Assembly (NCBI RefSeq): GCF_032444005.1
Contig: NC_091290.1
Location: 142,786,001 to 142,850,000, forward strand
Origin: Ranitomeya imitator
Lineage: Eukaryota
Reading direction: 5' to 3'
Length of the DNA: 64,000 nucleotides
The notes under the pieces are model-generated. The model ran no database searches and had not been told where the DNA came from. It saw nothing but the letters and a program-made list of their open reading frames with translations. A program made the translations under genes and the position numbers. Below, in pieces: positions 1-64,000 of the stretch; position 1 is the first letter of the stretch; each line of letters opens with the position of its first letter.

Positions 1-1412
1 TATTCTGCTGGTGCAGTCACTGTGTACATACATTACTGATCCTGAGTTACATCCTGTATTATACCCCAGAGCTGCACTCACTATTCTGCTGGTGCAGTCA
101 CTGTGTACATACATTACATTACTGATCCTGAGTTACATCCTGTATTATACTCCAGAGCTGCACTCACTATTCTGCTGGTGCAGTCACTGTGTACATACAT
201 TACATTACTGATCCTGAGTTATATCCTGTATTATACCCCAGAGCTGCACTCACTATTCTGCTGGTGCAGTCACTGTGTACATACATTACTGATCCTGAGT
301 TACATCCTGTATTATACCCCAGAGCTGCACTCACTATTCTGCTGGTGCAGTCACTGTGTACATACATTACTGATCCTGAGTTACATCCTGTATTATACCC
401 CAGAGCTGCACTCACTATTCTGCTGGTGCAGTCACTGTGTACATACATTACATTACTGATCCTGAGTTACATCCTGTATTATACTCCAGAGCTGCACTCA
501 CTATTCTGCTGGTGCAGTCACTGTGTACATACATTACATTACTGATCCTGAGTTACCTCCTGTATTATACTCCAGAGCTGCACTCACTATTCTGCTGGTG
601 AAGTCACTGTGTACATACATTACATTACTGATCCTGAGTTACATCCTGCATTATACCCCAGAGCTGCACTCACTATTCTGCTGGTGCAGTCACTGTGTAC
701 ATACATTACATTACTGATCCTGAGTTACCTCCTGTATTATACTCCAGAGCTGCACTCACTATTCTGCTGGTGCAGTCACTGTGTACATACATTACATTAC
801 TGATCCTGAGTTACATCCTGTATTATACTCCAGAGCTGCACTCACTATTCTGCTGGTGCAGTCACTGTGTACATACATTACATTACTGATCCTGAGTTAC
901 ATCCTGTATTATACCCCAGAGCTGCCCTCACTATTCTGCTGCTGCAGTCACTGTGTACATACATTACATTACTGATCCTGAGTTACATCCTGTATTATAC
1001 TCCAGAGCTGCACTCACTATTCTGCTGGTGCAGTCACTGTGTACATACATTACATTACTGATCCTGAGTTACATCCTGTATTATACCCCAGAGCTGCACT
1101 CACTATTCTGCTGGTGCAGTCACCGTGTATATACATTACATTACTGATCCTGAGTTACATCCTGTATTATACTCCAGAGCTGCACTCACTATTCTGCTGG
1201 TGCAGTCACTGTGTACATACATTACATTACTGATCCTGCGTTACATCCTGTATTATACTCCAGAGCTGCACTCACTATTCTGCTGGTGCAGTCACTGTGT
1301 ACATACATTACATTACTGATCCTGCGTTACATCCTGTATTATACCCCAGAGCTGCACTCACTATTCTGCTGGTGCAGTCACTGTGTACATACATTACTGA
1401 CCCTGAGTTACA
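1..1412 (+). repeat. 86-bp (81-bp variant) tandem satellite array in POP4 intron 1; runs off the left edge
   Basis: The unit cagagctgcactcactattctgctggtgcagtcactgtgtacatacattacattactgatcctgagttacatcctgtattatactc repeats about 16-17 times. ORF starts in the track recur every 86 nt (523, 609, 695, 781, 867...). The 81-bp variant lacks one 'catta'. Confidence 0.97.
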
Positions 1413-1577
1413 TGATGACTGAGCACAGTTTATCACAGGTCTGTGGTGGCCGGATGCTGATGGAGTGTTCACCAGTGGGACCAGTGACCGGACGTCCTCC
1501 GGGTGGCGCTCCTCTTACATGGGGCTGTGACATTTGTGGCTTAGACATAATCTTGTTGTTTTCTCCTTCGTCTCCAG

Positions 1578-4500
1578 ATGTCATCTACCAGAAGTTGTCT
1601 CCGAGTGAGTCCCGAGATCTGGGGTTAGAGGTAGGATATAGTGACACCATGATTGTCGCCACTACTACTCCCATCAGAGTGGTCTGCCAGACTGGTGAGC
1701 CGCGGATCCGCCTAGTTACATCCTCCGCCCATTGCCACTGAGGATGTAGGAAGCTGAGCGCCGCCCCCGCGAGATCCCAGATATCTGTACGGCATGGCAG
1801 TATATGGCGGCATTACAGCGCAGATCCTGCAGCCCTGACCGTCCGTTATTGCAGGCGCAGAGCAGCCAGAAGTCGGAGGCGTTTGTGAAATCCTTCCTAC
1901 GGCGCTGCGTCCCCTCTCTGGAGAACGTGGATGAGTTCCTGGGTAGGAAAGCGCTGGCGCTGGAGCACGAGCAGAAGAAGAAGACACGAAAGAGGCACAA
2001 GGCGAAGGGTTTCACAGCCAAGGAGCGCAGGGAGCTGAAACTGTTCAGGATCAACCCGGATCAGCAGAGGTGGAGTATGTGTGCGGAGTCATGTGCCCGC
2101 GACCTGCCGTCACCGCGCCCGCTAACCTCTGCCCTCCTCCCATACAGGTATCACATGTACCTCCCGCTTCACCAGCTGTGGAAGCAGTACATCCGAGATC
2201 TGTGCAACGGGCTGCGGCCGGGCACGTGAGTACCCCGAAGTGTCAGCCCCTGAGCCCGACGGTTCGGATAAAGCAAGGAAATGGCATGGCTGCTGTCTTC
2301 CACCTACAGCGCCACTTCTCATACATTGGCGGCCTGTAGTTGGGCGCTGATACCCTCGTGGCCTGTAGTTGGGCGCTGATACCCTCGCGGCCTGTAGATG
2401 GGCGCTGATACCCTCGTGGCCTGTAGATGGGCGCTGATACACTCGCGGCCTGTAGTTGGGCGCTGATACCCTCGTGGCCTGTAGATTGGCGCTGATACTC
2501 TCGCGGCCTGTAGATGGGCGCTGATACACTCGCGGCCTGTAGATTGGCGCTGATACTCTCGCGGCCTGTAGTTGGGCGCTGATACCCTCGCGGCCTGTAG
2601 ATGGGCGCTGATACCCTCGTGGCCTGTAGATGGGCGCTGATACTCTCGCGGCCTGTAGATTGGCGCTGATACTCTCGCGGCCTGTAGATGGGCGCTGATA
2701 CTCTCGCGGCCTGTAGATGGGCGCTGATACTCTCGCGGCCTGTAGATGGGCGCTGATACTCTCGCGGCCTGTAGATGGGCGCTGATACTCTCGCGGCCTG
2801 TAGATGGGCGCTGATACTCTCGCGGCCTGTAGATGGGCGCTGATACTTTCGCGGCCTGTAGATGGGCGCTGATACTCTCGCGGCCTGTAGATGGGCGCTG
2901 ATACTCTCGCGGCCTGTAGATGGGCGCTGATACTCTCGCGGCCTGTAGATTGGCGCTGATACTCTCGCGGCCTGTAGATTGGCGCTGATACTCTCGCGGC
3001 CTGTAGATTGGCGCTGATACTCTCGCGGCCTGTAGATGGGCGCTGATACTCTCGCGGCCTGTAGATGGGCGCTGATACTCTCGCGGCCTGTAGATGGGCG
3101 CTGATACTCTCGCGGCCTGTAGATGGGCGCTGATACTCTCGCGGCCTGTAGATGGGCGCTGATACTCTCGCGGCCTGTAGATGGGCGCTGATACTCTCGC
3201 GGCCTGTAGATGGGCGCTGATACTCTCGCGGCCTGTAGATGGGCGCTGATACTCTCGCGGCCTGTAGATGGGCGCTGATACTCTCGCGGCCTGTAGATGG
3301 GCGCTGATACTCTCGCGGCCTGTAGATGGGCGCTGATACTCTCGCGGCCTGTAGATGGGCGCTGATACTCTCGCGGCCTGTAGATTGGCGCTGATACTCT
3401 CGCGGCCTGTAGATGGGCGCTGATACTCTCGCGGCCTGTAGATGGGCGCTGATACCCTCGCGGCCTGTAGATGGGCGCTGATACCCTCGCGGCCTGTAGA
3501 TGGGCGCTGATACCCTCGCGGCCTGTAGATGGGCGCTGATACCCTCGCGGCCTGTAGATGGGCGCTGATACCCTCGCGGCCTGTAGATGGGCGCTGATAC
3601 CCTCGCGGCCTGTAGATGGGCGCTGATACCCTCGCGGCCTGTAGATGGGCGCTGATACCCTCGCGGCCTGTAGATGGGCGCTGATACCCTCGCGGCCTGT
3701 AGATGGGCGCTGATACCCTCGCGGCCTGTAGATGGGCGCTGATACCCTCGCGGCCTGTAGATGGGCGCTGATACCCTCGCGGCCTGTAGATGGGCGCTGA
3801 TACCCTCGCGGCCTGTAGATGGGCGCTGATACCCTCGCGGCCTGTAGATGGGCGCTGATACCCTCGCGGCCTGTAGATGGGCGCTGATACCCTCGCGGCC
3901 TGTAGATGGGCGCTGATACACTCGCGGCCTGTAGATGGGCGCTGATACACTCGCGGCCTGTAGATGGGCGCTGATACACTCGCGGCCTGTAGATGGGCGC
4001 TGATACCCTCGCGGCCTGTAGATGGGCGCTGATACCCTCGCGGCCTGTAGATGGGCGCTGATACACTCGCGGCCTGTAGATGGGCGCTGATACACTCGCG
4101 GCCTGTAGATGGGCGCTGATACCCTCGCGGCCTGTAGTTGGGCGCTGATACCCTCGCGGCCTGTAGATGGGCGCTGATACACTCGCGGCCTGTAGATGGG
4201 CGCTGATACTCTCGCGGCCTGTAGATGGGCGCTGATACTCTCGCGGCCTGTAGATGGGCGCTGATACTCTCGCGGCCTGTAGTTGGGCGCTGATACTCTC
4301 GCGGCCTGTAGATGGGCGCTGATACACTCGCGGCCTGTAGTTGGGCGCTGATACACTCGCGGCCTGTAGTTGGGCGCTGATACTCTCGCGGCCTGTAGTT
4401 GGGCGCTGATACACTCGCGGCCTGTAGTTGGGCGCTGATACTCTCGCGGCCTGTAGATGGGCGCTGATACACTCGCGGCCTGTAGATTGGCGCTGATACC

Positions 4501-6944
4501 CTCGCGGCCTGTAGTTGGGCGCTGATACCCTCGCGGCCTGTAGATGGGCGCTGATACACTCGCGGCCTGTAGATGGGCGCTGATACTCTCGCGGCCTGTA
4601 GATGGGCGCTGATACTCTCGCGGCCTGTAGATGGGCGCTGATACTCTCGCGGCCTGTAGTTGGGCGCTGATACTCTCGCGGCCTGTAGATGGGCGCTGAT
4701 ACACTCGCGGCCTGTAGTTGGGCGCTGATACACTCGCGGCCTGTAGATGGGCGCTGATACACTCGCGGCCTGTAGATGGGCGCTGATACCCTCGCGGCCT
4801 GTAGATGGGCGCTGATACCCTCGCGGCCTGTAGATGGGCGCTGATACTCTCGCGGCCTGTAGATTGGCGCTGATACCCTCGCGGCCTGTAGTTGGGCGCT
4901 GATACCCTCGCGGCCTGTAGATGGGCGCTGATACACTCGCGGCCTGTAGATGGGCGCTGATACTCTCGCGGCCTGTAGATGGGCGCTGATACTCTCGCGG
5001 CCTGTAGATGGGCGCTGATACTCTCGCGGCCTGTAGTTGGGCGCTGATACACTCGCGGCCTGTAGATGGGCGCTGATACACTCGCGGCCTGTAGATTGGC
5101 GCTGATACCCTCGCGGCCTGTAGTTGGGCGCTGATACCCTCGCGGCCTGTAGTTGGGCGCTGATACACTCGCGGCCTGTAGTTGGGCGCTGATACTCTCG
5201 CGGCCTGTAGTTGGGCGCTGATACACTCGCGGCCTGTAGTTGGGCGCTGATACTCTCGCGGCCTGTAGATTGGCGCTGATACCCTCGCGGCCTGTAGTTG
5301 GGCGCTGATACCCTCGCGGCCTGTAGATGGGCGCTGATACACTCGCGGCCTGTAGATGGGCGCTGATACTCTCGCGGCCTGTAGATGGGCGCTGATACTC
5401 TCGCGGCCTGTAGATGGGCGCTGATACTCTCGCGGCCTGTAGTTGGGCGCTGATACTCTCGCGGCCTGTAGATGGGCGCTGATACACTCGCGGCCTGTAG
5501 TTGGGCGCTGATACCCTCGCGGCCTGTAGTTGGGCGCTGATACACTCGCGGCCTGTAGATGGGCGCTGATACCCTCGCGGCCTGTAGATGGGCGCTGATA
5601 CCCTCGCGGCCTGTAGATGGGCGCTGATACCCTCGCGGCCTGTAGATGGGCGCTGATACCCTCGCGGCCTGTAGATGGGCGCTGATACACTCGCGGCCTG
5701 TAGATGGGCGCTGATACCCTCGCGGCCTGTAGTTGGGCGCTGATACACTCGCGGCCTGTAGATGGGCGCTGATACTCTCGCGGCCTGTAGATAACTCGTC
5801 CCTGCTGTAGGTGATGTACCCCCCACACTCTTCCTCACTATTGATATCGGTGTCTTTAGACAAACACAGATGATCCAGAGCAAGATCCTGAAGGCCGATC
5901 TACACGGAGCCGCAGTGACAGGTTAGAGCCGGCCGCCGACCCGATCCTGTGTCATCATGTGTGATACCGTGTATCTAGTACTGGTGTGTGATACACGCTG
6001 AGCAGACATGACGGCATCCTATCGTGTGTTATACTGTCTGGTGTATCCAAGCCTAGAATGTGTGATGCGGTCTCCTGATGTAATGTATCCAAGCCCCGTG
6101 TATATATGTTAATGTGATGTATCCAAGCCAATCATGTGCGGTACTATCTGCTGAGCTAAACATTTAATCCTATAGGTTGTATCTAAGCATATTGTGTGCT
6201 ATTCTCTCTTGTGACGGTGTATTGATCCCGTCTGCATAGCCGGTGTATCTAAGCCTGGCATGTGTGATACGCCCTCAGTACTTCCCCATCATGTATGGCC
6301 GTCGGTGGCGCAGGCCTCACTCTGTTTTTGCCTCTCAGACTTTCTTTTTTTTTTCTTTTTGTGGCCGAAGTGTTTAAGTCGAAATGTCCGTCGTACGTGG
6401 GACTCGCAGGGATCATCTTACAGGAGTCCAAACACGTCTTCAAGATCATCACCGAGGAGGATAAACTGAAAGGTACGAGGGGTGTGGTCAGGAAATCCTC
6501 AATTTAAAGGGACTGCGGGATAGGAGTCCAGGACCCTTGTTCTAGAGATGGTGGTTGGGGGGGGGTGTCTCAGGCTTAAAGCGCCTGCGGGTTTGTTGGT
6601 GGCTTTGACCTCCATTATCCACACATATAAGTACAGTATCTCTGACCGTCCGTCACTGCGATGACATCACCTAGAAGACGGCCGGAACGTGGCGTCCTCC
6701 CGGCGACCGCAGCAGTAGCTCCAGACACTTCATCTGGGGTCTCATTTCCTGTTCTTAATTTACCGGGGGCTCGCTGCTACTTTTTTTTTTTTTTCCCCTC
6801 CTTATAGTCGTTCCCAAGTTGAACTGCGTCTTCAGCGTGGAAATTGACGGCTTTATCACCTACATCTACGGGAGCAAGCTGCAGATGAGAGCCAGCGAGC
6901 GTTCCGCCAAGAAGTTCAAAGCCAAAGGAAGCATCGACCTGTGA
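1578..6944 (+). CDS. POP4: Ribonuclease P/MRP subunit p29 (POP4), 5'-partial. Coding exons 1578-1630, 1855-2069, 2148-2225, 5860-5921, 6371-6472, 6808-6944
   Basis: Spliced translation: (D)VIYQKLSPSESRDLGLE|AQSSQKSEAFVKSFLRR...KLFRINPDQQR|YHMYLPLHQLWKQYIRDLCNGLRPGT|QTQMIQSKILKADLHGAAVT|VFKSKCPSYVGLAGIILQESKHVFKIITEEDKLK|VVPKLNCVFSVEIDGFITYIYGSKLQMRASERSAKKFKAKGSIDL*. This matches the recalled human POP4. All introns are GT-AG with consistent phases, and exon sizes are 53/215/78/62/102/137. The short ATG exon was not found and probably lies upstream of the window. Confidence 0.96.
2331..5792 (+). repeat. 29-bp CpG-rich minisatellite (~119 copies) filling POP4 intron 4
   Basis: The unit is gggcgctgata[c/t/a variant]ctcgcggcctgtagat. 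The minus strand has no stop triplet, which produces the three 1,100-1,250-aa repetitive ORFs in the track. Confidence 0.98.
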
Positions 6945-8829
6945 CCACGCCATAAAGGTAAGATGACACCCCGACGTATCCCCCGCCATTTACTGTTCAT
7001 TCTGATGGTGTCGATTTTGTATTTTTCATTTCTATTATCAGTTTTTTTGCATAAATTTTTATTTTTTACTTTCTAATTTTCCACGTTTTTGTGTACTACT
7101 CTTTTTTTATTTTCTTAAACACTTACCACTTTTAAATGTTTTTTTTTATCCATTTTTTTCTTAACCTTGTTTTTTATTTTCTCTATATATCTACATTATC
7201 TATCATCTATTTATTATCTATCTATTATCTATCAATTATCCATCTATTTTCCTTCTATCTATCTATATATAAATTTTTATTTTTTTTCAAGTTTACTTTC
7301 TAGGTTTTTTTTTTTTTTGTTTGCAAACATTTTCCATGTTTTTGTTTACTACCTTTTACCTATGTAGTTTGTTGTGAGAACCTTTCCTTTTTATATTGAC
7401 GGGTTCTCATTTTCTTTTTTTTTTTTTTTTTTTTCTGGTTTCTTCACTGTTCTTCATATTTTTTTTTTTTTTTTTTTGTATCCATTTTGTTTTACATATT
7501 TTATCTTTAAAGCTTTTATACTACTGCCCGTTTTTGTTTTTTTTTTTCTTCTAAGCTCTTAATTTATATTTGTATACATAAATAACAAACCAATTCTATA
7601 TACCATAACTTTCTTTTTAATTCACTAATTTATTTTTATTTTACTGTCAATCATTTCTATACTTTTTTTTTTTTTTCCTCTAGTTTTTATATTTGTGTGT
7701 TCACTATTTATTTTTTTTAATTTTTTTTTTATGTTTTAACTTTTTTTTTTTTTTTCCTTTTTGTCTTATGTAGATATGTGGAAAAGGCCCCTTCTGAAAA
7801 TCCCTACAGCTGTCTTGGAGTAATCTCGTCCGTGCTGCGGCTTTTGGGCGCATTTCAGGGGCCGCTGCAATTGAGTAATGATGGAACTGGCGTATAACTA
7901 ATAACTCCCACCAAAGTAAAGCATTTTTATTTCCTGGAGATGACACATAATATCCTGTGCCATTAAACTGCTGCCTTGCTTTACGACGTCCTAAAATGTT
8001 TGGAATGTAAGAATGTTCTGTGTTCTAATAAGAAGCAAAGAGCGAAAATTTAAAGGGCCGAATCTCGGCTGCCGCCGCTAATGAGGGGCGCGAGGAGGCG
8101 GGCGGATCCCAAGAAGCAATTAGCCGCGGCCGGAGATTTAGTGCCGCACAGCTAAAATTAAATGTGGAATAAGATGATTTTTTTTGTTTTTACTTTAACT
8201 CCTTATATATTTATACCATTTTTTTTTTCTTTATATTGCGCTGATTGTAAATTTTTTTTTTTTTTCCTTTTGTTAATATACGAGGAAAATACAATCCTCT
8301 CGTATAATAAGGGGATTGAAGTGTGACTGAAATAAAAATGTATTTATGCAATAGAACTGTTCATTTTCTGTTGGATTTTTTTTATACTAATTTTATTAAA
8401 GTTTTATTTTATTTTATTTATTTTTTTTAAACTTTTGTGATTTTTTTTTATTTTTATTTTTTTTTTATTATTATTTTGGTGAAATATCCAAACAAAAGTA
8501 AAAAAAATTGTTTAGCAGCTATCCTAAAGAAAGGTGCTGAATGTATAATCAATGAGGGGGGGAGCTGCCTGCCGATCACTAGAACAAGAGGATGGGGTGG
8601 GATACAGGGGGGTCTGATTGGAGCTGTGGGCACGCATCTGCTCTACTGCTACAATCAGTCTCCCCCAGTGATCAGACCCTCACCAGTATAGTATATTTCA
8701 TGGACTGGTGATGAGAAGTAACAGCTGGAGTACCCCTGTAATGTATTACTAATAATCACCCAGCTTTCCCAGAGTCCTGCACTGCTTTTGTATGCTGAAA
8801 TATGGAGTTCTGTCATGCTTGCCAATAAC

Positions 8830-10085
8830 CTGAGAGCGGGTCTGTGAGAGGGTGGCTGTGAGAGGGTGGCTGTGAGAGCAGGGCTGTGAGAGCAGGGCTG
8901 TGAGAGCGAGGCTGTGAGCAGAGTTGTGAGAGCGGGGCTGTGAGAGCGTGGCTGTGAGAGCGAGGCTGTGAGAACAGGGCTGTGAGAGCGAGGCTGTGAG
9001 AGCGAGGCTGTGAACAGGGCTGTGAGCGAGGCTGTGAGAGCGAGGCTGTGAGAGCAGAGCTGTGAGAACAGGGCTGTGAGAGCGAGGCTGTGAGAGCGAG
9101 GCTGTGAGAGCGAGGCTGTGAGAGCGAGGCTGTGAGAGCAGAGCTGTGAGAACAGGGCTGTGAGCGAGGCTGTGAGAGCAGAGCTGTGAGAGCGAGGCTG
9201 TGAGAACAGGGCTGTGAGCGAGGCTGTGAGAGCAGGGCTGTGAGAGCAGGGCTGTGAGAGCGAGGCTGTGAGCGTGGCTGTGAGAGCGAGGCTGTGAGAG
9301 CAGGGCTGTGAGAGCAGGGCTGTGAGAGCGAGGCTGTGAGAGCGAGGCTGTGAGAACAGGGCTGTGAGCGAGGCTGTGAGAGCAGAGCTGTGAGAGCGAG
9401 GCTGTGAGAGCGAGGCTGTGAGCGAGGCTGTGAGAGCAGGGCTGTGAGAGCAGGGCTGTGAGAGCGTGGCTGTGAGAGCAGAGTTGTGAGAGCGGGGCTG
9501 TGAGAGCGTGGCTGTGAGAGCGAGGCTGTGAGCGAGGCTGTGAGAGCAGAGCTGTGAGAGCGAGGCTGTGAGAACAGGGCTGTGAGCGAGGCTGTGAGAG
9601 CGAGGCTGTGAGAACAGGGCTGTGAGCGAGGCTGTGAGAGCAGGGCTGTGTGAGCGAGGCTGTGAGAGCAGGGCTGTGAGAGCAGGGCTGTGAGAGCGAG
9701 GCTCTGAGAGCAGAGCTGTGAGAGCGAGAGCAGAGCTGTGAGAGCGAGGCTGTGAGAGCAGGGCTGTGAGAGCGAGGCTGTGAGAGCAGAGCTGTGAGAG
9801 CGAGGCTGTGAGAGCAGGGCTGTGAGAGCAGGGCTGTGAGAGCGAGGCTCTGAGAGCAGAGCTGTGAGAGCGAGAGCAGAGCTGTGAGAGCGAGGCTGTG
9901 AGAGCAGGGCTGTGAGAGCAGGGCTGTGAGAGCAGAGCTGTGAGAGCAGAGCTGTGAGAGCGAGGCTGTGAGAGCGAGGCTGTGAGAGCGAGGCTGTGAG
10001 AGCAGGGCTGTGAGAGCAGGGCTGTGAGAGCAGGGCTGTGAGAGCGAGGCTGTGAGAGCGAGGCTGTGAGAGCAGAGTTGTGAGT
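8830..10085 (+). repeat. ~14-bp minisatellite (gctgtgagagcgag / gctgtgagagcagg and shorter variants)
   Basis: Visible tandem iteration of gctgtgagagc plus 3-nt variants. It explains the SLALTASLSQP-type ORFs on the minus strand. Confidence 0.95.
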
Positions 10086-11389
10086 CATGCCCACATCTAG
10101 GGGATATTGTGGAGGAAATAGCCATCCTCTATGTCTTTGGGATCTTCTCACCCTCCTCGCGATCTTCTCGCCCTCTGTGATACTAGAAATAATTGCGCTG
10201 ACTGGTCTCTTTCTGGCCATAAATGAGGAAGCAAGCGCGCGTGTCTACTGTCGTGGAACGTCCCGGGCTTCCTACCGCTGCCCCACAGGACCTGACCACT
10301 ATGAGGAAATCTGACACCATAAAAGGAGAATTCGGAACATCTCAAAAGATTCACCGGATCGACTCTTAAAGGGCCAGTATACGCCAAATTGTGAGATGGG
10401 TCATTAAAGGGATATTGTCTAGAAAGGAAATGTCCTATTGTATGTATAAAGTAAGCCTTCAAATCCAAGAATTAATCATTTTAACAAGTTCGGGGCATAA
10501 GTTTGTGCCCCCTTATTCCCCCTATTCCTTCATGTGCACAATTAATTTATAAAACTTTTTCAAACGTGATTGAAATGCCTGCAGGACCGGCCGATATTTC
10601 CCCTGTATTTTATGAAGTATTTTATGTTGGTGTGGAATATGGATCTTTATCCAATGTCGGTTTTCCCAGATCAGTAGCATTACAGCGTGTGGCCACCGGA
10701 GGGCAGCAGAGTTGCCACTCTCATCTCTGCAGAAGAAACTTGTTCCGCAGCCTATAATAATCCAAAAAGAGACAAATATTTGCCTAGAAATTCTGAATAT
10801 CTCCCCCCCACCCCAATCCTCCCCTTAAAAATAAAACGGGTTTTCAGCTTTCCAATGACCCTGAAGGGGCCTTGCCCCTTTTTTTTTTTCCCCCATGAAC
10901 CAGGAAGCCCAGGATGGACACAGATATTGCCTTTTTTTCTTCAGGGCAATGCCTGGAGCTAAATAAAGTTTGTCACCACCAATAATCCATTAAACTAAAT
11001 GGGGGCCCCTGAGCAGATCCCCTTTATAGAGGCCCGATGCTCCCTCTGCTCATTTGTATCCGGCCGTATATTCTGTGTCTTTCTCCTTTCATGAAAAGGA
11101 TGCGGCGAGCTTACAGTTGAGACATACCTTGCAAGACGACTATTTCTTCATGCCCACATTATAGTCAGACTTACCCAGAAATAACGAGGCAAGAAAGGAA
11201 ACTTTCCAAATCATAAACTCACGGAAAAAAAAAGGCTATTATTCCCTGTTATCAGCCACTTCATGGGAAAGATAATCATCACTTTGTCACACGTCCCCAG
11301 TTATTAAAAACGAACACTTCACATCGATATTAGCTGTAACATATAATCTCCTCACCTCCGCAGGTAATTTTGTAAAAATGACTGACAGT

Positions 11390-12735
11390 CGGGGGTGTAA
11401 CGATCGCGGGCCCCTTCCTGGTATAATGTCCCCCATCACGGGTACTTTTTCCGTTCTTCTCCAACACATATTTTACTTTCCCGACCCCCATGAGGTGCGG
11501 CGTCCTCCTCCATCTGACCAGTCGGCAGAATTAATTGCGATGCAGGGAGCCGGCGGTCTCATGTCCGCTGAATGTGACGTACATCCAGGTGAAGTAGGTC
11601 CTGTTGCCCAGAGAACAGGACCCACTTCACCTGGATGTACGTCATGTTCAGCGGACTTGAAACCGCCGGCTCCCTGCATCGCAGTAAATACTACCGACCG
11701 GTCAGACGGAGGAGGACACCGCATGTAATGGGGGCCGGGAAGGTAAAAATAATCATTTGCATCTTTAATATGTGTTGGAGAATAACAGAAAGGACCTGTG
11801 ATGGGGGACATTATACCAGGAAGGGGCCCAGGATGGGGGATATTATTACTGGAAGGGGACAGGATGGAGGACACTGTTATTGGAAGGGGCCCAGTATGGG
11901 GGACTTTATACCAGGAAGGGGACAGTATTACTGGAAGGGGCCCAGGATGGGGGGGCATTATTACTGGAAGGGGACAGGATGGAGGACATTGTTATTGGAA
12001 GGGGCCCAGTATGGGGGACTTTATACCAGGAAGGAGGCACTATTATTGCAAGGGCCCAGGATGGGGGACAGTATTACTGGAAGGGGCCCAGGATGGGGGA
12101 CAGTATTACTGGAAGGGGCCCAGGATAGGGGGGGCATTATTACTGGAAGGGGACAGGATGGAGGACATTGTTATTGGAAGGGGCCCAGTATGGGGGACTT
12201 TATACCAGGAAGGAGGCATTATTATTGCAAGGGCCCAGGATCGGGGACAGTATTACTGGAAGGGGCCCAGGATGGGGGATATTATTACTGGAAGGGGACA
12301 GGATGGAGGACACTTATTGGAAGGGGCCCAGTATGGGGGGCTTTATACCAGGAAGGAGGCATTATTATTGCAAGAGCCCAGGATGGGGACAGTATTACTA
12401 GAAGGGACCCAGGATGGGGGGCATTATTACTGGAAGGGGACAGGATGGAGGACATTGTTATTGGAAGGGGCCCAGTATGGGGGATGTTATACCAGGAAGG
12501 GGGCCTTATTACTGCAAGGGCCCAGGATGGGGGACAGTATTAATGGAAGGAGCACAGGATTGGGGATATTATTATAGGAAGGGACCAGGATGGGGGACAT
12601 TGTTACATGGGGGCTGAACATTCATGTTTTTAGGATCTAGAATGTTACAAGGGCCCATACATTTGACCAATATGCAGGTGGGAGCCCAGGTCCAAATATT
12701 GCACTGGGGCCCATCAGACTGTAGTTACGCCCCTG
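11390..12735. mobile_element. Non-autonomous hAT-type DNA element with an internal ~420-bp fold-back and a 31-32-bp tandem array
   Basis: Termini are CGGGGGTGTAAC (11390) and GTTACGCCCCTG (12735; reverse complement CAGGGGCGTAAC), a 10/12 match. The 8-bp flanks ctgacagt / gtgacaga are 6/8 identical, consistent with a decayed hAT TSD. An inverted repeat spans 11408-11829. Tandem ggaaggggcccaggatgggggacattattact units span ~11800-12600. Confidence 0.7.
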
Positions 12736-14329
12736 GTGACAGATGCCTGTAATGTAAGAGTCGTCAGCTCCTGAGCCCCCCACACACACGGTGACCCCAG
12801 CGCTGACGAACTCTCCACATTGTAGCGCAGGGATTTGTCATTCTGCTCCTGCTCTCCTGTCTGTCGAAACTGCATACAGACATAAGAGAGAGCAAGAGAC
12901 ATTAGACTGTCAGGAGCAATGCATGCTGGGAAGTGGAGGAAACTAAGTTCCAGCACCTATAATGCTGGCAGCACGCTGATAATGAGGAACCACCCAATCT
13001 TAAAAAGTGGATGTTGAGTTTATCAGGAGTATTGGGACGATTCCTGTTACTTCGCTTCTGTCTCCGAATTGTCTTTCGTCTTCGATATTGTTGGGAAGGA
13101 AGTTAGTCCATAGGACAGAGGATAACTTAGCGATCACTGGGGGTCTAATCAGTGGAACCCCCAATTATCCCAGGAACTGGACTCCCCAGCCCACCCTGAA
13201 TGCACGCGCGGCCTCTGCTCCACTCACTGTCTATAGGACTGCTGATTATAGCGGAGCGCTGCACTCGGCTTTCTCTCAGTCCCATAGATAATGAGTGGAG
13301 AACGAGCACAGTCCGGATCCCAGGATAAGTGGAGGGTCCCACCCATCGGACCCCAATGATCAGGAAGTTATTCACTTATCTAATGGATAAGGAATAACCT
13401 CCTGTTTTGGAAATAATCCTATAGTCAAGTCCTTAGTGTGATCTCTGGAGAAAGGGAGTGGGGGCCATAGGCAAATGCCTAGTTAGCCTGCCCCTATCGC
13501 CGACCCTGGAGGAGACCATGATGCACGGTTACTTATCACGCTTTCTCCCACCTATCACCCGGTGCCCTCCTTAGTGAGACGTCTTACTAATTTCTCAGAA
13601 ATTCACTGTATGGTAAATACAATGGCTTAAAGGGCAACTGTCATCCCCTGTGATCCCAGCATTGATGACACCGTAAACAGCCCTGGGGCAGATCCTTATT
13701 AATACTAGCATTGTGAGCGGATCTTCCGGATCTAGTCCCTGTGCTCAGTGTCGCCCCCTAGTGAGTAATGCATTTTATGACCTGTTAATAGGAGGAGTAC
13801 ATCCCATTTATGCATTAGATATTGTGTTAACAGTTGCCTACAAGGTCCTGGGTATGGGGCATCCACCCCTTCCGAAATATCACAAAACTTCCAGGATAAA
13901 TGGCCCCGCAGTCCTAGAGGTGCATTATGGTCGATGCGACCATATCCATTGAAGTCAATGGGACTCTGCTGCAGTACCGCTCACAACCTCTGGCCAAGTG
14001 TGGCGCCGTTGTTAGATAAATATTTTTTTTTTCAGATCTTGTTCAAAGTACATTAAGGGTTAAATCCACCCACACTTGTATAGTGGGCACCGCTTAAATA
14101 GCAATTCCATAAAGGAGTCACAAAGCATGAACCAATGCAATTCCATCATTGATAAGTTGTGACGTGAGGAGTAATTGCTTAATTATTCTTTATTGATTGT
14201 TATTTAAGGATTTGTCCGATATGAACAAGTGAAATAAGAAAATTCCTCATATGACAGAGACGTCACCTACTGAGGCTGAAACGTGACACCCAGGAGACAA
14301 GGGTCAGATCCATGTGGGTGTCAGTAATG

Positions 14330-14525
14330 TGCTGACTGTGGGCGGGAATGGGGCGGCATTAGCCAAAAGAGAAGCCAAGCCCCCCTCCCCCGGCCGTCCC
14401 CCCCACTATAAGAATCAGGGCAGGGTGGTGTCAGAAGAGCCAGAGGCCAGAAACAGAAGAAAACCCAATGAAATGTGCAACTGGTGGTGACTGGTTCCAG
14501 TAGAAGAGCAGGACTCCGGTAAGTA
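14330..14525 (+). promoter_or_regulatory. Candidate promoter and non-coding first exon of PLEKHF1
   Basis: GC boxes (gggcggg, ggggcgg) at ~14340-14357 are followed by a consensus donor CCG|GTAAGT (GT at 14519). The PLEKHF1 coding exon begins at an acceptor 14 nt before its ATG, so an upstream exon is required. Assignment of this site to it is an inference. Confidence 0.35.
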
Positions 14526-14827
14526 GGCAAAAAGTTTTTGTGTCTCTGAAACTTTCAGAAAGTTTTATAAAGTGGGAAAAAGTTCACGTGTGTCTCTAAA
14601 ACTGTCAGAAAGTGGGAAAAAGTTTATTTGTGTCTTTGTAAAACTTTCAGAAAGTTTCATAAAGTGGAAAAAAAAAGTTTGTATCTTTCTAAAACTATCT
14701 TAAAGTTTTTTTTTGAAGTTCTGTAGAATTGTCTGAATGCATGAATTCCAAGCAAGATACAAAGTATACGTGTCTGGACATGCTGGGAGTTGTAGTCTCA
14801 CAGCTGCAGGTCACGGCCCGCCAGTAT

Positions 14828-14871
<44 letters not shown>

Positions 14872-14932
14872 TATACTAGATGGTGGCCCGATTCTAACGC
14901 ATCGGGTATTCTAGAATATGTATGTATATGTG

Positions 14933-15090
14933 TAGATTGTGAGCCTTCGCGGGCAGGGTCCTCTCTCCTCCTGGACCAGTTATGACTTGTATTGTTTAAG
15001 ATTATTGTACTTGTTTTTATTATGTATACCCCTCCTCACATGTAAAGCGCCATGGAATAAATGGCGCTATAACAATAAATAATAATAATA
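14933..15090 (+). mobile_element. 3' tail fragment of an L2-type LINE/SINE, nested in the Helitron
   Basis: Reads tagattgtgagcc...tgtaaagcgccatggaataaatggcgctataacaataaataataataat. The short stem-loop (gcgccat...atggcgc) followed by an (AAT)n tail is typical of L2-related 3' ends. Confidence 0.55.
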
Positions 15091-15395
15091 ATATATAGCA
15101 GCCACATAGTATATAGCACAGGCCAAGACATATTCTTGAATACCTGGTGCGTTAATACAGGCCACGCAGTATATAACACAGCCCACGTAGTATATAGCAG
15201 CCATGTAGTATATAACGCAGCCCACGCAGTATATAACGTTGCCCACACAGTATATAACACTTCCCACGTAGTATACGAGCAGCCATGCAGTATATAACGC
15301 AGCCCATGTAGTATATAAAACAGCCAATGTAGTATATAGCAGCCATGTAGTATAACGCAGCCCACACAGTATATAACACAGCCCACGTAGTATAT

Positions 15396-15538
15396 AATAA
15401 TAATAATCTTTATAATAATCTTTATTTTTATATAGCGCTAACATATTCCGCAGCGCTTTACAGTTTTGCACACATTATCATCACTGTCCCCGATGGGGCT
15501 CACAATCTAGATTCCCTATCAGTATGTCTTTGGAATGT

Positions 15539-15569
<31 letters not shown>

Positions 15570-15686
15570 ACGCAAACACGGAGAGAACATACAAACTCTT
15601 TGCAGATGTTGTCCTGAGTGGGATTCGAACCCAGGACCCCAGCGCTGCAAGGCTGCAGTGCTATCCACTGAGCCACCGTGCTGCCC
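15396..15686 (-). mobile_element. tRNA-derived SINE (V-SINE-like) nested in the Helitron
   Basis: The minus strand has an A-box (tggctcagtgg), a B-box (ggttcgaatcc) and a V-domain-like core (gtttgtatgttctctccgtgtttgcgtgggtttcctccgggcactccggtttcctcccaca). An L2-like tail (tgtaaagcgctgcgg...gcgctatat) and (ATT)n follow. Confidence 0.8.
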
Positions 15687-18589
15687 ATAGCAGCAGTATA
15701 TAGCAGCCATGCAGTATATAACGCAGCCCACGTAGTATATAGCAGCCATGTAGTATATAACATTGCCCACACAGTATATAACACTTCCCACGTAGTATAT
15801 GAGCAGCCCACGCAGTATATAACGCAGCCCACGTAGTATATAGCAGCCATGTAGTATATAACGCAGCCCACGCAGTATATAACATTGCCCACACAGTATA
15901 TAACACAGCCCACGTAGTATATAGCAATGTGGACACTATATGCGTGGTTAAAAAAAGACTTAAAATAAAAAACATATACTCACCTTCCGAGGGCCCCTTG
16001 TAGTCCTGGCGCCTGTGTGCGGTGCACGCGGCAGCTTCCGGTCCCAGGGTTGGTATGAGTGCAGGACCTGTGATGACGTCGCGGTCACATGACCATGACG
16101 TCATGGCAGGTCCTTCTCGCATAGCATCCTTGGCACCGGAACCGGCCGAGGACAGCGGGCCACGTCGGAGGGTGAGAATAACTTTTTTTTTATTATTTTT
16201 AACATTAGATCTTTTTACTATTGATGCTGCATGCGTATTATCAATAGTAAAAAGTTGGTCACACAGGGTTAATAGCGGCGGTAACGGAGTGCGTTACACC
16301 GCGGCATAACACGGTCCGTTAACGCTGACTGGAGGGGAGTACAGAGCGGGCACTGACTGTGGGGAGGAACGAGCGGCCATTTTGCCGCCAAACTGCTCCC
16401 GTCGCTGATTGGTCGTGGCAATGGTCGTGGGCGTTTTGCCACGACCAATCAGCGACTTGGATTTCCATGACAGACAGAGGCCGTGGCCAATGAATATCTG
16501 TGACAGACAGAAGGACGGAAGTGGCCCTTATATAGTAGATATATATATATACATGCACTGCTGCGGATAGAAATGTATTCTCTTAACTAAATGTAACTAT
16601 TTGCAACTTTTTAATTATATTATGATACAAAAGATACATTGACTATAAATATGTTTTTTCTTTTTTTTGTGTCACTTTTTCTCCGCCATGCTTTACACTG
16701 CTGCCCTACTCTGTCAGGTTGGTTGTTGTGTATATGTGGAAATTCAACAAGAAAACTCTTGTTTTCAACAGACCATCAACTAATCCACAAGGGTGAAGGA
16801 AAACTGACAAATAGACCAGGGAAGTGGCCATAGATAGGGGGAAGATTGGGAAAAAGTAGATTAAAGGGGTTAGTAAATTTAGTAAATGGGATTTTCTGTC
16901 TCAGAACATAGAGCTGTGTAATACTTCACTTCCCCTGTGGTGGCGCTGCAGGGAACCCAACCAATTGTTGCTGATCACAGGATCAGGACTTTCTATAATC
17001 AGATTGTTGTTGATGCCAGTGCAGGGAAAAATAGACAATCCCTTTAAATGTTTCTGTCCCTGCTGTGTATGAGGATGAGGGGGTGACAGATATTTTGCTT
17101 GGGATGATCTGATCCCTGATTGCCAGAGTAGCTGCAGCCGGGACTTCGGGGGCCGCACTGGTTTCTGTTCTTGGGGTCATCCCTGTTTCCGATTAACGTG
17201 AGGTCACCGGAGGACCATGCGACCCTTTCCTCGTTCTCCTTTTATGGGAAAGATTTTTACTATAGATAAACGGAATCCGGAAAGTTTCTGGGAAAAGTTC
17301 AAAAGTGGAGAAAAAAAAAGGTTACTAAAACTTTTTATAAGGAAAGTCACGGGAGACTTGGGAAGTCAGACAGACCCCCGTGCGCTGGGTGTCTGGACCC
17401 ATTCTTTCTGTTACAGGGTGGAAGGGGTTAAGTCCGCAGCCTGGAAATAATTCTATGGAACTAGGGGAGGAAATTTTGCTGCTAAAGAAAAAAAAAAAGT
17501 CATTTTCTTGTTTTGTTTCGTGGTCAGGCGTCGTGCCCAGAACCCGGCGAGGAATGTCTACACTATAGGGGCTCACTGGCTCAGGACGCCGCTGATGTGG
17601 CAGGGAAGAGCTACCCTGAGCAAGTCTGTACTGGTCCGAGTGAGGGGCTGACCGCTCTCCGAGCTGTGAGGGAATACAGTGTATCAGTCTTTACCCTAAG
17701 GGTGTAGCTACATGCGGCAGATCTCTTCCATGCATCTAAATAGGAAGTTTTGGAGAGGGGGGGAAAGCATCTAAGTTCTCAGAGAGGGCAGGAAAAACAA
17801 GCTATAGATAGGGAGGATTAGGTACAGGGCTCAGCATGCAGTATCACACATGGTGGGATTAGGTACTGGGCTCAGCACGCAGTATCACACATGGTGGGAA
17901 TGGGTACAGGGTCTTTCAGTATCACATGATTGACTTTGATCACACGTTTCTTAGCCTCTGACTGATAGTGACCCATTGGATCCCCGCAGCACCCGTCAGA
18001 AACCAGTGATTATATTGGGGTCCGGGTGAGATGCGGTGGTGAGATACTGTAGGACCCCCGACCTCTGGACTGAGCTGCTCATCACCAGTCTGCACTTGTT
18101 TCCTCCCCGACCTTCGCTCTCTTTGAGGTAAACCACCTTCTCAGTGACAGACGCACCCGACTTCCGTACTCCGACCCTGAAGTTCGGCTTTCAGACACTT
18201 TTCTGCATGTGGGCTGACTCTTCAGTCTCTGCACGTGGTGCCACATACACCAGTCTTGTGCATCTTCTTTTTATGTCTAAGCTATTGCTTTCTGTTATCA
18301 GCCATTTCACTATCATAAAAAAATCCAGATTCCTCCCTTCCCCATGATCAATACTTGAGACCCTCCGTCAGCCCGTCCCCTATAATCTGGTATTGCTGCC
18401 AGGTCGTCTCCTGTTGATATATTTTGGTTGTAGGGAAACTATTTCACAACTTTACTGTTACGTTACTTAATGGCCTCCCTGGTCCACAGAGTAATATTGG
18501 ATGTATTGCTTCATACCAGGCATAGGTCAAAGTATGGAGTCGGGAGTGTACATAGAGAAGGCGCTTAAATGCCGCCATCCTGTTAGTTT

Positions 18590-19430
18590 ATGCCATCACA
18601 TACCTCCCATAGAAAGCATGTAGACCTATGATGCTGGATTCACAGTTACACTGCTCAGTACGATTGTATATTGTCCTCACTTGCTCCTGCTTTCTAGTAA
18701 GCATTTATCACCTCCAGAGTTGCACTACTCAGTACTATTGTATTATGTCCTCTATGCTGCTGCTTTCTGGCAAGCATTTCTCACCCCAAAGCTGAACTCA
18801 CTGAATACTATTGTATTGTGTCCTCTATGCAGCTATCTGGTAAGCATTTAACACCCCCAGAGGTGGATTCACAGCTACACTGCTCAGTACTATTCTATAA
18901 TGTCCTTTATGCTTCTGCTTTCTGGCAAGCATTTCTGACCCCAAGAACAGAATTCTCAGTTAAACTGCTCAGTAGTACCATATAGTGACTTCTAGGATGC
19001 TGCTTTCTAGTCAGTGTTTTATAGCACCCAGACCTGGATTCACGGTGACACTACTCAGTACTATTGTATAATGTCCTCCATGCTGCTGCTTTCTGATAAG
19101 CATTTTTCACTCCAAGAGCTGGATTCACAGTTACACTACTCAATACTATTGTATAATATCCTTTATGCTGCTGCTTTCTAGATAGCATTTCTCACCCACA
19201 TGGCATGATTCACAGTTACACTGCTCAGTAGTGTTGTATTATGTCCTTTATAATGCTGCTTTCTAGTAAGTGTTTTATCTCACCAGAGCCGAATTGACAG
19301 CTACACTGCTCAGTACTATTGTATAATGTCCTCCATGCCGCTGCTTTCTACTAAGCATTTCTCACCCCAGAGCTGGATTCAGAACTACATTGCTTAGTAC
19401 TGCTGTATAATGTTATCCATACTGCTGCTT
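18590..19430 (+). repeat. Degenerate ~86-bp tandem array
   Basis: The motif cagagctggattcacagttacactgctcagtactattgtataatgtcctccatgctgctgctttctagtaagcatt recurs about every 86 nt (e.g. ctggattcac at ~19034 and ~19119) with many substitutions. Confidence 0.85.
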
Positions 19431-19777
19431 TTGAACATGTGTTACATAGAGACAGGAGAGAAGAAATCCTTCTTGTCTGTGTGTATGTCAGACATCATAG
19501 CAGCACTTCTCCACCCACTAGCTCAGAGACAACTGAAAATTAGAGGCAGAGCATCAGAGGTCAAAAGTGGTGAAATGTGGATACAAATTATGTAATGGAC
19601 AACAATTTTGGATTCATTGCATAATTGGGTAACATGAACAAAGAAATTCATGATATTTAGGGTTTTCATCTATCATCTGTTACTTGAAGGAACCTCAGCC
19701 GTATATAAGGGACATATATATTTCTCTATAGATGCCTATCTAATCTGAGTCTGTATTTTTCAGATATACCAGACAAC

Positions 19778-20581
19778 ATGGTGGATCACCTGGCGTACAC
19801 AGAAATCAACAGCCAGAGGATAGCAGCTGTGGAGACATGTTTTGGTGCTGCTGGCCAACCACTCTCTCTGCCGGGAAGAGTCCTTGTAGGTGAAGGAATA
19901 TTGACGAAGGAATGTCGGAAGAAACCCAAACCAAGGGTCTTCTTTCTCTTCAGTGATATCCTCGTCTATGGAACCATTATGATAAGTAAGGTTAAGTACA
20001 GCTGCCAGCACATCATTCCCTTGGAAGACGTGACCACGGAGACACTTGATGACAGTGGAGACATGAAGAACCGGTGGATGCTAAAGACCTCCAAGAAGTC
20101 TTTTGTAGTTTGTGCTGCCTCTTACACCGAACGGGAAGAGTGGATCAGTCACATCAAGGAATGTTCCAGTAGGCTCTTGGCCAAGACTGGAAGACGAGCG
20201 TCCACCAGACACGCGGCACCATGGATACCGGATAAAGCCACCGATATCTGCATGAGATGCACCAAAACCAAGTTCACCACACTGACTCGTAGGCACCATT
20301 GTCGCAACTGCGGATTTGTAGTATGTCAACATTGTTCCCAGAACAAGTTCTTGATCCCGTCTTTGTCTTCCAAACCTCTGAGAGTCTGTGCTCTGTGTCA
20401 TCGAAAGCTGATCGCCGAAAAAATAGCCGAGGAAGATAAAAGGAAGCGACCGGACAAGACCCAAAGGGAAATGCCGGAATTTGAGCCTTCGAGTGACGAA
20501 GACAGTGATGAAGAAAGGAACACTGAGATAATTTCCAATGAAGACTTCTACTCTTCATCGTGGTCCGCGTTCCATGCCTGA
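19778..20581 (+). CDS. PLEKHF1: Pleckstrin homology and FYVE domain-containing protein 1 (Phafin1), 267 aa, single coding exon
   Basis: MVDHLAYTEINSQRIAAVETCFG...GRVLVGEGILTKECRKKPKPRVFFLFSDILVYG is the PH domain. WIPD...CMRC...RRHHCRNCGFVVC..CS...RVCALC is the FYVE domain. An acidic tail (SSDEDSDEE) follows. There is a splice acceptor ttttcag at 19763 and AATAAA at 21050-21055. The N-terminus fits PLEKHF1 rather than PLEKHF2, and synteny agrees. Confidence 0.96.
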   Translation: MVDHLAYTEINSQRIAAVETCFGAAGQPLSLPGRVLVGEGILTKECRKKPKPRVFFLFSDILVYGTIMISKVKYSCQHIIPLEDVTTETLDDSGDMKNRWMLKTSKKSFVVCAASYTEREEWISHIKECSSRLLAKTGRRASTRHAAPWIPDKATDICMRCTKTKFTTLTRRHHCRNCGFVVCQHCSQNKFLIPSLSSKPLRVCALCHRKLIAEKIAEEDKRKRPDKTQREMPEFEPSSDEDSDEERNTEIISNEDFYSSSWSAFHA

Positions 20582-22152
20582 CTTTTCGTTGTTTTTTTTT
20601 AAGTTCTTCACCTAGCGACACAAAGATGTTGAGAATGTTCAACAATTGGTGGACAGGTTGGAAATATCTGAAGCCATCAGAGACAAACTTGGTGTTGTTA
20701 CGACCAGTTTATAGGAGGACAATGACCAGATAGGACCAGTCTACTCGCACTGTGTGGTGGCCAAACTCAAGAGATGATACCTACCTTATCCTGGAGACTT
20801 AAGGATATCTCGATTCTAACCATTGTGATTCCAAACCCAACATATTGAATCGTGGTGACCATGCCATTGTTTCTGCCCATAGTGGCCAGTTTTCCACAGA
20901 TATTCTCTGGAACCGCCATTAAGCTGGTTCCTTAGCTCTTTGGTGGTCCAATGGTCCAGGTTGATTACGCCTGGAAAATATTCCATAGCCTTTGATAACA
21001 CTAAATCTGCTTCTCTCTTAACAACACTGCCATAAAATGTTATCCTGCCAATAAATAGACACTTAGTGATGTATTAACCGCAGTGACACAACGACTGGGT
21101 AAACGTGCTAAATAGAAAGTCTATGAACCCCTTAATTTCGATGGACGCCTAGAAAGATATACGAGATAGGTCACACCACACATTCCTTGGAAGAGAAGGT
21201 TCCTCAAGAGAGTCATGGAGTGAGCCGGTACACGGGCCCATTACGTGTTCTTCATTCTCTTCCATGGCACAAACCAGAGAAGAAGTTCCTGGACTCCCAA
21301 ACTATCACACGTCATTGGGTCAACTTTGGACCCTCAGCTCTTTATTACAGCTATTGAAAACCTGTGGACATCTTGAAGCTTTGAACCCATTGGGTGATGG
21401 ATGACACTAAGGACTATATTGTGATATATCCTGATATTTTTAATGTATTAACTTATACCGTCTTTGATATAAATCGTGACATTAATGCTGCATTGTGTGT
21501 GACCTGATTGAGGAAATGGTGAAACGCGTCGGGACGTCTGAAACTTTTCAACCCAACAAGCCAAAGCCATGGTGCTATTTAGGACACCCCTGCAAACACA
21601 ACTCATGCCAAAAGGGATACATGTAGTATACCGCCATCCCCACTTCACGGTCAGCCAGTACCAGTCACTTTCGCTACTCTTCTGACCCTTCTAAACTTAC
21701 TTGTAACTTCTTTAGCCAAACCTGGAGGAAGCGACCTCTAGTGGATCACTAAGGGTATTATTTTTACCCTTTAATGAAGTAGTTGCCTGTAGCCAATCGG
21801 ATGATAATGGCAGCAGCGGGAGAAGAATGTGCTGCTCTTGCAGGAGGCAGTGACCTATGGGCTCCTATGACGTTGGTAATGACGGTCTGAGGAGTATTTC
21901 GGCAGTACTGAGTTTGTAGAAAGCAGCGATCTGTCCACTCATGGGGTGATAGGACAATGGCGTAGGTGACTCTCCCTGGTCCCTCTCATGACTTGTCTGA
22001 TGCACTTTAGGATCCTCGGATGTGATAATTGTTCCCCTTTTTAAATATAAACGTGACGAGAAAACATAAAAAAAGAGTCAATTATTTTCTTGCTGCTCCT
22101 AAGAACATGACGCTCGCGTTATACAGCGTTAAGCACGTCCCTGGAAATCTAC

Positions 22153-22745
22153 TTGGTCTTCATGGTGATGTTTAGCAATCTTCTTGGTCTTCATGGTGCT
22201 GTTTGGAGATCTTAGTCTTCATGGTGATGTTTGGAGATCTCCTTGGTCTTCATTGTGGTGTTTGGAGATCTCCTTGGTCTTCATGGTGATGTTTGGAGAC
22301 CTCATTGGTCTTCATGGTGCTGTTTGATGATCTCCTTGGTCTTCATGGTGCTGTTTGATGATCTCCTTGGTCTTCATGGTGCTGTTTGATGATCTCCTTG
22401 GTCTTCATGGTGCTGTTTGATGATCTCCTTGGTCTTCATGGTGATGTTTGGAGATCTCCTTGGTCTTCATTGTGGTGTTTCAAGATCTCCTTGGTCTTCA
22501 TGGTGGTGTTTGGAGATCTCCTTGGTCTTCATGGTGTTTGGAGATCTTCTTGGCCTTCTCGGTGTTGTTTGGAGATCTCTTTGGTTTTCATGGTGCTGTT
22601 TGACCTCCTTGGTCTTCATGGTTCTGTTTGGAGATCTCCTTGTCTTCGTGGTGCTGTTTGGAGATCTCCAAGGTCTTCATGGTGTTTGGAGATCTTCTTG
22701 GTCTTCGTGGTCTTGTTTGGAAATCTCCTTGGAGTTCATGGTGGT
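22153..22745 (+). repeat. ~31-bp minisatellite (ttggtcttcatggtgatgtttggagatctcc)
   Basis: About 19 degenerate tandem copies; it explains the ISLVFMV ORFs. Confidence 0.9.
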
Positions 22746-22859
22746 TGGTTAGTGGCGCCTCTTGTTAATGGTGTTGCAGCCTCTGTGGTCTTTCAGAAAA
22801 GGTAAAGTGTATATACTGACATACATGTGACACATTGCACACAGAGGGACGTTCTGTCA

Positions 22860-23130
22860 CTAAGCATGGGACTTATGAAGGGAATTTCTTGCACCAAATT
22901 TTTTTAGGGGCTTCATCACAAAAAGGGGTGAATACATATGCACATGCCAATTTTTAGTTATTTGATACCATAAATTTAATGTATGCCTATATTTTCCTAC
23001 TTCACCAACTTAGACTATTTAGTGCTGATGCGTCACACACAAATCAGATTACAAGAATATTTACACACAGGTTCTAATGTAACAAAATAAATAAAAATCC
23101 AAGGGGGGTGAATACTTTTGCAAGTCACTG
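22860..23130. mobile_element. Tc1-like terminal inverted repeat fragment
   Basis: It ends ggggtgaatacttttgcaagtcactg|ta (reverse complement cagtgacttgcaaaagtattcacccc), a typical Tc1 terminus with a TA target. An inner copy ggggtgaatacatatgcac at ~22925 gives the IR/DR arrangement. Confidence 0.55.
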
Positions 23131-23639
23131 TACAGACATAAAATACTGTCAGCAAATGCATATTTTCACACCGGGGTCCAGGGATTCTCCACACTTGCAC
23201 TGAACGGTTCTTTTTCCATCAGGGACAAATTCCGTGCAGGTCGGCGGATGTTTCCGGTTCCGCACCTTCCTGCTATCTACATTTCTCTGTTGTGCAACTT
23301 CCTGCAAACTTTTCTGAAAAAAGGGCTTTTTTTCCTTCTTTCGGTTTGGTTTCACAATATTTGCAACGTTGTATTTTTTTGCCCCCACTATGGAAACAAT
23401 GTAAGGTCGCTGTCTTCTCAATGCTACAAGATAAGAAGCTTTGTAACCACTTATAAGAAATATCTGCTCCTTTCTCTACTTCTGAGCCATTATTCTCCTT
23501 GTGAACTCCTCATTCACTCTGGAAATATTACTAAAATCCATCCATTATGGACTGCCAGCTCACTATGGATCAGATTACAGCTGCACATTGAAGTCTATGG
23601 CGAGGGGAGCAGCAGAGTGAGGTATAGACTGACTTCCTG

Positions 23640-24200
23640 CTGCTGCTTTCTAATATGTGTTTCACAGCTACACTGCTTAGTACTGTATGATGTCATTCAT
23701 GCTGTCGCTTTCTAGTGTTTTATCTAGTCCCACAGCTGGATTCACAACTACACTGCTTAGTATGATGTCTTCCACGCTGATTTTTCTAGTAAGTGTTGAT
23801 ATAATGCGAGGGCTGGATTCATAGTTACACTGCTTCATACTGCTGTATGATGACATCCATTTTCTTGGTTTCTAATAAGTATTTTGTCTCACTCTAGTTC
23901 TGGATTCACAGCTATACTGCTCAGTCCTGTTGCATAAATATCATTATACCATAGTATTAAGCAGTGTAACTGTGAATCCAGCTTTGGTAAGAGATAAACA
24001 CCAAAATAAAATCATTCTTTATTGCAAAATAAGTTAAAACATGGTAAAATGAATCCTGACGCGTTTCTGGTGTATACAACACCCTTATTCATAAGAGAAC
24101 GTTGCTTCCTGATAAGTATTTTGTCTCCAATGCTGGATTCACAGTTACTCAGTTTAGTACGACTGTAAAATGTCCTCCATGCTGCTGCTTAACATGTGCT
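23640..24200 (+). repeat. Second degenerate ~86-bp array, same family as 18590-19430
   Basis: Recurrent ctggattcacagctacactgct(t/c)agtactg...atgatgtc...ctgctttctagtaag units. Confidence 0.75.
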
Positions 24201-25134
24201 ATATAGAGGAGATCTAGTCCACCGTTTTGATACCCTCTAATAGAACATGAAGGTAAGAGAAGGGGGGCTTCATTGCATTTTACAATGCTACGGCAAAGGG
24301 AGGGTGGTCACCAGAGGCTGATATGTCCAGTAGGTGGATCCACTACTATTATCTCCATATGGGGGGCGCCATTTCTATTTTCCACCCAGTAACAACTAGC
24401 ACAGAAATCTAAGGGTAGAAGACGTTCGGGTGACGTTATCCACCAGGTATAGAAGTAGAACAGTCCACACTGGAGAAATGTCACCCGACGGCATGGTCTG
24501 CGGTGGGAGAGGAATGTGGGTCTCCGCACAATAGATTGCTCTGTGTCCCTGAGATGTGTGGGACTTCTGCTGAGAACACATTATGCACAGTAATGTAGCA
24601 CGCCGGCTCCTTGTGGTTCAGGCTGGATGACGGTATTCGGTGCACTCTATGGCGCTACTATGAAGGTGCAGAACAGCTGCACCCATGGCTGAGCACTGAG
24701 CCGTGCCGCTGCACTGCAATGACAGGCAGACAATAGATGAGAAGGGCGGCGACAGGACAATCAGCACCACTGTCACGTGGATGTGTTCCATTCACCTCAA
24801 CGGGAACACATTTTAAAGGGATATTCCCAAATTGTAAGGTAATGGCAGATCACCGCAATATGTTACCGAATTGTCACCATTAGGGGGCGCTCTGCCACGG
24901 TCCTGAGAATGAAGGAAGCGCTGCACCACCTCCTGCACTGCCACTTCACTGAAAAGGTCGGAAGTGCCGCCATGGACGGAAAATAAGCGCTGGGTTAGTG
25001 GGGTCCAATAGGCGAGGCCCACCCAATCCGCAAATACCGGCATGCCCCGCAATCCGGCAGCGCTATACGAGAGAAAACCCCTTTAAGAAGAGGGCAACGC
25101 CAACTGATGACTTTAGCCCATAATTAGAAATGTC

Positions 25135-25520
25135 TGTAAATGCCCCCCTTATCATTAAAGGGATAATGCATCGTAATCATTAAAGGGGCAATGTACCCTT
25201 AATCATTATAGAGGAAATGCTCTTCAAATCATTAAAGGGGAAACACATGCCAAATCATTAAAGGGGTAATGAATCTAAAATCATTAAAGGGGCATTGCAC
25301 CCCAAATCATTAAAGGGGTAATGCACGCCAAATCTTTAAAGGGACAATGGACGTCAAATCATTAAAGGTGCAAGCAAGGCACGCCAAAACATTAAGGGGA
25401 AATGCACCCCAAGTCATTAAATGAGCAAAGCATGCCAAATCATTAAAGGAGCAATGCACCCCAAATCATTAAATGGGAAATGCACCCCAAATCATTAAAG
25501 GGGCAATGCACCCCAAATCA
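25135..25520 (+). repeat. ~26-bp minisatellite (aaatcattaaaggggcaatgcacccc)
   Basis: About 14 degenerate tandem copies. Confidence 0.9.
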
Positions 25521-26711
25521 TGTGGCCACTAATGGAATCAGAATGTGGTCACAACCCTTTGCGCCAATGTAGTGACTTTACTGGAAGTCCCATGTAAACG
25601 CTACACTTTCCATTCTCACCAGATGTCCCGCTGCTGACTCCCTCGGCCTATACGCACGTTCTTGGCACTGATGCGATTGCACTACATACCTCATAACATC
25701 GTTGGATTGTTTGCTCAGTCCGGTCACATTCAGGTTTATTTGCACAGAAAGATTGAGAAATGCGGCCCCAAAATCTGTACACGAAGCAATGACATTAAGA
25801 AAGGCTCTGTGCAGCCGATGATGGAGCCCCGCGGCCGAATGCAGACCTTTCCCGTAACTGTCAGGAATGTTTTCACTGGTTATAAAAAAAAAAAAATATA
25901 TATGCAGCAGGTATAACGGGTTTCCATATACAAATATAGCGCTACGTAATGTTTCCTACACAGGAAATGCCCAGATTCACAATGTCATGTTCCGGGAATA
26001 AAAAAGGTGAGTCTCAACATAAAGGTGCTGCACAATATATACACAACCGTGCCGCCATAATAGTGACAATAGCGCCAGAGAATCGGCACCCCCCCCCCCC
26101 CCCCCGCTGGCAATCTGATGCTACTGCAGTGCTGCTAGGTGAGCTGATGCAGGTGGTGACCACTCCCACCATTCTTTAAAAGGTCACGTGATGCATCAGC
26201 TGACTGTGGTGACACAGGGCCTTTCTGGAGACCAGCTCCCTGGCGTGACTGGAGTCCAGTTGCTGTTGTTATTTGCGGTGTGGAGCTTAGCAGCGGGGTC
26301 CATAAGCTAAGTGTGGTGTTTTTATTACCTTGTCCCTTTGGTGTTTGTCACTTCCCCCCATGTGTATTATCTGCAGACATGAGGCTAGTGCTCCTTACTG
26401 GCCAGTGCACTAGCCAGAGCAGTAATAAGTGACTACTAGGGAAGAGGTATCCTGACGGCGGGGGGGGGAAGGACCCGCATAGGGCATTAGGGGAGTGCAG
26501 GGAAAGGCTCACGTTTGGGCTCAGGTGGTGACCATTCCCCATTCCCTACAGGTACAGCTACAGGCCTTCCTCTCACCTTTTCCATCTCGTTACTGAGTTG
26601 TGCTATCCGTTGACCGATGGGTCGAGTCACACGTGACACAATAGTGCTATAGACTGAGTTCACAACAGAGATATAATCCAGCACATAAGTGTGTCATCAT
26701 GTCCCACAGTC

Positions 26712-27514
26712 AGCAGTATCATTTAGTTATATCCTTGTACATAGGGGCAGTATTATATCCTCGTACATAGGGGCAGTATTATAGTAGTTATATTCTCGTA
26801 CATAGGGGCAGTATTATACTAGTTATATTCTTGTACATAGGGGCAGTATTATAGTAGTTATATTCTTGTACATATGGGCAGTATTATAGTAGTTATATTC
26901 TTGTATATAGGAGCAGTATTATAGTAGTTATATTCTTGTACAAAGGGAGCAGTATTATACTAGTTATATTCTTGTACATGGGAGCAGTATTATAGTAGTT
27001 ATATTCTAGTACATATGGGCAGTATTATAGTAGTTATATTCTAGTACATAGGGGCAGTATTATAGTAGTTATATTCTTGTACATAAGGAGCAGTATTGTA
27101 GTAGTTATATTCTTGTACATAGGAGCAGTATTATAGTAGTTATATTCTTGTACATAAGGAGCAGTATTATAGTAGTTATATTCTTGTACATAGGAGCAGT
27201 ATTATAGCAGTTATATTCTTGTACATAGGGGGCAGTATTATAGTAGTTATATTCTTGTACATAGGGGCAGTATTATAGTAGTTATATTCTTGTACATGGG
27301 AGCAGTATTATAGTAGTTATATTCTAGTACATATGGGCAGTATTATAGTAGTTATATTCTTGTACATAGGGGGCAGTATTATAGTAGTTATATTCTTGTA
27401 CATAGGAGCAGTATTATAGCAGTTATATTCTTGTACATAGGGGCAGTATTATAGTAGTTATATTCTAGTACATATGGGCAGTATTATAGTAGTTATATTC
27501 TTGTACATAAGGAG
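26712..27514 (+). repeat. 35-36-bp minisatellite (gcagtattatagtagttatattcttgtacatagg[g/a])
   Basis: About 22 tandem copies. Confidence 0.95.
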
Positions 27515-28105
27515 CAAACTATTGCTTTTTTTTGTGCCATAACATTGGCTCTATAATTTTTACATGACTGAGAAACAATCTTTGCCCCCTCGATGATTAT
27601 ATCAGTCGTTACCGAATTGCTGTATATCTGCTCTTCTCTGGTCAGGATCTGTAATGGTCAGGTCAGTAATGTTGTTTTGCAGAGATTTGGCTGGAATTAG
27701 ATGTCACAAGGTCTGCTCTGTGAAACAGATTTTGGCTGCTTTGGCTTAGGCTCTGCGCCAGAGTAGCGTCATTCTGAGATTTTAGTGTACAAAAAAAAAA
27801 AATAGAATCAGTAAAACATACTGCAGCAGCCGGCACTGACGAATCCCACAGAGGATTGGAAGGATTAGCACAAGATGTTAACCCTGTTTTCCTGGGCAGG
27901 AATTACAAAAATTAGACTTACACTTTTATTTAAAGTGATGCCTCTCCTTCCTTCCTGAAAGTACCGATCTGAGATATAAAGTTATGAAAAGCCAATCCTT
28001 TAGTTCACAATAATTCATGCCCCCATCTCCCCTCGAAACAAGACCTAATTGTGTGTAACCCCTTTTCGCCCACTTGCTTGTAACGTCTGTGCCCAATAGA
28101 TGGAT

Positions 28106-28151
<46 letters not shown>

Positions 28152-30884
28152 CTAGTAGAAAACAAGGCATTTTCTTGGCTTCTACAGATCCTATAGCTGT
28201 GCCTAAAACTACAGAATTGTATGGTGGTTGCCCTACTTGGTTAAGCTTCCCTTAAAAGTTAGCAGAAGTAGCCTAAGGTCATGAAGGATGTTTGGCAGAC
28301 AGCACACTATCATTTATGCAACAGTAATGATATGGGGTAGTTACGGACCCCATTACAGTACCATTTAATGTGACAGTTTCCATACATGGTAAATTCTATT
28401 TAATTAGTGGTGGAAGAGATATCCCATAGGGGTCATCAGGTCATGTAATTGAGGGGTATAACCCAGAGCGATAAAGAAGTTCTGGAGAAAAAAATAAAAT
28501 ATTTTTTTTGAGGCCAAGATATCTATCAAAAAAGAAAAAAAAAGACAATTTGATAAATTGTTTCAAAACTTCATAAACATTTGTTTTTGCTTTGCTGTCT
28601 TCTTGAGGGTTAACCATAAAATGTTAATTTCCGATAAAAAGAAAAGAAATAAAAAAATAAATAAAAAAGACAAGAGAATTCGCCCCATCTGCCACGCTCC
28701 GCTGAGACCCGAGCTCATAAATGACAGCAAAACAGATTGTTGCGTTTACAAACAGCGAGCGGACTTTCCCGAGGACGGTGACTGTGCTGTGGTTGGCGAT
28801 TTTCTTTTTTTATTCGCTGTTTCCAAGACGACTGTTCCTCACAAGCAGCTCTGGCACTGAACAGCTGGACGGATATTTAGGAGCTGTGTGCGCCCAGCGC
28901 CAGAACTCCCATCCAGCGCCGCGGATCTCTCCGGGCAGATGCTGAATACACGGGAAGACGACGGGAATGATAAACGTTTACAAATTGCAATTTTTGGTTG
29001 ATTTTGTTATGTCAGTCCCAAAAGAAGAAACTTTCCGGAGTTTTGTGTTGATGATTCACCGCCTCATCCAGGATTGCAGTTTCATTTTAATACTGCAGTA
29101 CCAGACATGGCCTATTGATAAAAGTGGCGCTATTGCTGAATGATCGGGCAATTCTGCTTTTTTTTTTTTTTATATATATATATATATATATATGCATGTT
29201 GGGTTTTTTTCTAGTACTTTTAAACCTAATTTTCCATTATTAATTTGACTAGCCCCATTTTGGTAAACGAGACCCTCACGATTTGCTCAGTATAGAACTG
29301 TTATCAGATAGTAACCTACAAAAAAATATTAGTTTTGTCATTTTATTTTACCAGAAATCTACAAACATTCAAGCAGACACGTGAGGAATAGAATTCTCCT
29401 TATTTTATTAACAGAAACTGTTATAAATCCTTAACAAAGAGAATAAGTATCACACACAAAAAAAAATAAGGCCGTTCGTGGTGTCCAGAGAATGAGATCA
29501 ACCTTCACTCCAGTCAAAAATACTATTAATTAAAAAAAAAAAAAAACACAACTAAAATCCACATCCAAGGAGGATACGAAAAGTGTCATTTTCTTTGGAG
29601 GACCTACATTAATCAGATAGGTGTAATACTCTGTTTCACCTGCGGTGGCACTGTAGAGAAACTGAATATCTGCTGACAGGTTCCAGCACAGGCGATCACA
29701 GTGATCAGCTTATTGGTGAGATGCACTCCTAAGAAAAAGGGGATGGTCGAAAGTGGACAATGATGGTCGAAAGTGGACAATGCCTTTGAAAGCTCCGATT
29801 GTGGCCCGAATGTCCAGAATGATTGTTACAGTGCACAAAGACAGCGAACGCATTGCAAAAATAGCACCCCCAGTGGTGAAACACTATAAACTTACTTTCT
29901 CTTCCAGCCCAAGAGCAGTGCTTTACATTTTCAGCTCCTAGGGGGAGGGGTTACAATTTGGAACCACCCCTGCTTATGTTTAAAGTCTGCGGTTTTCTGA
30001 AACAATGTGATATATTATAATATAAAGAGGAGGATAATATTACAGGAAAGGTCTGAGAAGGCAGCAGAGGCCTCCCTGCCTCTCTGTAATACATAGCGAC
30101 AAGGAACTAGTCCCGATCATGGCTCAGGTGGGAGAAGCCCTGCACATATGTATGCGGAGCAGCAACAGCATAGTCTGAGGTTTAAAGGGGGTCGTCCTCC
30201 TCGCCTGACTGACCACCCCCTTCAATAGATTCCGCTAGAACAAAGGTGTCAGCTTTAGGCGTGGGTCCCTCCCCCCAATCCCCCCCCCAAAAAAAAAAAT
30301 AAAAATAGTTGACATTTGCGAAGGTGGCGTGTAATAAAATATTTTTAATTATAATTTTTAATGTCAGTCTCCAGCATTAACCCCTACTAGTCTGGATCCA
30401 GTCTCAAAAATGGGCCTGGCACCGGGGGCATGCTGGTTGTTGTAGTGTCTCCAGTGTTTTATCACTAGATGCTTGAGGTATGGTATAAATACAGGTCTAC
30501 AAGTCACACGTGGGCGGCTCTGGTCACTAAGAGGTTAAAAGGCAGATAGTCAGAAACTATTAAAATTCCTTTAATCGAGAAAAAGACGCTAATACGTCGT
30601 TATGTATCAAGTTTAGAAGATTTCTGATTATCCAGACCATTTTATACAAGACTCCGGAGTAAAGGAATTGCACCGGTATGAGACCCCGGCGGTATTATCC
30701 CGTCCTTAACACACAGCAATCACTCGAATACCCATATAATACTCTGAGACAGCAATATGAAGCCATTTCTGCCAGTTGCATATTGTTCTATTTTGTGCCA
30801 TGTACAGCGCCCCCCAGTGGCAGATTGTATCAGTCATCATCCGAAGACATGTCTCCGCCGGTCATGTGAGCGCCGCTCGATAGT

Positions 30885-31384
30885 CTAGTCCCCGTACTGG
30901 ATTTCGGCTTTCAGCTCCTGAGACACATAACTGATGAGCGCTGCTGCCACCTGCTGCTGTAACGCGGCATTGCCGGACACCAGCATGATGAGGTGCGTTG
31001 CGTCCGTCCAGTCCAGGTTTCGGATGATGGCGAAGATCTGCTCGCACAGTCTCTGCTGCTGCACGGGCGGCAGCTCCAGCAGGATCTGAGGGATGGGCCT
31101 GAACTGACCGTTCGTCATCCAGGCTCCTAGGACGCCCCCTAGAGCGCCGCCTGCAAAATACAAGAGTCACCGTCGTTATGAGAATCTCAACATCAGGGCC
31201 GCCAACCCCAAATCTGCACCTTACCTACAGCGATCCCTGGGGGGCCTCCTAATAATCCCCCCACAAAGGCTCCTGCGCCAGCGACCACGGCCCCCCTGGC
31301 AGAATGCTTGATGGTCGCCTTCATCTTCTGCTCCGTCGCCAGGTGGCACAAAAGGCGCAAGATGTCGTCCATGTTCACCGGCAT
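30885..31384 (-). CDS. C19orf12: C19orf12 orthologue (MPAN/NBIA4 protein), 141 aa. Coding exons 31384-31225 and 31150-30885
   Basis: [54 protein letters not shown]|[87 protein letters not shown]. 160+266 nt gives 142 codons. The intron is GT-AG and the glycine-zipper segment is present. An acceptor 8 nt before the ATG shows an upstream non-coding exon. Confidence 0.96.
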
Positions 31385-32404
31385 GTTCAGGCCTGCAACA
31401 GAAAGACGATGGTGACAAGATACAGAACAGGAGGAGCCCCCCCTACAGGCAGTCATGTGCAATGCTTACCTATGGGGGCACTCTACACTCAGCCTGATGT
31501 ACATTAAAGGGACGTGATGGACACACGAGTTATGGAGGTCCGGCACCGGGCAGCTCCATCAGCAGAGTCATTGTCACAGCAATGCTCAGTACACCGCGCA
31601 GTGGCCGATCTCAGGTACTGCATAGAATCACAGCTGCAGTACCAACAACGGCCACTGCGCGGTGTCTCTATTCACTGGGTACATCTACTGCTGGAAGTAG
31701 GGCCGATCAGATACCGATAAAGAACCTAGGGTTGGCCATCCTTATCCCAGCAGAAGACAATCCCTTTAACCCCTTTCTCTCCTCGGACGGAATAGTACGC
31801 CAACGTCAGTACCCACGCTTTGAGGTGGGCTCCGGCGGTGAGCTTTTTTTTAACCACAAAATAACCTAGTCATGTTTGGTGTCTATGAACTCGTAGTGAC
31901 CTGGAGAATCATAATGGCAGATCAGTTTTATCATTTAGTGAACCAAGCAAAAAAGCCAATCAAAAAACCAGTGTGGGATTGCACTTTTTTTGGCAATTTC
32001 ATCACCCTTCAATTTTTTTTCCAGTTTTCTAGTACACGACATGGTAAAACCAATGATGTCGTTCAAAAGTACAACTCGTCCCGCAAAAAATAAGCCCTCA
32101 CATGGCCAAATTGACGGAAAAAGGAAAAAAGTTATGGCTCTGGGAAGGAGAGGAGTGAAAAAAAGCTCCGGGGGTGAAAGGGTTAAGGCCGCATTCGCTT
32201 TGAGATTTCTAAAGAGGGTCATATATATGAAGGGCGCGAGTCACGTGACCAGCGCCAGCACAAGGCATGATGGGACGGTGTGACGCTTATCTCCTCCCTC
32301 CGTCATCTGCCTCATCTCACAGGAGGGAAATCCCGGCCACGACACCGCGGGGAGGACAAGGTCCAGCGCAGCCCGAAGAGGGGGGGAAGTCAGCAGCTGC
32401 CGGA

Positions 32405-34384
32405 TCCCATACCCCCGGGGGGACGCAGGAGACCCCCACAACACCCCACAACACCACGAGGGGACGCAGGAGACCCCCACATACCTCACATGCCCCACAA
32501 CACCACGAGGGGACGCAGGAGACCCCCACAACACCACGAGGGGACGCAGGAGACCCCCACATACCTCACATGCCCCACAACACCACGAGGGGACGCAGGA
32601 GACCCCCACATACCTCACAGGTCCCACAACACCACAAGGGGACGCAGGAGACCCCCACATACCTCACAGGCCCCACAACACCACGAGGGGACGCAGGAGA
32701 CCCCCACATACCTCACATGCCCTACAACACCACGAGGGGACGCAGGAGACCCCCACATACCTCACAGGTCCCACAACACCCCGGGGGGACGCAGGAGACC
32801 CCCACATACCTCACAGGCCCCACAACACCCCGGGGGAGGCAGGAGACCCCCACATACCTCACATGCCCCACAACACCACGAGGGGACGCAGGAGACCCCC
32901 ACATACCTCACAGGCCCCACAACACCACAAGGGGACGCAGGAGACCCCCACATACCTCACATGCCCCACAACACCACGAGGGGACGCAGGAGACCCCCAC
33001 ATACCTCACAGGCCCCACAACACCACAAGGGGACACAGGAGACCCCCACATACCTCACAGGCCCCACAACACCCCGGGGGGACGCAGGAGACCCCCACAT
33101 ACCTCACAGGCCCCACAACACCCCGGGGGGACGCAGGAGACCCCCACATACCTCACAGGCCCCACAACACCTCGGGGGGACGCAGGAGACCCCCACATAC
33201 CTCACAGGCCCCACAACACCTCGGGGGGACGCAGGAGACCCCCACATACCTCACAGGCCCCACAACACCTCGGGGGGACGCAGGAGACCCCCACATACCT
33301 CACAGGCCCCACAACACCCCGGGGGGACGCAGGAGACCCCCACATACCTCACAGGCCCCACAACACCTCGGGGGGACGCAGGAGACCCCCACATACCTCA
33401 CAGGCCCCACAACACCCCGGGGGACGCAGGAGACCCCCACATACCTCACAGGCACCACAACACCCCGGGGGGAAGCAGGAGACCCCCACATACCTCACAT
33501 GCCCCACAACACCACGAGGGGACGCAGGAGACCCCCACATACCTCACAGGCCCCACAACACCACAAGGGGACGCAGGAGACCCCCACATACCTCACATGC
33601 CCCACAACACCACGAGGGGACGCAGGAGACCCCCACATACCTCACAGGCCCCACAACACCACAAGGGGACACAGGAGACCCCCACATACCTCACAGGCCC
33701 CACAACACCCCGGGGGGACGCAGGAGACCCCCACATACCTCACAGGCCCCACAACACCCCGGGGGGACGCAGGAGACCCCCACATACCTCACAGGCCCCA
33801 CAACACCTCGGGGGGACGCAGGAGACCCCCACATACCTCACAGGCCCCACAACACCCCGGGGGACGCAGGAGACCCCCACATACCTCACAGGCACCACAA
33901 CACCCCGAGGGGACGCAGGAGACCCCCACATACCTCACAGGCCCCACAACACCTCGGGGGGACGCAGGAGACCCCCACATACCTCACAGGCCCCACAACA
34001 CCCCGGGGGACGCAGGAGACCCCCACATACCTCACAGGCACCACAACACCCCGGGGGGAAGCAGGAGACCCCCACATACCTCACAGGCACCACAACACCC
34101 CGGGGGACGCAGGAGACCCCCACATACCTCACAGGCACCACAACACCCCGGGGGACGCAGGAGACCCCCACATACCTCACAGGCACCACAACACCCCGGG
34201 GGGACGCAGGAGACCCCCACATACCTCACAGGCCCCACAACACCCCGGGGGGACGCAGGAGACCCCCACATACCTCACAGGCCCCACAACACCTTGGGGG
34301 GACGCAGGAGACCCCCACATACCTCACAGGCACCACAACACCCCGGGGGGAAGCAGGAGACCCCCACATACCTCACAGGCCCCA
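32405..34384 (+). repeat. 48-49-bp GC-rich minisatellite (~40 copies) in C19orf12 intron 1
   Basis: The unit is ggggggacgcaggagacccccacatacctcacaggccccacaacacccc. ORF starts in the track are spaced 49 or 48 nt apart. Confidence 0.96.
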
Positions 34385-34799
34385 GTGCAGATCTCTACGT
34401 ATGTGATTTCCACATCCCCGGCCACAGTCCGACTAGTCGTGCCCGGCTCGGCTCCATGCCCCTGTGTGCTGAGCCCCGGACACCACTAGTTGGACTGTGG
34501 CCGGGATTATGGTAATCACACACGTGGTCACATGACCACCGGCAGAGAATTCTCAGGACCCCATAACTATCACTCCCATCCTGCCCGAGAACAGACCAGA
34601 TATTAACCCGTGAATCACCGGACTAAATAAAATCCCAGCCCCCCCAGGTCAGATTAAAGCAGCAAAGACAAAAAACCGCAGGAGGAGAACTGAGGAACAA
34701 CGTCCCAGGTGGGAAGGGGTTAATGGAGGAAATGCAGGAGACGCACAAGTCTCAGCATGCCCAGAGAGACAGTGCTGGGACTTGTGGTCCTCGCCGCTC

Positions 34800-34960
34800 T
34801 GCACTCACCGTCACCGCGGTCCGATGTCTGACACCTGGTGACAGCAGTCCCGGCCAAGTGACAGCAGAAGGGGGCGGGGCTACACCTGACAGACAGGCCA
34901 TTGGTTAATAAACTCAAAGGGCGGGACGGGAAACGTTACAACGGAAGTGACGTCATGACG
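34800..34960 (-). promoter_or_regulatory. Probable C19orf12 promoter and non-coding exon 1
   Basis: There is a minus-strand donor CG|GTGAGT (exon ends 34809). Upstream are a GC box ggggcggggc (34871-34880), ATTGG (~34900), a second gggcggg (~34919) and an ETS-CRE composite CGGAAGTGACGTCA (34942-34955). Confidence 0.65.
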
Positions 34961-35285
34961 GTGGCCTGAGAGGAAAAAATTATTTTTATCTCTGACAAAC
35001 AATCGTATTTCGCTCCCGATAATGAGACACTGGATGGAGCTCCACAGGCGGACTGTACCGGAGAGGCGCTGCGGCAACGGTATATACGGCAGGAAGGAGA
35101 CAGTGCCGTGCGCCGATAGGCTGACCACAAACATGTCACTAGGCTGGAAAACTATGGTAGCCGTCGCCTCCCGCATTGAAATTATTCTCACCGATTTCAC
35201 AGATGTCGCCCGCTAGTGGTTAGAGAGTGGAACTACAGTTCAGACTGATTACATCTGGATAAACTGTGCGCCTTGTATACAGTAT

Positions 35286-36075
35286 AGCAGAATAGTGAGT
35301 GCAGCTCTGGAGTATAATACAGGATGTAACACAGGATCAGTAATGTAATGTATGTACACAGTGACTGCACCAGCAGAATAGTGAGTGCAGCTCTGGAGGA
35401 TAATACAGGATGTAACTCAGGATCAGTAATGTAATGTATGTACACAGTGACTGCACCAGCAGAATAGTGAGTGCAGCTCTGGAGGATAATACACGATGTA
35501 ACTCAGGATCAGTAATGTAATGTATGTACACAGTGACTGCACCAGCAGAATAGTGAGTGCAGCTCTGGAGGATAATACAGGAGGTAACTCAGGATCAGTA
35601 ATATAATGTATGTACACAGTGACTGCACCAGCAGAATAGTGAGTGCAGCTCTGGGGTATAATACTGGATGTAACTCAGGATCAGTAATGTATGTACACAG
35701 TGACTGCACCAGCAGAATAGTGAGTGCAGCTCTGGGGTATAATACAGGATGTAACTCAGGATCAGTAATGTATGTACACAGTGACTGCACCAGCAGAATA
35801 GTGAGTGCAGCTCTGGAGGATAATACAGGAGGTAACTCAGGATCAGTGATGTAATGTATGTACACAGTGACTGCACCAGCAGAATAGTGAGTGCAGCTCT
35901 GGAGGATAATACAGGATGTAACGCAGGATCAGTAATGTATGTACACAGTGACTGCACCAGCAGAATAGTGAGTGCAGCTCTGAGGTATAATACAGGATGT
36001 AACTCAGGATCAGTAATGTAATGTATGTACACAGTGACTGCACCAGCAGAATAGTGAGTGCAGCTCTGGAATATA
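35286..36075 (-). repeat. 86/81-bp satellite array, same family as 1-1412 in the opposite orientation
   Basis: The unit is the reverse complement of the 1-1412 unit, about 9-10 copies. Confidence 0.96.
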
Positions 36076-36295
36076 CCCAGTGAGTTGTTTTTTTTTCCCA
36101 GTATCTGTTGTTTCGGAGTGTGTGTCTGATGGTTTCGGTTGTTAGTGATTGTGGTGGTTGTTGGTGATGGTTGTTAGTAGTGATTGTTAGTGTTGATGGT
36201 TGTTAGTGATGATGGTTATGATGGTTGTTAGTGATTTTTGTTGTTAGAGATCGTGGTTTTTAGTGGTGGTTGGTGATGATGGTTGATGGTGGTGG

Positions 36296-37234
36296 TAACA
36301 TAGTAACATAGTTAGTAAGGCCGAAAAAAGACATTTGTCCATCCAGTTCAGCCTATATTCCATCATAATAAATACCCAGATCTACGTCCTTCTACAGAAC
36401 CTAATGATTGTATGATACAATATTGTTCTGCTCCAGGAAGACATCCAGGCCTCTCTTGAACCCCTCGACTGAGTTCGCCATCACCACCTCCTCAGGCAAG
36501 CAATTCCAGATTCTCACTGCCCTAACAGTAAAGAATCCTCTTCTATGTTGGTGGAAAAACCTTCTCTCCTCCAGACGCAAAGAATGCCCCCTTGTGCCCG
36601 TCACCTTCCTTGGTATAAACAGATCCTCAGCGAGATATTTGTATTGTCCCCTTATATACTTATACATGGTTATTAGATCGCCCCTCAGTCGTCTTTTTTC
36701 TAGACTAAATAATCCTAATTTCGCTAATCTATCTGGGTATTGTAGTTCTCCCATCCCCTTTATTAATTTTGTTGCCCTCCTTTGTACTCTCTCTAGTTCC
36801 ATTATATCCTTCCTGAGCACCGGTGCCCAAAACTGGACACAGTACTCCATGTGCGGTCTAACTAGGGATTTGTACAGAGGCAGTATAATGCTCTCATCAT
36901 GTGTATCCAGACCTCTTTTAATGCACCCCATGATCCTGTTTGCCTTGGCAGCTGCTGCCTGGCACTGGCTGCTCCAGGTAAGTTTATCATTAACTAGGAT
37001 CCCCAAGTCCTTCTCCCTGTCAGATTTACCCAGTGGTTTCCCGTTCAGTGTGTAATGGTGATATTGATTCCCTCTTCCCATGTGTATAACCTTACATTTA
37101 TCATTGTTAAACCTCATCTGCCACCTTTCAGCCCAAGTTTCCAACTTATCCAGATCCATCTGTAGCAGAATACTATCTTCTCTTGTATTAACTGCTTTAC
37201 ATAGTTTTGTATCATCTGCAAATATCGATATTTT
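36296..37234 (-). mobile_element. CR1 LINE, 5'-truncated 3' fragment (end of ORF2 RT plus 3' UTR)
   Basis: The minus strand reads KISIFADDTKLCKAV..., then ORF 37159-36401 (DLDKLETWAERWQMRFNNDKCKVIH...RRLRGDLITMYKY...TRGHSLRLEERRF...FFTVRAVRIWNCLPEEVV). It ends in (ACTATGTT)n, seen as taacatagtaacatag on +. The frame is intact, so the copy is young. Confidence 0.93.
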
Positions 37235-37571
37235 ATGGTTGTTAGTGATGATGATGGTTTTCGGTGATGGTTGTTGGTGATGGTGGTTAGTGATGATGGT
37301 GGCGGTTGTTAGTGGTGGTGATTGTTACTAATGATGGTGGGAGGCAGTTGTTAGTGGTGGTGGTGGTTGTTAGTGATGTTGGTAGTTGGTGGTGGTTGGT
37401 GATGTCGGTTAGTGATGATGGTAGTTGGTGTTGGTGATGATGTCGGTTGTTAGTGATGATGGTAGTTGGTGGTGGTTGTTGGTGATGGTGGTTGTTAGTG
37501 ATGATGGCGGTTGTTAGTGGTGGTTGTTAGTGATGGTGGTGGTTGTTGTTAGTGATGGTGGTGGTTGTTAA

Positions 37572-38060
37572 GGTACCTTCACACTGAGCGATGCTGCAGC
37601 GATCCAGACAACGATCCGGATCGCTGCAGCGTTGCTGTTTGGTCGCTGGAGAGCTGTCACACAGACCTCTCTACAGCGACCAACGATGCCGGTAACCAGG
37701 GTAAACATCGGGTAACTAAGCGCAGGGCTGCGCTTAATAACCTGATGTTTACCCTGGTTACCAGCGTTAAAGTTAAAAAAAAAGAAACACTTCATACTTA
37801 CCTTCCGCTGTCTGTCCCTCGGCGCTCTGCTTCTCTGCCCTGTGTAAGCACAGCGGCCGGAAAGCAGAGCGGTGTCACACACGCCTATTCTGCGATGTCT
37901 ACAGGTGATCCAGCGACGAAAGAAAGTGCTGGCCTTCTAGCTCCGACCAACGACAGCACAGCAGGATCCTGATCGCTGCTGTGTCAAACTGAACGATATC
38001 GCTAGCCAGGACGCTGCAACGTCACGGATCGCTAGCGATATTGTTCAGTGTGAAGGTACC
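37572..38060. mobile_element. MITE with TTAA target duplication (Kolobok/T2-like; a Harbinger-type origin is not excluded)
   Basis: TTAA|ggtaccttcacactgagcgat ... gttcagtgtgaaggtacc|TTAA. The body is largely palindromic. Confidence 0.85.
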
Positions 38061-39468
38061 TTAAGTGGTAGTGGTTGTTAGTGATGATGGCGGTTGTTGT
38101 TAATGATGGTGGCGGTTGTTGGTGGTGGTTAGTGATGATAGCAGTTGTTAGTGGTGGTTGTTGGTGATGGTGGCGGTTGTTGTTAATGATGGTGGTGGTT
38201 GTTGGTGGTGGTTAGTGATGATGGCAGTTGTTAGTGGTGGTTGTTGGTGATGGTGGCGGTTGTTGTTAATGATGGTGGTGGTTGTTGGTGATGGTGGTGG
38301 TTAGTGATGATGGCGGTTGTTAGTGGTGGTTGTTGGTGATGGCGGTTGTTAGTGGCGGTTGTTAGTGATGGTGGCGGTGGTTGTTAATGATGGTGGTGGT
38401 TGTTAGTGGTGGTTGTTAGTGATGGTGGCGGTGGTTGTTAATGATGGTGGTGGTTGTTGGTGATGGTGGTGGTTAGTGATGATGGCGGTTGTTAGTGGTG
38501 GTTGTTGGTGATGGCGGTTGTTAGTGGTGGTTGTTGGTGATGGTGGCGGTGGTTGTTAATGATGGTGGTGGTTGTTGGTGATGGTGGTGGTTAGTGATGA
38601 TGGCGGTTGTTAGTGGTGGTTGTTGGTGATGGCGGTTGTTAGTGGTGGTTGTTGGTGATGGTGGCGGTTGTTGTTAATGATGGTGGTGGTTGTTGGTCAT
38701 GGTGGTGGTTAGTGATGATGGCGGTTGTTAGTGGTGGTTGTTGGTGATGGCGGTTGTTAGTGGCGGTTGTTAGTGATGGTGGCGGTGGTTGTTAATGATG
38801 GTGGTGGTTGTTAGTTGCCTCCATGCTCTGTACCATACTGTGCAGTCTCTAGTTTGGGCTCAGGTTGATGTTCCTTGGGGACATTGTCCTGGTAGAATTC
38901 CTGCAGACATCCGTCCCTCGGCTCCACACCCGGTGGTGACTGTTCGGCTGGCTCTGCCCCTGGTCCGGTCACACCGGTACATGTTGATGGCGGTCCTGTC
39001 CTTCCCTGTACTCTGGGGTGAGATGACCCCTCGGAACCATCGCTGCCATCAGGGCGGATGTGATGTTTTCATTACCAGGGATCAGATGTCTCCTGTAAGA
39101 ACTAGAAACGCCAGGACTGAGCTGATGTGACGGGAATGTCCCCCAATATCCGCTGGTCACAGGGCGTCATACTGTGGAGACACCAGAGATCTGGGGGTGG
39201 CGCTATTTTTTTTTTTTTAAGGCCGATATATTTCTGTAAGCTTGGATTAACCCTTTAATATCGTTCAGCAGTGACCTCCGCCAGCTTTACTAGAAGATAG
39301 AACCACGACTGATCATTTGTATCTAAAGTCAAAAAACAAACACAAACATATTCAACAGATTAATATTTATTTTTCAAGTGAAAAATATAAAAAAAAATAA
39401 AATCTGATTTGTTTAAAGTGAGAGATAAAAATGTATTGGGGGCTTCACCCCATCAGTAGGGGGCAGCA

Positions 39469-42400
39469 TCAGCCCCGCAGCTCGCTGATCTTCTCCATGA
39501 ACGCCACCACCCTGTCATAGTCAACGCTCTTCCTCCAGTCGCCGCCATGTTTGAAGTGGGAGCCGACGATCATGGCGCTGGCCTCCGCGTACGTCTCCAC
39601 ATTGTCCAGCGTCACCCCAGATCCGACGAGCGCGGGGATGCGGACGGAGCGCTGCACCTCTAGGATGCAAAGAAAAGGGTCAGAAAACAACTTTTTACCA
39701 CGATTTCTGAAGCCTCCTTAGAATCTGCCACTGATACTTCTCACAGCTGGGAGTTTGTTACAATGTATCAGCGCAGGGAAAGTGCAAAACACAAGAGAAC
39801 ATCACCAGACAGTCGGGTTGTATCTGCGCTGATGCAATAGTAGCGAAGTCCCAGCTGTGAGGCAGCAGCTGTCATTGATCCCCCGTACTCCACCTTTCAG
39901 CTCCGCCGCATCGGCTTCTTGCCCGGTCGCGACTCCGGTCAGTATGACTCCATCCGCTAAAAAGAACTCCGCCGCCCTCGCCGTCTCCGAGATCGAGACG
40001 TCGGCCGTCACCGCGTGGGAGCTGAGAACAGACATTGCCTTAAAGGGGCCATCCGAAAAAAATAGCCGCACAACGCTCTCATAGTTTATTTGTACTTTTT
40101 CAGGGTCTCCGCTTGCTGTAAAGAATCGCCCACCGTCTGCTCACACTGACCTGTGCTTCTTCTTAATGTCGGCAAAGATCTGGATGTGTTCGGCGCCGAT
40201 CTCCTTGCGATAGCGCAGCAGATCCCCGGCGCAGGCGTGCACCAGGCCTTCATCAGCAACGTGAGAGAAGACAAAGCCCTCGGCTCGGATGAAGTCCAGC
40301 CCTGCACCACAGCAAAGATCAAGGGTCGGCTGGGAGTCACGTACCCGGGGGTCCTGGTCTGAGAGGGGTGGCCACCCGGATTTCCCAGGAGTAGATAGGA
40401 TAGGGAGGCGGCGGAGGGTCAATAGCACATGAGCGGGGTCACCATCATCATCGGATCGAGCCCTGATCACTCAGCTGAAGGGTTTGTTCCAATGTATCAG
40501 GAGAAAGACTGTGTCTGCAGGACGAAGTCAAGATGGGCTCTCACCCTCCAAATGTAAGCCAAACTGCCTAGGTTTGCCATTGAGGAAATAGAAAGCTGGG
40601 TTACAGCCTAGGTTTACCATTGATGATACTGGGAAAGCTGGGTTACAGCCTAGGTTCGCCATTGAGGAAACCGAGAAAGCTGGGTTACAGCCTAGGTTTC
40701 CCATTGATGACACTGGGAAAGCTGGGTTACAGCCTTGGTTTGCCATTGAGGAAACTGGGAAAGCTGGGTTACAGTACTAGGTTTGCATTGAGGATACTGG
40801 GAAAGCTGGGTTACAGCCTAGGTTTCCCATTGATGATACTGGGAAAGCTGGGTTACAGTACTAGGTTTGCATTGAGGATATTGGGAAAGCTGGGTTACAG
40901 TACTAGGTTTGCATTGAGGATACTGGGAAAGCTGGGTTACAGCCTAGGTTTCCCATTGATGATACTGGGAAAGCTGGGTTACAGTACTAGGTTTGTATTG
41001 AGGATATTGGGAAAGCTGGGTTACAGTACTAGGTTTGCATTGAGGATACTGGGAAAGCTGGGTTACAGCCTAGGTTTACCATTGATGATACTGGTAAAGC
41101 TGGGTTACAGCTTAGGTTTGCATTGAGGGAAATCTGGGATAAAGCAATTTCAAGCTACAAAGTGGAAAAACAATGGGTAAACCTGGATTCACTGTGCGCT
41201 GCTGAATAACTGGAAGTCCGGGCGTATTATCAATATAAATTGTAATTTTTATTAATTCTGTGTCATTTTGTGGTGTTTCCTGATGAAGTCTTAGAACTTT
41301 GAGACGTGCCGAATGAATAAAAACCACAATTTATATTGATAATACGCCCGAACGTCCAGTTATTCAGCAGCGCAGAGTGAATCCACATTTACCCATTGTT
41401 TTTCCCTTCGGTTGGTCACTATTGGACCTGTGGATCTGCTGCAGCGAATACGTCTATAAGCTTAATTTTAGCTCCATCTGATGAGTTCAATTAAATCATA
41501 TTAAACCACTAGCTGAAGAGCAGTGCATTGCCCGAGCATAGTAACCAACTGTTGTTAGCTACAGCAAATTATAATGATTATCCTCCATCCCATAGTCCCG
41601 TGCCCATATACTCATTATGACACCATCGTCGATACATAAACACATACACTCGTTTTTATATATACACTGCTCAAAAAAAAAATAAGGGAACACAAACAAC
41701 AGAATCTAACTCCAAGTAAATGAAACTTCTGTGAAATCAAACTGTCCACTTAGGAAGCAACACTGATTGACAATCAATTTCACATGCTGCTGTGCAAATG
41801 GAGTAGACAACAGATGGAAATTATTGGCAATTATCAAGACCCCCTCAATAAAGGAGTGGTTCTGCAGGTGGGGACCACAGACCACATCTCAGTACCAATG
41901 CTTTCTGGGTGATGTTTTGGGCACTTTTGAATGTTGGTTGTGCTTTCAGACTCATGGTAGCATGAGACGGACTCTACAACCCACACAAGTGGCTCAGGTA
42001 GTGCAGCTCATCCAGGATGGCACATCAATGCGAGCTGTGGCAAGAAGGTTTGCTGTGTGTCAGCGTAGTGGCCAGAGGCTGGAGGCGCTACCAGGAGACA
42101 GGCCAGTACACCAGGGAAGATGGAGGGGGCTGTAGGAGGGCAACAACCCAGCAGCAGGACCACTACCTCCGCCTTTCTGCAAGGAGGAGCACTGCCAGAG
42201 CCCTGCAAAATGACCTCCAGCAGGCCACAAATGTGCATATGTCTACACAAACGGTTAGAAACCGACTCCATGAGGATGGTCTGAGGGCCCGACGTCCACA
42301 AATAGGGGTTGTGCTCACAGCCCAGCACCGTGCAGGACGCTTGGTATTTGCCACAGAACACCAGGATTGGCAAATTCGCTACTGGCGCCCTGTGATCTTC

Positions 42401-45400
42401 ACAGATGAAAGCAGGTTCACACTGAGCACATGTGACAGACGTGACAGAGTCTGTAGACGCCGTGGAGAGCGATCTACTGCCTGCAACATCCTTCAGCATG
42501 ACCGGTTTGGCGGTGGGTCAGTAATGGTGTGGGGTGGCATTTCTTTGGAGGGCTGCACAGCCCTCCATGGGCTCGCCAGAGGTAGCCTCACTGCCGTTAG
42601 GTACCGAGATGAGATCCTCAGACCCTTTGTGAGACCATATGCTGGTGCGGTTGGCCTTGGGTTCCTCCTAATGCAGGACAATGCCAGACCTCATGTGGCT
42701 GGAGTGTGTCAGCAGTTCCTGCAAGATGAAGGCATTGAAACTATGGACTGGCCGCCCGTTCCCCAGACCTGAATCCGATTGAACACATCTGGGAAATCAT
42801 GTCTCGCACCATCCACCAACGTCACATTGCACCACAGACTGTCCAGGAGTTGGCGGATGCTTTAGTCCAGGTCTGGGAGAACATCCCTCAGGAGACCTTC
42901 CGTCGCCTCATCAGGAGCATGCCCAGGCATTATAGGGAGGTCATACAGGCACATGGAGGCCACACACACTACTGAGCATCATTTCCTTGTCTTGAGGCAT
43001 TTCCACTGAAGTTGGATCAGCCTGTAACTTCATTTTCCACTATGATTATCATTCCAAATCCAGACCTCCATGGGATGTTAATTTGATTTACATCGATAAT
43101 TTTTATGTTTTATTGTTCTCAACACATTCCACTATGTAGTGAAATATTTTATTCAGTGATATCTAGGATGTGGGACTTTAGTGTTCCCTTTATTTTTTTG
43201 AGCAGTGTATACAGATTTGTATCCTGTATAAGACCCTATTTGCGCTATTTTCTCCAGCAGCACTTATAAGCTACAAAGTTCATGATACCCAGCTTTCCAT
43301 GGTTTCTGAATGCACACAATGGACATACTTCTCTCACTGATGTTTACCTGCCGCCAGTGCAACTGCCAGGGCCTGCTGATTGCCGCAAGCGAGAACCTGA
43401 ACACCGAGAGGGAGTCGTGGGCATGTCTGCCTGACAGCGGCACAGACAGCGGCCATGGATGCTGTAACCTCCGGTCCGATACGAAGGGTATACGGGACGT
43501 CATTCATGTTCTCCACTATCAGGCCATCCTGGTAAGAGAAAAATCACCGATTTCAGTGACGGCTCAAACAATCCACAGTGCAGGTCACTCTCCAATGTCA
43601 CAGTCGCTGCACCACTGATCAACAAACAGATAAATGCCAAGCAGAGCGAAACACCAGCAAAGGGGTGATGTCTACTGCTTAGAGTTACAAAGGATTGCTA
43701 TACTCATTTCTGCTGGGATACATGGTAAGATCCTGACTGCAGCCACCACTAGGGGGAGCTCCCTGTATACAGAGATATATGGTAAGATCCTGACTGCAGC
43801 CACCACTAGGGGGAGCTCCCTGTATACAGAGATACATGATAAGATCCTGTCTGCAGCCACCACTAGGGGGAGCTCCCTGTATACAGAGATACATGATAAG
43901 ATCCTGTCTGCAGCAGCCACTAGGGGGAGCTCCCTGTATACAGAGATACATGATAAGATCCTGTCTGCAGCCACCACTAGGGGGAGCTCCCTGTATACAG
44001 AGATACATGATAAGATCCTGTCTGCAGCCACCACTAGGGGGAGCTCCCTGTATACAGAGATACATGATAAGATCCTGTCTGCAGCCACCACTAGGGGGAG
44101 CTCCCTGTATACAGAGATACATGATAAGATCCTGTCTGCAGCCACCACTAGGGGGAGCTCCCTGTATACAGAGATATATGGTAAGATCCTGACTGCAGCC
44201 ACCCTGCAGTCACCACTAGGGGGAGCTCCCTGTATACAGAGATACATGATAAGATCCTGTCTGCAGCCACTACTAGGGGGAGCTCCCTGTATACAGAGAT
44301 ACATGGTAAGATCCTGACTGCAGCCACCACTAGGGGGAGCTCCCTGTATACAGAGATATATGGTAAGATCCTGACTGCAGCCACCACTAGGGGGAGCTCC
44401 CTGTATACAGAGATACATGATAAGATCCTGTCTGCAGTCACCACTAGGGGGAGCCCCCTGTATACAGAGATACATGACAAGATCCTGTCTGCAGCCACCT
44501 CTAGGGGGAGCTCCCTGTGTACAGAGATACATGATAACATCCTGTCTGCAGCCACCACTAGGGGGAGCTTCCTGTATACAGAGATACATGATAAGATCCT
44601 GTCTGCAGCCACCACTAGGGGGAGCTTCCTGTATACAGAGATACATGATAAGATCCTGTCTGCAGCCACCACTAGGGGGAGCTCACTGTATACAGAGATA
44701 CATGATAAGATCTGTCTGCAGCCACCACTAGGGGGAGCTCCCTGTATACAGAGATACATGATAAGATCCTGTCTGCAGCAGCCACTAGGGGAAGCTCCAT
44801 GTATACAGATACATGATAACATCCTGTCTGTAGTCACCACTAGGGGGAGCTCCCTGTATACAGAGATACATGATAAGATTCTGTCTGCAGCCACCACTAG
44901 GGGGAGCTCCCTGTATACAGAGATACATTATAAGATCCTGTCTGCAGCCACCACTAGGGGGAGCTCCCTGTATACAGAGATACATGATAAGATCCTGTCT
45001 GCAGCCACCACTAGGGGGAGCTCCCTGTATACAGAGATACATGATAAGATTCTGTCTGCAGCCACCACTAGGGGGAGCTCCCTGTATACAGAGATACATG
45101 ATAAGATCCTGTCTGCAGCCACCACTAGGGGGAGCTCCCTGTATACAGAGATACAATATAACTTGATGCTATGGGATTATACAGTGAACAAGTTTTATAT
45201 TAACTAAAAAAAAGAAAAACTTTGAAGACTTCTCACTGAAGTTTAGAGGAGCGAGGTTGATAATTAGCAGGGAAGGTTTCCATACCAGTCTCCTTTGCCA
45301 TCTGAAGATGGAGAGGAATGTAGACATGTCACCTGAATAACACAAGACCAGGCATTGCTTACAATCCCAGCTTTCCTGTAGACCTCTGCCTCCTGACACG

Positions 45401-45595
45401 CCTGCTCCAGGACCTGCCCCACAGGTAATGTACAGCCTGGAGATCCTATTCATCAGGGACAATGGAAACATTAGCATCACAATGAAAAATTAGCATCACA
45501 GCCCCCCAGCCTGGAAGCCCACCTGGTAAAGCTTTCAGATGCACCATGCCTATGACAATGGACCGCCACCTTCCAAAGAGTTGCAAAAACTTCAT
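39469..45595 (-). CDS. BtpA/SgcQ-family TIM-barrel protein (F13E9.13-like), 268 aa. Coding exons 45595-45523, 45445-45363, 43528-43348, 40301-40151, 40021-39894, 39659-39469
   Basis: [25 protein letters not shown]|[27 protein letters not shown]|[61 protein letters not shown]|[50 protein letters not shown]|[43 protein letters not shown]|[62 protein letters not shown]. 73+83+181+151+128+191 = 807 nt, with all five introns GT-AG and phases consistent. Family motifs: GMVHLxALPG, DGLIVEN..D.PY, ADIKKKH, DGVILTG..TG, VGSGVT, IVGS.FK. A minus-strand AATAAA lies at 39366-39371. Confidence 0.92.
40565..41126 (+). repeat. 42-bp minisatellite (gggaaagctgggttacagcctaggtttcccattgatgatact) in intron 3 of the BtpA-like gene
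   Basis: About 13 tandem copies; it explains the [17 protein letters not shown]. Confidence 0.93.
41665..43207 (+). mobile_element. Full-length Tc1/mariner transposon with a frameshifted transposase, in intron 3 of the BtpA-like gene
   Basis: TA|cactgctcaaaaaaaaaataagggaacac ... gtgttccctttatttttttgagcagtg|TA, 1543 bp, with TA TSDs. Confidence 0.93.
41962..42975 (+). pseudogene. Tc1 DD34E transposase pseudogene
   Basis: [32 protein letters not shown], then a frameshift at ~42060. It continues ...VIFTDESRF...MVWGGIS...[10 protein letters not shown]...DWP, then a second frameshift at ~42760. It ends [10 protein letters not shown]...GGHTHY* at 42975. Confidence 0.9.
43717..45154 (+). repeat. 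57-bp minisatellite (~25 copies), each unit with a CTCF-like core CCACTAGGGGGAGC, in intron 2 of the BtpA-like gene
   Basis: The unit is atgataagatcctgtctgcagccaccactagggggagctccctgtatacagagatac. The 19-aa periodicity in the ORF track confirms 57 bp. Confidence 0.96.
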
Positions 45596-46339
45596 TGCCT
45601 AAAATAAATAATTCCAGAATTTAGATCACACTGGATCCCCAGCGAAAACCTGTACTGAATGCATTCACTGGGTAAAGACTTGTCAGGTAGCCAGAACTTG
45701 GGACTAGTGTGGGGGGGTGGGGGGCGGGGGGTGGTGATCAGTGCTCCGGGGGCTTCAAAAGGGGGTGAATGATCCAATATTAGAAGGTTTGGGGAAGGGC
45801 TCCACTTCCTTCAGGTATACCCCCAGATAAGAAGGGGGGGGGGGGGGGTCACAGTACATTTGTAGGCCTGACATTCCAGTCTCTGGAGGGGACATTGGTG
45901 TTTTTGCTTTTTCAGTATCATCTCCGGCTATCAAGGTGACTCTTCTTGGCCCAGGTCAGAATTAAAAAAAGCTCAGATCTGGTCCAAACTGATTGTGAAA
46001 AAATCCACCCTTAATAGTATGTGTGGAAACTTTCACTACAAGGACCTGCAGCCCCCCCCAATCTTGAATATAGGGGTCTTTGTCCTTAGCTCCCAGAGAG
46101 CTCGTCCGTGTGACATCCGTTTTTATACAGCAATCAAAATAGGTTTGCAGTCCTCCTGAACTACAAAACGCTGGTGTGAACAAGCCCTAAACCCGAGGAG
46201 CCGTTTTTACAGATTAACCCTTAATAATCCCTGATTTTTCAGCCCCATTAATGTTTGTTATGTGATCACAGCTGAGAGATTAGAACACGAGTGGAATAGA
46301 GGGGGCCCTGCGTGACCCCGTACAATGGATCCGCCTGTG

Positions 46340-46580
46340 TAACCGATAGACCCTCACCCCAATACTCCGCGCCCCCCGCTCCTCGCTGTTGACATCCAGC
46401 AGCCCACGTGTTCTGCCCACTTCCAGGTTCCTGTCCCGCCTCCCCCGCTCCACGCCCTGGGCGCCAGTCCCTCCCTGCGGTCCCCGGTCCCGACTGCCAG
46501 CGTTTATAACGGGGGAGGCCGGGGATTGCCTGAACAGCCCCCCGAAAAGCCCAGAACGCCTGATGCTCACCGCCAAGGAC
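46340..46580. promoter_or_regulatory. CpG-rich candidate bidirectional promoter shared by the BtpA-like gene (-) and CCNE1 (+)
   Basis: This GC/CpG-rich patch lies between the two divergent coding starts, both of which are preceded by splice acceptors. It contains GC boxes, an ETS core cacttcc (~46419), an E2F-like tgtcccgc (~46432) and a minus-strand donor GGG|GTGAGG (exon ending 46358). A candidate CCNE1 UTR exon lies at 46771-46835. Confidence 0.55.
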
Positions 46581-47348
46581 CGGTGCCCCCCATTTTCTAG
46601 ATTTACCTGCTAGCTTTACCTGCCCCCCAGCTTCTCTTAGGGGGGTACCCTGTAGCCACCATGCAGCTGTGCAGTCATTCTCCATGAGACCCCTATTTCT
46701 CTGGTGCCCCCCCCCCCCCACTTTTCTGCCCCTTTAAACTAATCTATTTATTTTTCCCCTTTGAATTCAGACTTTTTACTCACTTTCCCCCTCGCTGCCC
46801 CCCCTTGCTCAGCATCCTGCACCCCAACATCTGTGGTAAGTTCTTGGCACGGTTTTTACACTTTTAGGGGGTCCCCATAGTTTATTTGGGGGTGGGGAGC
46901 GCTAACTTGTTCTATGGGGGTCTCCAGTAAAGAGCTGCCCGTTTGCTGTGCATGTGGCACTGTAGGCCTCACCAGGCTTGAAATGGTTAATGCTTTGGAC
47001 CCTTGCCAAAGTGGATAGCCCTGCTGGCCTTATCTATTGGCATGCAAGAGGGTCAATTTTGCAAATTAGGGGGGTGGGGGGGACAATCCCGCCCTCCTCT
47101 CCTCCTATATAAACTTTGCAGCCATTCTCCAGCTTGGCTCACTTTTTGGGGGGCTATGTGTGTAGGAGGCCAGCACTCTGGATTAAGTCTCTGGTGAAGG
47201 CGATGTCTTGAGACCCCAGCTGCCCAGCACCGAACTTCTGCACTTTCACCCTGAGACCCCCAGCTGCCCCCTAAATGTAAATATTCCCCCCCCTGCTTCT
47301 CTTCATTTCAGCTGCGACCCCTGCAAATTCCACCCCTGGGACCCTGAG

Positions 47349-50300
47349 ATGCCCAATATGAGGTAGGTGCAGAGCCCCCCATCCAGTCCTCCACCCATCC
47401 CCCTCCTGGGACCTATTTATTAATATTTTATTATTATTTTCAGTAAATGCCTAGAAGAAAATCCTACAAAGGAGGAGAGGAGCGAACACTCCAGGAAGAG
47501 GAAGGCAGATATGGCCACTGTAAGTGCCTACAGGGGGTCTATGGGGGGCTGCTGTGGGGTGTATGGGGGGCTGCTGCTCACTGTCTACTGCTTATTTATG
47601 CAGTTTCTGCAAGATCCAGGAGAAAACTCAGACATGGAGCTTATGGAAATGAACAGGAAGAAGCAGTTCGAGCAGCAGGTAATGGCGGATACTTTGTATC
47701 ACTTTCTACAGATTTGTTTGTAAATAGAACGTTGTTTGTTCTGTGCTCTGGATACATTGTATGGGGATGTGCTGCCCAGAGATTCCCCCTCCAAAAAAAC
47801 TAACCCTTCATATTGTGAACACCTGATTACATGCAATCCCCCCACACTGGTCTCTGATGTCCATCCTGCACATTATATGGATTTGTTGTAAGGGCTTATA
47901 CTGTGAATCCATTTACCCTGATAATAGGATCCCTGGCTGTACAGCAAAGTGGGCATCCATGTTACAATGGACTTTTCTCCTCCCCTGGAACACATAGGCG
48001 AAGACGCACACACGTGTCTCATTGTACACTTTTTTTTTTTTTTCTTGCACATTCTGTAGTGTTTGTCATTTTGAGCTATTAAATATTTATTTTTATAGCA
48101 CTTTTCTCACCTTTTAACTAACTGGTGTGCTGCCTCCATTTTGTAAAAAAAAATTTTTATATATTANNNNNNNNNNNNNNNNNNNNNNNNNNNNNNNNNN
48201 NNNNNNNNNNNNNNNNNNNNNNNNNNNNNNNNNNNNNNNNNNNNNNNNNNNNNNNNNNNNNNNNNNNNNNNNNNNNNNNNNNNNNNNNNNNNNNNNNNNN
48301 NNNNNNNNNNNNNNNNNNNNNNNNNNNATAGCTGAGTTTTAGCATACACTTGCCCCTATTGACCCCCTTCCCAGCTGCTGAGTGGAGGGGCTTTATAGCA
48401 ATGCTAATGGATTACCTGGCATATATGTTTTCTACCTGTATAAATACAGTTAGTGTGTGCTTGGCACTTTTATCATTTAGGCTATTCCTATATTATTATT
48501 ATTATTTTGATTATTTAATATTATTGATGTTACTTTTTAATATTTTTAACCATGTTAATTTGAGTATTCTAGATTATATACTATTAGTACTGCAATAAAA
48601 ACATATTAGTACTTATAATAGTACTAATATGTGTACTAATGTACTAATACTAATGTATATCACTAAACATTAGTGATACATATTATGTATCACTAATACT
48701 CCTCTCCAGCTGCCTCTGTAAGGCTATGTGCACACGTTCAGGTTTTTTCGCGCTAAACGCAATAAAAACTCATTAAAAACGCATACATTATGCATTCTAT
48801 CACTTAGAATGCATTCTGCATGTTTTGTTCACATGGATGTATTTTTTTACCGTGAGAAGAAAAAAAAAAAAAAAAAAACGCATCGCGGTAAAAAAATGAG
48901 CATGTTCATTATTTTTGCGGATTTTCTGCGTTTTTCCCGCAATTCTATGCACTTGGGGAAAAAAACGCACCAAAAACGCATGCGGATTTCTGGCAGAAAT
49001 GTCTGGGTTTTTGTCAGGAAAATTTCTGCAAGAAATCCTGACGTGTGCACATACCCTAAGTGTAGTCTGATCTGGTGTTTGCTCCTCACAGGGCGAGATG
49101 CTCTGAAGCTTGGGAACCCATGGGAGTTGTAGTCCAGTGACCTCCTTGTACATTAGATCCGGTCTTCGTCATGTGTAGGGGCAGGGTGCCACACTGACCA
49201 ATATGCCAACACAGAGATCAGATGACAAGAGGTTAATAAAGCAGAGATAATACATTTTTTTTTTCCCATTTTTAGGCTGATCGGAGCTTTAACTTGTGGC
49301 AATGCAACAACCAGTTTGTCCCTAGACCCCAGAGACAACCCTGGGCGCCATACATTACCCCTGGTCCCGAATACGCCAGCCTGAGATTCCGGTGGTCTTC
49401 ATTCTCTCCTCTTCCACCTCTCAGGTATACAACTAAGTACCATAGTGGATAGTACCATAGTGGATTGTAGTCCTAACTGCTTGGACATCATGGGGGATAT
49501 GAAGTTTAGTGATTATATTTTTATGGTGCTCATGATTATTTATTTATTTATATATTTATTTTTTGCAGCTGGGCGAACCCAGATGATGTGTGGCAGAACT
49601 TGCTGCTCAAAGACGCAACATACGTAAGGGACAAGAATGTCTTTCAAAGACACCCGAATATGGACGGGAGCATGAGGTCTGTGCTGCTGGACTGGCTGAT
49701 GGAGGTGAGTATGCTGCGCCCCACTTGTGTTCCCGGCGGTCTCGCCCATAGATCTTAGTGATTGGATACTCCGGTTAGGACATTATTTTATATATTTGGC
49801 CACTGTGCTTCTCTGATAATTGGCAGATGCTGCCCCTCTTGGTTGGATTGCTGCACCTCTTGGTCGGATTGCCGCACCTCTTGGTCGATCCCATACCGTC
49901 TCACAGCCGATCCCTTTTCATCGTCAGGTTTCCGAGGTTCATAAGCTACACAGAGAGACTTACTACCTGGCACAAGATTTCATGGACCGCTTTCTGGCGA
50001 CACAAGCGAACGTGAGGAAATCCAAGCTGCAGCTCATCGGCGTCACCTGCCTATTCATCGCCTCCAAGATGGAGGTAGGTGCCTTCTCTTGCCTCCTTTT
50101 TTGATCCCCTGGATCTCTTGATTGGCGGGGTCCCCCCCCCCCCTTACCCTGTAATGTGCCCACCCTGTGCCGCTGGTTGGCATCATCTAAGATCCAAAGC
50201 TTCACTGATTGTAAATTCCATCTTCTGCGAATCCTTCAGTAATTGTCTGAATTCTGGCATTTTAGGAGATCTACCCTCCGAAGCTCCACGAGTTCTCCTA

Positions 50301-51568
50301 CTACTCCGACTGCTCCTGCACCGAGGAAGAGATGATGAAAATGGAGCTGATAATCATGAAGGTGAGGCTGGTGGTCTGGGGCCTGACCTGTTCGGTTTAT
50401 TAATGTAGGACTGGCCCTTTTAAGCGATGGGTTAACCCTTTCCTCTCCTCAGGCACTTAATTGGTGTTTGACGCCGATCACTGTGGTCTCCTGGTTGAAC
50501 ATTTACTTACAAATGGCGCACAGCAAAGAACTGCAGCACTTTCTCCTTCCCCAGTATCCACACATCACCTACTTAAAGATAATGGAGGTAAGGTGGGCTC
50601 CTGTGTGACTTAGGGGGGTCTTTAGTGTCCGACCGTCTGATAACTGTCCTGTCTTCTTCCAGCTCCTGGATTTATGTACCCTGGACGTCCGGAGCCTGGA
50701 ATATTCCTACCGCATCCTGGCCGCCTCTGCCCTCTATCACTGCACCAACGAGCAGTATCTGCAGGAGATGACGGGTACGTCTGTGGGTGGGTGTGGAAAA
50801 TGGGGGGGGCAGCTCCATATTGTGGCCTAATGTCCGCCAGACTCCCCCTGCTGGCCGGAGATGGAGACACGTTACAGCTGCAGAACTCTGGGTGACTGAT
50901 ACATTGTATCTGCCTGCAAATGTCAGATCTGTATCAAAGCTCCATTCACTGCCAGGTGCAGGCGGCTCCGTGTGCCAGATGTTGGGGTTTTGCGTTCTTC
51001 ACACCCTCACCTTCTTGTCTGCCTTTATTTCCAGGCTGTAAGTGGACGGACCTTCAGAAGTGCATTCAGTTCTTGTTACCTTTTGTGATCGCGATCAGAG
51101 ACACTGGGAGGTCCACAAAGCTGGAGTTTTTCGCCGGGGTGGACGTCACGGAAATGCACACGATCCAGACATACCGGGACCGCGCCGAGCTGCTGGTGAG
51201 TAGTGTGACCCTGGGGCACCAGCCGAGCAGTCGGCACGTGGGGGGGCTGATGTGTGGTCTGCAGACACTTGTGCGTTATGATTGCCGGAGATGCACTATA
51301 AAGGGGCACCACTCCTCTACATTCCCCTTGAACCCCCCCAACGTTATTGGGCGGCGGTCCTGTATCTTTAGATTACACAATTCCCCGGCGTCTCCTCCAC
51401 TCCGGTCCGTTTTTGTTTTTCCCTGTTTTTTTTTTTTAATTTTCTTTTTTCTTTCAGGAAAATGCCCGAACTATAGGCAGAATGATGGAAATGAAGAGAA
51501 ACGCTGAGGACCACCACTACAGTGTCCTGACGCCCCCCCTAACCGTCACGAAACCGTGGAGCGACTAG
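47349..51568 (+). CDS. CCNE1: G1/S-specific cyclin E1, 403 aa. Coding exons 47349-47362, 47444-47519, 47604-47678, 49276-49424, 49569-49704, 49928-50074, 50266-50361, 50453-50587, 50663-50774, 51035-51195, 51458-51568
   Basis: MPNMS|[25 protein letters not shown]|[25 protein letters not shown]|ADRSF...[18 protein letters not shown]|[15 protein letters not shown]...[11 protein letters not shown]|[26 protein letters not shown]...[16 protein letters not shown]|[10 protein letters not shown]...MELIIMK|[20 protein letters not shown]...|LLDLCTLD...|[10 protein letters not shown]...|...[14 protein letters not shown]. The exons sum to 1212 nt, all GT-AG, with phases as in mammalian CCNE1. E1 rather than E2 is supported by synteny. 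Confidence 0.95.
48167..48327. other. Assembly gap (161 N) inside a CCNE1 intron
   Basis: A run of N. The flanking exons join in phase, so no coding exon is evidently missing. Confidence 0.99.
48722..49056. mobile_element. PIF/Harbinger-type (Tourist-like) MITE in a CCNE1 intron
   Basis: TAA|ggctatgtgcacacg ... cgtgtgcacataccc|TAA, with a 3-bp TAA TSD and GG termini. Confidence 0.82.
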
Positions 51569-51860
51569 TCTGTCTGAGCCATGTGGGCTGCGCCAGGCAG
51601 GGCCGCTGATGAACTGGACCTGCTGGTCTTTTATAAGCTTTTACGAACTCCTGAGGGGGAACGAGACCCCCGAGACTTTATTACTTTTTGCTGCTATGAA
51701 AAATGCTGCTGGAGGCAAAGTAACGTGTGGGGGAGGGGCGACTACTGTAAGGAAAGTGTTGGGTGTCAGGTTTACTGCTTCGTGTGCAATCACTCCCTCC
51801 AATCTGTAACCTTTTATATTAGTTTTAGAGATGCTGCTATATCTTTTAAAATAAAAAAAA
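51569..51860 (+). promoter_or_regulatory. CCNE1 3' UTR with CPE-like elements and poly(A) signal
   Basis: TTTTAT at 51629-51634 and 51812-51817; AATAAA at 51850-51855. Confidence 0.55.
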
Positions 51861-51994
51861 AAAATACCATCTGCACGATGGTGAGGTTTTACAATAACAT
51901 TTTGTTTTTTGGGGTTTTTACTTGCTGCAAAAGCTGCTCTCAAAATTGTGTTGGAACTCCCTCCATGACTCACTATAGGACGCAGGTTGTAAAG

Positions 51995-52958
51995 CAGAAC
52001 AGTGAGTGCACCTCTGGGGGATAATACAGGATCAGTAATGTATGTACACAGTGACTGCACCAGCAGAATAGTGAGTGCAGCTCTGGGGTACAATACAGGA
52101 TGTAACTCAGGATCAGTAATGTATGTACACAGTGACTGCACCAGCAGAATAGTGAGTGCAGCTCTGGGGTATAATACAGGATGTAAATCAGGATCAGTAA
52201 TGTAAGTACACAGTGACTGCACCAGCAGAATAGTGAGTGCAGCTCTGGGGGATAATACAGGATGTAACTCAGGATCAGTAATGTAATGTATGTACACAGT
52301 GACTGCACCAGCAGAATAGTGAGTGCAGCTCTGGGGTATAATACAGGATGTAACTCAGGATCAGTAATGTAATGTATGTACACAGTGACTGCACCAGCAG
52401 AATAGTGAGTGCAGCTCTGGGGTATAATACAGGATGTAACTCAGGATCAGTAATGTAATGTATGTACACAGTGACTGCACCAGCAGAATAATGAGTGCAG
52501 CTCTGGGGTATAATACAGGATGTAACTCAGGATCAGTAATGTAATGTACACAGTGACTGCACCAGCAGAATAGTGAGTGCAGCTCTGGGGTATAATACAG
52601 GATGTAACTCAGGATCAGTAATGTAATGTATGTACACAGTGACTGCACCAGCAGAATAGTGAGTGCAGCTCTGGGGTATAATACAGGATGTAACTCAGGA
52701 TCAGTAATGTAATGTATGTACACAGTGATTGCACCAGCAGAATAGTGAGTGCAGCTCTGGGGTATAATACAGGATGTAACTCAGGATCAGTAATGTAATG
52801 TACACAGTGACTGCACCAGCAGAATAGTGAGTGCAGCTCTGGGGTATAATACAGGATGTAACTCAGGATCAGTAATGTATGTACACAGTGACTGCACCAG
52901 CAGAATAGTGAGTGCAGCTCTGGAGTATAATACAGGAGGTAACTCAGGATCAGTAATG
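51995..52958 (-). repeat. 86/81-bp satellite array (third copy of the family), just after the CCNE1 poly(A) signal
   Basis: Same unit as 1-1412 in reverse complement, about 11-12 copies. Confidence 0.96.
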
Positions 52959-54329
52959 TGGGGGGAGCTGGTGAAATGTTTGCACATTTCTATGATTTTC
53001 TCTTCCCATTGATGAACACTTCACTCGCCGCCTCTTCCATTGTATTGATGGAGGTTTTTGTCTTCGGTGCAGGTAATTAACCACCAGAAATGCGCATTCT
53101 TCATACCAGCTGATTGGATTTGTAGGTGAAAAACCTCATTAACCTTTTGGGCCGGGATGTGACAAAATGCAGATTCATGTGGTGACCTGTGAAATTCGGA
53201 AACCGCTTAATTATGGAGAGTGATGTGCGGAGGAAGATGATGGCGGTGGGGTGTGTGATAGGATAGCATGGCGCGGGGGGGGGGGGGGGGACACAGTAGT
53301 GATCTGTCTCCCACCCATCAGATGATTTGTCCAAACACAAGGGGCAATTAAAAATGATATTGAAACAATAATCTATTAACTCAATTAATGCTTTGTAACA
53401 AAACAGAAGAAGCTTATGCTCAACCGCAACCGTTACACTTTTTTTTTTTTTTTTTGCCTTTAACGTTGATTTGGGGGTTCATAGCGCCAGCGTCAGTACG
53501 AAGCTCCACATCCCCTGCGGAAACATGGCGTCAAGTCACCACTAGAGGGAGCTGCAGAGTTCTTGAATACTGCCAATCGAATGGATAAACTAGTTATTTC
53601 GGAATTGTTCTGAGAGCAATGATTAGCCTCTAAATACACTACAACTCTCAGCATGCTATGCCAGACACTGCTGGGGGTTGTAGTTTCACAACTGCTGCTC
53701 ACTGTAGATAAGTGAATAAGGAAAATAGAACAGGAAATGCGGCAGAGTGAAACGGGAGGTGCCGCGGTGTTATAGCACTGCACATCCTGATCTTCCTGGT
53801 TCAGGAATGAAATTCTAGACCTGCAGTGAATACTGACACACATGAGGATCAGGAAAAAAAACGTACAACAGTCGGGTTACTAGTCACAGGGAACCAGAAT
53901 AATGGGACGTCTCTTAATTTGGATAGAGGAGCAGTCACACAATAGATGGCGCCATTGTAGGAGCAGCTGTGGAGTCGTACATTGGGCACTGAGCGCCGAC
54001 CGTCCAGCGGGGGGCGCTATCACCTTCACAGCAGCGCCCACAATGCTGCCGGCCTTAAGGAGGAGGAAAGCGGAGTCTGACAGCCCCATAACAGAGGCGT
54101 CAGTCACTGGGAAAGGTGACAACCAACAGAGCGCCATTACTGCGGTCACCCAGCGTTCCCAGGATCCTGACCGCCACATCTGCCTTTTCTGTAGCCATTC
54201 CTTCACCCTGCTGACCGCTCCTGTGTTAACGGTCAGGCTTGCTGTCACCCAGCTTTCCCAGCAGCAGATATTGGATGTACGGGGAGCTCTCATCTTACAC
54301 TTTGGACTCCGAGTGCAGTGGGACAAGTG

Positions 54330-56330
54330 ACCCTGCCTGCCGCTGTCCTACCGACGTCCTCGTGCCTGCCGATGTCCTACCGACGTCCTCCTGCCTGCCG
54401 ATGTCCTACCGACGTCCTCCTGCCTGCCGATGTCCTACCGACGTCCTCCTGCCTGCCGACGGGCTGATTTTCAACATTCGGCACCCGTGGCGGTGAACTT
54501 TGAGACTCGGCACCAGCACGGCTGATTTTCGAGATTCTGCACCCGCTGCGATGATTTTCGAGATTCTGCACCCGCGGGCCTGATTTCGAGATTCGGCAGT
54601 GGCAGGGGTGATTCTCAAGATTCGCCACTCGTGGCGGTGATTTTTGAGATTCGGCACCCGCTGGGGTGATTTTCGAGATTCGGGGCTGATTTTAGAGATT
54701 TGGCACCCGTGGGGATGATTTTCGAGATTCGGTACCCACGGGGCTGATTTTCGAGATTTGGGGCTGACTTTCGAGATTTGGCACCCGTGGGGATGATTTT
54801 CGAGATTCGGCACCTGCGGTGGGTGATTTTCGAGATGTTTCAGCCGTGGTGGTGATTTTCGAGATTTTTCAGCCGCAGTGGTAATTTTCGAGATTCGGCA
54901 GCCGCGGCTGTGATTTTCGAGATTCCGGCATCCGCGGGGCTGATTTTCGAGATTTTTCAGCCGTGGGGGTGATTTTCAAGATTCCGGCATCCGCGGGGCT
55001 GGTTTTCGAGATTCGTTAGCTGCGGTGGTGATTCTCGAGATTCGGCAGCCCGGCGGCGGTGATCTTCGAGATTTTTCAGCCGTAGCAGTGATTTTCGAGA
55101 TGCGACAGCCGCGGTGGTGATTTTTGAGATTTTTCAACCACGGCAAGGATTTTCAAGATTCACTAGCCGTGGGGCTGATTTTCAAGATTTTTCAGCTGCA
55201 GTGGTGATTTTCGAGATTCGGCAGTCGCGGTGGTGATTTTCGAGATTTTTCACGCGCGGCGGAGATTTTCGAGATTTGTGAGCCGCGGGGCTGATTTTCG
55301 AGATTTTTCAGCCGCGGTGGTGATTTTCAAGATTCATCAGCCTCGGTGGAGGTTTTCGAGATTCGGGAGCCGTGGGGCTGATTTTCAAGATTTTTCAGCC
55401 GCAGATGTGATTTTCGAGATTTTTCAGCCGCGGCAGTGATTTTCAAGATTCGATAGCCGTGGTTCTCATTTTCGAGATCTTTCAGCCGCAGCGGTAATTT
55501 TCGAGATTTTTCAGGCGCGGCGCTGATTTTCGAGATGTTTCAGGCGCAGCGGAGATTTTTGAGATTTGGGAGCTGCAGGGCTGATTTTTGGGATTTTTTA
55601 GCCGTGGCGGTGATGTTTGAGATTTTTCAGCCGCGGCAGTGATTTTCGATATTTTTCAGCCGCGGTGGAAATTTTCAAGATTCAGGAGCCGTGGGGCTGA
55701 TTTTCGAGATTTCTCAGCTGCGGCGCTTATTTTCGAGATTTTTCTGCCGTGCATGTGATTTTCGAGATTTTTCAGCCGCGGCGGTGATTTTCGAGATTTC
55801 TCAGCTGTGGCGGTGATTTTCGAGATTTCTCAGCCGTGGCAGTGATTTTCGAGACTTCTCAGCCGTGGCAGTGATTTTCGAGATTTTTCTGCCGCGGTGG
55901 CGATTTTCGAGATTTGGGAGCCGTGGGGCTGATTTTTGAGATTTTTCAGCCGAGGCGATGATTTTTGAGAATTTTCAGCCGTGGCGGTGATGTTCAAGAT
56001 TCGGCAGCAGCAGGGCTGATTTTTGAGATTTTTCAACCGCTGCGGTGATTTTTGAGATTCGGCACCCGCGGGGCTGATTTTTCAGATTCGGCACCCGCGG
56101 GGCTGATTTTCGAGATTTGCCACCCGCGGCTGTGCTTTTCCAGATTCGGGACCCCACTGCTGATGTCCTCCAGATGTCCTCCTGCCTGCCGATGTCCTAC
56201 CAACGTCCTCCTGCCTACTGATGTCCTACTAATTACAGCTATGCTCCTGCCTACCTATCTGCCTCATGTCATCCTGCTTACTGATGGTTTCCTCCTACCT
56301 GCTGGCATCCTATAGATTTCATCCTACCCA
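54330..56330 (+). repeat. Composite satellite: a ~29-bp gattttcgagatttttcagccgcggcggt core (~54460-56150) flanked by cctgcctgccgatgtcctaccgacgtcct repeats
   Basis: Flanking units are at 54330-54460 and, more degenerate, at 56160-56330 in the same orientation. Confidence 0.9.
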
Positions 56331-56524
56331 CTGGTGTGCGCCTTCTGACTGATGATCTCCTACCTGCTGCTGTAGTTCTGGGCTCCATGCTGTGACCAGA
56401 CCTATGGAGGGTCCATCAGTGATGCCCAATGTCAGACATTTAACCCTTTTCCCTACTTATAGAGATAGTTCATCATCTGCAGATCCCACACACACACGGC
56501 CTCGTGCACTGGAGTCTGTGTAAA

Positions 56525-56945
56525 GGCTTCTTTCACACTAGCGTCGGAATCTCCCCGTCGCAATGCGTCGGGGAGAGATTCCGACGCTAGCGTTTGCTGC
56601 ATTGCACAATGGGTGCAGCGGATGCATTTTTCCGGCGCAACCGCTGCCCCATTGTAAGGTGCGGGGAGGTGGGGGCGGAGTTCCGGTCGCGCATGCGCGG
56701 TCGGAAAAAGCAGTCCGTCAGGAGAAAAAAACGTTACATGTAGTGTTTTTTTCTCCCGACGGTCCGCAAAAGCACGACGCATCCGTCGCTCGACGGATGC
56801 GACGTGTGGCAATCCGTCACAAATGCGTCGTCAATGCAAGTCTATGGGGAAAAAACGCATCCTGCAAGCACTTTTGCAGGATGCGTTTTTTCTGCAAAAC
56901 AACGCATTGTGACGGATTGCAGAAAACGCTAGTGTGAAAGTAGCC
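56525..56945. mobile_element. Harbinger-type MITE
   Basis: The TIRs are ggcttctttcacactagcgt ... acgctagtgtgaaagtagcc. The flanks aaa/taa form an imperfect TSD. Confidence 0.75.
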
Positions 56946-56986
56946 TAATCTGCACAGAGCTGAGCCTAAACCTGGAGCTGTCACCT

Positions 56987-57678
56987 CCAGCCTCCACACT
57001 CTGCAGCTCTCCTCTCAGTCCAGCCTCCACACTCTGCAGCTCTCCTCTCAGTCCAGCCTCCACACTCTGCAGCTCTCCTCTCAGTCCAGCCTCCACACTC
57101 TGCAGCTCTCCTCTCAGTCCAGCCTCCACACTCTGCAGCTCTCCTCTCAGTCCAGCCTCCACACTCTGCAGCTCTCCTCTCAGTCCAGCCTCCACACTCT
57201 GCAGCTCTCCTCTCAGTCCAGCCTCCACACTCTGCAGCTCTCCTCTCAGTCCAGCCTCCACACTCTGCAGCTCTCCTCTCAGTCCAGCCTCCACACTCTG
57301 CAGCTCTCCTCTCAGTCCAGCCTCCACACTCTGCAGCTCTCCTCTCAGTCCAGCCTCCACACTCTGCAGCTCTCCTCTCAGTCCAGCCTCCACACTCTGC
57401 AGCTCTCCTCTCAGTCCAGCCTCCACACTCTGCAGCTCTCCTCTCAGTCCAGCCTCCACACTCTGCAGCTCTCCTCTCAGTCCAGCCTCCACACTCTGCA
57501 GCTCTCCTCTCAGTCCAGCCTCCACACTCTGCAGCTCTCCTCTCAGTCCAGCCTCCACACTCTGCAGCTCTCCTCTCAGTCCAGCCTCCACACTCTGCAG
57601 CTCTCCTCTCAGTCCAGCCTCCACACTCTGCAGCTCTCCTCTCAGTCCAGCCTCCACACTCTGCAGCTCTCCTCTCAG
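56987..57678 (+). repeat. Perfect 33-bp minisatellite, 21 copies (ccagcctccacactctgcagctctcctctcagt)
   Basis: 692 bp equals 21 units, and I saw no substitutions. Confidence 0.98.
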
Positions 57679-57699
57679 CGCTGCCAAAACGTTTCTGCT

Positions 57700-58015
57700 T
57701 TCTAATTGGCTACTAACCTAACCCAGTCACTTGATTGGCTGCTTGACTTCCGCATTCCGTGATGTGCCAGCTCCTCCTCCACGGCGGTGTGCGTCACCAT
57801 GTGGTTCGCAGCCACGTGCTTCTGTTTACTCACGTGACCTGGCTGAAAGCGTGGATTAATGACACGCCCCTGTAATGGGGATGACGTCACCGGAGGAGGT
57901 GTGGCAACAGTCTCTATGTATGAGCCCGGCCTTCCGCTCTGTCTCTCGCTGCAGAGCTGTGGCGCTTGAGAAAATGTTGTGGTTCTTGCATGGCACAACC
58001 TTTAAGTGATGCGGG
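57700..58015. promoter_or_regulatory. Orphan promoter-like motif cluster
   Basis: ATTGG at 57705 and 57734, CACGTG at 57813 and 57831, TGACGTCA at 57882 and a GC box at ~58012, in a CpG-rich patch. No associated coding exon was seen. Confidence 0.4.
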
Positions 58016-58129
58016 CGGGCAGATTAAAATGTGCACATTGTCTCGCCTGCTGAGACTTGCGGTGCGCTGTCTCTTGTGAAGGGGGACGGTTATCTATTTG
58101 CTAGTGAATGGGAGACTAAGATCATTTCA

Positions 58130-61100
58130 TCTATGACTGGTGTCAGGCTATGCAGAGCATCGCAGCTATGATAGAACGGTGTCAGGCTATGCAGAGCATC
58201 ACAGCTATGCTAGAACAGTGTCAGGCTATGTAGAGCATTACAGCTATGATAGAATGGTGTCAGGACATGCAGAGCATTGCAGCTATGATAGAAAGATGTC
58301 AGCCTATGCAGAGCATCACAGCTATGATTGAACGGTGTCAGGCTATGCAGAGCATCGCAGCTATGACAACAGTGTCAGCTTATGCAGAGCATCACAGCTA
58401 TGATAGAAAGGTGTCAGGCTATGCAGAGCACCACAGCTATGATAGAAAGGTGTCGGGACACACAGAGCATCGCAGCTATGATAGAAAGGTGTCAGGACAC
58501 ACAGAGCATCGCAGCTATGATAGAAAGGTGTCAGATCACACAGAGCATCACAGCTATGATAGAAAGGTATCAGGTCACGCAGAGCATCGCAGCTATGATA
58601 GAAAGGTGTCAGGACACACAGAGCATCGCAGCTATGATAGAAAGGTGTCAGGACACACAGAGCATCGCAGCTATGATAGAAAGGTGTCAGGTCACACAGA
58701 GCATCGCAGCTATGATAGAAAGGTGTCAAGTCACACAGAGCATCGCAGCTATGATAGAAAGGTGTCATATCACACAGAGCATCACAGCTATGATAGAAAG
58801 GTGTCATATCACACAGAGCATCGTAGCTATGATAGAAAGGTGTCAGGACACACAGAGCATCGCAGCTATGATAGAAAGGTGTCATATCACACAGAGCATC
58901 ACAGCTATGATAGAAAGGTGTCAGGACACACAGAGCATCGCAGCTATGATAGAAAGGTGTCATATCACACAGAGCATCGCAGCTATGATAGATAGGTGTC
59001 ATATCACACAGAGCATCGTAGCTATGATAGAAAGGTGTCAGGTCACACAGAGCATCGCAGCTATGATAGAAAGGTGTCATATCACACAGAGCATCACAGC
59101 TATGATAGAAAGGTGTCATATCACACAGAGCATCGTAGCTATGATAGAAAGGTGTCAGGACACACAGAGCATCGCAGCTATGATAGAAAGGTGTCATATC
59201 ACACAGAGCATCACAGCTATGATAGAAAGGTGTCATATCACACAGAGCATCGTAGCTATGATAGAAAGGTGTCAGGACACACAGAGCATCGCAGCTATGA
59301 TAGAAAGGTGTCAGGTCACGCAGAGCATCGCAGCTATGATAGAAAGGTGTCAGGACACACAGAGCATCGCAGCTATGATAGAAAGGTGTCAGGTCACACA
59401 GAGCATCGCAGCTATGATAGAAAGGTGTCAGGACACACAGAGCATCACAGCTATGATAGAAAGGTGTCAGGACACACAGAGCATCGCAGCTATGATAGAA
59501 AGGTGTCATATCACACAGAGCATCGCAGCTATGATAGAAAGGTGTCAGATCACACAGAGCATCGCAGCTATGATAGAAAGGTGTCAGGACACACAGAGCA
59601 TCGCAGCTATGATAGAAAGGTGTCAGGACACACAGAGCATCACAGCTATGATAGAACGGTGTCAGGACACACAGAGCATCACAGCTATGATAGAAAGGTG
59701 TCAGGACACACAGAGCATTGCAGCTATGATAGAAAGGTGTCAGGACACACAGAGCACCACAGCTATGATAGAAAGGTATCAGGACACACAGAGCATCGCA
59801 GCTATGATAGAAAGGTATCAGGACACACAGAGCATCGCAGCTATGATAGAAAGGTGTCAGGTTATGCAGAGCACCGCAGCTATGATAGAACAGTGTCAGC
59901 CTATGCAGAGCATCACAGCTATGATTGAACGGTGTCAAGCTATGCAGAGCATCACAGCTATGATTGAACGGTGTCAGGCTATGCAGAGCATCGCAGCTAT
60001 GACAACAGTGTCAGCTTATGCAGAGCATCACAGCTATGATAGAAAGGTGTCAGGCTATGCAGAGCACCACAGCTATGATAGAAAGGTGTCGGGACACACA
60101 GAGCATCGCAGCTATGATAGAAAGGTGTCAGGACACACAGAGCATCGCAGCTATGATAGAAAGGTGTCAGATCACACAGAGCATCACAGCTATGATAGAA
60201 AGGTATCAGGTCACGCAGAGCATCGCAGCTATGATAGAAAGGTGTCAGGACACACAGAGCATCGCAGCTATGATAGAAAGGTGTCAGGACACACAGAGCA
60301 TCGCAGCTATGATAGAAAGGTGTCAGGTCACACAGAGCATCGCAGCTATGATAGAAAGGTGTCAGGACACACAGAGCATCGCAGCTATGATAGAAAGGTG
60401 TCAGGACACACAGAGCATCGCAGCTATGATAGAAAGGTATCAGGTCACGCAGAGCATCGCAGCTATGATAGAAAGGTGTCATGTCACACAGAGCATCGCA
60501 GCTATGATAGAAAGGTGTCAGGACACACAGAGCATCGTAGCTATGATAGAAAGGTGTCAGATCACACAGAGCATCACAGCTATGATAGAAAGGTGTCATA
60601 TCACACAGAGCATCGTAGCTATGATAGAAAGGTGTCAGATCACACAGAGCATCGCAGCTATGATAGAAAGGTGTCAGGACACACAGAGCATCGCAGCTAT
60701 GATAGAAAGGTGTCAGGACACACAGAGCATCGCAGCTATGATAGAAAGGTGTCAGGTCACACAGAGCATCGCAGCTATGATAGAAAGGTGTCAGGACACA
60801 CAGAGCATCACAGCTATGATAGAAAGGTGTCAGGACACACAGAGCATCGCAGCTATGATAGAAAGGTGTCATATCACACAGAGCATCGCAGCTATGATAG
60901 AAAGGTGTCAGATCACACAGAGCATCGCAGCTATGATAGAAAGGTGTCAGGACACACAGAGCATCGCAGCTATGATAGAAAGGTGTCAGGACACACAGAG
61001 CATCACAGCTATGATAGAACGGTGTCAGGACACACAGAGCATCACAGCTATGATAGAAAGGTGTCAGGACACACAGAGCATTGCAGCTATGATAGAAAGG

Positions 61101-64000
61101 TGTCAGGACACACAGAGCACCACAGCTATGATAGAAAGGTATCAGGACACACAGAGCATCGCAGCTATGATAGAAAGGTATCAGGACACACAGAGCATCG
61201 CAGCTATGATAGAAAGGTGTCAGGTTATGCAGAGCACCGCAGCTATGATAGAACAGTGTCAGCCTATGCAGAGCATCACAGCTATGATTGAACGGTGTCA
61301 AGCTATGCAGAGCATCACAGCTATGATTGAACGGTGTCAGGCTATGCAGAGCATCGCAGCTATGACAACAGTGTCAGCTTATGCAGAGCATCACAGCTAT
61401 GATAGAAAGGTGTCAGGCTATGCAGAGCATTGCAGCTATGACAGAACGGTGTCAGGCTATGCAGAGCATTGCAGCTATGATAGAAAGATGTCAGGTTATG
61501 CAGAGCACCACAGCTATGATAGAAAGGTGTCAGGACACACAGAGCATCACAGCTATGATAGAAAGGTATCAGGTCACACAGAGCATCGCAGCTATGATAG
61601 AAAGGTGTCAGGACACACAGAGCATCACAGCTATGATAGAAAGGTGTCAGGACACACAGAGCATCGCAGCTATGATAGAAAGGTGTCAGGACACACAGAG
61701 CATCACAGCTATGATAGAAAGGTGTCAGGACACACAGAGCATCGCAGCTATGATAGAAAGGTGTCATATCACACAGAGCATCGCAGCTATGATAGAAAGG
61801 TGTCAGATCACACAGAGCATCGCAGCTATGATAGAAAGGTGTCAGGACACACAGAGCATCGCAGCTATGATAGAAAGGTGTCAGGACACACAGAGCATCA
61901 CAGCTATGATAGAACGGTGTCAGGACACACAGAGCATTACAGCTATGATAGAAAGGTGTCAGGACACACAGAGCATTGCAGCTATGATAGAAAGGTGTCA
62001 GGACACACAGAGCACCACAGCTATGATAGAAAGGTATCAGGACACACAGAGCATCGCAGCTATGATAGAAAGGTATCAGGACACACAGAGCATCGCAGCT
62101 ATGATAGAAAGGTGTCAGGTTATGCAGAGCACCGCAGCTATGATAGAACAGTGTCAGCCTATGCAGAGCATCACAGCTATGATTGAACGGTGTCAAGCTA
62201 TGCAGAGCATCACAGCTATGATTGAACGGTGTCAGGCTATGCAGAGCATCGCAGCTATGACAACAGTGTCAGCTTATGCAGAGCATCACAGCTATGATAG
62301 AAAGGTGTCAGGCTATGCAGAGCATTGCAGCTATGACAGAACGGTGTCAGGCTATGCAGAGCATTGCAGCTATGATAGAAAGATGTCAGGTTATGCAGAG
62401 CACCACAGCTATGATAGAAAGGTGTCAGGACACACAGAGCATCACAGCTATGATAGAAAGGTATCAGGTCACGCAGAGCATCGCAGCTATGATAGAAAGG
62501 TGTCAGGACACACAGAGCATCACAGCTATGATAGAAAGGTGTCAGGACACACAGAGCATCGCAGCTATGATAGAAAGGTGTCAGGTCACACAGAGCATCG
62601 CAGCTATGATAGAAAGGTGTCAGGACACACAGAGCATCGCAGCTATGATAGAAAGGTGTCAGGACACACAGAGCATCACAGCTATGATAGAAAGGTGTCA
62701 GATCACACAGAGCATCGCAGCTATGATAGAAAGGTGTCAGGACACACAGAGCATTGCAGCTATGATAGAAAGGTGTCAGGACACACAGAGCACCACAGCT
62801 ATGATAGAAAGGTGTCAGGTCACGCAGAGCATCACAGCTATGATAGAAAGGTGTCAGGACACACAGAGCATCACAGCTATGATAGAAAGGTGTCAGATCA
62901 CACAGAGCATCACAGCTATGATAGAAAGGTGTCAGGACACACAGAGCATTGCAGCTATGATAGAAAGGTGTCAGGACACACAGAGCACCACAGCTATGAT
63001 AGAAAGGTGTCAGGTCACGCAGAGCATCACAGCTATGATAGAAAGGTGTCAGGACACACAGAGCATCGCAGCTATGATAGAAAGGTGTCATATCACACAG
63101 AGCATCGCAGCTATGATAGAAAGGTGTCAGGACACACAGAGCATCGCAGCTATGATAGAAAGGTGTCATATCACACAGAGCATCGCAGCTATGATAGAAA
63201 GGTATCAAGACACACAGAGCATCGCAGCTATGACAGAAACGTGTCAGATCACACAGAGCATCGCAGCTATGATAGAAAGGTGTCAGGACACACAGAGCAT
63301 CACAGCTATGATAGAAAGGTATCAGGTCACGCAGAGCATCGCAGCTATGATAGAAAGGTGTCAGGACACACAGAGCATCACAGCTATGATAGAAAGGTGT
63401 CAGGACACACAGAGCATCGCAGCTATGATAGAAAGGTGTCAGGTCACACAGAGCATCGCAGCTTTGATAGAAAGGTGTCAGGACACACAGAGCATCGCAG
63501 CTATGATAGAAAGGTGTCAGGACACACAGAGCATCACAGCTATAATAGAAAGGTGTCAGATCACACAGAGCATCTCAGCTATGATAGAAAGGTGTCAGGA
63601 CACACAGAGCATTGCAGCTATGATAGAAAGGTGTCAGGACACACAGAGCACCACAGCTATGATAGAAAGGTGTCAGGTCACGCAGAGCATCACAGCTATG
63701 ATAGAAAGGTGTCAGGACACACAGAGCATCACAGCTATGATAGAAAGGTGTCAGATCACACAGAGCATCACAGCTATGATAGAAAGGTGTCAGGACACAC
63801 AGAGCATTGCAGCTATGATAGAAAGGTGTCAGGACACACAGAGCACCACAGCTATGATAGAAAGGTGTCAGGTCACGCAGAGCATCACAGCTATGATAGA
63901 AAGGTGTCAGGACACACAGAGCATCGCAGCTATGATAGAAAGGTGTCATATCACACAGAGCATCGCAGCTATGATAGAAAGGTGTCAGGACACACAGAGC
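58130..64000 (+). repeat. 39-bp satellite with higher-order blocks; runs off the right edge
   Basis: The unit is cacacagagcatcgcagctatgatagaaaggtgtcagga, about 150 copies in the window. A 37-bp marker unit (gacaacagtgtcag) occurs at 58365, 60001, 61364 and 62259. Confidence 0.98.

Follow-up and report, generated by a model that had tools for sequence, protein, structure and literature searches.

The locus examined here raises the question of what an enzyme-like protein of 268 residues, which is 48-61% identical between a frog and many bacterial phyla and for which no function was found in the literature searched, does in a vertebrate. The protein is encoded within a stretch of 64,000 nucleotides of the Ranitomeya imitator genome (the window, to which all coordinates refer), where a preliminary description had proposed an intact gene of the BtpA/SgcQ family beside cyclin E1.

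A transcribed and constrained six-exon gene

We rebuilt the gene model from the genomic sequence, which gave a minus-strand model of six exons at 45595-39469 with a coding sequence of 807 nt for 268 aa. The introns all begin with GT and end with AG, exon phases agree, the frame contains no internal stop, and an in-frame stop lies two codons 5' of the ATG. Exon 1 (45523..45595) begins with this ATG at 45595-45593 and encodes residues 1-24 plus 1 nt up to a GT donor, and exon 2 (45363..45445; 83 nt, AG/GT ends) encodes residues 25-52. Exon 3 (43348..43528) supplies residues 53-112 plus 1 nt, including the invariant E58-N59-x-x-D62-x-P64-Y65 and Q96, and by itself matches the Pfam BtpA profile with an E-value of 4e-10. 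Residues 113-162, with R118, E120, D129-E130-G131, R142 and D157-x-K-K-K-H162, come from exon 4 (40151..40301), and residues 163-205, with H165, D170, D186 and T191-G192, come from exon 5 (39894..40021). Exon 6 (39469..39659) encodes residues 206-268 and the TGA stop, and it carries G218-S219-G220 and G238-S239, which form a putative phosphate grip. Exons 3, 4, 5 and 6 separately match the Pfam profile in colinear order (profile positions 44-101, 105-151, 156-193 and 197-253).

The spliced protein is identical over 268/268 aa (100%) to a RefSeq protein of R. imitator (P0373), which is named 'uncharacterized protein F13E9.13, mitochondrial-like isoform X2', and the annotated coding span in the assembly, 6127 nt, equals that of the predicted gene. 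The six phase-consistent, stop-free exons of the preliminary description are thereby borne out, and this identity also means that the gene was already annotated. It was known beforehand from RefSeq entries in R. imitator and hundreds of other vertebrates, such as zebrafish zgc:162297, chicken LOC415758 and Xenopus tropicalis LOC549154.

In transcript contigs from four runs of four studies, 39660-39893 and 40022-40150 are exactly the stretches left out, so that these contigs contain the predicted splice joints 39659>39894 and 40021>40151. Contigs cover 40151-40305 and extend past exon 4 into sequence of exon 3, and the loose end at 40305 corresponds to the end of exon 3. The gene is therefore transcribed and spliced as predicted. 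Exon contigs were deeper than intron contigs in the runs that hold both, and the two polymorphisms seen in transcripts are both synonymous.

We also examined selective constraint. Nucleotide identity at the three codon positions is ~0.73, 0.86 and 0.41. In three species pairs, dN is 0.20-0.26 and omega is at most ~0.14, a value that is an upper bound only because dS is saturated in every pair. Vertebrate orthologues align over 268 aa with no gap at 66-88% identity; intron positions are the same in a teleost (Limanda), the frog and platypus, and the teleost and platypus genes likewise have six exons. Judged from these alignments, strong purifying selection has acted on the gene since a time that precedes the divergence of fish from tetrapods.

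The introns nevertheless carry foreign and repetitive sequence, as had been described: a 57-bp x 25 satellite (43717..45155) lies within intron 2, and a 42-bp x 13.5 satellite (40566..41128) together with a plus-strand Tc1/mariner-type transposase ORF (42017..42772; HTH_Tnp_Tc3_2 and DDE_3) lies within intron 3. This invasion, together with the lack of the last exons in several bird database isoforms, could be taken to mean that the gene is decaying or mis-annotated and has no present function in R. imitator. We regard that as exceedingly improbable, given an intact reading frame with canonical splice sites, spliced transcripts in four studies with exons covered more deeply than introns, and a frog protein in which every conserved residue is present. 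As far as sequence can decide the matter, the transcripts, the RefSeq identity and a codon-position pattern typical of a coding gene under constraint rule it out.

Family membership and closest relatives

The preliminary description had assigned the protein to the BtpA/SgcQ family, and profile searches agree. Pfam BtpA (PF03437; cut-off 30) matches the protein from profile position 5 to 253 of 254 with 223.4 bits, and NCBIfam TIGR00259 (cut-off 153.4) matches it with 214.4 bits. On NF045918, the NCBIfam equivalog model for cyanobacterial BtpA, which has a cut-off of 400, it reaches 163.7 bits and so falls outside the equivalog group. A family tree built from 268 columns left the deep nodes without resolution, and we used its shallow groupings alone. 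In longer proteins that contain a BtpA domain the second domains were uninformative, and one apparent fusion of BtpA with a UDP-glucose dehydrogenase fragment was set aside since it looks like a merged gene model. The name BtpA is also borne by an unrelated TIR effector of Brucella.

Three kinds of relatives can be compared with the frog protein. The F13E9.13-type genes of animals, which include C. elegans F13E9.13, zgc:162297, LOC415758, LOC549154 and the platypus and echidna genes, represent the same gene, and the frog gene differs from them only in intron content (the Tc1 and two satellites). In the literature searched, we found no published function for these genes, and the term 'F13E9.13' was present only in two gene tables, in agreement with the earlier statement that the animal homologues are uncharacterized. 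The window contains the R. imitator orthologue of this animal BtpA/SgcQ-family gene, known in zebrafish as zgc:162297.

The second kind consists of animal-like bacterial proteins, for example from Flavobacteriia, Saprospiraceae, Myxococcota, Acidobacteriota, Anaerolineae and Kiritimatiellia. The 80 closest bacterial loci encode proteins with 48-61% identity to the frog protein over the full length, and these proteins have all conserved residues in common with it. Their genes are prokaryotic and intronless, unlike the frog gene. These bacterial proteins and the frog protein probably have the same biochemical activity.

The named bacterial members are the third kind. Synechocystis BtpA has its Pfam family and fold class in common with the frog protein. 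E. coli SgcQ (b4303) has the same Pfam and TIGR family and the same length of 268 aa, but its identity to the frog protein is 31%, and most residues that never vary within the animal-type subfamily are missing from it. Replaced in SgcQ are E58, D62, K160-K161-H162 and the two glycine-serine loops for phosphate, GSG and GS.

Vertebrate distribution and apparent loss in therians

The BtpA-like gene is present in lamprey, sharks, ray-finned fish, amphibians, reptiles, birds and monotremes, and nearly all vertebrates evidently retain it. In platypus and echidna the orthologue is intact at 268 aa, and in platypus it occupies the same position beside cyclin E. With a kakapo or a platypus query, the best 120 matches included no marsupial or placental protein in a search that covered the annotated proteins, 147-469 aa long, of a single database, a scope outside which fragments, fusions and unannotated genes fall. 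The preliminary description had placed the loss in the mammalian lineage; monotremes keep intact copies, so this is too broad, but therians do appear to lack the gene. Because monotremes keep it and even the platypus query found no therian protein, we place the loss on the therian stem, and it is apparently confined to therians.

A conserved head-to-head pair with cyclin E

The flanking order described previously, POP4-like, PLEKHF1-like, C19orf12, BtpA-like gene and cyclin E, was found as claimed. The window contains a plus-strand, single-exon PLEKHF1-like ORF with PH and FYVE domains (19778..20581), the minus-strand C19orf12 coding region (30885..31384; PF20721, 141 aa), and the plus-strand coding region of a CCNE1-like cyclin E (47349..51568), which the assembly annotation gives as 403 aa with Cyclin_N and Cyclin_C and in which a run of N spans 48167-48327. 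The BtpA-like gene and cyclin E stand head to head with 1754 nt between their ATGs, and this arrangement is kept in a teleost, another frog and platypus. A small CpG-rich patch (46201-46600) lies between the two ATGs, and a search of this interval found no strict E2F-type motif. The short gap, the CpG-rich patch and the conserved pairing make a shared promoter with cyclin E1 a plausible candidate.

C19orf12 is the neighbor on the other side, on the same strand and ~8.1 kb downstream of the BtpA-like stop. This proximity, the word 'mitochondrial' in a database name inherited from the C. elegans entry, and a basic N-terminus with no acidic residue ahead of E37 would fit a protein of the mitochondrial matrix or one associated with a membrane, tied in function to C19orf12. 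However, the frog protein is equal in length to its bacterial homologues and has no N-terminal extension, as the preliminary description had stated along with the acid-free N-terminus, so no cleavable presequence is evident, though other signals may direct import. In the AlphaFold2 model, a confident helix spans residues 2-7, strand 1 follows from residue 13, and pLDDT averages 90 over the first ten residues, which suggests that the N-terminus belongs to the fold. The longer N-termini of some database isoforms have no similarity to one another. In the teleost, a DOR gene intervenes between C19orf12 and the BtpA-like gene, and the pairing that is conserved is with cyclin E rather than C19orf12. 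A mitochondrial role linked to C19orf12 consequently seems quite improbable.

A predicted barrel with a putative phosphate grip

Structure prediction supports the earlier proposal of a TIM barrel. The AlphaFold2 model (mean pLDDT 93.5, pTM 0.92) has eight strands alternating with helices, and we are confident in predicting a single-domain (beta/alpha)8 barrel of 268 aa. In an alignment of 87 animal and bacterial sequences, about 45 residues are invariant or at least 95% conserved. Many of them are charged, and nearly all polar ones map by DSSP on the model to the C-terminal strand ends, which is the catalytic face of a barrel; this predicted pattern is typical of enzymes.

The closest solved folds (Z 16-20) are 3-hexulose-6-phosphate synthase (HPS), thiamine-phosphate synthase, MJ1099 with PRPP, GGGPS, HisF, KDPG aldolase and NanE, which superpose with an rmsd of 2.5-3.2 A over 190-224 residues at 10-19% identity. 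Foldseek and VIA-align returned a flat list of TIM barrels in which no one enzyme is closest. A profile search of the PDB found no solved structure of a BtpA-family protein, and searches of PDB sequences with single exons returned noise only. As no single barrel family stands out, the BtpA-type proteins appear to form a separate family with no solved structure.

Similarity to known enzymes is concentrated toward the C-terminus. At the profile level, the last third (beta6-beta8) gives weak matches to HPS, HisF, NanE, TrpA and OMPDC, and both G218-S219-G220 and G238-S239, which are at least 95% conserved, lie within the stretch that matches HPS, HisF, NanE and TrpA. The description of the GSG and IVGS segments as lying where ribulose-phosphate-type barrels bind phosphate is thus consistent with sequence profiles and predicted fold alike. 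The frog protein resembles ribulose-phosphate-binding barrels (HPS, HisF/HisA, TrpA, NanE, OMP decarboxylase, thiamine-phosphate synthase and GGGPS) in predicted fold and in the beta6-beta8 phosphate part, whereas the catalytic residues of those enzymes differ from the residues conserved here.

Recurrent linkage to pseudouridine genes in bacteria

Among the 80 closest bacterial loci, 13 in four phyla have a PfkB kinase gene, an Indigoidine_A (PsuG) gene or both within two genes of the BtpA-like gene; the other 67 have no pseudouridine genes nearby. A tight same-strand operon in the order BtpA>PfkB>PsuG is present at one locus of Myxococcota (L032) and one of Acidobacteriota (L050), a PfkB-PsuG fusion is the neighbor in a Chlorobiota locus (L065), and divergent pairs occur in two Bacteroidota classes, at loci of Saprospiraceae and of Flavobacteriia. 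Genomic linkage with PsuK and PsuG is therefore found in several unrelated lineages. OmpA, Rce1-like, DXS, succinate dehydrogenase, 3-keto-disaccharide hydrolase and RRF genes also appeared as neighbors, and we dismissed them as lineage synteny because all came from one order-level group of Bacteroidota (Marinilabiliales-like). The gene context of a planctomycete homologue was uninformative.

The pseudouridine kinase/glycosidase pathway has been reported as absent from mammals. This distribution matches that of the BtpA-like gene only coarsely, since the pathway is missing from 'mammals' and the gene from therians. E. coli has PsuK and PsuG, but its only family member is the divergent SgcQ, and Arabidopsis degrades pseudouridine, while among photosynthetic organisms BtpA has been described as restricted to prokaryotes (PMC11449065); these two counter-examples mean that the co-occurrence of the BtpA-like gene and pseudouridine breakdown cannot be obligatory.

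A proposed function and its alternatives

Based on the fold and the conserved residues, we propose that the BtpA-like protein is probably a soluble enzyme. A phosphate ester would be held by G218-S219-G220 in the beta7 loop and G238-S239 in the beta8 loop, and the rest of the substrate would be acted on by an invariant acid/base cluster at the C-terminal face of the barrel (H19, E58, N59, D62, Q96, R118, E120, D129-E130, R142 and D157), with K160-K161-H162, H165 and D170 borne on a mobile beta5 loop. The nature of the substrate is a more tentative matter. The closest bacterial orthologues lie repeatedly in or beside pseudouridine kinase/glycosidase operons, and the pathway is reported absent from mammals as the gene is from therians; on these grounds, a 5-phosphopentose or nucleotide-type metabolite tied to pseudouridine-5'-phosphate breakdown is possible. 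The fuller proposal, in which animal-type BtpA is an unrecognized salvage enzyme for pseudouridine or modified nucleotides, has as its substrate a 5-phosphoribosyl compound that pseudouridine kinase and pseudouridine-5'-phosphate glycosidase produce or consume, and was discarded with the pathway on the therian stem, is somewhat more doubtful still.

The pocket could instead serve only ligand sensing or protein binding, with the protein acting as a non-catalytic stabilizer or metabolite-sensing partner of another protein, as in cyanobacteria. Cyanobacterial BtpA, the sole experimentally studied family member, is reported to bind and stabilize glutamyl-tRNA reductase, and thereby chlorophyll and photosystem accumulation, rather than acting by catalysis (PMC11449065). 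With this target, the preliminary statement that BtpA stabilizes photosystem I is outdated. The cyanobacterial equivalog model does give the frog protein 164 bits, but this is far under the cut-off, and the conservation of about 45 residues across animals and many bacterial phyla, many of them charged and at the catalytic face, as well as operons shared with two catabolic enzymes, point to metabolism. Animals make 5-aminolevulinate without glutamyl-tRNA reductase, so the known partner of BtpA is missing from them and its stabilizing role has no animal counterpart. We therefore consider a purely non-catalytic role unlikely.

SgcQ offers another model, since in the sgcXBCQAER operon of E. coli K-12 its gene lies between the PTS IIC and IIA genes and adjoins the putative epimerase gene sgcE. 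This position, which had been stated correctly, suggests a sugar-phosphate context, and with family and length in common the frog protein might work alongside a ribulose-phosphate epimerase on a pentose or pentitol phosphate brought in by a PTS, with no tie to pseudouridine. As a guide to the frog protein, however, SgcQ is poor at 31% identity with the key residues replaced, whereas the bacterial proteins that keep those residues are 48-61% identical to it; neighbor clustering found no recurrent PTS genes around the 80 closest bacterial loci, and to our knowledge animals have no PTS. An SgcQ-type role is thus very unlikely, less probable even than a mitochondrial one. The reading that we prefer, with moderate confidence, remains a soluble enzyme that would bind phosphate, with the pseudouridine connection as a tentative extension.

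Both the length of the BtpA-like protein and the intron positions of its gene are preserved in the vertebrates examined, and the neglect of the gene is probably due to the absence of a human counterpart, as judged from annotated therian proteins. The dating of the loss to the therian stem and the bacterial linkage to pseudouridine kinase and glycosidase make the gene tractable, and the linkage supplies concrete candidate substrates. If the pseudouridine link is true, COG0434-type proteins across life would gain a function, and nucleotide salvage would gain a step that therian mammals lack. If the salvage reading is true, the loss of the gene together with the pathway would be part of the reason that pseudouridine is excreted rather than recycled in therian mammals.

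A six-exon BtpA-family gene that is already annotated

The BtpA-like gene lies on the minus strand at 39469-45595. All six exons, 1 (45595-45523), 2 (45445-45363), 3 (43528-43348), 4 (40301-40151), 5 (40021-39894) and 6 (39659-39469), were delimited by translation together with inspection of the splice sites, and in a single-exon Pfam scan exons 3 to 6 match consecutive segments of the Pfam BtpA profile PF03437 (profile positions 44-101, 105-151, 156-193 and 197-253, respectively). All five introns start with GT and end with AG, the exon phases are compatible, and the 807-nt coding sequence encodes 268 residues and ends in TGA (39471-39469); an in-frame stop is present two codons 5' of the ATG. 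Profile searches with the full-length protein gave 223 bits against PF03437 and 214 bits against TIGR00259 (cut-off 153), which agrees with the BtpA/SgcQ-family assignment of the preliminary description; the score against the cyanobacterial BtpA equivalog model was 164 bits, below the cut-off of 400.

Using exon 3 as a query against a representative library of 1.84 billion proteins, we obtained vertebrate matches named 'uncharacterized protein F13E9.13, mitochondrial(-like)' from flatfish, emu, chicken (LOC415758), finch, lamprey and catshark, and amphibian sequences were added by another two word-index searches, for which proteins of kakapo and platypus served as queries. The RefSeq entry 'uncharacterized protein F13E9.13, mitochondrial-like isoform X2 [Ranitomeya imitator]' (P0373) is 100% identical to the spliced model over 268/268 residues, and the coding sequence called in the annotated assembly spans 6127 nt, as does the reconstructed gene. 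The gene is already annotated in the mimic poison frog and matches exactly the stop-free, phase-consistent six-exon reconstruction of the preliminary description, whose claim of novelty is overtaken by this entry; its view that the protein is uncharacterised is upheld.

As that description had also noted, the introns hold a Tc1-type transposase ORF (42017-42772) and two satellites, a 42-bp array at 40566-41128 and, in intron 2, a confirmed array of 57 bp x 25 at 43717-45155. The unit of the latter includes CCACTAGGGGGAGC, a stretch similar to the CTCF core. Tandem arrays (minisatellites) are unusually abundant in the window, and the very long multi-frame ORFs at 2122-5883, 8655-10220, 32241-34515, 56929-57687 and 58246-63949 were rejected as genes because they are products of such arrays. 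A 252-aa ORF at 36401-37159 on the minus strand appears to be the C-terminal portion of ORF2 from a non-LTR retrotransposon and gave no Pfam match at E 0.01.

Sequence words of the interval 39440-40520 occur in 20 public runs, in most of them in about the proportion that the exons contribute to it. We mapped to this interval the contigs of four runs, each from a different study and presumed to be RNA. Both predicted splice joints, 39659-39894 and 40021-40151, were present in contigs of all four runs, and the skipped segments end in CT..AC on the plus strand, which corresponds to GT..AG on the strand of the gene. In each run a contig also extends from exon 4 into sequence matching the end of exon 3, and one contig of 1001 nt (depth 66) is about the size of the whole mRNA. 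Intron contigs were seen in three runs, mostly at a depth below that of the exon contigs. An intron-less form in four studies, together with thinner intron-bearing contigs, is as expected of RNA-seq. Contigs of several studies differ from the window at 39949 (GGA>GGC at G187) and in exon 3 at about 43366 (GCA>GCG in an alanine codon near the exon end), and both differences are synonymous.

Strong constraint and apparent loss in therians

The vertebrate orthologues compared are all 268 aa long and align to the frog protein free of gaps, with identities of 88% for another dendrobatid, 70-84% for other amphibians, 70% for platypus, 67-72% for fishes and 57% for lamprey. Coding sequences rebuilt from the flatfish and platypus loci each consist of six exons of 73, 83, 181, 151, 128 and 191 nt with GT-AG introns, and these equal sizes indicate that introns interrupt the coding sequence at the frog positions and in the frog phases. 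Between frog and platypus, nucleotide identity at codon positions 1/2/3 is 0.73/0.86/0.41, and dN is 0.20-0.26 with dS saturated, so that omega is at most about 0.14, an upper bound. A maximum-likelihood tree of the proteins recovers dendrobatids, neobatrachians, frogs, salamanders, squamates, platypus plus echidna, and teleosts as shallow groups, with deep nodes unsettled and no unusually long monotreme branch. Taken together, these sequence comparisons indicate that the gene is vertically inherited and under strong constraint.

Some database models depart from this structure. In the catshark Scyliorhinus torazame the gene (P0080) is called as a single 768-nt exon encoding 255 aa, in contrast to the six exons of flatfish, frog and platypus, and may be a retrocopy or a quirk of assembly or annotation. 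Several bird RefSeq isoforms (P0020, P0161, P0013, P0151, P0036) diverge from the family after exon 4 or 5, and the Lonchura striata model has unrelated residues in place of exon 5; other birds have full-length 268-aa forms.

Among the matches listed, orthologues are present in lamprey, chimaera, sharks, bichir, gar, bowfin and about a hundred teleosts, and in caecilian, salamanders, many frogs, tuatara, lizards, snakes, turtles, crocodilian and many birds. Platypus and echidna also carry intact 268-aa copies (91% mutual identity), and the platypus gene adjoins cyclin E. With the platypus protein as query, the best matches after echidna were a crocodilian, lizards and a turtle at 75-78%, followed by amphibians and fishes down to 68%, and none of the best 120 matches listed was a marsupial or placental protein. 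This was a protein-level search of proteins of 147-469 aa in one collection. An intact therian orthologue would be expected to outrank reptiles, which suggests that the gene was lost on the therian stem and kept in monotremes, a narrower loss than that in the mammalian lineage as a whole proposed in the preliminary description. The naming practice at NCBI, where the name is borrowed from a nematode entry, would likewise imply that no reviewed human or mouse protein is closer. UniRef lists a 271-aa BtpA-family protein of Euleptes europaea (P0327) as 'protein C19orf12 homolog isoform X1', probably a misnaming that goes back to the adjacent gene.

Cyclin E is the conserved neighbour

Neighbouring genes were identified from three concordant sources, namely annotation of the same assembly, comparison with a teleost locus and single-exon Pfam scans. 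These place a PLEKHF1-like ORF (PH + FYVE) at 19778-20581 on the plus strand, C19orf12 at 30885-31384 on the minus strand, oriented like the BtpA-like gene and 8.1 kb 3' of its stop codon, and cyclin E (Cyclin_N + Cyclin_C, 403 aa) at 47349-51568 on the plus strand, where a run of 161 N occupies 48167-48327. This part of the previously described flanking order is upheld; for the remaining member, POP4, the candidate is a plus-strand ORF at 1804-2229, which appears to resemble the N-terminal part of the human protein and gave no Pfam match.

The BtpA-like and cyclin E genes stand head-to-head, their ATGs (45595 and 47349) separated by 1754 nt. The same arrangement with a cyclin E gene was seen in a further three species: coding regions are ~1.4 kb apart in the flatfish Limanda, and the distance is about 4.1 kb in the frog Phyllobates and about 4.2 kb in the platypus. 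In Limanda limanda (locus L001, 17749-20942), a DOR/TP53INP gene lies between the BtpA-like gene and C19orf12. The conserved neighbour is cyclin E, not C19orf12. A honeybee gene table places the F13E9.13 gene and TP53INP2 under one group number (PMC9734179), which suggests that the two are neighbours there, and the BtpA-DOR linkage may be very old. Between the BtpA-like and cyclin E start codons, a small CpG-rich patch at 46201-46600 (GC up to 0.68, CpG observed/expected 0.7-0.8) is a candidate shared promoter or 5'-UTR exon, which makes a shared bidirectional promoter plausible.

A predicted barrel with putative phosphate-binding loops

The AlphaFold2 model of the frog protein, built with a 67-sequence alignment, is a confident eight-stranded barrel with strands alternating with helices (mean pLDDT 93.5, pTM 0.92), a short N-terminal helix (residues 2-7) and lower certainty in the loop after strand 5. 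The fold class given in the preliminary description is thereby upheld. In an alignment of 87 sequences, of which 72 are bacterial homologues spanning many phyla and the rest come from the frog and other animals, E58, N59, D62, P64, G94, L98 and R142 are invariant. At least 95% conserved are H19, P24-G25, Y65, E72, Q96, N102, R118, E120, D129-E130-G131, D157, K160-K161-H162, H165, D170, D186, T191-G192, G218-S219-G220, N225, G238-S239 and K242. Nearly all map at or just past the C-terminal ends of strands, where TIM-barrel enzymes bind and turn over substrate, and the K-K-H...H...D segment falls in the flexible loop after strand 5, the customary position of a lid.

Single-exon sequence searches and a family profile search found no BtpA-family structure in the PDB. 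The profile gave weak matches to the C-terminal third of 3-hexulose-6-phosphate synthase (E 1e-4), as well as to that of HisF, N-acetylmannosamine-6-phosphate epimerase, tryptophan synthase alpha and OMP decarboxylase. In structure comparison the model comes closest to 3-hexulose-6-phosphate synthase, thiamine-phosphate synthase, MJ1099 with PRPP, GGGPS, CutC, HisF, KDPG aldolases, NanE and PRA isomerase, at Z 16-20 and with about 200 residues superposed at an rmsd of 2.5-3.2 A. These neighbours grip phosphate by glycine-rich loops after strands 7 and 8, the positions that GSG and (IV)GS occupy in the frog model, and the earlier suggestion that these segments hold phosphate is thus reasonable. 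The best-supported reading is that the protein would be a phosphate-ester-binding enzyme, and the flat list of neighbours means that no particular reaction can be assigned.

As previously described, the frog protein has no N-terminal extension relative to its bacterial relatives; in the model the N-terminus is part of the folded domain. Some database isoforms have longer N-termini, and these are mutually unrelated. The 'mitochondrial' label is inherited from the nematode entry and is neither supported nor contradicted by the present data.

A possible link to pseudouridine metabolism from bacterial gene order

The preliminary description took BtpA to stabilise photosystem I; the current view of the cyanobacterial protein is that it stabilises glutamyl-tRNA reductase and does not assemble photosystem I (PMC11449065). 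The other named relative, E. coli SgcQ, does belong to a PTS-type operon, as had been stated; in this operon, sgcXBCQAER, its gene has that of a putative epimerase as neighbour. SgcQ is 31% identical to the frog protein and has other residues at E58, D62, K160-K161-H162, GSG and GS. To our knowledge, animals have neither glutamyl-tRNA reductase, the partner of cyanobacterial BtpA, nor its pathway.

A prokaryote scan with one genome per species returned hundreds of relatives, of which the best 80 share 48-61% identity over the whole frog protein and keep the conserved residues, which makes their gene context informative for the animal protein. ORFs were called in these 80 loci, and neighbours were clustered to find recurrent families. 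Of the recurrent neighbours, most stem from a single group of related Bacteroidota and were discounted as functional links, being attributed to lineage synteny. One pair is an exception. At a distance of no more than two genes from the BtpA-like gene, 13 of the 80 loci carry a PfkB-family kinase and an Indigoidine_A (PF04227) protein, which together mark pseudouridine kinase (PsuK) and pseudouridine-5'-phosphate glycosidase (PsuG), against a chance expectation of ~0.1 for a pair present about once per genome. PfkB/PsuG is divergent from the BtpA-like gene in three Saprospiraceae and seven Flavobacteriia, a PfkB-PsuG fusion adjoins it in a Chlorobiota genome, and tight same-strand operons of the order BtpA>PfkB>PsuG, confirmed by Pfam scan, occur in a myxococcotal and an acidobacteriotal locus. 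That the arrangements differ among phyla indicates that the 13 loci are not one inherited block.

The pseudouridine pathway also has the same coarse pattern of presence and absence as the BtpA-like gene, being absent from mammals according to the literature. However, 67 of the 80 loci lack PfkB/PsuG neighbours, and E. coli and Arabidopsis have the pathway without an animal-type BtpA, both of which count against the link. We propose, with modest confidence, that animal-type BtpA proteins would act on a phosphoribosyl-type metabolite tied to the pseudouridine pathway. A link of this gene to pseudouridine salvage is testable and possibly new.
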